DNA of 64,000 nucleotides from Sphaerodactylus townsendi (taxonomy: Eukaryota). The stretch spans positions 52,080,001 through 52,144,000 of the forward strand of contig NC_059427.1 of NCBI RefSeq assembly GCF_021028975.2. The letters run 5' to 3'. Made by a program: the position numbers and the translations under genes. A model generated the notes under the pieces. It saw only the letters and a list, made by a program, of their open reading frames with translations. It was not told the origin of the DNA and ran no database searches. Of the stretch, positions 1 to 64,000 are shown piece after piece. Position 1 is the stretch's first letter; every line of letters begins with the position of its first letter.

Positions 1-174
1 AACCAGACTGCTCTGTTGCATTGACACCTACTTTGTTTTCCTGCCTGTTTTGATGCTGTCTTTGACGGTAGAAATCGTTCCCCATATGGTAATCGGATAA
101 GTATATTTCTAATTGAAACCTAAAGAAACAAACATCAATATAATATGAAAATGATCACAGGTAATAATATAGCC

Positions 175-400
175 CTGGCCTGATGGCCCAAGCTAGCCTA
201 ATCTCGTCTGATCTTGGAAGCAAAGCAGGTTTGGCCCTGCTTAGTACTTGAATGGGAGACCACTGAGGCAATCCAAGGTCATGAAGCAGAGGCAGGCAAT
301 GGCAAAACCACCTCTGAATGTCTCTTGTCTTGAAAACCCTACAGGATAGCCACAACTCAGCTCAGCTACACCTTCCACCAATAACAAACAAAAACAAAAA
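175..400 (+). mobile_element. 5S rRNA-derived SINE (5S-Sauria-like)
   Basis: 5S-like head (atctcgtctgatcttggaagcaaagcagg...ttagtacttgaatgggagacc), then a Sauria/BovB-type tail (ggcaatggcaaaaccacctctgaa...gaaaaccct) and an A/C-rich end. Confidence 0.8.
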
Positions 401-2611
401 GCTTTTTGAAACAAAAATGAATATGAACCTGGTGGGGATGGGAAACACATCTATTAGATGCTTACTGAATGAATTCACAGTGCTAGTTTTGATCTTTGCT
501 GCTCTAAGGAATTTGGTCCCAGAATACTTTGGGGACAATCTGCTCTCATATAATCTCTCCTGCATTTTAAGATGTGCCAGTGACACTCTATGTAGATGGA
601 TTCAAGGCTGGTATTTATCAACAGGAGGGCCTTTTCAGTAGTTATATCAACGTTGTCAAATTTCCTTTCCGTATTCATCTTTCCACTTTATTTCCCACAT
701 GTCAGGGTCAGGTGCAAATTTTTCTCTTTCATCAGGAGTGGTGGTACATTTAAATTGACTACAGAACTAATAGATCATACTGCTGTGTTTGGTGCACAGT
801 GGAGGCTGTTTGTAATAGACGTGATGAATTTTTGGGTGAAAGGCAGGATAAAATATAAATAAATAAATACAGAACCTGCATAGGCATGAATGCTGACAGC
901 ACCTTTCATGACCAGTGACTGTTTCTGTGGTATCATAGGTGGTAGGCAATTGAGAGCCAAGGAGAATTTGGAAGGCAATTTCTAAGGTCAACCTTTTGTA
1001 TTTTAAGGTTTTCTAATGTGAAACATTATCTTGGCTAAAACTAAGCACATCAAAGATCTCCCCCTGCCAAGATCAACTCCTCTACAGAGACCAATAAGAC
1101 TTTACGTTCATAGGAATTGGCAGGGCTGTGTGATGCTTTATAGCAACCAATATGTATAGCTTAAATAAAACCTCTCTCACAGGATTGTTGTAAGGATAAA
1201 ACATGAGGAAGTGAACCCAGTACACTGCCTTGTACTCCCTGGAGGAAGAGCAAGCATAAGTTGCTTGATATTGCGTGGCAGATTTTTGGCTTTAACATGT
1301 AATCAGAATGTTTCTAGGTGTTAATGAGCACCATGCTTTGAATTGTACAAGCAAACAAATATAAGATCTTCTTAGGCTGTCCAAAGCAGTTTTAATTTAC
1401 AGGGATAAATCTAATTAAGCTAGATCCATTACATTCTACCATTCTATTTATTTGTTGTGAATTTAAGCAGCTATCTCAAATAGCATGACCAAACTGAAAA
1501 CACATTTCTCTTTGCCATGGGGGGACCCCATGCCTGTTTCTTGCTCTTGCAGCCAGAATATTATAATTTTAAGCAGAATTGTTAGAATGTGTGAAAGAGA
1601 TGCAGATGTCCATGACTGTGGCTCCTGTGCGCTTTGACAAGCTACCCTGCTTACAATGGGGTCATAAAGGTACAAGAGTTGAGAACTGTGTCTCTTTCAC
1701 TTTATTTTCTAGAGGTTTTGAGAACAAGAGAGACTGACGCACTGATTCTGAAGCTAACTGGCTTGTATCCTATGGACAAGCCTCTTACATGCTAGACAGT
1801 TTCTCTGCAGCACAGTGTCCTCCTCCCTCCATTAACATCATAGATCAGTTTTGCACAAACTGAAAGTTTAGCAGCAGAGGAAGCATCCTCTGCAGCCAAG
1901 ACCGGACTGGATTGGAGACAACATTTTCTGTTAATGGAAGGGGGAATCTCCGCCAATTCTTCTTCCCAGCTGCCACCACCCAAGGTGCTCCTCATGCCAT
2001 TCCTAAGGATTGCCTACCCCTGGCGGCGGCATTTTGAAGGGGATCAATGAGCTTCAGAAGAAGGAGGACCATCAGGGAAGTTCAGGAACTATAAAAAAAT
2101 ACAGCTTCTTGCTTGACTACAAACTAAAGAATACAGGCTCTCCTTGGAAGACGGATGCTGGATGTGGGAGCAAGCTGCCTTTTTGCAGTCCTGGAGAGCA
2201 GGAGTGTAAACTTCTAAAAATAACACATAGAGTCTCTTGTTAGCAAGATTTTGCACAAGTAATTGGGCCATATGAAGAAGCCCCAAGATCAAACTACACC
2301 GGAGTTTGGTCAGCCTCAGAGAAAGTTTATGCATTTATTTTAAGTACTTATAAGCAGTACACTTGTCCCTTTAAGAGTGATCACAAATACTTGAAATATA
2401 CTTGACTGCATTCACCTTGGTATACTGAAAAGCTTCTCTGCTGTATTCTTTAGTTTGTATTCAAGCAGGAAGCTGTATTTTTTGTTATAGTTATTGATAT
2501 TAGAATCTGAATCTTTGAAATGTTAAAAAAATTCTGTTTAAAATAAGAAATAATATAGAAGCTTGTGTTTATTCACAAGTATTGATAGCCTGTGGTGCAG
2601 AGTGGTTTGGC

Positions 2612-2821
2612 TAGGGAGACTCCAGCTGGTGGCTGAAGATCTCCTAGTACAGTGATCTCAAGGCAACAGAGAACAGATCATCTGGAGAAAATGGCTGCTT
2701 TGGAATGTGGACTCCATGGCATTATACCCCATTGAAGTCCCTCCCTTCCCCAAACCACCCCCATCTTAAGCTCCATCCCCAAAGTCTGTGGATATTTCCC
2801 AACCCAGAGCGGGCAATTCTT
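2612..2821. mobile_element. degenerate TAGGGTTGCC-terminus hAT-like MITE
   Basis: Body (ctggagaaaatggctgctttggaa...ggcattatacccc...cccaacccagagc) matches the copies at 16149, 42640 and 45749. Confidence 0.65.
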
Positions 2822-3556
2822 GGGCCAAGGGGTTTTGCCAAATGAAAACCTAGATTAGGGAGAGGGGATTGAAAAAAGGAGGAGAATTAGGTAAGGTTAT
2901 CCCATTACATCAGTAGAATACCTATTATTTATTAAGATCAGCTTAATGTAGAATCTGTAGAATACAACCCAGCATCTTTGAGGAGCTCTTAATCTGAAAC
3001 ATTGTAGGATTGGCCCAGCAAGACAAAGGACACTTTAGGATGATGCCATGAGTTTAAATTGTTTTTTTTCAGGTACAATTGTGGAACAACAGCAGTGTTG
3101 GGGCAAACTTACTTTGCCTCAAAACCAACACTTATTGGTAAATTTCTACAGATATATTCTGCTTTGTGTTTACAGTACTTTGAATATTATTTACTGTCAC
3201 AATAAAGATTACACACAGAGCTATATATACTGAAATAATTAAACTAGTCTTTAACACAACCTTACTACTATATTTCTGTTATATTCACAGGTTGGTTAAG
3301 AAAACCAAAAGTTCACAGCGCTTGTGCAGTAAAATCAAGAGTCTCTGATAAGGTCCCACAGTTAATCTTTGTTTCATTTGCTTCTTCAGAAGACTTCTAT
3401 TTTTTTATTCAAACTGTAGGATCACCACTAATTGTAAGTGAGCAGCATCCATCCCAATCACAAGAATGGATCACAAGTTTAGTCACATAGACCCAGGTTC
3501 ATAAGCTGATGCTCAATGATAGCATCAGAAGGCATACAAAGACACCAGCATTGTCA

Positions 3557-3697
3557 GGCCCCTTCCGCACACACAAAATAATGTGTTTTCAAACCACTTT
3601 CACAACTGTTTGCAAGTGGATTTTGCCATTCCGCACAGCTTCAAAGAGCACTGAAAGCAGTTTGAAAGTGCATTGTTCCGCATGTGCGGAATGAGCC
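3557..3697. mobile_element. 141-bp PIF/Harbinger-type MITE
   Basis: TIRs ggccccttccgcac / gtgcggaatgagcc; 3-bp TSD tca; near-identical inverted copy at 61049-61189. Confidence 0.9.
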
Positions 3698-3788
3698 TCA
3701 GTCTCAACTAAAAACTGTTCTTTTGTAACTGTTAACAATTTGAAATGATAATGGCACCAGGCAAGTTGGAGATGAACAGCCCACTGGA

Positions 3789-3990
3789 TGATCAGCTCAC
3801 TATAACTTGTCTCACCGAAAGACAGAAGCTCAATTATGACCTAATACCCCTCTTCTTCCTGTGGATCGCTCTGCTTGTCTGCTCCTGAAGAGCCATGCCC
3901 ACAGTGGAGCATTCCACAGGAAGAAGAGGGGGTTTTGGTCACAATTGAGCTTTGATCTTTTGGTGAGACAAGGTTTGTATAACTGTGATC
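3789..3990. repeat. imperfect ~200-bp fold-back inverted repeat (probable old MITE)
   Basis: Arms ~3789-3871 and ~3907-3990 pair (cttgtctcacc/ggtgagacaag, agctcaatt/aattgagct, cccctcttcttcctgtgga/tccacaggaagaagagggg). Confidence 0.8.
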
Positions 3991-4105
3991 AGCAATCAGG
4001 ATGCGAGATGAACCAACTAATAATCAAACAACAGGTATACAAATTTCCCTAGGGCATTTGATTAGTCAGAATTAATTAGATTTGGAATTGACCTAACAAT
4101 ACTTT

Positions 4106-4245
4106 GGCTGATTCCGCATGGACCAAAAACAGCGGTGTGAAAACGGTGTGAAAACAGTATAAACCCTTTTACACCATTTAAAACCCTTTTACACCATTTT
4201 CACACCGTTTTCACACTGCTGTTTTTGGCCCATGCGGAATCAGCC
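4106..4245. mobile_element. palindromic PIF/Harbinger-type MITE
   Basis: TIRs ggctgattccgcatgg / ccatgcggaatcagcc; TSD ttt; internal ggtgtgaaaa/ttttcacacc repeats. Confidence 0.88.
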
Positions 4246-5199
4246 TTTGTTTCAGGCTTTTGTTTGTTTTTAAAAGCTGAAGTACACTTACAGTTAACAC
4301 ACAACCTAATTCATTTTGTTGGATTGATGACAACTGGTGCGAGGCAGTAGCTGGGAATGTGAAAAGTTCCCAGTTCAAATTTTACCTCAGCCGTGAACTC
4401 AGAGGCCTCAAATCATATTGTCTCAGCCTCAGACCTCCATCCATAATATCATACTAAAGTTATTAGGATGATTATTCATCACCGGGGGTGGTAGTGGTAA
4501 GGTTTTGAGAGCTCAATCACATGATATAAATGCTGTCTTATCACTGTAAAAATTTCCAGTCACTCCAGAGGACCACAACAAACATCCTGTGTCTTTTTAA
4601 GGGGAAGATGTGTTGCTTAATTTCACTATGGTGTACTTTTAAACATTTTGACCCCTTCTCTTCTACTTTTTCAACAGATTTCTTTGGATGAATTTTTATA
4701 GACATGCAGGAAATGTTATGTGAGACATATGTGACAATGTATTTTCTATGCTGTGTGAGACATAAAGCTCTCCTGACCTAACCTGTTTAGAGGGGTATGT
4801 GAACATTGCACACTTCATATTATGGAAAATTTGATTCTCTAAAAACACCATTATCTGAAGGCTTAATCTGTTAGGACCACCAGCTACAAGGGTCTGTGAA
4901 AGCTGAATGGGAGCCTTGTTCCCTGAGCCACTACCTCTTCCTTGAAAACCCACAGAACTCCTTAGCCTCAGGCCACTTCAGCAACCTTTTGTCATGGTCC
5001 ACACCACTGCGCTTCCCAGCTGTAAATTTCCTCTTCCTGCTAGCAGATTTTGTCTGTGACATAAAGTTCCCCCTTTGCACAGTTCAAACTTTGTTTCTGC
5101 CTTGTTAGTCCCTTTCCTGCTCCTTGACTTGACAAGTCAGCCACCTACTACTCTACATTCTCCTTGTCTGCCCAGACCTCCTTGTTGCAGCTGTCCTCA

Positions 5200-5392
5200 G
5201 GCAATGAGCAATAGCTCAGTGTCAAAGCATTTGCTTTCCACACAAAAGGTGCCAGATCCAATCCCTGGCAGCTCCAATTAAAAGGAGCAGGTAATAGCTG
5301 GTGTAAATGACACTGGAGAGCCTCTGCTACCCAATACTGATTTTGAAAGGCCAGTGGTCTGACTCAATATAAGGCAGTTTCATGTACTCATT
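5200..5392 (+). mobile_element. tRNA-derived SINE with CR1-like 3' tail
   Basis: A-box (tagctcagtg), degenerate B-box, tail ggtctgactcaatataaggcagtttcatg; decayed minus-strand relatives near 20945-21088 and 39960-40165. Confidence 0.6.
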
Positions 5393-5454
5393 TTCATGCA
5401 TTCAGCTTAGGCATGGTTTTCTGACTACTTACCCCCAACTCTGTCATTCTGCTT

Positions 5455-5685
5455 GAGCCATCGTAGTGTAGTACTTAAGAGTGGCAGACTCTGATCTGGA
5501 GAATTAGGTTTGATTTCTCACTCCTCCACATGAAGCCTTTGGCTAGTTACAGTTCTCTTGGAACTCTCTCAGCCCCACCCACCTTACAAGGTGTCTGTTA
5601 TGGAGGGGGGGAAGGTGACTGTGAGCCACTATGAGACCTTTTAAGGTAGAAAAAGCAGGGTATAAAAGCCTGCTTTCTTCTTCTT
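5455..5685 (+). mobile_element. Squam3-like tRNA-derived SINE
   Basis: gagcca..gtgtagt..ttaagag head, ggtttgatt B-box, ctctctcagccccacc core, gggtataaaa and (ttc)n tail. Confidence 0.8.
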
Positions 5686-6031
5686 GATCAGGGGAGATGA
5701 GGAGCCCATCCAAGTCTCAATCAGCACATGAAATACTCCACAATCAGGCATTATTCTGTTGACATATTTCCCCAGTTCAAATTTCAGTTTTATATGTTGA
5801 ATGGGTCTCGTAAGGACTCCACCATCAGCTCGGGTTCCATCTAGGTTCCAACAGTGCAGACCTTCTGAAAATAGGTGGGGATGATACACCCAGACATGGT
5901 ATGGAGAGTGGATGTTTCATATGTAACTTAGTCACCATGAACAAATCGCAATCTTAGTACAACAAGTCTAAACAAGTCTTTGCAGTTATGTGAACAGAAT
6001 GAATGTCTTTTGCAGTAGGAGAAGAGAATCA

Positions 6032-6048
6032 GTTGCCATCTAGAGGTC
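6032..6048 (-). promoter_or_regulatory. candidate CTCF motif
   Basis: Minus strand reads acctctagatggcaac, close to the CCASYAGRKGGCRS core. Confidence 0.4.
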
Positions 6049-6129
6049 AGCTGTTCTAATCTAGGCTCTGTAACAAACTCACTAACTGGCCCTAGGCAAG
6101 TTACTCTCTCTCAGTCCCTGTCTCCTCCA

Positions 6130-6130
<1 letters not shown>

Positions 6131-6189
<59 letters not shown>
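6131..6189. repeat. (TG)25(CG)4 microsatellite
   Basis: Read directly from the sequence. Confidence 0.98.
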
Positions 6190-6190
<1 letters not shown>

Positions 6191-6370
6191 AAGTGCCACC
6201 AAGTTGCAGCTGACTTATTGTGACCCCAATAAGGCAAATACTTAAGCAGGAGTGGTTTTCGACTGACTTCCTCTGCAAAGTCTTCCTTGATGTCTCCTGT
6301 CCAAGCACTGACCCTACTTAGCTGCTGAGATCTGACAAGATCAGGTTACACTACATCATTCTATATCTCT
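6133..6370 (-). mobile_element. 5S-derived SINE inserted into an older MIR-like SINE (~6020-6440)
   Basis: Reverse-complement 5S head (cttagctgctgagatctgacaagatcagg), (CA)n tail, 12-bp TSD tctcctccaatg at 6121-6132 and 6371-6382. Confidence 0.8.
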
Positions 6371-7647
6371 TCTCCTCCAATGCAGGGATAAAATATTGCT
6401 TATCATACAAAGCTATTTGAAGGATTAAAAAATTATGTATGGAGGTTGCTAGTGGCATTGTTGATTGAAAGCAAATATTCTAAAACCTTGTAACACATAT
6501 TATGATGACCAACCAAAATAAAATAAACCAGTGTTCAAGCTTCCAGGATCTCCAGAGTTCTTCATAAGGCAGGATGTTAAAAAGCAAGAGACTAATGAGA
6601 GGAGAAATCTTGATGGTTCTGATCTTAGGGCCTCTTGTCTACATCCTGCGTAGAATACCAGGCAGATTTTAACAGCTAAATCAGAAGACCAAAGGTACAA
6701 TATAATATCAACTCTACCCAGCACAACTTTATCAGTCCAATTCTGCCTGGTATTCTAAACACGATGCAGAAAAGTGGTTTTAAGATAAGCGCCTGCAACG
6801 TCTTCCTCCCTTTACACTCTCACCCCTGTTTTTAAGCATATTGTCGGCCAAAGAGTTTTGAAACGCTTGAAAGTTTGCACGCTACTTTGTGATACCAGTG
6901 TGTTCCTAATAAAAATTACTGTTACATGTTTTTTGTCTTGAGATAATGTATGTGCAGCAATTTGAACACTGAAAAGAACTATATAAATGCTGAAGAGGAT
7001 TATATTCACCTTTCATTAAGATCGTAGAGCACCTGCTCATATCCACAGGAGAAAAAATTCTCTGCATCAAAACCATTCTGACAGACATTTTACAGCTGCA
7101 GTTCTGAGCCATAATTCTTCCCATCACACATTTCTCTGGCTCTTTTCCTCTCTCTTGCTTTCAGTGAGCTCTGCATCCTTTGAGCTTCTTTTGCATGAAT
7201 CTCCTCCGTTTCCTGGATAGGCTCTATCACTTATCTGGATCATTTCATAGCACATAAATAAAGTGGTGAGATAAAGCACAAAGGGTTCTTGATAAAGTCC
7301 AAGTTTTGTTTAACAGTTAAGATAGTGAAAGTTTACAAGAGTAGTTCTGGGAGAGGTCTGTGTTGTGAATAGAGCTATTATTGCCATTATCGCATTGTTT
7401 AGACTGCTGGGCAAAAAACACAGGCATTTTCATACTTGTTTTTACAGCTTCATCAGGCTGTATATTTTCATTATCCCTTGGACTCAGTCGTCATGGGGAT
7501 GAAAATGACATAATAAGAAGTACCACCAGTTTCTTCATGACAACTGATAGGTCCAAGAAGTCTTTAATTAGCAGACAGTAGAGATTAAGGATGTCAGACC
7601 CCCCTTGTTCTCCCTAAACTTTTCTCCAAGAGCCTGATTTTTTTCAA

Positions 7648-7666
7648 AGGCCAATAGAGGGCAGTG
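7648..7666 (+). promoter_or_regulatory. candidate CTCF motif
   Basis: aggccaatagagggcagtg has one mismatch to the CCASYAGRKGGCRS core. Confidence 0.45.
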
Positions 7667-10016
7667 CTATCCTGTTCCTTTGGACACTAGGGTTTTTTTT
7701 GATGGCATCAAACAATCAGCCACAAATAAATAAATTGGCCTGTTAGCTAGACCTTACAAGGAAATGGTCATATATTTCCACACTGAAGTAATTTCTTTGT
7801 GTTTACAATATTAGAGCCACACCCAGTTCTAAGGGTTAAATTCCCATCATTCCAGTTTTAAGGGAACAGGCTGAGCTGACATTGAGATGCTTGGTGACAT
7901 TTCCTGATTGAGATGCTGCTCAACTTCCACATAAATCATAAATAAAACTGTTACAATATTGTAAGAAAACAGTTCTCCCAGAAAGAGGACATTTGACTAA
8001 TGAACAGAAGAACACAGAAGTGATTATGCCATAATTTAGGATATTCTGATTAATTCCTTATTCTGATTAATTCCTTAGGGCTGGGTGGGTTTTTTTGGAA
8101 GAAGTGTTTATTAATACTGTGAAAGCAAATCCATGGATGTTCTCATGTTTCTTATTTGATAAACAAAATGAGAAGAGAAACGCAAAGACAATATAATATA
8201 TATAATCTCTCTCTCTCTCTCTCTCTCTGTATGTGCGTGTATAAAAATATGCATATGTATTTATAAATTAACATCCTGGTTGATCAAGCTGACTGAATAA
8301 CTTTTGAATCACTGAACCTAATATACAGGAACCTTCCTTTTCCTATACTTATTTCACATACCAAAGCAAAGTTTTTCTTTTATTTCTTTTGGCTGTTATT
8401 AGATTACTGTTTTCATGTTTTTTGATATGCCAGCTACTTCCACAGCCAGGACATTTTGCATTGTTACATCCACAGATTGTGTACCCATTCACTGTCTCAG
8501 GATTGTGAGTCACTGTACTTTCACAGTTTGTAATTCAAGTAAATGTTTTATGTGCTTCTTGCCATTTAGTTAGAGACCTAAGTGTACATTACATTACATT
8601 ACAAAATTAAAGAAGTGGAATGATTGTGGGATTTATAGGTCCGGCTGTATATATGTTCATATTTTACTGCAACAGAAATAACAATTTCATATCATTAGAG
8701 GTCTTCTAGATTTTTAATATTTTCAAAGGTTATAGCTTACGCAATCAGCAAACGGATGGTAATTGTTTTATCTGCAATTTAGCTGGGCTTACTTCTTTAA
8801 TATGTATTAACATGGGTTGACAACTATTTACTGAATAACAACTATGATAGTTGCTCATTGGGTATGCAGATCATACCAAATATATATAAAACACCCAATG
8901 TTACTCACTACTTGTGTATTTGCCCTTTTAGCAAGGAAATCCTTGCTGGGAAAGTTTGTTTATTGGCAGTATTTGGCAGATAAAGTTAGTTCAAGACCAG
9001 CAGACTCTTCTGTATGATAAGTCTAAATCACACATGCACTGTACAGGGCAAAGAGACTAAAATGTGACTGTAAATTAGCCTTTCTGGGTGGCTACCAATT
9101 AATTCAGAAATCTTATACTCTGCCATTTAAAATTGCCTTTTCTGTTTGTCAGATGTGCACACAAACAGTGGAAGAAGGGCTGAAAAACGCTTAAAAATGG
9201 CACATGTGAATTCAGTCCAAATGGGATTCCTGTTGGATTCACGGTGCAAATCAAAATGTACAGAACACTTAACAAGCACAACAACTTCACTTATAGCCTG
9301 TCTGAGACTCAAGGCTGATTACAAAATATGATAACAAACCATCCAATCCAACAGCAAAAATCTCTTAGAAACAAACAGTCCAGTCAGGCTAGGAGTGAAG
9401 AACTGGAAAATGATGAAAGCAAAAAAGAAAAGAAAACTGTCTAAGGCAACACTACAGTTAATGCAGGCAAAGAGCAGTAAGGCAACAAAACTGACTGAAG
9501 TTAAGCAAACCATACTGAAGAGTAGGTTACAGAGGCAGGAGACACTGAACTGCAGTAAAGAGGGTTAATGCAAGCAATAAATATTGCAATCAACATATTC
9601 CTTTCCAAGCAACTTCCTGAGCTGATCCATTGTACTATCGATACGATCCCTTTCTAAGAACAGCAGTTTATTTTTTATTTATTTAAAAATTACTAAAGCG
9701 ATTAGGCCTGTTGGGTTCACTTATTTGAGTAAAGAAGGCTCCAAGAACAGGTATCCATTTTAGAGGCGTTACAGTGTTTGGTCTGAGGTTAGTATTTGGT
9801 CAATCCCTAACTTGTAATGAGGCCGGATTTTGCTGTCTCTTGTTGACTAGTAACATCAAGCCAAGTTTTTCTTTGACCGATGCAACCTTTGCAAGTGAAA
9901 AGTTACCCCAATTAATTGCAGCCGGAATTGTAGACTCTGGGTCTGCAGGGTTTGTTCTCTATTCATTTAGATGAAGGCGTTATCAGCAAAGAAGCTGATC
10001 TTGAAGGCATGCTTAC

Positions 10017-10117
10017 CGCCGAGATGATATATCCTGCATTACATTATCTATAAGTATTTTTGCTATTATAGAAACTTTTCTCCTGACTGGAGCATTTTGC
10101 TGCAGCAAATTGCAGTG
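10017..10117 (-). other. candidate 101-bp exon of an unidentified transcript
   Basis: Acceptor ttttttctttctttcAG and donor GCG|GTAAGC; one open frame (HCNLLQQNAPVRRKVSIIAKILIDNVMQDISSR); no recognised homolog. Confidence 0.35.
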
Positions 10118-11282
10118 CTGAAAGAAAGAAAAAAATGGAAGAGACCTTCATTTGGCGGCACAGAAAATTTGCATAAAATATTGCTCTAAGCACTGAAGGA
10201 TCTTATTACACAGAGTTTTTGATTATAATCTTTGTTGAAATAATATTTAACACATGCTGCACTTTTAATTAAGTATCTGAATAATCTCAAATTAATACCA
10301 GAGGTTTAAAAATAAGTTTTCATTTTAGTGAACTGTAACATAATAGCAGGCACCACAGCCGTTTCTCTCTCCTTTACCCTTTGATTTAATTAAATGCCCC
10401 TTTGTGTCTTTCTTGTCACTTCAGAAAGGGCATAAAGAAAACAGGTCCTGAAACATTTATATTTATGATTTTGACTTTTGTTTTACTTTTCATATATCTC
10501 AATATTTTTATTATTATTACGAACAATGATGGTATATTTTGCTTCCGGAATTCAATCTTCTTTGATTAAAGCATTTAATTGGAATCAACTGGATTGGTGC
10601 TTTGCAATTTGCCTGATGCTCAAAGGGCAATTATGACATGCTACCTTTGTGGTGATGTTTCAGTATACTGGTACACAACAGAAGTCAGTATTTAAGAGCA
10701 GCAGTGTATGCTGGTAAAGTTGGCTCTCTATGTGTGTGTCTGTGCATGAGCACATATGTGCGCACACACCCCTATGGAACATTGTAAACTGTTACATTCT
10801 TTACACAATCTAGTTGTGTTCCAAGGGAAGTTACGCAGCTGAGGTTTAAATTTAAATTAAAAAGGGAAAACAACGTTTTTGAGAGGAATCAAAATGTAGC
10901 AAAAAAAGTTATGTTTATTCACTTTTTAAAAATTAAAATTAATCTGACAGATTTGTTTGCCTTCCAGTTGGGCTTGTTTGACAGCCACTGCTCCGTTATT
11001 TCATCTGAAGAAATTCAATTTGAATCAAGGTTCTTGTTTTCTTGTTGCAACGACTGTGGGAGCTCTCTCTCACTCACTCTCAGAAACACACTGTTTGTTT
11101 GCTGTGCATAAGGGGGGAAAATGTATTCACCATTTGGAACAGAGAGGATGTAATCAGACAGGCTTTGAAGGTTTTCTGTTAGATTCCCCCTTTATCCCTT
11201 CCCATCTATCATTGTAAAGGAGACATATATAACTGCAGCACTTTGTATATTGAGGGGAGCTGCCTGTTTTTTTCCCCTTTGC

Positions 11283-11380
11283 TGAGATAATGACACTGTG
11301 GGTTGTTGACTGCTGTTATCTCTGATGACAGCCTTATCTGCATGGCTCTGATTCTAGCTCACAGAGGCTGAGATATACAG
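11283..11380. promoter_or_regulatory. GATA-site cluster with a GATA/half-E-box composite
   Basis: AGATAA 11285, TTATCT 11316 and 11334, AGATAT 11371; CTG-N7-AGATAA on the minus strand. Confidence 0.45.
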
Positions 11381-11780
11381 TACTCATGAAACTGACCAGT
11401 GCTCCAATTATAAGGAAGCAAAAATATCAGAATCCAGTTCTATGCAGTATGCAATCTCTTTTCACATTTGAGATTTTTTTTAAAAAAAACCTTTCAAATA
11501 TTTTTTTTTTAAAAATGCAATGTTTCTGAAATCAGAAGCAACAATCCAGGTCACAAAAAGAAAACATATCACACCCTCCTATACACTGATGTACTGAAAC
11601 AGGTTTGGCCATGCAGATCTGCTTCAGTTCAAGTGCTCATGCCAAATATATATGTGGGGGAAAGGGGGGGACACATATAACCCAGAATTAGTTATCATGC
11701 ATTTTCCACTTTCCAATTAGTTGGAGAAAGAGAAGAAGGAAGGCATCCAGATTCTGCATTGCCTCTTCCATCATTTAGAG

Positions 11781-11841
11781 CAGGGGCTGATGGGAATTGT
11801 AGTCCATGAACATCTGGAGAGCCGCAGGTTGCAGACCCCTG
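11781..11841. mobile_element. internally deleted hAT MITE (right arm only)
   Basis: caggggctgatgggaattgtagtcc...gcagacccctg flanked by near-identical 8-mers atttagag/attaagag; related to 25797-25934. Confidence 0.75.
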
Positions 11842-14800
11842 ATTAAGAGCATCTCTAGGTTGGGATTTAGTTGTCGGGGGGGGGGGGGAGGGGGACTATT
11901 AGTGTAGTGGGGAGCATGTAGTCTTCTGCTGGACTCATTTCCCCCCCCCCCAAAAACACAACACAAGTACAATATGAACACTGTTCTTCAAGATGTATGA
12001 CAGGATCGAATTCAAGACACAATTCAGGCTGCTAAACAAAAAGGAAAGTGATGGCTGTTGGGTAGAGCACGAGCTCCTCTCATTCATGAAAGAATGCTTG
12101 AAAGACTATTTCAGAATGATTTACAGAGGACCTGTGATCTCAGCTGATCTTCAGGTCCACGAGTCTTTGGCATCAACTCTGAAATGTTCATAAGGCATCC
12201 GAAGCAGAAAAAAAAAATCAGTGTTTTAACACAAGGCAAAGTACAAATTAAACTGGCTGCCTAATATAAGAACTGACTTCAGTGATCGGGAAGGTGAGGT
12301 TTTTAAATTGAAAGGGTTTTTTAACTGGAGGTTTTAAAACTGCTGTCTGCATTAACCAGGGCTTTTCTAACAAACTGGTTTATTGTGACATCAGAATACG
12401 GTCTGTGATTCTCTTTCAAATTTTCAAAGTGCCACACATGACTGACATGAGTATGTATGTGAAGGGAAATAATTGTCTTGTGCAACATTAATCTGAAATA
12501 AACACAGCTCTAACTAGATTAACAAATTTATGGTGGCAAGTGGCTGTAAGTAAGTAGTGGTTTTGTTGAATATGGCTGAAAACCCTGTAGTCAACTATGG
12601 GTAGCAGATGCAAGGTTTTAAGTATGTGTAGCCCTTTCTATATGGGCTTTTATATGTCCATTGAATAATTGTAGTGTAATCTTCAGAATTTAAAGCATCA
12701 AGGCTCGAAGTAATGGTGAGGTAGAAGACATGAAATCCTTGGTAGATTTTATTGTGTAAATCTCACACAAGGCCTTTCACACAAATCCATTTGACATAAC
12801 TTTCCTATTTTCCGTTAGAACTCCAAGGGTCCATGATGTTATTGTGGTTCCTTTAAGGACTTCCCTTCATTGGAATAATCAACTTCAGTGTTCCAGAAAG
12901 AGACATCTGATACCACTTGGTTTGCCTAGATTCACAGCCCATAATGCTAGCAGTTCCATGATCTGTGGACAGGGCTGGGATGATCTGTAGGCCCCAGCGA
13001 AGAACAGAGCTGATACTTGGCCAATGGGTGTGATGTGAGAGAGCAGCACTCTTCCTCATGAGGAAACGATGAAGCCTATTAATGGGGAATGGTTCTGATC
13101 GCTGACAGCATTTCTAAGCATTTTAGTTGAAAAGTGACCATTTGTGGACAGTGAGGGCACGTGCTGGAGAGAAGGGGAGCATGTGTTTTGAGAGCACAGA
13201 GAGAAATTTTCCATCCCACAGCAAAACTGGCTTAATAACCATTGCGAATCAACTCTATTGTTTGAAGCTGCATTGCTTCATTCAATAATAAAGTTGTTAC
13301 TCTGAAAACATATAACTAAGACAAAATGGGCTTTGAGACTTCAGTTTTGACCTTCTTTGGTATCTGCAGATTATTCACACACTACATTTTCAGCAAAATC
13401 CATAATTTTGTAGAATTCGTTCTAGTGGGGATAGCTTTTACCATTTTTTCCCCTGCTCTCAATCATGTTTTACATACAAAACTGGTACAAACGAATAATC
13501 ATAATTTTGCAAATAAAGGCCAGCACATTCCAAAGTGCCCCAAACTCTTTCTTTCTTGGATATCATTTGCTCAGTCAGATGGAAAATATCTGTGTCATGT
13601 TTATTATCAGCTTGCACGATCTTTACGTTCATGTTCATGTCATCACCCATTTGCAGGAGCTGAATCCTGATTCACAAAGAGTATATGCCAGGAGGACCGC
13701 CTTGGTCATTGCAACTGGCGGGTACTTTACAATCTGTAGCATACATCCAGATGAAGCTAAACATGTACGAAAAAATTAAGTGAACAAACTTTTGCATGAT
13801 GAATATCCAATTCTAGACCTTGGACAACATATCCTCAACTGATGATGGTCATTATGCCACCTTTAAAGTGAATAAAGCTATTGAATTCACTGCCTGCTGG
13901 GAAGAACAGTGTACAGGATACAAGTTTTTAGAGGGAGAGCAATGCTCCTGAGAACTGTCAGTTTAGAGATCCCAGGCACTGTAATTTTGTAATGCAGAAC
14001 CTCCATTATCTATGGTTATCTGAAACTCAAATAAAAGTGCTTATCGGTGGTAGTAAGACTTGTAAAGTTCCAGGCGCTGAAGCATACAGCTGCTGTTTAT
14101 AGCCCAGATCAGTAAGTTCCAAAGACCAGCCAAACCTATTGATCTGCTTCATCTCACAACTGCAATATGAATCATACAAGTTAGGGTCACAAAAGGAATC
14201 TCGGTGCCCATGCATCGAACAGACCAGTTTTCCTTATCTTCAAGTGCTCTCTTCCCTCATTAGCGATAAACTTCTCTCGCCCTTCTTCAGAGCATGCTCA
14301 ACCCTTATCAGGCTGTTTTTTGGGGGGAAGGGTATATTTTCTAACTTGTAAACTAATCTTTGTCTTTCTATGAAGGGAGTCCCCTGAACACCTAGAAACC
14401 CAACCCTATGTGTAGATGGCTCCTTTTGCTGTCTTTGTTATGGTCATGGAAAGTGGCTGTTCAAGGGAATGATTTAAATTTTGCCTGTGAACCAGAAATG
14501 AATTGGTTCAAGTGTGCCAGAGCGGCTACCAAACTTCCATTGGAGTGAATCAGAAGGAAACCATGTTATCCATTTACAGCTCAATCTAAAGCGAAATCTA
14601 ATGGAATGACTCCCTGGAAAGAAGCATAGTAAAGCAATGTGCAGAGCTTCTTGCAAAGTGTTTGGGAGAGCCTGAAAAAGGAAAGTTGTGCCAGTTGCAA
14701 ACCTTTGTTAAAATATCACCTTACAACAGCAATTGTGTGCATAAACATTGATGAAAATATCTTTGGGCTCAGATTAATTAAAAGAATGGATTAGATTTCT

Positions 14801-15752
14801 ATATTACCTCAGTCAAGTATCAAATACCAGTGTCAAATATGACTTACTTATTAGCAACCTGTTTCTGTTTACCTAGACTATTCCCCTTGTGTTTTGTAAA
14901 GCACTTTTGCTCCTCAGAGCAAACATTTTTGCAGAAATGTGAATGGGCTTTGCTATAATGCTATAAATATCCTTAGGTTCTGCCAAGGTGATCCTTGAGA
15001 ACAGAACTAGTCTACAAACAAGCTGGAATAGCCAGTAGCTAATTTGAACTCATAAGTCTCTTTTTTCATGGCAATAATCAGAAGATGTTATTAGAAGGAA
15101 AGAGGTCTGACCGCAAGAGCAAGGACTGGTAGCCGGAACTCTAGGTTCAGGAGCCCCGCATTCTTCACCTGGTACTTGTGTGCCTCTGGATACTTAAAGC
15201 AAAGAACAAAGTACTATTGTGGCAAGCAAAATATAAAGACTATTCAAAAAATGAAAGTCATTAGTTAAAACGGTAAAGCGTGATTATGCTATCCATTTTA
15301 TATAACCCCAATTCTAGGAAATCAAATGGCACTGCTAATATACAAGTAATCATTTTAACTTCTCCAGCCTCCAATGCAACTTCTTGATTAATATTATCCA
15401 CTGTGCCTTTTCTTCGTTAAGGAACTGGCGTCTGATAGGATTGCTAAGAGCCACCATAGACCCCTGGGCAAAGATTCTATCTGCCCACCCCCACCCTACT
15501 CCTGATACGACCAAGATCCAAACTAAATATCAGAACAAAACAAATCACTTGGCTGGCTGTTATCTATAATGAAAGGATCTGCATGCCCATCTGTCTGTAC
15601 ACTTGTGGCAAGCATAACTTAGAAAACAGAACTAAGAATCTCAAAATTGGCCAACAGCTTCAGGATGATCCTGGGAGTTCCAGGGCCAAAAATGAAATGA
15701 ATCAGAATATCCTGGCCCATGTTGTCTCCAGATCTCCCATGCTATTTGCAAC

Positions 15753-15981
15753 GAGAGCTATGTTTGTGTACTGGTTAAAGAATCTGAGCAACTTTTAGGA
15801 AACCCAAGTTCAAATCCCCATTCTGCCAAGGAAACTCTCTGAGTGACTCTGGGCCCACCACACACTGTTCGCCTAACCTACTTCACATGGTTGTTGTGAG
15901 GATAAATAAGGAGATGAGAATGATGGAACCACTTTGGGCTTCCCTTGGGGAGTAAGGCAGGATATAAATAAAGTAAATAAT
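15753..15981 (+). mobile_element. MIR-like tRNA-derived SINE
   Basis: gagagc..gtgtactggttaaag head, gttcaaatcc B-box, cctaacctacttcacatggttgttgtgaggataaa core, A-rich tail. Confidence 0.75.
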
Positions 15982-16148
15982 TTCTGTTCCTCATTTGTTA
16001 GCACTAAAGCAGATTAACAGATTATCCTCACACCTGTTAAGGGTGGAGAGGAGAAGCATCTTTTTACTACTTTGATAGGGGAAATATTAACTCCTCCCTT
16101 AAATATGTTCTGAGTTGCCAAATAGGAGGGGTGAGAAGAAGCTGAGAC

Positions 16149-16372
16149 TAGGGTTGCCAGCATCAAAGTGAGAAATTTCTGGAGATTTGGAGAGTAGAGC
16201 CAGAGGAGGACAGGGTTTGTAGACGATAGGAGAGGGAGTTCAGTAAAGCATAATGCCATAAAGTCTACCTTCCGAAGCATCCATTTTCTTCAAGTGAATT
16301 GATCTCTGTTGCCTAGAGTTTAGTTGTAATCCCAGGAGATCTCCAGTCACCACCTGGATCTTGGTAACTCCA
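16149..16372. mobile_element. TAGGGTTGCC-terminus hAT-like MITE
   Basis: TIRs tagggttgcca / tggtaactcca; decayed 8-bp TSD gctgagac/gcggaggc. Confidence 0.75.
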
Positions 16373-16541
16373 GCGGAGGCTGAAAAATCTGGGGTGGGGG
16401 AGAGAAAAATTGACAAGTGGGGACTGACAAATGGCAAATCATGAAAGGAAAAGAGCAAAACAGGGGAAAGTGTGGAAAACAGAGAAATGTAGGAAAAGAC
16501 AACATTTTTTAAAATTACTACCACATACTAACCAGGCTGTG

Positions 16542-17124
16542 CAGTGGTGGGATCCAAAAATTTTAGTAACAGGTTCCCATGGTGGTGGAATTCAAACAGT
16601 GGCATAGCGCCAATGGGGCTAGGCGGGGCACGACGGGGGCAGGCATTCCGGGGGCGGGGCATTAATAATTTCTCTGTTACTGTAAAAAACTCTTACTGTA
16701 AAAAAAAAGTTCCTAATTTCCAGCTGGTATCTTTCTGTCCATAATTTAAACTCATTATAGCAAGTCCTATCATCTACTGCCAACAGAAACAACTACTTCT
16801 CCTCTAATTGACTGCCTGTCAAATACTTAATACTTGCAAATACTTAATTTTGTTTCTAGAAATCAAAAGAAGGATATGTTCCTTATCCAAGGAACTTTAC
16901 CATATTTCTAAAACATGTTTTTAAAACAGCCCAACAGGGAGAATTATCCCGTTTCCTACCTTCACTAACCAGCCACATAGGAAACAACAGGACTTTATGA
17001 TTTTTGGACCTAATGGAATTTCTAACGGAAAAGCAGACCCAATTAGTAACCCCCTCTCGGCACACACAAATAATTAGTAACCCGCTCTCGGGAACTGGTG
17101 AGAACCTGCTGGATCCCACCTCTG
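16542..17124. mobile_element. non-autonomous hAT element (CAGTGGTGGGAT termini)
   Basis: TIRs cagtggtgggatcc / ggatcccacctctg; TSD aggctgtg/aggctgtc; subterminal ttagtaac repeats. Confidence 0.88.
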
Positions 17125-17794
17125 AGGCTGTCCCTTTGCAAGATCTAGCTGTGCAGGAGGTGGGTGGAAGTAAAGGGAAAAGGAAACCATAGGTCTTGTT
17201 AGTAAGCAGTATTCTGGCATTGACTCTAGCTTGTCCTGGCTAGTCTTGCCTTGTTCTGATGCTGCATCTGTTTAGCAAGATCTGAGATACCCTCAGCCTC
17301 GTAGTAAACTTTGCAAATACCCAGAGTCAGGTATCGCTCTTTTCCATGCTCTGCCTTCACTACACTTCCAGTGGCTGCATTCAGAATTTCATTAGAATTT
17401 TTAAAAGAAATTATTATATGAATAAAGCATGACCACGGCTTCAGGGGCCCACCAGTTGACTCGGGCCCCGGGAATTTTGTCTCTCTAGTCCCCCCACCTC
17501 AGCAGCCCTACTGACACAATATAATGACTTCAAGAAATAACGCTGATGGACAAACAGTCATGACTTTAAAATAATGACATGGTACTCACTGGCATTGATT
17601 TCAGGCACTTTGGGAGGGGGGCAGGGGAACTCTCCCAAGTCCTTATGCACTGGCCTGCCCTGATGAGCTAAAGAGAGTGGAATCTCAGAGATCACATTGT
17701 GGGGATCTGCAAAGAGAGAGGAAAACTGATAGAAATTGCCACAACCTTATATATGAATATTGGCGCTTAAAAAAAGAAAAGAAAGTACTACATA

Positions 17795-17881
17795 CAGTGT
17801 AGTCCTAAACAGAATTATATCCTTCTAAGTCTATTCATTTCAATAGACTAAGAAAGGTGCATCTCTGTTAGGATTGCACTA
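17795..17881. mobile_element. short palindromic MITE
   Basis: cagtgtagtcctaa...ttaggattgcact fold-back; relatives at ~17947-18012 and ~31693-31782. Confidence 0.7.
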
Positions 17882-19514
17882 ATAACCTCACAGAACAGAA
17901 CCTCTATACACTTCAGAAGTGCATTTAGATCAGACATTGAGACTTGCAGTGCAATCCTAAATAAATACTTATAAGTCCACTTAAAGGTGTAACTCAGCTG
18001 AAAATTGTACTATAATACTCTGGATTGTACTTACATCTCTGGATTCAACAAAAACACTTAATACAGAATTGCATGTAAGAGAGAAACCATCTTGTGCTGA
18101 ATGTCTGATACCTATATCAGAATGCCTTCAGCCACCTTACCACACCAGGCCCTCAGTTCAAACTATGTAAATACCTCATTCACGATGCCTGCATGCACAC
18201 ACTTCACATATAATTCTACATTGGTGTGCATCTTAAATACACAATGGTGAATCCCACTGTAATGATTGGGTCTCCAGAACTGCTCCACAGATTGCATCAA
18301 TGAGATTATGTTTAACTAACATTTGCACAGTTCACTTGAACACCCCCCCCCCCCAAACTGGCCTTTTCAATTAAAAACAGTCAGTATCCTGTTACTCAGT
18401 CATAAAACTCAAAAGGTCTATCCTTTGGCGACATCAGAGAAGCCAGAGAATGTCCACTGGAGAGATTAAGATACGTCTATGCCTCCAGAGCATGTCAGCC
18501 ACTCACTAGTAGAAGGCATCAAGCATGGGGTTATGAGTATGCTAGGATCACTATAGGGGTTGATACTTATTTAGTTTTAAGTTTATTCATGATTATTTTG
18601 ATCTAGAAGCTTAGCTTTTGGAAAGATTAGCTCACTTCTTTTCATTGTCAGCATCAAGTGTTCAAGATGCAGTAACAAAAATAGATAAAACAGCACAGTT
18701 TCACCAATGGTATGAGCTCTGACTGTGAGTCTCAGTTCACCATTTATAACACTGGTAATCTACTGCCCTACTAGATTCAGTACCGTTTGATGCTTTAAAA
18801 AAATTCTTTGCATGGTTTCTGCTTAGTTATTTACAGCCCAGGTGGATCCAAATGTGAAGCTTCCATTGGCTCCAGACCAGCAACAACTAGCCGCACACGT
18901 GTTGAAAGCCAACTCCTCTCCTCCCCCTCTTTACTCCACTTTCCTTTGAAGTTTAGGCCAGCTTTTAGCCCTAGCCTGACTGTGTTTATCTGCGCTGACT
19001 GTGAATGGGAATTGGAAAAGGGAAAGGAAAGAATGGCTGCTGCTTTTTAAAAAGCTAATTTAAAAGCAGGCGCAGTCTTCTGTAAAGATGATTCCGATTG
19101 TCCACAGTTCTTTTGAAGGGACAAGGTTAAATCCATTTGTATTCAGAATGTGGGATTAGGCACTCACACAAAATGAACAACATTTCCCTTATTTATTTGA
19201 TACTGAAATGGCCCCAAAGTTTAAGTCAGCCAATTCCCAACTGTTTGGGAATGCCAGGGGATTTTCTGCATTGTTTTTGCTTCTCAAAGCTTTTTATCTC
19301 CTTCCTCGGTACATTTAACAAATTCCTAAATTCCTACTCTCTTCTGTCCAGCATAACCAGAAGTCAGGAAATTTTACTACCACCTCCAAGCTACACATAA
19401 AGGACTTGTGGCATTATTCCAAAACAGTTTGATTATAAAATGTGGAAGTAGAATGCAGTTTCAGCTTTGTGTGTTCTTCTAAGACTTTACATTTTTGTAT
19501 GACCTCAATTAACT

Positions 19515-19745
19515 AAGAAGAAGAAAAATATGCCACCAAATTGATACCAACTCATTGCAACCCCTTCCATGGGGTATTCTAGGCATGCAGTGAGCAGAGG
19601 TGGTTCACCACTGCCTTTCTCCACATAGCAATCCCAGGCTTCCTTGGTGGTCTCCCATCCAAATTCTAACTACCGTGCGGCTCACCCTACTTAACTCCAA
19701 AGCCCTGATAAGCTCAGGCCAAACTAGGCTAATCAGGATGCCACT
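19515..19745 (-). mobile_element. 5S-derived SINE (degenerate)
   Basis: Reverse-complement 5S segment ggtggtctcccatcca plus a Sauria-type tail. Confidence 0.7.
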
Positions 19746-20219
19746 GATTTTTTCAGGCCACATATGCAGGAGCCACTGTATTCCATCCAAGTCTAATGGC
19801 TAGCTTTTTCAGCCTAATCCTCCCTATTTGCAGGCTCTGAATATTCCTGTGGAAGCTCTGCTGGAGCTCAGAAAGGACTCGCGGGGTGGTGGAGAAGAGG
19901 AATCAGCCTGAACTTCAGAAACTCTTATTATTGCCAAGATCTTATCCATCCAATTCTTTAAGTCACAGCTCAGTCACATTTTTTCTCTTTGTGGGATTTC
20001 CCCTTTAGTGCTCTCAGCAGTTTTTCTAGTCCCCATAAAACAGAGCATGCATGGAAATTTCAGTCTTGTATGGTCATAAATAAGGAAGTGAAACTGACAA
20101 TTAAAAAATGAGGAAGATGAGCATTTGGAAGGTGACTGCCACCACACAGGGAAAACTCCAAGAAATACGATGGAAAAACTGCCCCAAGGGAAGAGGATGC
20201 GTTATTATGTTCATAATTA

Positions 20220-20553
20220 TATGTCCTGAACAAGTGTTTGAAGCTGGTGATGAGTTGGATGAAGGCCAATAAACTAAAACTCAGTGTAGGCAAGGGTGAG
20301 GCACTATTCATTGATAATATAGCTGACTAAAAACTGAAAGGGTTGGCCTGTTCTAGATGGGATTATACTCCAATTAGAGGAACAGGTTTAAATCCTAAGA
20401 GGACCCTATCTGACCCATTTCTGCACACGACATGTAATCATCGTACATGGCATGTAGCTCTAGTAAGCATTTTTGGTGAACCAGGGCTATCTTTTCTCAG
20501 AAAAGCTGATTCTGACCGCAGTTAGCCATGCTCTGATGACCTCCTTCCTAGGC
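20220..20553 (+). mobile_element. L2 LINE ORF2 fragment
   Basis: Encodes VLNKCLKLVMSWMKANKLKL and ...SHALMTS..., typical of the L2 post-RT region; interrupted by a hAT MITE. Confidence 0.7.
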
Positions 20554-20851
20554 TAGAGGTCCCCAACCTTTTTGAGCCTGTGTACATCTCTGGAATCCTG
20601 ACACATGGCATAACTTCAAAATAGCTACTGCAGGAGGTGGAGCCACGCACACAGAGAAAGTCCAAGTGCAGGAGAGACAGAAGGGGGGTCATTTTAAAAA
20701 TGCACTGGAAAAGACTGAGAGAATAAAACCAACACGGTGGTGGCAGCTTCCATTGAAACCCTACTTGAAGCTGCATAACCAATCAGATCTCCAGTGGCCA
20801 ATCAGAAGCCCACCTAAAAACACTTGATGAATACCATGTTGGGGACCCCAG
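20554..20851. mobile_element. hAT/Charlie-like MITE nested in L2
   Basis: TIRs tagaggtccccaacc / tgttggggaccccag; TSD not clearly preserved. Confidence 0.7.
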
Positions 20852-23800
20852 CCTGACGTAATGGTGCAGTTAAGTAATTCTAAACTCTAGACAACAGTCC
20901 TATGCCTCCCTTATAGGTGGTAATGTACACTTCAGATGCAAAGGTCTAAGGTAGAGGTCTTTCACCTTCCCTACCACCTGAACATTTTAACTGAAGAAGC
21001 TGGTAATTGAACCAAGGACTTTTGTTTTTACAAAGCAGATGCTGTACCACTAAGCAGATGCTGTACCACTAAGCCATGCTGTCCTCCTAATTTCCTTTAA
21101 GGTTATGCCTGAATTGGGTTATCCTTTGCATAGAAATCCCATTTATTGTCACTAGGGTAATGATCCACTCAGGTCATAAATTGCTGGGGTCTGCCTTTGG
21201 AAACACAGCAATGTCAGAAAAACAACAACAAGAGAGGATCATAAAACCTCTGGGAGGAGAGCCCAAAGCATATTAAGTTGCTTTGCCAATTCTGCAAGGA
21301 CTGTTCTGAGTGAACCCTCGTCAACTGCAGTAGGATGCTGCTGTGCTGTCTCCCCGCCCCAGGCTGAAATCTAACTAAGCCTTCAGTCCTTGTATCTTTA
21401 TTTCAATTCTTTCTTGTTCCAGTCAAGCAGTAAATAAGGCAGCAAGGATACTCGGCTTCTGCTGCAGTACAACATGCCAATGCTCCCAATCTGTTCCTCT
21501 GAGCTCCTGCCAGAACCTTTTATTTAGATAATGCCTATTGTATCTCATTTCTTCTGCACTGGAGTTTTAGTCTTGGAATCCCATCTGCTTTCCTTATTCA
21601 TCCTAACAGTTTTAAGAGACCCATCCAATGGAACAATGTGGCCATTATTACAGCGCATCCCTTCCTATGACAATTCTTAAATAAGTATCTACAGCCTAGT
21701 GAGCTTTTTCAGAAGCCTCTGATTATAATATGCGGGCAGAATGCTTTTGGAAATATTTTGGGTGTCAATGCACCAGGATCCCCAGAAGCCATTCTCTATT
21801 GGTTTCAAGGACTCCTAAGATCACTGTAATTCAAGTGCTCATAACAGACAGAAGATCAGACATTAATTTAAAGATACATTTACTTTAGTCAAGCTGTTAA
21901 CACCAGTCAAAGTTTTCAGTAAGATCAGATGAGTCCCTTGAGATCTGTCTCAATTTACCTCAAAACCAGTGACCTGTGTGTGGGTACATGTTTCTGTGCA
22001 TAGACTGTCCTTGCTGATTTGGGGTTTGCTTCTAGCATCACCTGAGAAATGTTTGCTGTGGTCTCATCATGGGCACTTAACAATATTTGATAGAGACAAA
22101 TTATTTGGCTTTGGGCAAGTCACTGTCCCTCAGGGTCAGTTCCCATTTATAGACTGAAACCAAATAGAAATTCTGCAAGAATGCAGACAGAACAAGACAG
22201 GGGAAGCAGTATTACTGGATGAATACGTTTTGGGAGTCATCTTAAGCACGTCTATGAAAAAGGAAGCCCCAATTTATTCTTTCCTAGGAAAGCAGGATAG
22301 CAGCCTTTGAAACCTAAGAAAACTTTCTCCATGGCATCTGCATTCCCTACTGCTGCCCCCCTCCCCCCTCCCCCCTCCCCCGCTGCCACTCAGCCAACTT
22401 GCCTCTAACTTCCATCTGGGAGCCAGAATGACCAATCCTCTTTGCCTCCTTGTTCTTCCACACTACCTTAAAATCACAGCAGATAGCACATGCTCTGTGG
22501 AACTTCCCAAACAGTTGCAAGACGGCTTCCTCTCTCATCACTTTGGCCACACTGGTAGCCCTACTTGCAGATTACTTAGGCAAGTGAAAAAAAATGCTAG
22601 AATATTCTCATGAGTGAAAGAAATCTCATTATAGTTGAAGACATCTGATAGGGCAAGTGTAGCTTGTCTTGCTGTTTTTGAAGAGAGCTGAGGGAGAGAA
22701 GGCAAGGAGAATAAGTTGCTCTGGCTCCCAGGTACAGGAGGCAAAAGCTGTGGAAAAAAATGGCCAGGAAAGTGCTAACTCTCCTTATCTGCTGCCTGGG
22801 ACAACCACCTCACACCTCATCTATTCACTGACCTGCCCGGGATGGTATGATTATTTCACTTTTGTTTTTATTTCTCTAAAGAGGAAATTTGAGATGGTTC
22901 TATATGCAGTTGTGTTTGAGGAGCTTGTGTTTTTATTCTTAACAGAGATTATGTGACATTGACCAGGAGTAATTCCTGCATACCCCATCTCTGCCTCCAA
23001 GACCTAATTTTGGAGTTGGCATTTTTCAGCTCTGTCCAGCTCTGCAGTGAACTCACAGAGGATTGACATTTAGCCGGCATCATGTAGCAGGCCAAACTAA
23101 ATTGTCTGGGAAATTCCTGGATAGTTTAAGGAAACACTTGGTGAGGCGAAGTTTGGTAAGGGGAAGGAGCTCCACAGTGTTGTGATGCACTCCCGGGTCA
23201 AAGGTCAGTTCCCACAACACCTCTTATTATGAGGTCACTTCCTCCCACCTGTCACTTTCCCCTACCTCTTTTTTTGTATGGAAGTGTTCTGAATAACACA
23301 CTGAACCTTTGATCAAAAAAATTTGTGCTGGTATAACTAGTTTTGATCCACTCAACCTGAAAACCTCTCAAAATCCTCTTCAGGTTTTACTCAAAGTTAA
23401 AGAGCAAAATCCTCTGTCAAAGACCCATAGAGGACCCCAGTCAACAGCAGTCCCACCCCTCTCTTAATCTTCAACCAGCGTTTGATGTCTTTGCTGGTAA
23501 TAATCAGTTTCTCCTAGTATCTATAGTATACCACAGGGAAAGAAGAATTCCATTCCTAGAACATGCACCCTCTGCCATACATTTCTGAACCTGGCATTCT
23601 TGCTATCTATTCAGCAAATGCTGCAAAATTGGTAAAAGATAACTTTTGGCCCTGGGAGGAGCGTCATAACCCACTTGATGATCTCAACACAGAAATAAAC
23701 CCAAAATCAAAATAACTGCACCATCCCTGGCAGACCATTATCACAGACTAAGGATGGAATGAGAGAACCCTCACATTTCTGCCTGTGTCTACGGGGAAGG

Positions 23801-24039
23801 TGGTGGTGGTGGTAGGGTGTCATGCAGCTCATAGTGTAGACATGATGTAGTTTCTCAGCCACATTTCTCATTCTAAGGAAGCATCCCCCAACAATCCCCG
23901 TGAAATTCCACAATGTGAGACCAACGCGAGGCACAGAGAACGAGCAGAGGGAATTTTGGCCTCGTTTCAACTGATTTTTGTTTCAGAAAAGGACGCATCT
24001 TGCTCCTGGGAGAGACTTGAAGAGTCTGAAAGGGGCAGA

Positions 24040-24960
24040 TCAGCAGGCGAGGAGGAATTTAGGGCAGACTGCTCACATGCGCCCTGTGACGTGAGGGCGC
24101 GCGAGGAGAGCTTGTGCCCCGATTTAGCTCGGCGTGGGGGAAGGGAGTGGAAAGTGCGCGCGCGCGCGTCCCCCCCCCCCGCCCGCCCGCCCGCCCGCCC
24201 TTTGAAGCAGCCACGTGCTCTGAGGCGCCTTGTCCTCAGCCGGCCTTTGCAGACAACCCCGCCGTAAACAAATGCAAAGCCCATCCCAACTTTGGTCCTT
24301 TGTAACTCGCCTCGCTAATTCCCGGTCTTGCGGCTCCAAGAACTATTGGTGCTGCCTTGGAAACACCTGCAACTTTTTTTTCTCTCCCCCCTTTTAAACC
24401 GCGAGGCGGTGGGCCATTGAAAGTCCTTCCTCCCCGCTCCCCAGTACAACTCGCTTGCCTCCTGCTCTGTGGCCCTTTCACTAAATAAATACAGCTGAAC
24501 CGGCCCTAGCCCCTCCGCACGTGCCAAAAGAATAAATCGCCCGCCTTGTCCACAGCCCCCACTTCAAATCTTCCTGCTGCTGCTGTGTTTGCTATTCTTA
24601 CTGCAGCTGTAGGGTTGCTGCAGAAGGAGAGAAAAAGATGACCTATGGCGGTCTTGGCTGGTGTGGCTAGTGTGAAAGACTCCCCCCCTTGTAAACCTTC
24701 GCTGCTGGCTTTTTCATGTATTGTGCTATGGCACTTGCCTTTTGTTGCAAAGTGCAAACACAAGCGCACGCACACTGCAAACGGAGGAGGGGAAGCGAGG
24801 GTGCAGCAGCCTCTTTGCGCTGTACTGCCCCGTCCAAAGCCTACGGGTTAAAACAAACATCAACAGTGCGTCAAATAGTTTGCCCGTAAGACTCTTTTGT
24901 TATGAAGATAAGCTTGTTATCTCTTTCATTCAGATTTTAATCTGACAGGTCATTTGCATA
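24040..24960. promoter_or_regulatory. orphan CpG island / promoter-like element
   Basis: High CpG and not TE-bounded. Motifs: GTGACGTG 24086, alternating GC tract 24156-24168, C11+(GCCC)5 GC boxes 24170-24200, CACGTG 24212 and 24518, GTAAACA 24264, ATTGG 24345, inverted GATA pair 24906-24922, ATTTGCAT 24952. Confidence 0.75.
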
Positions 24961-25796
24961 CTGCCAGCTGACTTCAGGGCTTGTATTAGATCCACTTTGC
25001 ATTTAAATCCTCTGTCAGTCAGCAAAATTAAAAAGAGGAGAGAGTAAAGACCTTCTTTCAGTGCCATTACTTTTTGTCTGAGTTTAATGGACCAAAAGGA
25101 AGTGTTTTCTCCCAAACTCTGGAACATCTCTGTTTATTTTCATTGCTATCCCAAAAACAGAATTACTTGTTAGGGTGAAGATTTAGATTTGAAATGGCTG
25201 ATAAGAATAAGAAGCATGCAAGCCTACTTCCCACTTGAGAAAAACCAAAAACATTCCAAAATAAATAGAATGAGTGTGCTAAAAATAGTCATATCTTGGC
25301 AAAACTTTTTACAGTGTGGGTGATAGCATTTCAAAACAGTCAGATGAGGGAAGCAGTACACACTGATCTGGAAGCACAGCCAGGGGTGGTTGCTCACCAA
25401 CCTTCCACCACTCTTATTTTGTGGCGCTTAGAGATCTCCAAGAGTTTTTAATGGATAAACCTTTTTGACTGACTTTCAGACTGACTGACTCTGAAAGTCA
25501 GCTGAGCTGAATTTCTCTTCTGGACTCGTGCTTGCTTCCCTTGACATTGCTTGTTCTATGGCTTTCACATGGTTCCAGAGATTTCTCTGGCATGCTTCCT
25601 TCAGAATGTATTTTAAAAAGTATCAATGTGTCACCGAGTATTGTCCGGAATATTCAAAAACATATGGACCCACAAGAATGGTACATGTTCTGTTACACTG
25701 TATGTTTCATTGTGTATATGCATCCTCTGCATAATGTTAGCAACCTCTACGTGGGGCCTGCAGTTCTCCTGGTGACAGAGATTAGTTCCTCTGGAG

Positions 25797-25934
25797 CAGG
25801 GTTCTTCAAACTATGGCCTTCCAGATGTTCATGGACTACAATTCCCATCAGCCCCTGCCAGCATGGCCAAGTAGTAGGGCTCATGGGAATGGTAGTCTAT
25901 GAACATCTGGAGTGCCATAGTTTGAAGAACCCTG
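25797..25934. mobile_element. 138-bp palindromic hAT MITE
   Basis: TIRs cagggttcttcaaact / agtttgaagaaccctg; perfect 8-bp TSD ctctggag. Confidence 0.93.
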
Positions 25935-25967
25935 CTCTGGAGAATATGGCAACTTCATCTCTTATGA

Positions 25968-26130
25968 CAATGGTTCCCAACCTGGGTTACACGTACCCCC
26001 GGGGCATGTGGCAGAACATTTGGGCGTACGTGAAAAAATTGCGTTAAGGGGTTTGTTAACATGAGGGTATACTTTTTAGGGAAATGGGTTGCCAAGGGGT
26101 ACACGAATGAAAAAAGGTTGGGAACCACTG
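25968..26130. mobile_element. hAT/Charlie-like MITE
   Basis: TIRs caatggttcccaacc / ggttgggaaccactg; decayed TSD tcttatga/ccttatgg. Confidence 0.85.
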
Positions 26131-27197
26131 CCTTATGGCATCACATCTCCACTGAGCTCCTTTTTGTACTTAGGCATTGCCTTCAAATTGCCAGCAAATT
26201 CCTAGGCTGGAGTTGGCAGCCCTTCCTTCATGCTGAGTTATAGCTAGGTAGCATGAGCAACTTTATGAAGCATCATAAAGCTTTTTATATAAAGCATCAT
26301 AAAGCTTTGCATAAGTTCAGGATCATGTACTGTAAAAGAACATGTACCATTCATGTGAATCCACATGATCTTGAGCATTTTGAGTATTCATTGGCATTTG
26401 GGCTTTTGCCCCAGGTAGTCTGAAAATATTCATTTTGTATACATTCATGTGTACTTGTATAACCATATTACTCACACAAATAATGCATCTGAGAAGATGT
26501 GTGAAGGCAGGGGATCACAAGGGGTAAAACTCCAACCTCCCTTATACCTGAAGGCAAAGAATGTTTCCCTAAGTCTTCTAAGATATTGTTTTCTTCTGAC
26601 CACTCCTGTACCTCTTTAAAATAAATATATATCTAAGGCAGCTTAGGGAACTGAGGTGATCCCCCCTTCACTCTATCTGTGTTATATCAGATAACCATTC
26701 AAGAAGATTTTTTTTAAGTATAGCAAAAAAAAGATAGAATTTTATTAAACACTTTAGGGGAATAGGACATGAGGGGATATTGGTAATAATAATAGAAGCA
26801 GTTTTATATACAAGTCTGAAGTTGTTTTCAAAGTTGAGCCCAGATTATATTTGGCTGAGTGTTCAGATTTCAGTTGGTTATAGAGTTCCTAATGCTTTAA
26901 AATATGGTAGACTTTACGATGTTTCACAGATTTTAACCCTGGCTAGCACTCAGAGGTTCATGTCCACTATATGGTGCCTGTAAACTATAGAGAAAGGAGT
27001 ATTCTCCCAAATGCTTTCTCTTTAAACTTCCCAGACTTTAGGACCACTTCATAGTGCTTGAAGTAAATCCTTCTGAAGAACTTGGGATGGGAATTTTTCT
27101 CCCACACTCAGTATAATTTCCCCTTCTGAGTAAAGAATTATTATATAAGGAGATTTCCTGGTAGGGCACTGTTGCAGCCCATTGTTGCACATGGTAT

Positions 27198-28208
27198 CAT
27201 AAGAACATAAGAACAAGCCAGCTGGATCAGACCAAAGTCCATCTAGTCCAGCTCTCTGCTACTCGCAGTGGCCCACCAGGTGCCTTTGGGAGCTCACATG
27301 TAGGATGTGAACGCAATGGCCTTCTGCGGCTGTTGCTCCCGATCACCTGGTCTGTTAAGGCATTTGCAATCTCAGATCAAAGAGGATCAAGATTGGTAGC
27401 CATAAATCAACTTCTCCTCCATAAATCTGTCCAAGCCCCTTTTAAAGCTATCCAGGTTAGTGGCCATCACCACCTTCTGTGGCAGCATATTCCAAACACC
27501 AATCACACGTTGCGTGAAGAAGTGTTTCCTTTTATTAGTCCTAATTCTTCCCCCCAGCATTTTCAATGAATGTCCCCTGGTTCTAGTATTGTGAGAAAGA
27601 GAGAAAAATGTCTCTCTGTCAACATTTTCTACCCCATGCATAATTTTGTAGACTTCAATCATATCCCCCCTCAGCCGCCTCCTCTCCAAACTAAAAGAGT
27701 CCCAAACGCTGCAGCCTCTCCTCATAGGGAAGGTGCTCCAGTCCCTCAATCATCCTTGTTGCCCTTCTCTGCACTTTTCTATCTCCTCAATATCCTTTTT
27801 GTTTGAGATCGTGACGATAGAGACTGGACACAGTACTCCAAGTGCGGTCGCACCACTGCTTTATATAAGGGCATGACAATCTTTGCAGTTTTATTCTCAA
27901 TTCCTTTTCTAATGATCCCCAGCATAGAGTTTGCCTTTTTCACAGCTGCCATGCATTGAGTTGACATTCCCATGGAACTATCAACTAAGACGCCTAAATC
28001 CCTTTCCTGGTCTGTGACTGATAGCACTGACCCCTGTAGCGTGTATGTGAAGTTTGGATTTTTTGCCCCTATGTGCATCACTTTACATTTTGCTACATTG
28101 AACTGCATTTGCCATTTCTGAGCCCACTCATCTAATTTATCAAGGTCCGCTTGGAGCTCTTCGCAATCCTTTGTGGTTCTCACCACCCTACATAATTTGG
28201 TATCATCT
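27198..28208 (-). mobile_element. young 5'-truncated CR1 LINE (RT C-terminus + 3'UTR)
   Basis: ORFs 27779-28186 and 27387-27749 encode the CR1 ORF2 C-terminus (LQADLDKLDEW..WQMQFNVAKCKVMHIG, LYKAVVRPHLEYC, FFTQRVIGVWNMLP); (TTCTTATG)2 tail; TSD tggtatcat. Confidence 0.95.
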
Positions 28209-28442
28209 AGAACAGAGGTTCACTCCCAACAAAAGAAAGGGGACAGCAGTTTTACTAAATGAGGCAGGCAAAATTATGTGTCTGCCAGTAGTCCATTCTG
28301 TTTTCCATGGTTGTTGCTGTCTTGCTGCTCATTTTCGCCATTAGAGGCAACTTTCTGCATCTTGGTTCAAACCACATCCCGTCCTTACATGTATTTCTGC
28401 TTTGATGGAAGAGATGCAAAAAAAGGCTACCTAGCTTTCCAG

Positions 28443-29324
28443 GGGCGATTTCGCACTCACTGTGTGAACTCAAGTTCGACCCAAGTGCTCCCCACATCTG
28501 GTGAATCTGACGTGGGCTCATCCTGCTCTGCTCTGTTCTGCCTTTAAATTTTCAACTCACCTCCGAGGTGGGGTAAACCGGCGAAGCTAAGTTGAACTCA
28601 AGCGAAGCTGATGGGAGTGGGGAATCTTCATCTGGTCGATTCGCCCGTTCAGCCAATCACAGATGAATGTTTTGGGCTTGCGCAGAACGGAAGACTTGTG
28701 CTGGCAAAAAGCGCACCTTTCCCCCCGCTTCTGTATAACACTGACGACCATGTGCAGTAACGAAGGGCAGATTGCATGCCGCTCAACATTTTTCCTTCAC
28801 AGCACCGTTTCGCCCAATCAATCGCACCTCATCCCTCCCTCCTTTCGGGTGGCATGTTATAAACATTTGTCATTTTGGAGGGGAGGTTGCCATTTTGATC
28901 TGACTGCTGACAGCTGAGCACAGTTGAGTCATGGCCAGCAGTTGCTCCACCTCAGGATCCATAACAGACAGTTCTGACAAGAGGATCAAAAAGATGCGTT
29001 TCCAGTGCGAAATGGAAATGAAAGCTACGAGCATAAGAATCTACACAAATTGCGCCTTCTTACGCACATTGCGTTGCGATGTCAACGCTACGTAGCTGTA
29101 ACGTTAAAAAATTGGGAAAAAAGGGATGCACGTTTGCATTCCCGCCTGAACGCAGCAGCCAATCAGGCACAAGTGAATGACGCGCCGAGGTGATCCCGCC
29201 CTCTGAACTCAGCTCCGGCAGGACAACCTCGGCTGCTGTGGGAAGTTATGAGGGGATTGACATAGGTCGACTCTTTCCGCCTGATGAGTCGACCTTATGT
29301 CAATTCTCAAGTGCGAAATCACTC
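28443..29324. mobile_element. non-autonomous PIF/Harbinger element
   Basis: TIRs gggcgatttcgcact / agtgcgaaatcactc; 3-bp TSD cag; CpG-rich; subterminal hairpin tgacataggtcgactc...gagtcgaccttatgtca. Confidence 0.88.
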
Positions 29325-30564
29325 CAGGTGAAGCCACAAACTACAGCCTTCTTACTTGTGAAATAGGTAGTATTCATCACCCTGAATGTAAGAGTACCTG
29401 GTGGATGAGACCAATGGTTTATTTAACCTAACATCCTGTTTTCCAGATGCCTATAAGCCCATAAACCGGTTATGAATATTCAAGCCTTCTCCTAGTGTCT
29501 TTCTGCCAACTAGTGTTCAACTGTCTTGGAATGTGAACGTATCTTTTAATCATCATGGCTAATAGATCTATTCTCCATGAATTGCTGCTGCTGTGCTGAG
29601 TCAACATTTTCATTGACTAGCTATCACAATCCCAGTATCAGATCCAAGTGGTATATATGTAGTTAGGATTGTTTGCTGTGGTATGCACCACTTATGCACC
29701 ACATATATATTTGCTGTGGTATGCACCACATATATATTTACATTAAATCCCATTTTCCGCATTGTTGCTCAGACAGTCAGCTTAGAGAGATCCTCTTGGA
29801 GCATTCCAGAACCAGCTTTGGTTATCCTGAATTATTTCTTTGCAAGTTGCGAAGTCAGCCACTGATTTCAGATCCATGGGAAAGTCCACTGCTTGTGTCC
29901 CTCCATTGTGAAAACTGTCTAATTACTTGTATTCATGTACTTGCTTCCTGTTGTGTATTCTGTTAGTAATGAAACAAGAAATCCCATTCTCTTGTTCCAT
30001 GACTATTAAGTTTAATCTGGAGCTTTTGGTGTGTGAATTTTGGAAGATCATTTGTAAAGTCTACCAGTTTGTAAAGTCTTGGATCCATTCCCAGGAGAAA
30101 AATGTTGAGGCTTTTCCTAAGCATAGGATTATTTAACAAATTACCTTTTCATATTTCTATTCAGTTGCTGTTTAATTAATTGTTCTCCATTATTTGTGCT
30201 TTCTGAGATTTATGTTTAGTCGTTAAAGATTCATTTTATTTGTGAAGCCTCTGGCTCGCCTTCACAAACACACATATACCTCTAAACACACATACATGTC
30301 AAAAAAGGGGAGGAGGGATTCTCTGGCTGATGGCAGCTCAAACTACTTGACTAACACCCCAGGCAAAGGGGGCTTGGGAAGGAAAAAGGTTTCGTAAACA
30401 GCCAGGTCTTCTTAGTTCTCAGCAAACTTTGGCACAAGAAAGCTGGAGACTTATGATATACAGGGTAGTACCAATGAGGCTGTACCATAGAAGACAGGCC
30501 ATTTTATTTGCAGACTGTTGCCAAATAATCCTATGGATGGAGTTTGCCTCTTCACTGCTGGCAC

Positions 30565-30646
30565 ACGGAGTTCATAATTTATATTGAGCCATTCATTATA
30601 AGCTTAAGGTTATAATGAATGGCTCAATAAAAATAATGAACTCCGT
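30565..30646. repeat. 82-bp near-perfect loopless palindrome
   Basis: acggagttcat...ttgagccattcattataa-gcttaagg-ttataatgaatggctcaa...atgaactccgt. Confidence 0.9.
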
Positions 30647-30649
30647 TCC

Positions 30650-31490
30650 TATATGCATGACCTTATGCTTACCAGTGCTGAAATTCATTTGACATTCCGT
30701 TTCAAAAGATCTTATTGAAACTTTTCACAACCCATTTTGGATTGCACCAACCTGAATAATTCGGTGTTGCCCAGAAATGTGTCCACTATATTGCCCATCC
30801 TCCATTCCCATATATAACAAATTAAATAGCACTGATCCCAATACCAATTTGTGTGTGAACCCCACTATCCACTTCCCTCTATTGTGAGAACTGTCCTACT
30901 CTCTGCTTCTTGTCTTTTAACAAAGTTTTAATCTATAAGAGTATCCTTCCCCTTATCTTGTGACTATTTATACTACTCAGGAATAATTGGTGAGGTACTT
31001 TGTCAACAGCCTCTTGGAAATCTATATACTATACGTTAGAAGGCTAGTATGTAATGTTTAGTTTTAAAATATTGGTTTTAACTCATGGTTTTTGTGCATT
31101 TTATGTATAATAAATGTTTTAAATAAATTGTGAATCACATGGTTCTGCTATCTCTCTGTTCCCTTCCGCACATGCAGAATAGTGCACTTTCAATCCACTT
31201 ACAAACAATTGTGAAAGTGGATTGAAAGTACATTATTCTGCATGTGTGGAAGGGGCCTCTGTATTCCTTAAGCAATTCTTTCCTTCCCTTGTCATCCAAT
31301 GGCCCAAAATGCTCCCTAGCTGATTTCCTGCTTCTGATATATTTGAAGATTTGTTTTAAAATATCAAAGCCATTTGCATCTCACATTGTCTTTTTGCTCA
31401 ACTTATTGTCAGCCCACAATATTGTTTCGCAAAAAACAGTGATCCTTTCTTTTTACATCTTTTGGAAAAACCTTCCATTTTTTACGATCT
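30650..31490 (-). mobile_element. old degenerate CR1 ORF2 fragments
   Basis: Reverse complement of the Y.DF.KAFDKVPH-like RT segment (ggtactttgtcaacagcctcttggaaatctatata) and of the G..LG.VLF segment; interrupted by a MITE. Confidence 0.65.
31158..31257. mobile_element. 100-bp palindromic Harbinger-type MITE
   Basis: cccttccgcacatgcagaata...tattctgcatgtgtggaaggggcc; TSD tct; same family as 3557 and 61049. Confidence 0.88.
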
Positions 31491-32323
31491 AGGACCTACT
31501 GTCTGCCTTAACTTCATGATGACAGAGAAGATGTCAACATGAGAGTAGGCCATGTTTAGTTCAGAGGATTATTCATGGAGAAACGGCTACTTCTTTAGTG
31601 GGGTATGCTTTTCCGACCCCTATCCTTCCCAAATGAAACCAAGCCAGAAGAAGAACCAAAATGGGACACTGTAAGAATGCCTTATAAAGTAATAGTGCCA
31701 TCCTAAGAGGGTCTACTCAAGATCCTACTCACTTCTATTCAGTAGAACTTACTTCCAGGAAAGTATCTTTAGGATTGCATTGTAAATCAGTTATTGCTGG
31801 GTCATGTTCTAGCCGAGGAAAATATATGCATATGTGCTTTGGGGCTGTCTTTGGGGCTGTGTAGGGATGGGTGGAGGAAGGGGAAAGTGAGGATGAGGTA
31901 TGAGTCTGAAATTGTGTGCATCGAGGAATGCTGCTGTAAATTTCGTTGTATGTGCACAATGACAATAAAAATGCTTATGCTTTGAATGTGCCCAACAGCT
32001 GTAATATGCTCACTGGAAAACTCTTACAAAACTGGTCTCTTGCTAAAACACATGTGCATCAGACAAACTGTTTTGAAATAATAACTTCTACCCATGAATT
32101 GTGGCATTGTCATCTTTTCATCAGAAGATCTGTTGAAATACAAATCTCAGCCAGTTGGGAGCATTTAACCCTTCTTTTAAGACTGACATTTTAGGGGTTA
32201 AAGTTAACCTCCCATGCTATATGTTTGTGTGTATGTGGAATTAGGAACTGTGGACCAGGTGGGATTGGAAAATTATATTTATGTGGCTGGTTTTTAAAAG
32301 TATTGTAATCTACCATTTTGGGT

Positions 32324-32448
32324 TCAGAGGATGCCAGCCACAGATGCAGGCAAAACGTCAGGAGAAAATGCTACCAGAACACAGCCATGCAGCCCAGAAA
32401 CCACACAACAGTCCAGTGATTCCAGCCATGAAAGCCTTCGACAATACA
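32324..32448 (+). mobile_element. Penelope-like element terminus with a decayed minimal hammerhead ribozyme
   Basis: cagagga-tgccagc-cacagat-gcaggc-aaaac-gtc matches CUGANGA-stem II-GAAAC-GUC with two substitutions; followed by ...gaaagccttcgacaatac. Confidence 0.7.
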
Positions 32449-35400
32449 GTGGGCAAATCCCCACTGGGAAAATAAACCTGGTTTCCCCTGGTTCCATAAG
32501 ATACAGCACCTTTTCATCCCAGTCTCTGCCTCCACACTGTGGGAAATCACCCAGTATCTTATCCTCCCTCTCCACAACCTTAGAATACATGAACACGGTT
32601 TCCTCTGAGAGCAGTGTGTGTGAGACAGGTTTTTCAGTACAGCAGCTAAGTCTGCAATCACTGCCCCAATCCCTGATTTCTTCTTTCCCCTGTCCCTTGT
32701 ACTCCTGCTGTGTTTTTTTAACGCTTACTATTTATCAATATATTAGCAGGAGCACTGCAGTAATTTATCAAAAAATTGAAGGACAGGGTAGAGAATGGAA
32801 GCAAGTTTGTCCTTTTCCCAAAGTCCTGCTGTTCCATCCCCACAAACTTCCACTGCAACTCTGGTGCACTTTCCCAAACTTGCAGTGTGCCAGGAAAAGC
32901 AAAAGAGGCTGCCATATAAGAGCAAGAAAAAAAAAGAAAAGAAAAGGACGGCTTTAAAAAGGAGGGAAGATTGGATTTTCTCATGAACAGAGCTATCAGT
33001 AAAGGAAATTGGGATTTCTTTGATGATTAGAAGGCCTGAGTAAGATCTCATTTAATTTCTGATCCTTAACATAAATACAAGGTTCAGTTGTAAATCAGCA
33101 GCTCCTTTTCTCTCTCCCCTTTTCTGCTATGGTAGCTAAAGCATATTTTAGATGTTATTTTGGGATTGTGAGGACTGGAAACATGTTTTTAAAACAATTT
33201 CTCAGCATACCATAGAATACTATGTGTACAATATATATATGCTGTCTAGGATGTGAGCCTTAAATGGAGAAAGAGTATTGTGTGTTTATGGTTAATCTAA
33301 TTCTGACCCAAAGTGGCTCCATAATGTTTTGTATGAGTATTCTTAGCCATTTTAGAACAATTCTGGTTTCCTGCATTGTCTGCTTCCACCCTTCAGTAGC
33401 AGTGCTACTTCTGTTTCTCCTTGCATTTTCACTTCAGACAATTTTTATTAACACAGGAAATTGCCTCAGAATTGATACTGACTGGGTGTGCTGGGCCTAG
33501 AATGGTCATTTCAGTTGTTATCAAAAACATTGATGGTGGAATGAGTTCCAGGGTTTTAAGACTGAAAAAGACGAATTGGATTAAATTTAGAGTGGAAAGT
33601 GAGAGATTATAGTTCACATGCAATTTACAGGAAAACAATCAAATGTGTAACTTGCAGCAGCAAAATGTGTCAGCTAGAAACCACAACATCTTTGAAAAAT
33701 CATTTACTCATGCGAGTGTTCTCTGGTATTTGATGCCCTTCCAGTGCATATGCTGCAGATGACAGGATATGAGGGAATGTTTTATGGCAGTGGTATAATT
33801 TTTTTATGTTCATGCTAACATCTGTCCAGCTGAGGACCTCATTAATGATATGATGAAATGGTTTTGTAAAGATTTTGGAAGGTTTAGCCATCAACACCAA
33901 GCTGATGATATATTCAGCATTTTTCTCTGAACACCATAGAGTGGTATGAAATGTACTTCTAGGAATTGTATCACAGCCATGACTGTGTGCACCGTTATAG
34001 GGAGCACAGCAGGAACTGTGGTGAGGACATATGCCAAACGACAGCAATCATTTTGAATAAGTGAGTTACAATTGCTTGCTTTCAATCAGCTATTCTTTAG
34101 TTATTTCCAGGTTTTCTAGAATCTGCAGCTGTACAAGCTCTCTGGCGGGGCTGGATCAAGCTCAAGGATTGTAGACCTCTCCCCACCTTCCCCTTTTCTA
34201 TTCTAAGCCTGGGGAAAGTTTGTCTCAGGCTGGCAAAACCTGTGTGGAAAAATAGCCAAGCAGGTCAGGAGGGTGCAGTAGGGAGGAAGTAAAATTGCTT
34301 CCTTTTTTCTTCCATAAGTGGAGCTACTCCCATAGAAGAGACAGAGAGATTTTGTCTTCTTTCTTCTCCTCACTGCAGACCAAACAAGACATAACAGCGT
34401 CAGCCAGTTTTGTTGTTTATTTATTTGTGCTATATGCCCCAACTTTCCTGTCCCTGTTGGTGCTCAAAGTAATTGTTCACATGTCTGCCTCATTCATGTA
34501 TAGTCTGTGTGTGTGTGTTTAGTATTAAGGGCACTAACATATGAGCTGCAAAACCCTTCCCACTTGCCCCATCACACTCTGTTGCTTCATGAACCTTCCT
34601 CTCTTTACACAGTTTTAATTTCCCTTGTAGAGAACTGCACTGAAGGAATGACCAGGCAGTGCAAAATTATTTTGCTGTGGAAGCAACAACAAGGAAATGT
34701 CTTCATAGGAATTTCTTCCTTTTTATTGCTTTATGATTCGGGTGATGTTTCTTGAAAGAAGCACCAGAAGCCATGTTGTATCTTGAGCTGTGTTATCTTC
34801 TACCATCACTGGCCTTGCCATGGATGCTTCAGATGAGTGGGAGCAATTCCCTCCATTTCATGATCTAACAAGTACATTTTTATCCTGCTCTTCCTTCACA
34901 GAATTCAGGAGGTATGATTTACATGGAGCAAATTACCTTTATTTATAAAGCACTTAACATGGTTAGGAGCTGTAAAAAGTGTATTTTTAAGTGGAGCAGG
35001 CCCGCTTCAGCTTACAATCCTTCAGCCCCGTTTTCTGTCTCTTCAGTTGTGCAGATGTGTTTACTTTGCTATTCTGAATTATGCATTTCTATCATCAATA
35101 CCGGAAAGATGAGGCCAAACTTCTCAAGCATGATTTGGTAGTTCAAATGCAACTAATACTCCATGCAATACTTAGTATATACATTTGCCTGCTCCTGGTA
35201 CGTCAAGCTAAATAGCCAAAATATACTTGAAGCTGCAGAAGGTTGACATAATCACATATGTTGGTCAGAAAAAGAGTAAAAGTAATGGCTAGGTCTGGAT
35301 CAACTCAACAATGATCTTCATTGTGCCAATGAGATAGTTTCACATTCCAGCCAAATTAGTTCCAAAAGACCACATTATAAAACACCAAAGTACAATGAAC

Positions 35401-35556
35401 CCAAGCAAGATGTGCTACCGAATCATTACCATATTGTATAAAATGCATACATACCTAGTATGCAGATCAGTGAAAAAAGTATTGAACAAGTACCCACTGC
35501 TCAGCAATTGAACACACAACAACTGAAGGACTCAGCAAATTTCTGGTAAAGTCAGA

Positions 35557-35942
35557 GGCCGTTTCCGATGGGCATTTAATGGCGGCCTGGAGACGGCAAA
35601 AACGCCGTCTCCAGGCCGCCATTCGCACAGGGGGCGCAGCTGCATCGCAGCCGCGCCGCCCTTGCGCCGCCCTTGCGCCGTGAAGCCGGCGTTTCCCCAG
35701 AACGCTAGGAAGCGCTCTTGTTGGGGTAACGCCGCCTCGAAGCCGCTGCCGAGCGAATGGCAGCAGCTTCGAGCCACCTCCCCCACCCTGCACTTACCTT
35801 GTCCCCGGGCCTCCGGCGCGTCGCCGAGGCCTGGGGACACGCCCCCCTGCCCTGCGCTGCTGGAGTGCGGATGGTCCCAGTGTCGTGGGGTCAGCGTCGG
35901 AAACGCCGACCCGGCCGCTTCCGCATTCGTGCGGAAACGGCC
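35557..35942. mobile_element. GC-rich PIF/Harbinger-type MITE
   Basis: TIRs ggccgtttccg / cggaaacggcc; TSD aga; subterminal hairpin atggcggcctggagacggc..gccgtctccaggccgccat. Confidence 0.9.
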
Positions 35943-36034
35943 AGAGTCATGGTGACAAGAAATCATCAGGACCACCATCTGCTGAATGTTCAATAATTCA
36001 ATATATCACCCACCAAACATCTGTACAAGTAGAT

Positions 36035-36490
36035 AGTTTATTGTTGTAACTACAAGGTCACAGCAAACACAGAATCACAAGAAATAAACTTGACCATGAA
36101 ATACAGATATGCTACAAAACTATGAAATACAAAATGCCAAAAACAGTTACTTGCTGATCAAGACCACAAACTATAATTTAGCCAGATGTCTTACAACATT
36201 AACCAGTAAAATATTTTCCTTATTTTAAAAGGTAGTTGGTCAAAAAATAGCCATTTGTCGACTGGCATATGGAAAAAATCCACCAGTAAAAACTTAGTAA
36301 GTTCCACGTTTGAGCCAGTAAAGTTGATAATAATGTAGGCCAGCCACCTTACCCTTTTAACGTCATAGAAGGGACAATATAAGATGTAGTAGTGTTTAAG
36401 ATCTTCCATGTGATCCTGGCTGAAGGGGCAGAAGGGCTGCTCAACAGAAATGTCATTATATCTGCCTTCAAAATATGCTGAAGGCATAGT
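36035..36490 (-). mobile_element. 3' end of a non-LTR retrotransposon (RTE-X-like, C-terminal zinc knuckle)
   Basis: ORF 36191-36487: GRYND...FCPF...MEDLKHYYILYCPFY..R, a CCHC-type C-terminal motif. Confidence 0.7.
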
Positions 36491-36712
36491 GTGGAAACAA
36501 AAACTAGTGAATTCCTTTCCTAATGAAGGGTTAGTAAAGTTGACTATGAAGAACTGTGAAGTTCATTTATTTTTCTTAAAAGAAGGATACGAAGGGGAGA
36601 ACTTTGAGTGTGGAATCAGAATAGCTTCTTGACTGACATCAAACTCGTGAAACTCATGAAATTGAATATTTTATTTTATTTTATTTGTATCCTGTGATTT
36701 AACCATCTCTAA

Positions 36713-37208
36713 GGCCGTTTCCGCAAGCCTCATTCACGCCAAGAGTGTGGGCGGCGAAAGCGCAAGTCCGTTAAGCATGCAAGCATGCGAACGGGAGAAG
36801 CGGAGGCCGGCAGAAGGCAGGCGGCTCCGCGACGGAGCCACCTCTGCGCTTCCTCTTCACTCGGTGTCCTCCTCGTCGCCTGCGGGCGTCGCAGCCCCAC
36901 TATCGCTGCCCTCCGACCCCTGGAGGTCGGAGGACGAGTGTGGGCGGGCTGACGCCCCGCAGGCGACGAGGAGGACACCGTGAGTAGGGCGGAGACGGGA
37001 GACAGCGTCTTCCCCGGGAGGCGCTGTTCGCGACCGCGCCACAGTGGAAGACGCTCCCTCCCAACAAACAACCCTTTAAAAGGGTTAGTTGTTTAGGCGT
37101 TTACGCCCTGGGGGGAGGGAAGAAGAGCCAGGCCTGTGCGAACGGCGGCCTGGGGGCGCCTTTTTTGGCGCCCCCAGGCCGTCATAAATGGGCCGTGCGG
37201 AAACGGCC
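36713..37208. mobile_element. GC-rich PIF/Harbinger-type MITE
   Basis: TIRs ggccgtttccgca / tgcggaaacggcc; canonical TAA TSD; hairpin cggcctgggggcgcc..ggcgcccccaggccg. Confidence 0.92.
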
Positions 37209-38223
37209 TAAGACATCCATATAGGAAGAAGGACTCCCCTGCCTGCAAACTCATTGCTCCATATTCAGCAATAAGGGCTTGTCATCAATAGTATTCCTGC
37301 TAGTTAATTTAAAAATCATGAAAGATTAATCTTTGAAATTCAGCAAATTTACAAAGATTAGGTAAAGGGGAAGGGTAGAAACAAATTGTATCTTATTAGC
37401 GGTTTATTTAACAGCAAGACCAGGTTTTCACAAGATGTTCCATCAAGAAAAAGAAGGCAACAAGTTACCATACAGTAATAATAAAACCTTTTGTGTATAA
37501 CCTTTTTAAGGGGATCATCTTACATTCAGGTCATCTTTCCTTTGGGTAAATCCAGTCTTATTCAGACATTTAAATCTTCATAACAGCAGAGTTTAATTTA
37601 AAAAATGTGGATATCAGACCATTTCACCAGAAATACAGACAACACAACATTTCTTAATTTTTAATAAATACTTCATTTCAATGTAAAAATGTCAAACCTT
37701 TACAGAAAAACTTACTCCCCAAAACAGACCACTGAGACTGCAGGCCCTCCTTTATCTGAAGCTCAAGGTGAAAATGAACTAGCAACAAGGATAAATTCTT
37801 TGGGAGAATCAAACATAATTTTTTGTCATTTTAAATAAGAAAAAGCAGCCATGGGAATGCAAATGAAGGGCAGGACAGCTAGCTTCTCATTTTATCTTAC
37901 CTGATTCCTCTCTGTTATGCAACTCCCATCTCCCATCACTTTTATCCATGCAGCTTCCACAATCAGAAGCATAACCATTTTGGTGATCAAAGAAAACCTT
38001 CTCCCCCTTTCCTTACCAACAGAAAAGATGGTTGGATCAGAGCCAGAACTAGGAGGGCACAGGGGGCAGTTGCCCTGGGAGGGGGCAGAGAGCGGGCAGC
38101 AGCAGGAGGATGGAACAACTTGTTCTGCAGTGTGTCCACCCTGTCCCCCTGGTTAGGCTATTGCTAGGAGATGGCGGAGTGGAGAGAGAGACTTAAGAGT
38201 GGAGTTGTAGCCCTTGATAAGGC

Positions 38224-38613
38224 AGAACCAGGGGGCATACATTGAAAATACTGGGGGGAAGAATTAGGACTAATAACAGGAAACATTTTTTCACGCAACA
38301 TGTGATTGGTGTTTGGAATATGCTGCTACAGGAGGTGGTGATGGCCACTAACCTGGATAGCTTTAAAAAGGGCTTGGACAGATTTATGGAGGAGAAGTTG
38401 ATCTATGGGTACCAATCTTGATCCTCCTTGATCTGAGATTGCAAATGCCCTAGCAGACCAGGTGCTCAGGAGCATCAGCATCAGCAGCAGGCCATTACTT
38501 TCACATCCTGCATATGAGCTCCCAAAGGCACCTGGTAGGCCACTGCAAGTAGCAGAATGCTGGACTAGATGGACTCTGATCTGATCCAGCTGGCTTGTTC
38601 TTATGTTCTTATG
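38224..38613 (+). mobile_element. CR1 3' end nested in the Pack-hAT
   Basis: High similarity to the 3' part of the CR1 at 27198-27590; (ttcttatg)2 tail; 4-bp gcag junction duplication. Confidence 0.93.
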
Positions 38614-38635
38614 CAGCTGTTAGTAGGGCAAGATT

Positions 38636-38725
38636 ATGGTGAGCAAAGAAGAGGGAGAGCTAAAGGTACCAGAGGAGATGTTCAGAGATGTTAAGCTCTA
38701 TGCCATGGGAGACCTAGATCCCCAG
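38636..38725 (+). pseudogene. PAXIP1: captured, CpG-decayed copy of PAXIP1 (PTIP) coding exon 1
   Basis: [30 protein letters not shown]|gtaacc versus recalled human PAXIP1 [27 protein letters not shown]. Similarity ends exactly at a GT donor; no exon 2 (VIQLLKAGKAKEV...) found in the window. Confidence 0.85.
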
Positions 38726-39189
38726 GTAACCTTCCCTGATCTCACTAATCTCCCTCCACTCTTCCACCTTCCAATGCATTGTCTTCCCACCCTCCTTTCA
38801 AGTATTGTGACTGTGGTAAGCTTTGAGCATGTGAAACTTCTGGAGGGTGGGGCATGCTTTAAATACAGCGGTTGATGTTTTTGGGGCTAGTGACTGTTAA
38901 TGTTTTAGAATACCCATTGCACCCCTGTTTCCATGCCCACCCTGCCTTGTGCTCTGCTGAGGCACAGCAAGCCCTGGAGCAGCCTGAGGTTGATTTGGGT
39001 GGAGGGGGAGAGGACACGCTCATCTCTCCTCCCCCTGACTTTTAAACTGGGAGCTATGATATTCTTGACTTTACCAAAGGTCACAAGTAGACCTGCCCCC
39101 TCAACTGATGGACTTGGCCTTCACCAAATAACCTAATTTTATGCTCTGAAAAAGGGGTTGGGGACAAGAACACAAAGCCCGTTCACATG

Positions 39190-39400
39190 CTTTGTGTGTC
39201 TTCAAGTCACTTCAGACTTATGAATCAATGACCTCCAAAACATCCTCTCAGTACCCTTGTTCAGGTCTTGCAAACTTAGGACGGTGGCTCCTTTTGTTGA
39301 ATCAATCCATCTCAATGTTTCCTAGCATTATTGTCCTTTCCAGTGAGTCTTTTCCAGTGATTAAAATACAGTGGCTTCAGTTTAGTCATTTTAGTTTCTA
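39190..39400 (-). mobile_element. RTE-BovB-like 3' fragment inside the Pack-hAT
   Basis: tgtgtgtcttcaagtcacttcagacttatg...caggtcttgcaaact...gaatcaatccatctc...ttcctagcattattgtc resembles a reverse-complemented squamate BovB 3' end. Confidence 0.65.
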
Positions 39401-42400
39401 GCAGCATAATTACTAGATAAAGCTTTTCTTGAGCTATATTTTTTAGGCCGTGAAGGAGAGCGAGGTGTTTTTGGTGTTTTCCTTGTCAACGTTATGTGTG
39501 CTTCTATTTCAAGAAATGTCCAGGAAAAAGCTAAGCTGAAAAACTTTCTCCTTGGGTTGGGCGTTTATGTATGCAGAGGGATTGAGCGAATATCCAAACA
39601 TTATAGATTGATAAAATAATGTAAAAGTGTTATTATTCATTAACAGTTCATAGAGGTAAACATAAGTTACTTTATCATCTAAATGATTTGTTGATTATAT
39701 ACATATATCAAAAGAAAAATGTGTGTATAATATATGGGGGGCATTTTGTACTTTTGTCCCCCTTAAAAATGTAGATCCAACCCTGGGTTGGATCCAATCC
39801 AATAACCTAAGTCCTAGGTAAAGTGAGTTTAGACTCCTCTCTTCTTATGCTGAACATTGAAAGAGGATCTATCGAAGTAAAAGTTGAGGTGTTTTTGCAG
39901 AGAACTCTATCAAAGCATCTACTGCTCAGAAGAAGTTAAAAGAACCTTTGCCTGCATCTCATAGGAATGTATTAAACTGCCTTATTTTGTGTCAAAACGT
40001 TAGTCCATCTAGATTAGTGATATCTTCTTTGACTTGAAGTGGCGCTCCAACATCTCAAGTGAATAAGTCTCTGTGCTATGTGACCTCATTTACCTAAAAA
40101 TACTACTAAGTGAAACTGGAACCTTCTGCATGCAAAGCATATTGCCTTGTTACTAAGGTGTGGCCCTTCCAGGGCTGCAGTTTTTTTGCCAGGGGTGGAG
40201 GATCCCCTATGCTGGCTCTCATTTCCCACCACTTTTCAAAGCAGTGACTGTCTGCATGATATTACCTCTGGGGAAAATCCAGAAGTAACGTCGTGCTTCT
40301 CTAGGAATCACCAGAAACCACAGTTTCCAGACATTCCTATAGCGGTATGACATTACTTCCAAGTTCCCCCCGGAAGTGATGTCATGCCTGGGGTGACGGT
40401 GTCCCCCATGTCTCCACTCCCTAGATTCCTGGCACTTGGCAGACCATGCATGTTGCTTAGACTCCTCCCCTAGTGTTAGTTCATGTGGAAATGAGCCAAT
40501 GTACAGAGCAATATGGGACTGTGTCAGGGGGCAGGGCCAAAGTTGCTTTCCCCTTCAGCCAAAACTTGATTCAAAATGTGTCCCCATTGAAAAAAACAAA
40601 CTGGCCACCAACCAAACAAGTTGGTCTTACAGAGTTTGATGTGAGTTGCTGATTTAATTGTCTTTCTCTCTTTGCTTTATTTTTTGAAATAAAAAACTCT
40701 GACCTATACATATACACCTACATGCACCAGAGAATGAAAATCAGCTTTGAGAGTATTGCATGCCAGAAATGGTAATGATTTCAAGATTCCTGAAAAGTTT
40801 ATTTAGGCATTTCAATGAACCTTATATAAAAAAGGAGCATATCTACAGTAATAAGTAGATACGGTACAGATGGGTTCCAAAATTTTTGATTTGGGGCTTT
40901 GCAGAACATTGGTTTCAAGTTAAGGAAGAGGCAGAACATTAAACGCTATGATTGCAATGTGCCTAACAAACTGCAGGAAATAGAAGCTAAGTAAGGCAAA
41001 GCCCTCAGCTCCACTAAGAGAGCCCCACGTCTGTGCAGAAGAGACTTGGGTTTCAGCCAGTGAGTTACTTAAAACATACAAGAAACAAAAGACAAATGAT
41101 TTTGACCCCAAGATATAACTCCATTTTGTGATATCCAAAATATTGTCAGTCATTTGTATACGAAGGGTACATTTGCATGTTTACTTGCCCGCCAAAGTCT
41201 GTGGTTTCCCCTTATTTCCTTGGATTATGATCCCGCCACTTTGCTAAGTCCTGTTTCATTCTGTTTTATTATTTCACTGTGCATTTTTGTTGCATGGTGA
41301 ATTAAATATCATAGTGCTGATCTTGAATTAGGGAGAAGGGGATTCTGCCTTTTCACGATAGTTATCATCCAAAGATAGTGGCTCTCCATGGCCCCCTCTC
41401 TTCATGGCATTTCTTCAGAGGTAAGATGTGCTCATGTGGGGTGATGAAATATGTGTGTATTCCACATTTGCAGAAGGTGAGAATTACTGTCTGCTTGGTG
41501 TGTTATCCCCAGCCTATAAGACAGAGACCACATTGATCACATACTTCTGATAATACTACTTGTTTGCCATGATTAGTTCCATTATTTTTAGACAGTAAAT
41601 TAGATTTATTTAGTACCAGCCATGTGCTAGGGAGGGGGGTACATAATGGCAAACAATAACATTCTGATAACAGCAACAGCAGGTAATAATGAAGTAATAA
41701 AAGAAGAGAAAAGCAACTGGTGGCCAAAGGCCGAGTCCAACCTTGATGAATAACACATTTGGCCTATAATTAGTTAGGAAATAGCTAGTTAATTTTACAG
41801 TGTGAACTTAGTTGTCTGATGATCTCCCCTTCCCCTCAGATGCCCATATATACTTCAGATGCTCAAAAGTCCTTGAGTTGGGGTCCTGGACTTCTGTTCC
41901 AAAGATCCAGTTCAGAGAGTACTACTGCCCTGATCTGCAGGGTGCTCTTGATGATTTTCCTCAGCCACTTTCTCTGTGAGTCAAGATCCTGCTCAGAGTA
42001 TCTAAATGACTTTCTTACCAGTGCAAATAATGGCAGGTGTTTGGGTAGAGCATTTTCTGAATTGAAGGGCTTTAGCTGCTCACTGTGCGAGCCAAACTGG
42101 ATGTTACCGTGGCTGTGGGTCTGACCTGTGACCGCTGCTGCCATTTCAGAGAAGAATTTGGTCATTTAAAAATGCTAAGGGGGCCAAATCCTCATTGGCC
42201 CTGTGCTGTGGCTTTTCATCACCTCCTGCACCTTTCCCAATTCCCAAACTGCCCCCTCATGGCTTGGAAAGGTGTGGCGGGACACAGAATTGCCTGGTCC
42301 TGCCATACTGTGGGCCCAGTCAGGGTTGCCTGCTTGCAGCACTTTTTAAATGGTGAAATTCTTAAAACAGCACTGGTGGCCATGAATCGGGCCAACGGCT

Positions 42401-42639
42401 GCTCTAATGTCTAGTCTGGCCCTAAGGCACAAACAAAAGGGCGCTATAATTCCTGATCCCTGCTGTTTATGGCGACAGAGGATTACTTTGAGCAGCAACT
42501 GAGTCACGTAAGGGCAGAACTCTGGCAAAGCATCTGCTGTTTTCAAACTGAATAGAAATTACTTTGCTTCCATTTCCAGGAATCAGTCAATGGACAGGGA
42601 CGATACTGCGAATCATTTAGCCCTTGTATTATTCAGAAT

Positions 42640-42850
42640 TACGGTGCTGAGGTGGTGGCTGGAGATTTCCTGGGATCATAACTGATCTCCAGGTGATAAA
42701 GATCAGTTCACCCTGAAGAAAGTACCACTTTGGAAGGCAGACTGGATAGCATTATATCCCATTGCAGTCCCTCCCCTCCCTAAATCCCACCTTCTTCAGA
42801 CACCACCCTCAAATCTCCAGGTGTTTCCCAACCCGGAGCTGGCAACCCCA
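42640..42850. mobile_element. TAGGGTTGCC-family hAT-like MITE
   Basis: Ends in gagctggcaacccca; body matches the 2612 and 16149 copies. Confidence 0.7.
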
Positions 42851-45748
42851 TTTATCATCCTCCTATTTTAAAAACAATGTTTTGCTGATCAGCAGTGCAG
42901 TCACAACAACTTTGCTACAACTATATGCCCAGTAACAAAACACTTTGGCATGTAAAGGCCATTGTGGCGTTTGGCGATGCATGCGAAGCACGAAAGGCCG
43001 TCTTTTAAGCCGTTTGGCCTCCTCCAGTCCAGTTGCAGTAGAGTTATTATCATGGTGAGCATTTCAAGGTTGAACTCAGCAGAGGCAAGTTTTAACTGGA
43101 CTCTGAACTGCCCAAGGAGCCAGTGGGATTGTTTGAAGTGTGGGAGAAGATGCAATCTCACTCTGGAGGCATGAGGCAGTGAAAAGCAGCCCTGTGTGTC
43201 CTGGGATCTAGAAAGCTGGGTGCTTAGTACACCAACAAGGAGTGGATTTCAACAGCTGGACCTATGGCTCGAGTGCTCCAGGCACAAATCAGGAAAAGCT
43301 AACTGTCTGTGCGCTCACCCTGGTGGTAAAAGTTTGCTTGAGCCGCCTTATCTAATCTCTCTCCTTACATTTGCTGGGTGAAAGCATTCATTGCAACATG
43401 TTGCCCTATGAGTACTTACCCGCTGTGGTTGTTTGCATATGTGTCTACTGATGTAGAGGAAGATAAGGAGCCTGCCCCACTTTTATAGATTAGTCAATCC
43501 AAACTGGTCCTGCTGGCAGCTGTAGCTGTGCTTGTTACCTGTGGGCCATGTGTTATCAGGGGTGTAAATCAGCAGAGCAAAGCTCTGTTTATACACATAA
43601 ATTGCCCTGATCTGACAGTTTTAATACTGTCTTGACTCTTTTACCCTGAGCAGGGGATAGTCAGTCAAATGGTGACATTAGTGTTGGGAAGCAGCTGACT
43701 GGCTTATAAAAGGACTCAGCATTGGGGGGGGGGGGCTTGGATTTCTGATGCGAGCTGCCCCTTCCCAAAGGCTTGACCACTGACGCATGTGCGCCCTCGA
43801 GGGAGAAAGGACGCTGAAACATACCTGTCAAACAGGAAGTTATTGGCTCACCCTTTTGCTAAATTACTACCTGGAGCACCAGTGAGCGGGCACTGAAATG
43901 GAGAACAGTGCCTGTTCCCCTACAGACGTGATTCAAAGCATGCAAATCTCTGCGCTTGGAGGCTTGATCAAGCCAGGAGCAAATCTTGCCACGTGAAGTT
44001 CCAGTGCAGAGAACTATGCCCTCCTTATCCCACCAGCTCAGTCTAGCTGCAGGGTGAAATTCTATGAGACTCACTTCTCAGTTCAGATGGACTTCTTTTT
44101 CATTGCCACCAGGCTGCACATTTGTTCCTCACTGCATATGGGGTTTCATAACATTCCTCTCTCGGAAGGAAGGAACTGCATGTGTCTAGGAATGTGTTGC
44201 AATATTTTATCTTTGGGAAAAATTTAAATACACGTAGTCCTTATGTATTGTTCTGTGGTTGTGTGCAAGTTTCACAGGTGCTTGCCGGATAGCATATGTG
44301 ATGGACAACAAATGTCCAACCCCACATCCACAACACTTTGATAAGTTTAATGAGTTTAAATAAATTTTGAACCATTTAGAAAGCTGTTTAGTATGCTCTC
44401 TGCATTTATTCCAGCTTTTCATATTTCCCAGGAATGGAAAAGCTTCTGTCCCCTGACTCCTTTCTCTGGGACAGCTCCATTCATATTTACCCTCGGGATG
44501 TCTTTGCGAGACTTTGCAAGCTCTCATATACACTAATGCTCACGTCCACTTTTTCTGCAAGTCTTTAGGAATGCAAACTACACATGGCGCTGGCAGAACC
44601 ATTTGTTTAACTTAAAGTGGGGAAGTGTGAGTTCAGTTTTTTTTTAGTTACAGGCACATAGAGCTGAGAGGATTGAGCTTTGTCCCACTGTTTACCTTAT
44701 GCCCTTGCCTGTTCCCCCTTACCCCAGACTAGCTTATTTCTAGGCTGATTATACACTGGTGCTCTGCCACACAGCAAGGGTATGTTTCCTTGGCCGCATA
44801 GTTTTCTTTGCAGATGCACTCACACTTACGGCCTCACATATCCTGAAAGCCCTGTGATTCCTGACAGTGGGCAAACCCTTTTGCTTCCCCTTGCATCAGG
44901 GTTTCTGCTTTTTCCAGTTCCCCACCACCACCACTCCTTGCTAGTATTTCCGGAGGATTGACGGCTGGCTTTCCCCCCAAAACAAAAATGATAATGAGCC
45001 TGCACAGTAGTGATGTGAGGAATATTGATATGAAATTTAAACGGTTCAAAAGAACCCCCCCCCCCAGCAATCTTGCAGTCTTGTGAAAAATATTGATACT
45101 GTCCTTTTTGCATGTTCCCACTTCTTCCTCCATCTCCCTTTTCCCATCCTCCAGTCTCCCATTTCTTTCTCAGTGGCGGGGCAGGGGGGGGGGAGCAGGG
45201 GCTTGCTCACCCATGGCATCCTCCTCCATAGCCAATGATTAATAGCGCCTCCCCCACCCCTCTGCACTCTCCAGCACTGCAGCCGAGGGAGGGAGCAAGA
45301 CTTTGCCATGGAAGAATATTGATATAAAATGTAAAGGGTTTAAAATAAAAAGTCATGAATCTTGCATTCCATGAGGAGTGACCGGGAAGTGAGGGTAGGC
45401 AAGCCGTGCAGCAGGCATTGGGGTGCCTCCTCATGTGTAAACAAGGAAACGTGAGAAGATTCCCCAAATACTATACCTCTCACTCCCACCTGGAGACTGA
45501 TGACAAGACAATCAGGTCTTGACAGAAGACCACACTGCAACCCCACTGCAGAGCAGGGAGCATTGTGGAAAGCACTCCATGCATAATGGGCCTTAGTATT
45601 GGATCTCAGCTAGGGGAAGAGGAAGTGTTGAATGAGAGAGGCTGCAGTGAGGCAAGGCCTGGAAATTAGCATCACTCTTTACTTGAAACATTGGGCCCCT
45701 TCCTTAACTTGTAGTATGTATGTGTAAATGCACAGTCTCAGAGCTACA

Positions 45749-45967
45749 TAGGGTTGCTAACTCCAGTTTGAAAAATGTGTGGAGATTTGGAGGTGGAGCC
45801 TGGAGAGGGTGGAGTTTGGGGAGGGGAGGGGGCTCAGCAGAGTTGTAATGCCATGGAAACCACCCTCCAAAGCAGCCATTTTCTCCAGGGCAACTGCTCT
45901 TTGGAGTTTTGAGATCAGTTGAAATTACAGGAGGTCTCCAGTTGACACTTGGGGGTTGGCAATCATA
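45749..45967. mobile_element. TAGGGTTGCC-family hAT-like MITE
   Basis: tagggttgcta...ggttggcaatcata termini. Confidence 0.75.
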
Positions 45968-47425
45968 GTAGAAAGGTGTTGTTTCCTTTTTCCATCTTCA
46001 ATCTCTTACCCAGATAGAAAATGTCATTAAATGCATTCATGGCTGATTTCCACTCTATATATACAGGCTGTGTCCAGAGAATCCACCCTGTGTATTGTGT
46101 AACAATAATATGTGAGTGCCTTAATTCCTACACTTAAAAACTCGTGAGTTTCCTCTACAGGACAAACAGCAGCCTCCAAACTATCTCCAATCAGGAAAAT
46201 GTTCTGGAGGGGATGTTGAAAGCACTCCTTCATGCATACCATATTTGCAATCCAAATTAGGAGCTGTGTATGTAGAAACTGAGGAACTCACACGCGACTG
46301 TTGCAAAGGACTCAGGGTCAGGACCCTGGATTCAAACAGCTGACTCCATAATGTGGGAAATGACCCTAATCATTGCACGATATGTGTGATCAAATTCTTT
46401 CTGAGATGCTTCTATTGAACATTCTTAACTTTTAAAAACGAAAGAAACTGGTCGTAACTATGATGACTATGAGCTAGTGCCGATCAGGTTGAGCATTGCG
46501 GGAGGGGGGAGATTCTGTGTACAGCAGAATGAAAAGAGTCTTCAGCAGTGTGTAATAACAGCGGTTTATTTACTTAACCCCACAGCTGTTTGTTCCACAG
46601 TGGGGTTTTCTCACAGTTTTGTGTCTGCACAGGGATTCTCCCCCTGCAAAGTGTCCCTGGCTGACCCAATCCATCATTTTGCTCGCCCACTGCTTCCTTG
46701 TTCTTTCCTTGCAACTTCCATTCAGGGAGGTTGCCCGCTGCCTACTTTTTCCTGCTGTGTTTGAGGTAGCATTACTTTGCTAGACCTTGTCAATTTCATG
46801 TCAATTTCAGTGTTAACATTTTTTTTTTAAAAGCCATTCTGATTGTTTTGAAATGGTGGCCCAAAGAGTGGGAGAAACTACTGCTCTGTTGGCAGGGAAA
46901 GGCAAGGAGCAGTGAGAAAACTCAGTGCACAGTAATCTCTCCCTGTGAAGGGAAAGAAAAAGTCTCACTTTAAGAGGTTTCTGAAACTGTGGGGATTTTC
47001 TGATCTGAGAGCACAGTGAGTTCGGAAGAGGGGAAAACATGTATGTAACTGAGAATCAAACCCGAAGAGAATGTACGCTCAATGCAAAGGAGACCACAGG
47101 TGTGTAAATGGCCAAGAACAGTTACTGTGCAGTTTGCATTTCAGACACACAAGTATTCCTGTGAAATATGGAGCCTCCCCTTCAAATCAATGTTATCTTC
47201 TCTGTTGCAGCAATCCTTTTTTGTGAAATATTTACTTCCTTTTCTTTCTGTAGTTCTTGGCATCTCCTCTTTGGTGCAAGATCACTCATCTACCTTCAAA
47301 TAATTTAAAAACATGGCCAGGACTGGCAGCCCCCTGGTTGGCACCGCCACGTTCCATGACCTCCCATTTGTTGTATGGGAGCAAAATATTGTGTCCTTTT
47401 TACTGGAGAGGAAGAAAGGCACTAA

Positions 47426-47956
47426 GACCCATTCCGCATGGGCCAGGGAAGCAACTGCACATCGGAATATATGATGCTGGTGGAGCCCCAAGACTGCACG
47501 CACCGGTGCGGGTGGTCCTGGAGCAGCCGTGGCCCGTGGAGGCACCTTCGCACGGAGGTGCCTCTGTTTTGTTTTCTCAAACTTACCTTCTCTCCCTGTG
47601 CAGCTTCACAGGCATGAAGAGAGACACTCCAACCCCTGGGAGGGAAGGCAAGTTTGGGAAAATCAGGAGGCACATAAAAGCAATGCCACTCAGGGAGAGA
47701 AGGTACGTTTGGGAAAAACAGGAGGCACCTAAAAATGATACCTCCAACCTGGTACTGTTTGCATGGCACCAGCGGGGAAATGATGTTTCCCAAAAGCTAG
47801 AACGCTGGAAAACACTAGAAAACAGCATTCCCCTGCCAGTTGCAAGGAAAAAGCACAGCGCTGCCTCGTTGTAGAAGCGGCAGCTGTGCGAACAGCACCC
47901 CTGGAATTGTGTTTTTACCGTTCCAGAGGTGCTGTTTTTGGCCTGTGCGAAATGGG
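47426..47956. mobile_element. older PIF/Harbinger-type MITE
   Basis: cccattccgcatgggcca / tggcctgtgcgaaatggg termini; left flank taa, right terminus eroded. Confidence 0.7.
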
Positions 47957-50900
47957 AAGGGAAGAGAACCATCTAGAAAGATTTTAAACATTATTTGGGG
48001 GAAAACTCAAGTAGAGTTGCTGCCTACCCTGATTTTTTTAGGGAGAAAATCTATAAACTGATGTGAAACAAGATTTTATTCTTCCAGGGTGGAAGAATAA
48101 GAGGAATAGCATAAAAAAAGCTCTTTGGAAACAAGCTCTGAGTTTTTTCCAGAGATTCTCTGCTTATCAGATAGCTGTCATCGCACAGGAAAATTTCTAT
48201 ACTGATCAGTTTTTCCAGCTACAGAGAGAAGATACCTCTTCATATCTGTGTGACATCATGTGTGTTTTCTTCCTTGGAGATCAGTTGGAAAGCAACTAGT
48301 CAGCCTTGATTAGTCCCACCCTGTTTACTTGCACCAAAGGTAATTTCATATGCTATCACCCTGGTTCAGATTATACTTTTTCTTTGCCTGTTCCCTGCAG
48401 GATCATGTCTTCCCACTCCACTCCTAGGTATGCCTGTCTCACTTCTGCCATCCCTGGATATCCATGTAGCAACCCTACACACATGTGATACAAACAAGGG
48501 ATAGTGCCACCTGAACCACTTCGCTGCCTTGACCCCAGAAAAATCCACAACCTACAGGCAGAATTAGGGCTAACCAATTTTAAACCAATCCATCAATGAA
48601 TCTTCACATAAATAATCTTTAACTGTGGTGTGAGGTACAGCCAGCAAGTGGCCTACCAGCACTTTAAGCTAATACACCTTACCTCTAAACTCAGCCAGCA
48701 TTACTGCCAACTTTATTTACCTTAGTCTACGTATAAGATGCTGCCCGAAAAATCAGGGCTCTGCTATATGTCTACTAAGTGCACACATTACCCCTTTCAG
48801 ACTAAATGCTAATTGTGCATATTGGAAGGATCGCATGTAGCAAATTTGGTTGAAAAGGGCTAGCAACAGTTTCCCTATTGAGAAAGATGAGGGGTGACTC
48901 CAGGTATTCTTTTAATTCCTCTCTGCAATAGGTAGTCATTGGTGTCAAATAAGAAGAGGCTTCAGGGATTGGGGATTCTGTATGCTACTGTAGCAGGTTG
49001 TATGCTCCAATGCACAACTTACACACACAAACACAAAAAACCCAGCCCCTTCCTAAAACAGTTCAGAAGAGTCATCTGGAGTAGGGGTGGTTGGTGGGAC
49101 CCACACATAAACATAATATAATTAGAATGGAAAAATTTGCGGCCAACCTGACAGCCTACTTTGACAAGACTCCTTTCCCCTGAAATGCCCTGCTTGGGAT
49201 TTTCATCTTGTGCACACAATATTTTGACATTTGTGCTTTCTTGGCTTCGTTTCTGAAGCCCAATGGAGCCCACAGCCTAATGAAAATGAGGGTCATTATT
49301 TTTCCTCATCCTCTCAGGATAATAATAGCTTTTTATAATGTAAAAAAGGCAGAATTAATCTGTTTAAACTGTCTGCTTCCTGACCTGGGCTTTATCACCT
49401 GAGGGAACAGAGGCAGAACAAACTGGTCTGGTGTTTTTAAGGACTAGAAAACAAGGAAGGAAGGATGATGAATGGGACAATATAGTTTGGATTCTGAACA
49501 AGACAGAGAAAAGATAAACCTTTGGGTCCATGATCGTCTCTCTGGGAACACATTAAAAGGTAGCAGACTGGCTGCCACCCTATGGGACTGTCCCTTTTGC
49601 CTACTGGAAGCAGCCGTGGATCATGAGAGGGGGCAACACTGAGACTGGATCCCAGCCAGCTAGGGTGACACTAGGTCCCTGCACTGGTCTGACTTCCAGC
49701 TGATTGGCAGTATGGAAGCAGAGCCCTTGAGACTTCACAGCCTGACCAGAGACCTGGGGCAGTCAGCTTATGCCAGCCCTGGACAGGAGCTTGAAGTGGC
49801 CACTCCTGACCGCATTCAGCGGAAGTTTCTCTCATGAGGAGACAGGAATAAAAAGAACTAATGTATGGCCTCTGAAGTGGAATTTAAAGCTGGGTTTGAG
49901 TTGGCTGAGAAGGATGCATCATGCTGTTGAACTAGAGGAGAACATATGAGACAGGAAGACTGAGGCTGCCTTCAAATCTCCTTCCATCTTGAACTGAATG
50001 ACTGAGTGGGTGGGTGGGTGGTGTGGGGTGGTGGGGACCTTTCTGGTGAACTGGAACAGCCTGAGAGGGAGATGTCAGCAGACTCTTCTTCTTGCAGGAG
50101 CTGAAGTAGGAGGGTAAGGATATAGTGAGCAATTCACAGCATCCCTAGGATCCAGTACCACCCTGAGGCTATGAACTTGCTTCTCCTCCACAGCAAGTGC
50201 AATCCCATCTAGGACAGGTTGACCTGTCCTCCAGTAGCTTTGCCATTAACCAGCAGAACACCGGGCTGAATCTAGGGGGTGAGGGGGGCAGATGTCCCAG
50301 GGCTGTGGGCAGAGAAAGGGCAGCAGCAGGTGGAGGAGACTCAGTTGCCCTGAAGAGATGTCTCATTCTGTTGTGCGCACACTGGTTCCCCCCAATTAGG
50401 CTGCTGTCAGGATGTGGGAGAGGCTCAATTATCCAGCAGAGAAGACTTATTCTGCAATCGGGGAGGGCTTAGCCCAATGAGTCTGCTGCTAGAAGGTGGA
50501 GGAGGACCAGTTGCACAGAAGAGATGGCATGTTCTGTAGTGTGCATGGCTGATTCCCCTTCCGATTCTCCAAAGTGGCAGGCACCATATTGCAAGGGTTG
50601 GCATGGTGTCTGCCAACATATTTCCTGGTGTCCACTTGCTGCTTTAATCTTGAGACCACGAGTCACTCCTGCCAATGGATTGGCTATCAATGTGCTGAGC
50701 TCATCCTCGTACATCACAGTCATGAATCCTTAGCTTCCTGCGGTATTTTTGGAAACAGCAAACAGCATCCCTTTTCCAAAGCAAAAGCCAGTCTTGCCTT
50801 TCATCTACCTTTTTGGTTCTGAAACTACGTCAGAAGAACCCAGGAGCCATTGTATCAGCAAGGAGTGCCCATTCAGAAACAGTTGCCTTTATCATAAAAG

Positions 50901-53403
50901 GCTGCTTGCTTGACTTGAAAATTCCCATAATTTTGTGGAACTTCTTAAAATTTTGGGATTGGTTGTACCTCATGGTAACCATTTTGTGATTAGACCTGCC
51001 CCTATTAAAGCCCTTACCATTTCTGAAAATCCAAAAAGTGCCCTCAGGCTTAACAAGGTTGGAGACCATTGCTTTAACCCCGATGTAGACAGAGGAGTGA
51101 GCTGTCTAAACATTTGTACCTTTCTACCACATTCTATTCTTTGAGTTCGTGTAAAGATCCATAGTGTACACAGTGAAGTCATTTTCCCCTTGGCAAATTC
51201 TGAAATATGGCAGCATATGTTTTATTTGGCAGGGTACAGGAAGAGAGGGAGTGAGGGCTGAGGGGGCAGTGAGCGGTAAAAGGAAAAAGAAGCAGTGAGC
51301 TCAGTTATTCGGTTGAGAGTTGAGAGGAAATTAATTAACAGCTCTCTCGGGTATACATCTCCAACATTTGCTACCTCTGGTCAGCATTTTATGGAGGAAA
51401 ACTTTAGAGTAATTATACATTTTATTTATTTGGGTGTTTTTTTTAAGCAAAATAGCTCCAATGAACCCAAGCTCAGTTTACCTGTTGTTTAAGAAGAGGG
51501 GGAAATTTCAACATGCACGATAAGAGCAAAACCAGAGGGAACAACTTCTGAAAGAGAAGAGAAATCTGCAGCAAGGGCTGGGAGATTTATGATAAATGAA
51601 TAGTCGGGCCTCAGTGACGTTGATCTCCATTTTATTTTCCATCCCCTCATCTAATGCAGATTTTTTTTTCCCCTGAACAGATTTACAATTTATACTGATC
51701 ATGTCATTTCCACGATTCCCAAAGTTGTCAGGCCTTGCACAAGTCTGCTGGACTATTAGACGACATTCTGCTTGTCTGAAATTTCACAATGTGGGTGTCC
51801 TCAGGGAGTACTACAACCCCTGAGATTTTGTTCAACTTGGATGGAAAACTATGAAAATAACCCAAGGAAAGGGGAGGAGTTCTTCTACCAAAACCAATGT
51901 GAATAATCATGAAATAGAATTATGAAAATGAAACAACAATAACCAAGGAAATAATAACAAAACATAGCCATATGAGATAGTCCAATAACAAGAATGTCCC
52001 TTTTGGAATAAATAACAAAAACAAAATGAATGAAAACAACTTCAGTTTAGGATAGATAAGATAATTGGGTATCTCTGTTTCTAGTGGAGGTCATCTAAAA
52101 TGGTATCTGAAGCATGGCTTTACTACCTAATTCTAGGGAGATTCATATGAGAGAATCCACTCCTTCAGATAAAGTGGACCAAGGCCAACTCCTGCATCTT
52201 GGGTTGAAATTGGAAATATACTGGTAGCCTGTGCGGTTGTTTCAACACAGACTGCTGATGTCTGCTTGTTGCGAAATTAATTTGCCTACAGCATTGGCTG
52301 TTTCCACTCAAGGATTTTCCCCCACATGGATTGCAGGAAGCCCCTGCAGGGAAGGGGAGTGTCCAGATGGCATTGTGCCCAATTTGAGCATGACTTGCCG
52401 GGTTTACATTCCTCCATTCTCCCCATCCCCCATTCTGGAGAAAATATAAACCTCCTTTTCAGTGACATAAAGAAGAAAATGTAGAGTGACTGTACATAGA
52501 ATATCTATTTGGATGCTCCCCTCCCCCCACAGCTACTACAGGGAGAGGGTATAATAAATGTCTGCATTCCACCCACCACCCACCCCCTGGTTCTTTAAAG
52601 GGCTTTTGCATTTCTTTACTGAACTAAGCTGTAGAACTACAGTACATTTAGGAAAATAAAAAAGAAAATAGCCCTTTGAAGGCTTTTAAAGAGCAGGTGA
52701 AGGCTGTGGGGCCACCTGAGCAATGCGCAGATATGGTTGGGAGGAGCAAGAGGTGAGGGGGCAGCGGTCGGCTAACTGGATGTGGCTGGTGTTCCTGCCC
52801 ATTCCTGTACCACTCGTTTTGCTGCTGTGGTTGGGGCTCATTTCCATGTCCCAATATGGAAGCAGCCATTGTGTATCAGCCGTGGTTTCCAAATACGAAG
52901 GTTAAAGTAGAGAGCATTACTGTAGTCTAGGTGTTTGTAATTCTTGGATGACTGTGGCCAGATTTATGTCCAATGCCATACCTTATAGGACTGGTGTGAG
53001 GATAAGCTAGATAAAAAATACTATGAAAAATGCTATGAAATGACTACTGTCGATAATATGCCCCTTAGAATTGCCAGCTGCCTCACAAATTCCTAATCCT
53101 TCAAGGAAATGGTAAGCTACTTGAATTGGGGGTGGTTGGTACCATATTGACTTAAAAACTGGCTATCCCTCCCCCAGTAGATCCCATGACTGGTGGGCTT
53201 TTGTTTTGAATGGGGACTGTTTTCTCCTGACTGCACAAGGAACTGTCCACAATTGGTATATGGAAGAGGATGAGGTCTTAGGGCCTTGATGTGCAGGGTT
53301 GCAAAGGTCAGGGTGAAATCCTAAGGTTTATCCTTCCCTCTTTTGGATGAGCTTGGTTTTGCTTGCCCTCATTTGCCCACAATGGCGCCTGATGCCTTTT
53401 CAG

Positions 53404-53512
53404 TTTGGCAGCCTGATGGCAGCAGTGAACCAGCAGCTCGTGGACTTGTCAAAGGCATTCCTTCACTTTAATCCTATTGACAGAGGCTGCTGCCTGGAAC
53501 AGGAACTGCGGG
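53404..53512 (+). other. candidate 109-bp exon
   Basis: gccttttcAG acceptor and GGG|GTGAGC donor; unique sequence; frame 0 open. Confidence 0.3.
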
Positions 53513-54172
53513 GTGAGCCATGTCAACAGCAGATTCTTATTACAGATAATATTGATGGGGCCTTTACTTGAATAATGAAGGGAAGAGCCCTCTGCTTTGA
53601 CGTTTGTCTCCAAAACCCAGAATTACCAAGAGTTTAAACAGCGGAGGGGAGCTTAAGATAGTTGCATCTTAAAAGATCTGCTTTCTTGTCGCTTTCAGGG
53701 CTGGGGAAAGGAGTTTAGCCCCGTATGCCGCAAGCTCCGTGCTGACCTTTTCACTCCTCTTAATAAATGTTACAGTTAAATAAAGTCTGATGGATTTTCC
53801 TATCTGCTGTAATGTGTTATCCACTTTCCAAAAAAGAAAGCTCCCAAATCCCTATTTAATATCAGTGTTGCTCATTATCTTTTCTAGCTGCGGGGCAAAA
53901 GGCAGGGCAGGGACAAGGCAACTCAGCCTGCATTATCTGCGGTCATTGCTACCACTGCCTATTTTTAAACATGGGAGGCTCTGCATGCATCACGGGGTGG
54001 GCAGTTAACCTGGGTTTGCATAAATTCTCATTCCTTGAGCATCTTCATAGCTGGAGAAGAAAGGCAAGGTTTGGAAAAGACATCTTTCCCTCCCTCATTC
54101 TACTAAATGAAATTACAATCAATATTGTCTCCCTCTTTCCTTCCTTTCTTTTGCCTCTTCTGTGTTTCCTAG

Positions 54173-54274
54173 GATTGCAATGGTAAACAGAGATTGTTGT
54201 TGAGCATTTGCTGAAGCTGGATTTGCTATTTTACCAGGATTTGATCCACAGGCCTTCAGTGCACAGGTCAACAG
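54173..54274 (+). ncRNA. candidate 102-bp non-coding exon (lncRNA or UTR)
   Basis: ~45-nt polypyrimidine tract ending tttcctAG; consensus CAG|GTGAGT donor; stops in all three frames. Confidence 0.5.
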
Positions 54275-54302
54275 GTGAGTAAGTATGTCAACAACACATT
54301 TC

Positions 54303-54510
54303 TGACGTCATATTTGTGATGTTTCTATTTGTCCTCATGCATGGGAATGAGCTTAATTAGCTTAACTACCGCATGATTGGAAAAAGTAACACATGAATTA
54401 GACCTCTGCCTCCATGATTGGAAGACACTTATCTTGAAAGAGAGAGAAAGAAGGGGAGGGAGGGAAGGAGGGAGGGAGGGAGGGAGAGGGGGGAGAGTGA
54501 GCGAGCAATA
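54303..54510. promoter_or_regulatory. promoter/enhancer-like motif cluster
   Basis: Full CRE TGACGTCA 54303-54310; two catgATTGGaa boxes (54376, 54417); (GGGA)n purine tract ~54440-54500. Confidence 0.4.
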
Positions 54511-56679
54511 CAGCTGATCATCCTGGTGATTTTGTAGACCAGCAGGTTTTGGGACACATCTGCATAACCACTGCCCACATTCCCATGAAATTATTGCCTT
54601 TCCCCATCATGATGGCCTCACTTGGACCTCTTCCACAAACTGAGGATTCTCTGCTTTGCTATCATTGCTGCTCTGGATGCAGAGGCATAGGCATTTGTGA
54701 CAAACTACCACACATGGAAGTCCTCTGCATAATATCTCACCCCAACATTTCTGTTTCACACATTTTCCAGGCATTATGGTTTCCATGGTCACCTGTTGCC
54801 TGTTATGTGTGTGTGTGTGCGTGGGGGGGCTCTATTGAAATTTAAATGGAACTAGAGAAGTGATGATGGATCATTATAGCTGTATCAACACAATTTTTTT
54901 GTCTTCAAAAAATTGGTGGCAAAAAATTCAGGGGAAGTGGCCACCCACCATGGGCTGATGGCAGGAAATGGTGCTAATGTGGGTGGGATCCTAAAAGGGC
55001 AGGAAAATGTGCACTATTGCTTCCAAATGGCACAAATGCACTTGGACTATATATTTTCCCAAAAACAGATTTGGGAAAAGTGTACAGAGGACAGGACGGA
55101 AATGGAAACAGGACAATTTTAATGCACTGCAATGAATGTAAAGTACATTCTATTCCCAGGGGTATCCTGTTAATTCTTAGGGTGGGCAGTTGCCCATTAT
55201 TTTACTGACTGATAAAATGTGTTCTTCTCACAGGTAACTAGTATTGTGGAATCAATGGCTAGTAAACTTCAGAGCCATCCTGACAAAGCTTTTTTAAAAA
55301 CTTCATAACCTGCTTCCAGAGCTGCTAGGCGGCATTTGCAAGATCCGGATAGATGCTGCCCCTGAACCTCCTAGATTCTGCACCCCAATAAGAGTTGCTG
55401 AATTTTTTGCTTATGAATAATTTGCTTTTACTGTCACTCTGTTTCAGACTCAGCCTGTTCCTTCAAGTGAACTAAGGCAGGCTGACATTCCTCATCCTTG
55501 TATTGTACAGGGAGGCATTCTACTCCGGAATGCACAGGTTCCCCAAAGCTAGTATAGTGTGACCATACCCTTAGATTGCTCACGAAGCATCTGAGTATTA
55601 TATCTGATTTGAACAGTCATGCATTCCTCATGTGAAAACAGCATCAGCACTCTTTTAGTATGAGTAATTCTTTTCTGGTTTTTGAGGAAGGGAAATGATA
55701 ATAAGCCCCCCCCCCAAAGGACTGCCCTATGAAGCCCTGTGAAGTATGTTATCTCTGTCTTTGCATGTGGTTAGATACCTTAATACCTAGAGTGGCAAAG
55801 GTTAGGGTGGCGGTGAAACAGAAAAGACAGACACCTATTTTAACTCTAGAGAGGCTTCTGCTGCTATTGGGTGCCTAGAAAAGTTGCGCACCTCTTAAAC
55901 CCACGAATGTTTTGAGGTTTATCTATGCCAATGTCTGCCTGTTGTGTTTGAGCTTGAAGTGGACATGATATGTGGTTTCACCTTTGCACAAGGACTTCAC
56001 TGGTCTTTGGAGCCCTTGTCTGTTGTCGCTACAATTAACTAGTGAACTGCAAACATACTGCCTTCCCTCCCAGTGAAGATTTATGCCCTCTAACTTCCTG
56101 ACAACTGAGGTGTGGCATATAAACTCCCCAGTGCTTTTCATAATAACTTTGGACAATTGAATAAGGCTTTCCTTGACGTCACCCAGTCTCACTGTACAAG
56201 GCGTTCGCTTCCCAAGAGGAATGGGAGTGCAGAGTGAATGGGTCCAGCCAGCATTTCTTTTAAAGGACCAAATGGCCCTGTGCCACTTGGTCTCAGCCTG
56301 GCAGGAAGAAAGTGAGATGTTTCTTGCTGTTGTTATGGGCCTCCCGATGAGAGTCAGTGTATTCACTATTCAAAAAACACTGAAAGGAATAGAGGCTGGC
56401 TCTTGAGAAGCTTGCTAAAAGCAGTAGGGAAGGGACCTCTGAGAACCAACAAACCAATCATTGACTGACTTGGGGAGCATGGCTGACAACTAATCTCAGT
56501 CCCTGAACTGTTCCCTGGGATACTTTGTACCATGTTGAGAGGAAGCAAATGGTAAGGCTTATCACTAAACAACAGCAGGTAGGTAGCAAGCACCTGCATG
56601 CCATTCTCTAACAATTGGGATGTTCCAGGGTGCTGCTATGAGAGCAACACTCATGTACATTCCTTAGACCATCAAAATG

Positions 56680-58100
56680 TCTCCCAGCACACATCAGGGA
56701 AGTAAGCTGAAGTCACTCATAACTACTGGGTCAATTTTTTTTGGACACTCTGTCAGGCTATTCAAGGAAGGCAGAATCTACCTGCTGACTATGGTTGGGA
56801 GGTCTGCAGCAGACTCCAACCACAATACTGTTGCTATCTTTCCCTTCTCCTCATCCAGATACTTTCCACTGAGCTTTCACCCTTCTCCTTCACTATTTCC
56901 TGACAAGTAAACCCTCTCCTTACACACATCATTATTCCACTTCCTCTTTGAACTTTTGGTTTTTCTTGAACTGGCATCCATCCACATTCTACACTACATT
57001 CCAGTCATCTTAATAATCCCATCAAGTCTCTGTAATGTCCTCTAAATCATATCCCTCTGTCTGCATTAGAAGTTCAAGCTCTTCCTTATTGCTCAAGCTT
57101 TGGGCATTGGTAGATAGTCACCTGAAGCCCTGCACCTTCAGCTGCATTACTCGGCCCTCCCAGGTGGGCCTCTGCTCTTTGCTCTCCTTTATATTCCTGT
57201 GCTGGTCATCTCCTTCCCCTAGTGGAAGGAAGCTCTCCTGATGAATCTCTCCAAGTTTCTGCCGAACACATTCTTCCCTGCCCTTGATAGGTGAAGTCCA
57301 TCATGTGCTAATACGTGATCATCCAGAAAACGTAGCCCATGCTCCCAGAATCTAAATGTTTCCTGCCAGTACCACCAATGCAGCCTGTGGTACACCTCAA
57401 TGATCTTCTCATCCCATTTTTCTTCTTCTGACAGGCAAGATGGAAGAGAACACCACCTGTGCCCCTGTTACCTTCATCCTCCTCCCAGGAGCTTTGTAAT
57501 CAGACTTCATGTTTTTAAGGATCTTCACAGCCATGTAGTGTGTTCTCACATAGACCATCATGCATGGGTAATGATCTGTAGGTTTGATCAGTTTAAGGAT
57601 CCAATCTGCAATATCTTTAATTTTTGTCCCTGGCAAGCAACACACCTCTCAGGTGAGCGGGTTAGACCTGGACACATGATGATCTACACCCCCAGCAAAG
57701 AGTTACCTATTATTTATGTTTTCCTTTTCCTTCCAATGCCATTTCTTCATATCCCTCTGTCCTCCTTCCTCTTTCTTCCTTGTGTTTGTGATACTTCTGC
57801 TGGCAGTTTTTCCATCTCTGCCGCCACCACAAGAGCCTGGAATTGATTCCTGAGCTCTAATGTAAATCAAGCAACGTTCTGAAAGGAAAATGCCCTTCAG
57901 GATATGGTTACAAACAATGCTAGGGGGAGAAGAGATCAACAGGCCAATCCCAGGTGGTATCCATCTGGTGCTTCTGCATCATGTAGGCCGTGCCAACTAC
58001 ATGTCTGCTGTTTCTGCAGTGCTGATTGTCTCTTGAGTAGGATAGAATCATGACTCAGGGTACTTCCTCCTCTCCAACAGGTTCCTTTGAAAAGGCAGCA
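56680..58100 (-). mobile_element. degenerate CR1 fragment (ORF1 esterase + ORF2 endonuclease N-terminus)
   Basis: CCLPGTKIKDIADWILKLIKPTDHYP (CR1 ORF1 SGNH domain); downstream TNAQSLSNK.EELE...ITET and VMSDF (APE motifs). Confidence 0.85.
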
Positions 58101-58391
58101 GAGAAATGGACCAAATAAATAAACAGGTAACTTGGACTATCAAAATGCAGCAGTTTGAATCATTTTCTGAATGGATGAATTTTATGTAACGTGAAGTTTC
58201 AATCTAAACATTTTAAATGCTGAGTCCTTCCATAGCTTTAAACATGTGGATGTAGTAAGTGGCATTTTGTATTTCCATTCTTTGCCATTGCCAAGGCTTC
58301 AGAACAGCTATCCGATCTTTGTGGATTAACCCTTAGACTAACAGCTATTTGAAGTTTCAGACAGTAGCCGTTTCAGACAGTGGCCTGGAGT

Positions 58392-58485
58392 AGAACAGTT
58401 GGATTTGAGTCCAGTAGCACCTTAGAGATCAGCAAGAGTTTCAGGGTGAGAGTTTTTGAGAGTCAAAGCTCCGTTCGTCAGACAC
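58392..58485 (-). mobile_element. Penelope-like terminus with a decayed hammerhead ribozyme
   Basis: Minus strand tCTGACGAacggagctttgactctcAAAAa...ctctaaggtgctactggactc; CUGACGA core intact, GAAA box mutated. Confidence 0.65.
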
Positions 58486-59467
58486 AGTCAGACTCAGCTA
58501 TTTCCAGTGTGCAATACCATTCCTGTGTGTAGTACATAAATTACTCTTATTTATATCTCTTGCTCAGTTCTGATAATTAATGCTATAGATGGACTGTGTG
58601 CAAAGTACCCCCCGACTTTTTATAGCTATTCATTCAAAATTCTGTAGTTTGCATAATACCCAGAATGCAATGCCAATGAAAGACTTCATTTGAAACATTA
58701 TGTAATTGATAAGGAAGTCATGTTACATGATCGTTTATAAATATTTCACAGTTGTTTTTTTAAAAGACTTCATAATTAGCATGCAAGATAAGAGTAACCG
58801 TGACATTCTCTATCAACGTACATGTTTGATTTTGAAAGTGGAGTCTCAGATTCTGCAGATGTGTTAAAAGATGAAGTTAAGTGTGTTAAGTATTTTAAAT
58901 TGGGTAATAACTATAGATCACCTCCTTTAAATAAAAAGCCCTCACAAAACTTTCCCCGTGTCTGATTGGTTCCCATAATAGATTCTTACAGAAAATAGGA
59001 AATGCACTAATTAAAAAGAATGCTGACAAAAGAGAATTCTGATTGGAAAGTTCCATCTAGAATTAATTGTATGCACGAGGCTCTCTACAGCTAACAAAAT
59101 AAGGAGTAGAAGTTTCAAGAATGATCAACAAGTTTAAAGAAAGTTTCTCCACAGCAGTTTAGCAATAGGGAATGATGAAGCTAATTGGAATTGAGCACAG
59201 CAGCGCTCCTAACCCTTCTACAGTGCTTTCAGACATCTTGCATACCCCAATGGCAAACCCTCGGATTTTAACTGAATGCCTTGCCTGGCAGTCCAGTGTT
59301 CAGCAGCTACAAATTTCACTTGTCACAAATTACTCTCAGTCTGCTCTAGGGACCACCAGCATAACAGTTCATGAATGAAATCCTTCAACATACCCCAAAA
59401 TGGGGCAATATAAAAATATTTGGTGTACAGCCTTTCATCAGAGAACCGGTATACTGGCCAGCATTTG

Positions 59468-59650
59468 TCTTGGACTGGAGAGAACTGGGTTCAAATTCTC
59501 ATTCAGCCACAAAGCTCACTAGGTGGTCTTCAGTCAGTCACTATCTTTTATCTTAACCTGTCTCAGGAGGTTATCCTATGAGGGAAAAATGGGGTGATCC
59601 TTATGGATGGTCTCTTGAATTTTCTGGAAGAAGAGCAGGATTGAAATATA
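59468..59650 (+). mobile_element. MIR-like tRNA SINE
   Basis: gggttcaaattc B-box, ttaacctgtctcaggaggtt core. Confidence 0.6.
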
Positions 59651-60314
59651 ACTTAGTGTGCAGTGTAATTCTTGACATCATTCTCAAGCATTCTAAGCTC
59701 TGTTGGGCAGCAAACATCCCTGGGGCAGGGAGAATCCCTTCAGCTGCACACAAAATGTCAGGTGCAAGCTGAGGGTGAAATTGACCAGATAGCAAAGCAG
59801 TTGAATGGGAAAAATTAGATGCCTCCTGGATTCCACACAGCCAGGCAGGAGACATCTTGCAGGTGGCTTAAAGGAAAAATGTGCATTTTGAAGCATTTTT
59901 TAAAAAAGACGTCTTGAGCAGAAATAAGGCATCCTAAGGATGTCTCGGGAAAAAGACTGTGCCTCGTTTCTTCCCAGGATGCCTTTTTTTGTATCCTCAG
60001 GACGTCTTATTTCAGCTGTGCAGAACAGCCCAGTGTTTCTACTGTGTGCTATATTGGAAGAGTCCTTTACATCAATCTTACCTGCTTAATTTTGTGAAGT
60101 ACATTGTCCTCATTTCTCCAGCCAGAGGGGTGAAGAAGTTCCTGCTGTTGGGTATTTATGTTCTGAAATGAGAACTTGTAAAGGTTCTGATGTAATCAGA
60201 TGTAAAAGCTAGCTGATATGTGCCAATATGGAACAGGTTCTGGCATCACTACCGCATCAACATATTGTGCTGCTGACATGATGCAGTTATGTTGGCATCA
60301 GGTCACTGTCACAG

Positions 60315-60452
60315 GACAGTTTAGGAGACTAAACAGAGCAACTCATAGACTTTTGTAAGGACAACAATTTGTTAATTGAAAACACACATATCTGGAAACC
60401 AAACAGACAATTGCATACATGGACCTTACCAGATGGCCAGTATAGAAATTAT
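60315..60452 (+). mobile_element. RTE-BovB endonuclease fragment
   Basis: Encodes EQLIDFCKDNNLLIENT..KPNRQLHTWTLPDGQYRN. Confidence 0.75.
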
Positions 60453-61048
60453 ATGTTAAGGCAAAAATAGCACAATTCCGTGGTCCTGACTCCTTGACTA
60501 AAGAAAAGCAAAAAGCAATGGTGCTTAAGGGAAAATATTTGATGTCTATGCACCCCTATGCATTTTGCATTAGCTTTATCAGGGGGATATAAGTTCAAAG
60601 ACTGTATGCAGTCTTATTCTTTCCTTTCTAAAGTGGTGTTGTGCTTTCTTTTTTTCAGCAGAAGGAAATTCCATCTCGATTGCATGTAGAATCAGTGACC
60701 AAAGTCCAAGTACAGACTTCTGAAAGGTTTTCAGAAAGCTTTGCCAGCTATGATACACACTGACTAATTAAATATTCTTAAGCATTCAAGCTGCAAAGTC
60801 TGCAGAATTTGGTTTCTCTGGTTGTATATGATCAGGCTTGGGATGGGGGAGAAGGATATATGGGACCTGATATTCTAGTGGATTTTTCAGAATCTTTTGT
60901 TGGTGAGGGTGTGATTGCTGTATACACACAAATTCGATTTTATTGCTGTATACACACAAATACATGCTCCGCTTCTTCTGGAACACTGGCTTTTCACACT
61001 ACTACTTTAATATTTTTTAACATCCTGCTTATAATCCCAAGTCTTAGA

Positions 61049-61189
61049 GGCTCATTCCGCACATGCAGAATAATGCACTTTCAAACTGCTTTCAGTGCTC
61101 TTTGAAGCTGTGCGGAATAGCAAAATCCACTTGCAAACAGTTGTGAAAGCGGTTTGAAAACGCATTATTTTGCGTGTGCGGAAGGGGCC
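61049..61189. mobile_element. 141-bp PIF/Harbinger-type MITE
   Basis: TIRs ggctcattccgcac / gtgcggaaggggcc; TSD aga; inverted twin of 3557-3697. Confidence 0.92.
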
Positions 61190-62225
61190 AGAGAAAGGGA
61201 ATAAAAACAATGTTTTCCTTGCCACCTTTAGTTACTACTAGTAGTCTTTCATACTAACTTACCAACTATGTTCTCATTCACTCCCTTCTCACACTTTCTC
61301 TCTGCAATTTTGTGTTTGGGTCTGGCAGCCTATACTTTGTTTGGGAGCCCAGTCACCTTTTCCTGCATTTTTTCCAATGGGAAAAAAAATCAGAAATCCC
61401 TCAGGATCTGTCACCATACTTCTCTGGGGACTGTTAAAAAACAACAAAACCCTTCAATGTAAATAGCAGGAAATAAAATGCAGACAGAGAACAGAGTTCA
61501 GCAAACTGACTAAAATAAAACATGGTGCAAGAGGGGCTCATTTATAAATAGGAAATGAAGAGTGTTTATTTTTCACTGATAAAGTATTTGATTGTGCTGA
61601 AGGTCATACAAAATGTCAATAGAAACATGACAAGCAGAGCACCGGCCAGAAAAGCCATTGGGTTTTCAATGCTGGTCTCCTGTAGGTCTAGCTCAGAGCT
61701 GAAGCTCCTTTATTTACTTCACTTTTGATGGGTCTAATGGCTTTGTTAAAGTGATCTGACATATTAGGCTCCGCCAACTGTAAGCAGAACAATCCACTGG
61801 GAGCAGTTAATCCTGAACTAGATAAACTGCAAGGAAGAACAGTTTCTGGAGCCTCTATGCATGACTGTTTAATAAGAACGCTGTCAGATTGTTAATCCAA
61901 CTCCTTTGAATGTAGAGGCCAGTACCTTCATTATAGTTGATTTTTAATTCTTGGTTACTGTTACCATATGGGAATAGGCATCTCTGAGGCTGATGACAAT
62001 GGCAGCAGGTGTAGAAAAGTTTAAGATGAGCTTCAAGAGAGAAGATAAAAGGCTGGAGGAGGATAAATGCAAGACTTTCTCAGGAATCTCCTCCGCTTTA
62101 TCCCAACCCAGCCTACCTAAGCATGCCATTTCATGGATTATTTGGCAGAAGAGCCCAAGAAGAGGGGGCGCAAAAATAAGGTCTTGCCCTGGGCGCCATT
62201 TTTGCCGGTACGCCTCTGACAGAGA

Positions 62226-64000
62226 GTGCTTGGAAATAATTTTCCCATCGACTTTTACTTCCTGCTATTCGTGATTCAAAGGATTCTCAGCTCAAAATTA
62301 ATCCAACTGGCCATTAAGCACAACAAACTATGGCTGAATGATCTAAAATGCTATGATCACGCCCAAGATTTTACTTTTGTCTCACCTTATGGTTGCAGTG
62401 TTGTTGATTACCTCCTGATATCCCCGAACCTAAGATCATCAGTCCTATCCTTTAAGATTAGGGATCTTTTGTTGGGTGATCCCCTTAGACTTGTTTTGCT
62501 TCATGAGGAAGGTGATAATGTGGTTCAATCATCTTCCAGTGACTACCTACCTAGATTACTCTGGTCACCAAAGTTGCCATTAGTTACTGAAAACTTACTT
62601 AGATCTCCTAGAGTTACTAGCCTTAAATCCTCTGTTCTTACTGCAGATTCCCACTTCGGGACAATCTCTAAGTTCGAATTCCTCCTTGAGTAAGTTGTGG
62701 ATGTCCTTATGAAGTTCTGTGTTGAGGCACCAAGGAATTGTAGCAAGGGATCGTCTTGGTTCAATAGGGAGTGCTTGGAGCTATAGGGGATCTAGAGCCC
62801 CTGACCTTCTCAATCAATTCATACAATGTAGGAATATTCTCCATTTGTTAATAAAAAACAATAAGAGACAACTCGAACATGTTAACGCTCAATGGGAACG
62901 TCTACACTTAGCAATGGTAACCAACAATTCTAAGCAATTCTGGGCTTAACAATGTTGACCGAGGGAATCTACCTACTCCTAATATTTCCCCTGACATTTG
63001 GCATAACTATTTTGCAATCTTTTAAAAGACAAAATAAGAAATGGACCTCCCTTGACCATACCTCCAGTTTTACCAAATTGGCCGCCTGTTTCAATACAAG
63101 AAGTGTCTGAGTTATTGGATGACCTGAAAGGAAGAAAAGCCCCTGTGCCTGATATTATCATCCCAGAGGTTTTGAAACTACATACTGCCTGGTGGGCCCC
63201 ATTTTGGCTACTCTTTTTACTCAAGTTAATAACTCGGGTATTCTTCCTAAGTCTTGGTTGTTAGCAACTGTGGTTCCAATTTATTAAAAAGGGGGATCAC
63301 TTAGACCCAGCTAATTTTTGCACTATCAGTTTTCTTTCTGTAATTGGGAAAATTTACACCAAATTATTACTAAGGAAGTTACAGTCATAATTACACTACA
63401 CTCTCAGGTAGTGGGGGCTGAACAAATAGGTTTCTGTAAAGGGAAATCACCCTTAGACCTCACCTTAGTGCTATTGCACTTAGCCAGTAAATATTCGCTT
63501 AAATCAAACAAACTACGCTGCATTAATTGATTTGAAGGAAGCCTTTGACTCTGTCCCCAGAGCATTGCTCTGGGCAAAACTGGCTGACTATAACATTGAT
63601 TCCAGACTTCTTTTTCTAATAAGGCAACCTTATACTAACACCAGTTGCCGGATTAAGCTCCCAAGAGGGTCTTTTGTCTGATAGTATACCCATTTTTAAA
63701 TGGGCCAAGCAAGGCTGTATCTTAACCCCTACCCCTTTTAACCTCTTTTGAAGAGATCTTCCCTCTGCTGTTTTTGAGGTTAATAGCCATTCTCTGAAGT
63801 TAGGTCCATCCCATGTATCAATTCTGCTATACGCAGACGATGATGTGTTACTCTCCCGGTCCAGGGTTGGCCTTAGACAATTAAAGAAGCACTGTGTGGA
63901 CTACTGTGAATCCAATAGACTGGCAATCAGTTATAAGAAAACCAAGGTCTTGGTCTTTTCTAAATACCACAAGAAGTGTAGTTGGGTAATACACAACATT
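62226..64000 (+). mobile_element. frameshifted APE-RT non-LTR retrotransposon (RTE-X-like), running off the window end
   Basis: APE end FTFVSPYGCSVVDYLL; RT motifs QIGFCKGKS, DLKEAFDSVPR (63529), KQGCIL (63707), YADD (63830-63841). Confidence 0.9.

What the first reader, a model, noticed from the sequence alone, without database searches (positions are those of the whole stretch)
38030..39793. Pack-hAT: a reptile DNA transposon that has captured exon 1 of PAXIP1/PTIP
Seen in sequence: a 1748-bp unit bounded by decayed inverted termini (cagagccagaacta ... tagatccaaccctg) and an exact 8-bp duplication GGTTGGAT. Inside is a 90-nt ORF matching the PAXIP1 N-terminus and ending at a GT donor, flanked by GC-rich, TG/CA-enriched DNA. 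Established: 8-bp TSDs with CAGGG termini mark hAT elements; PAXIP1 is a BRCT-domain DNA-repair/MLL3-4 complex subunit; gene-fragment capture is well known for plant Pack-MULEs and Helitrons but rarely reported for vertebrate hATs. Inference: the capture was DNA-level because the donor and intron-like sequence are retained, so it is not a retrocopy. The element may belong to an undescribed family that spreads a housekeeping promoter/first-exon cassette.
Basis: partly seen in the sequence, partly recalled or inferred. Interest (0 to 1): 0.9.

Follow-up and report, generated by a model that had tools for sequence, protein, structure and literature searches.

The report
Gecko transposon carrying decayed PAXIP1 start
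A 1.75-kb cut-and-paste (hAT-type) transposon copy in a gecko genome carries a dead DNA copy of the promoter, first exon and start of the first intron of the housekeeping gene PAXIP1. This is a real but old and inert example of gene-piece capture, a process already known in animals.

Summary
GGTTGGAT occurs only at 38030 and 39786. It brackets a 1748-bp unit with CAGAG.../...CCCTG ends. The 30-codon ORF at 38636-38725 ends at a GT donor.

A CpG-rich contig (L001) from another sequencing run carries what looks like the native gene start. Its core promoter is conserved in two further sauropsid loci. Window 38068-38223 and 38614-39245 are collinear with L001 from about 200 bp upstream of the ATG to at least 715 bp downstream, intron included. 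A BovB-like repeat sits at the same intron position in both. So the copy was made from DNA, not from RNA.

All 44 CpGs of L001 are lost in the window copy, 30 of them to TG or CA. The 390-bp CR1 is a clean nested insertion. This is not the real gene.

A second, partial copy at 50261 shares the 30-bp left terminus and its junction with the promoter, but has a different flank. Contig depth suggests tens of copies in the genome.

Weak points:
- No empty site was found; three related organisms all have the insertion.
- No second full copy and no transposase were found.
- The inverted ends match at only 9 of 14 positions.
- The "duplication" equals an octamer inside the element's own terminus.
- The name PAXIP1 rests on my memory of the human N-terminus.

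This scan has already noted PAXIP1 exon-1 copies and cargo-carrying hATs elsewhere in this genome. Verdict: new member of a known kind.

The parts
38030..38037 (.). Left copy of the 8-bp direct repeat GGTTGGAT (putative target-site duplication)
   Evidence: The octamer occurs only here and at 39786 in the window. Homology to copy 2 stops exactly here.
38038..38067 (+). Left terminus (CAGAG..., about 30 bp), not derived from PAXIP1
   Evidence: Absent from L001. Shared with 50261-50290. Matches the right end read inward at 9/14, or 15/30.
38068..38223 (+). Decayed PAXIP1 core promoter / 5' leader copy
   Evidence: Collinear with L001 541-717. The core motif is conserved in L001, L002 and L003.
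38224..38613 (+). Nested CR1-type LINE 3' end
   Evidence: 91.5% identical to 27198-27584. Absent from L001, whose sequence is continuous across the insertion point. Mass loose ends at 38224 and 38611/38613. Also present in organism C.
38614..38635 (+). Last 22 bp of the 5' leader
   Evidence: Aligns to L001 718-739.
38636..38725 (+). PAXIP1 exon-1 coding copy: 30 codons, ATG kept, followed by a GT donor at 38726-38727
   Evidence: Translation. 83% nucleotide and 80% amino-acid identity to L001/P0001. Six sauropsid exon-1 read-through ORFs hit at E 3.5e-7 to 9e-4.
38726..39189 (+). Copy of the start of PAXIP1 intron 1. 38754-38939 is missing from a subset of other copies.
   Evidence: Collinear with L001 830-1404 at 61-66% identity. 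Joints 38753>38940 in other contigs.
39190..39411 (-). BovB-like interspersed repeat fragment that was already in the donor intron
   Evidence: It starts at the same position in L001 (1405-1454, 77% identity). Depth is about 1000x with loose ends at 39318/39351. The BovB name, the minus orientation and the end at about 39411 are from memory.
39412..39771 (+). Right arm of unknown origin. 39505-39721 is a fragment of a more abundant repeat.
   Evidence: Contigs at 80-87% identity lie on 39505-39721 and continue with unlike sequence on both sides (table 8). No protein-family signal.
39772..39785 (-). Right terminus; read inward it is CAGGGTTGGATCTA
   Evidence: Sequence. The terminus of copy 2 matches it at 11/14, a score reached by 0.011% of positions. 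Depth is about 60x at 39740 and at baseline by 39880.
39786..39793 (.). Right copy of GGTTGGAT
   Evidence: Forms a palindrome with 39774-39782.
50261..50560 (+). Second, partial family member: same left terminus and the PAXIP1 promoter copy with a tandem duplication, but no exon
   Evidence: 72% identical to 38049-38144. Shares with copy 1 a derived insert that L001 lacks. Its left flank is different (GCAGAACA), and no right end was found.

Best explanation
This is an old, inert copy of a non-autonomous hAT-type DNA transposon (a 'Pack-hAT'). Its interior is a genomic copy of the 5' end of PAXIP1: about 200 bp of core promoter and leader, the 30-codon first exon with its splice donor, and at least 620 bp of intron 1, including a BovB-like repeat that already sat in that intron.

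Inferred history:
1. A hAT element acquired the PAXIP1 segment. The likely route is interrupted gap repair or template switching after excision, as proposed for Pack elements.
2. A transposase supplied in trans moved the composite. It spread to tens of copies, with deletion derivatives.
3. One copy inserted here and produced the 8-bp duplication.
4. The former CpG island was methylated and lost every CpG.
5. A CR1 later landed 22 bp upstream of the ATG.

Shown: the cargo's origin and DNA-level copying, the CpG decay, the nested CR1, the recurrent left terminus, the multi-copy state, and the presence of the insertion in related organisms.

Inferred: hAT transposase as the mover, the capture mechanism, and present inactivity.
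For: Origin of the cargo:
- L001 is CpG-rich (GC 0.6-0.69, CpG observed/expected 0.65-0.93) and encodes P0001, which is 80% identical to the ORF.
- Its core promoter is conserved in L002 and L003.
- Window 38614-39245 is collinear with L001 718-1454, and 38068-38223 with L001 541-717.

Decay:
- 0 of 44 L001 CpGs are kept, and 30 are now TG or CA.
- Changes from C to T and G to A number 106, against 29 in the reverse direction.

Termini and duplication:
- The exact 8-bp repeat abuts both boundaries.
- Both ends fit the YARNG motif that Novick et al. (PMC3014272) give, together with 8-bp duplications, as the hAT signature.
- Copy 2 at 50261 shares the 30-bp terminus and a derived promoter structure but has a different flank. 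Its terminus matches the right end at 11/14.

Copy number in run X1 (baseline about 75-90): about 4000 at 38683-38815, 5000-6700 at 38949-39214, and about 5300 at 39740. At 39104, 48 distinct contigs carry a letter different from the window's.

Cargo and context:
- No coding remnant was found in the right arm.
- Lizard hAT/hobo elements incorporate genomic DNA that carries old repeat fragments (PMC3014272).
Against: - The termini are only 9/14 complementary.
- The duplicated octamer equals positions 4-11 of the right terminus, so it may not be a simple target duplication.
- It fits the hAT target pattern nTnnnnAn (recalled from memory) at only one of its two fixed positions, the A at position 7.
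- Depth of the left part (38018-38150) is only about 3-4x, against about 45-70x for the cargo. Most cargo copies may therefore lack this left end or may have spread another way.
- No empty site was seen: organisms C and E and run X8 all have the insertion.
- No second complete copy with its own duplication and no autonomous partner were seen.
- Copy 2 has no identifiable right end.
- An earlier follow-up in this scan judged that four other copies spread by cluster duplication, not by transposition.
Confidence: 0.62

Rival explanations
1. The PAXIP1 5' fragment is a dispersed repeat spread mainly by segmental or tandem duplication, or some other process that does not use a transposase. On this reading the CAG...CTG ends and the 8-bp repeat at this locus are coincidental, or a by-product of repair at a palindrome-prone site.
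For: - The octamer equals part of the supposed terminus, giving a 9+9 palindrome at the right junction.
- The termini match at only 9/14.
- The left part has low depth compared with the cargo.
- Two copies lie 12 kb apart in the same orientation.
Against: - Homology to the donor stops 30 bp inside the boundary.
- Those 30 bp recur at copy 2 with an unrelated flank.
- The terminus of copy 2 matches the right end at 11/14, a score reached by about 1e-4 of positions.
- The flanks are at single-copy depth.
Confidence: 0.2
2. The element is a deletion derivative of an autonomous hAT. In that parent, the captured PAXIP1 promoter, first exon and donor served to transcribe the transposase and splice onto it. 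This 'promoter piracy' layout was proposed elsewhere in this genome for ETNK1.
For: - The cargo is exactly promoter + exon 1 + donor + intron start, in one orientation.
- Earlier notes report the same kind of cargo (ETNK1, ZFC3H1, APE2-like) in hATs of this genome (unchecked).
Against: - No transposase remnant in the unit.
- No acceptor or downstream coding exon was identified.
- No RNA run was available.
- hATs are known (from memory) to prefer inserting at gene 5' ends. That alone would bias captures towards promoters and first exons.
Confidence: 0.1
3. This is the true first exon of the functional PAXIP1 gene.
For: Intact ATG, open 30 codons and a GT donor.
Against: - No CpG island; all 44 donor CpGs are lost.
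- A CR1 sits in the leader.
- Depth is multi-copy.
- A CpG-rich version exists elsewhere (L001).
Confidence: 0.02

Closest known systems
Pack-TIR / Pack-hAT elements of animals (Tan et al. 2021, Nat Commun, PMC8277862)
   Same: A non-autonomous TIR transposon whose interior is a duplicated piece of a host gene. hAT is the commonest carrier (208 of 370). The frog multi-copy case shown there carries a 5' UTR fragment and is supported by distinct duplications.
   Different: - The words lizard, Anolis and reptile do not occur in that paper's main text.
- Multi-copy cases were very rare there (4, in a frog and an alligator). Depth here suggests tens of copies.
- The cargo here is a complete promoter, first exon, donor and intron cassette.
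- Here the distinct duplications of other copies could not be checked.
Anolis hobo_AC and its non-autonomous hAT families (Novick et al. 2010, PMC3014272)
   Same: - These are lizard hATs with 8-bp duplications and YARNG ends.
- They incorporate large pieces of genomic DNA that happen to contain old BovB, CR1 or SINE fragments. The BovB-like piece here was likewise already in the donor intron.
- The termini resemble each other loosely: TAGGCTTGATC and CAGAGCCGGYCC there, CAGGGTTGGATC and CAGAGCCAGAAC here.
   Different: - That paper does not describe gene promoters or exons as cargo.
- Sequence relatedness of the termini is only suggestive.
- Different lizard lineage.
Plant Pack-MULEs
   Same: Capture and amplification of host gene fragments, often 5' ends, between TIRs.
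   Different: Different superfamily (9-10-bp duplications, long TIRs), plants, thousands of elements.

Membership tests
hAT superfamily (non-autonomous member) | 8-bp target-site duplication | tested here: met
   Exact GGTTGGAT at 38030 and 39786, abutting both boundaries. Caveat: it equals an octamer inside the right terminus.
hAT superfamily (non-autonomous member) | Terminal motif YARNG and short terminal inverted repeats (PMC3014272) | tested here: met
   Left end CAGAG; right end read inward CAGGG. The inverted repeat is 9/14 (11/14 for copy 2 against the right end). With one 9-nt gap the match seems to run to about 24 nt, aligned by eye only.
hAT superfamily (non-autonomous member) | Target-site consensus nTnnnnAn (recalled from memory) | tested here: inconclusive
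   In GGTTGGAT, position 7 is A as expected but position 2 is G, not T.
hAT superfamily (non-autonomous member) | Termini shared with an autonomous element that encodes a hAT transposase | not testable with these tools
   No transposase in the unit. The rest of the genome cannot be searched here.
Pack-TIR (transposon-captured gene fragment) | Interior homologous to a host gene located elsewhere, copied as DNA | tested here: met
   Collinear with L001 from about -200 to at least +715, intron included. L001 lacks the terminus motif.
Pack-TIR (transposon-captured gene fragment) | Mobilised after capture: several copies with the same ends and different duplications | tested here: inconclusive
   Copy 2 shares the left terminus-cargo junction with a different flank. 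Depth suggests tens of copies. No second complete copy could be read.
Pack-TIR (transposon-captured gene fragment) | Empty orthologous site in a relative | tested here: not met
   Contigs of organism C cross both junctions and a contig of organism E crosses the right one. Run X8 (labelled organism D) matches the window without any difference. This shows only that the insertion is older than these splits.
PAXIP1 (PTIP) gene, exon 1 | N-terminal peptide and the exon boundary after ...DPQ | tested here: inconclusive
   Six unnamed sauropsid contig ORFs begin with the same peptide and then read into a GC-rich intron. The name PAXIP1 rests on my memory of the human N-terminus. No named protein or Pfam hit could be obtained.

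The most novel reading that the evidence does not exclude
hAT transposons of this gecko lineage may systematically acquire CpG-island promoter + first exon + splice-donor cassettes of housekeeping genes: PAXIP1 here, and ETNK1, ZFC3H1 and an APE2-like gene in other notes of this scan. They would use them to drive transposase expression or to escape silencing. On this reading the element here is a deletion derivative of such a 'promoter-pirating' hAT, which reached tens of copies. That copy number would be unusually high for an animal Pack-TIR.
Probability: 0.12. Interest if true: 0.75.

Novelty: new member of a known kind. Interest (0 to 1): 0.35.

Why it matters
Gene-fragment capture by DNA transposons is well documented in plants. 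In animals most reported cases are single-copy. A lizard hAT that carried a whole promoter, first exon and donor cassette to tens of loci would add a clear multi-copy vertebrate example. When young, such copies could have seeded chimeric transcripts or alternative promoters.

This particular copy is old, methylation-decayed and interrupted by a LINE. Its value is as a well-mapped fossil, with capture breakpoints defined against a native-type locus, not as a functional element. The same cargo and similar hAT captures have already been noted elsewhere in this genome by this scan, so the interest lies in the genome-wide pattern and not in this locus.

Tried and rejected
- Tool-based naming of the peptide failed: PDB sequences, Pfam, word-indexed protein searches, a full-text paper search, and the ESM Atlas, which was busy three times.
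- Fetching other genomic copies failed: exact-protein look-ups of two window ORFs and a homologue search with the ORF of copy 2 found nothing.
- The search for a right end or duplication of copy 2 found nothing.
- The motif search for later PAXIP1 exons gave only chance hits. One hit, near 40270, lies in a palindromic repeat.
- I did not run a Pfam scan of all 240 downstream open segments, because it would have needed very long repetitive calls.
- The bacterial promoter/terminator scan was irrelevant except that it shows the junction hairpin.
- Real-gene reading: rejected.
- Retrocopy reading: rejected, because the intron and promoter are kept.
- CR1 3' transduction as the spreader: considered and not favoured. 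The CR1 is absent from the donor-type locus and interrupts collinear sequence cleanly. It is also much younger: 91.5% identity between the two CR1 copies against 72% between the two element copies.
- No RNA run holds the stretch, so expression could not be tested.
Full report
**Observation**

- GGTTGGAT occurs on the + strand only at 38030 and 39786 in the 64 kb.
- The 14-mers next to the two copies, CAGAGCCAGAACTA and TAGATCCAACCCTG, are 9/14 complementary. Only 0.23% of window positions match the right end that well.
- The unit between them is 1748 bp.
- The ORF lies at 38636-38725 and translates to [30 protein letters not shown]. It is followed by GTAACC.
- The surrounding DNA has GC about 0.47-0.57 but almost no CpG: 0-2 per 200 bp.
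- 38224-38613 is a LINE 3' end. A 91.5% identical copy at 27198-27584 on the minus strand continues into reverse-transcriptase-type ORFs (Pfam RVT_1 E = 0.001). Hundreds of contigs from four runs break at 38224 and at 38611/38613. I call it CR1 from memory of its octamer-repeat tail.

**What the cargo is**

A search of 1.84 billion representative proteins with the 30-residue peptide gave six related hits at E from 3.5e-7 to 9e-4. All six are short unnamed ORFs on Logan contigs. Each contains M..[23 protein letters not shown](Q/K), at or near its start, and then reads on into GC-rich sequence. They are first-exon read-throughs from other sauropsid genomes.

The name PAXIP1 comes from my memory of the human N-terminus ([27 protein letters not shown]). 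No tool could attach a name.

The best hit, P0001 (80% identical), lies on the 1474-bp contig L001 from another sequencing run. L001 has GC 0.6-0.69 and CpG observed/expected 0.65-0.93. About 100 bp of its sequence upstream of the ATG are conserved in the loci of two further hits, L002 and L003. L001 contains nothing like the transposon terminus. I therefore take L001 as a native-type PAXIP1 promoter, exon 1 and intron 1.

**Capture breakpoints**

- Window 38614-39245 is collinear with L001 718-1454. This covers the last 22 bp of leader, the exon (83% identity), the donor, about 460 bp of intron (61-66% identity) and the first 56 bp of an abundant BovB-like repeat. That repeat starts at the same place in both sequences.
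- Window 38068-38223 is collinear with L001 541-717.
- The two blocks meet exactly where the CR1 sits, so the CR1 is a clean later insertion 22 bp upstream of the ATG.
- The copy was therefore made from DNA. It spans at least about -200 to +715 relative to the ATG.
- The BovB-like fragment came along with the donor intron. Novick et al. describe the same thing for Anolis hobo elements (PMC3014272).
- The right breakpoint cannot be placed because L001 ends inside the repeat.

**State of the copy**

- None of the 44 CpGs of L001 in the aligned part survives in the window.
- 30 of them are now TG or CA.
- C-to-T plus G-to-A changes number 106, against 29 in the reverse direction.
- This is the signature of a former CpG island that became methylated.
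- Together with the CR1 in the leader and the multi-copy depth, it excludes the real-gene reading.
That is a weak test.
- The open 30 codons need no selection to explain them at this level of divergence.

**Is it a transposon?**

Four lines of evidence support this.
- Homology to the donor stops 30 bp inside the left boundary. Those 30 bp (38038-38067) recur at 50261-50290, followed by the same promoter copy. The two copies share a derived insert that L001 lacks. Sequence to the left of the two termini is unrelated.
- The terminus of copy 2, CCGGGCTGAATCTA, matches the right end read inward, CAGGGTTGGATCTA, at 11/14. Only 0.011% of positions reach that score. The ancestral inverted repeat was therefore about CAGGGYTGRATCTA.
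- Both ends fit YARNG and the flanking repeat is 8 bp. Novick et al. give these as the hAT signature.
- On the right, depth in run X1 is about 5300 at 39740 and back to baseline by 39880. The flanks are single-copy.

With both boundaries fixed independently to within a few bases, an exact 8/8 flank match has a chance of roughly 1e-3 or less.

**Copy number and age**

Run X1 matches the window without any difference and has a baseline depth of about 75-90. Summed contig depth along the unit:

| Region | Depth |
|---|---|
| 38018-38150 | about 300 |
| 38683-38815 | about 4000 |
| 38816-38948 | about 970 |
| 38949-39214 | 5000-6700 |
| BovB-like part | about 100,000 |
| 39350-39746 | 20,000-40,000 |

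- At 39104, 48 distinct contigs carry a T where the window has an A.
- Some contigs join 38753 to 38940, so a 186-bp deletion derivative exists.
- The depth tool warns that these figures are not copy numbers. Read loosely, they point to tens of cargo copies.
- The 39505-39721 stretch is a fragment of some larger, more abundant repeat. Other contigs continue on both sides of it with unlike sequence.
- Contigs of organism C (about 3% divergent) cross both junctions and enter the CR1.
- A contig of organism E (about 6% divergent) crosses the right junction.
- Run X8, labelled organism D, matches the window without differences.
- The insertion and the CR1 therefore predate these splits. No empty site is available.
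- No RNA run holds the stretch.

**What does not fit**

- The duplicated octamer is identical to positions 4-11 of the right terminus. As a result the right junction is the palindrome GATCCAACC-ctg-GGTTGGATC. The left junction reads as two tandem terminus-like 11-mers. The chance of this is about 1e-4. Possible explanations are insertion into a terminus-like target, a repair artefact, or coincidence.
- The left 110 bp have far lower depth than the cargo.
- Copy 2 has no recognisable right end.
- No transposase remnant is present.
- These points keep a non-transposase route of spread alive. One example is duplication of host clusters, as an earlier follow-up in this scan concluded for four other copies.

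**Comparison with what is known**

- Tan et al. 2021 (PMC8277862) found 370 Pack-TIRs in 100 animal genomes, 208 of them on hATs. Only four were multi-copy: three in a frog and one in an alligator.
- Novick et al. 2010 (PMC3014272) showed that lizard hAT/hobo elements incorporate genomic DNA.
- This scan has already noted PAXIP1 exon-1 copies in four other windows of the same genome, and hATs carrying ETNK1, ZFC3H1 and APE2-like gene starts.
- The present element is thus a new member of a known kind.

**Verdict**

- Observation: confirmed.
- Interpretation: partly supported. DNA-level capture and the multi-copy state are solid; hAT mobilisation is likely but not proven.
- Confidence in the Pack-hAT reading: 0.62.
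- Interest: 0.35.

Noticed in passing
window 35558-35945 and 36714-37209: Two GC-rich, CpG-rich (GC 0.65-0.72, CpG observed/expected about 1) elements in opposite orientation. Their termini read GGCCGTTTCCG.../...CGGAAACGGCC. They have apparent 5-bp flanking duplications (CAGAG; CTAAG) and internal palindromes. Their ends are 80% alike over 77 bp. They look like young or unmethylated MITE-like transposons, not gene CpG islands.
   Followed up: partly
window 50340-50440 and 50480-50560: The PAXIP1 core-promoter-like motif of the second element copy is duplicated in tandem.
   Followed up: partly
window 39505-39721: Fragment of a repeat present in hundreds of copies. The other copies continue with unlike sequence on both sides (table 8). 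Identity unknown.
   Followed up: no
window 27198-28186 (minus strand): Longer CR1-type LINE 3' part with reverse-transcriptase-tail ORFs. Its 3' end is 91.5% identical to the copy nested in the element.
   Followed up: partly
window 40250-40340: Palindromic repeat that gives nearly the same peptide-like string on both strands. Contig depth is elevated, about 2700.
   Followed up: no
window 39772-39796: 11-pair hairpin formed by the element's right terminus and the adjacent duplicated octamer. The target octamer equals part of the terminus; unexplained.
   Followed up: partly
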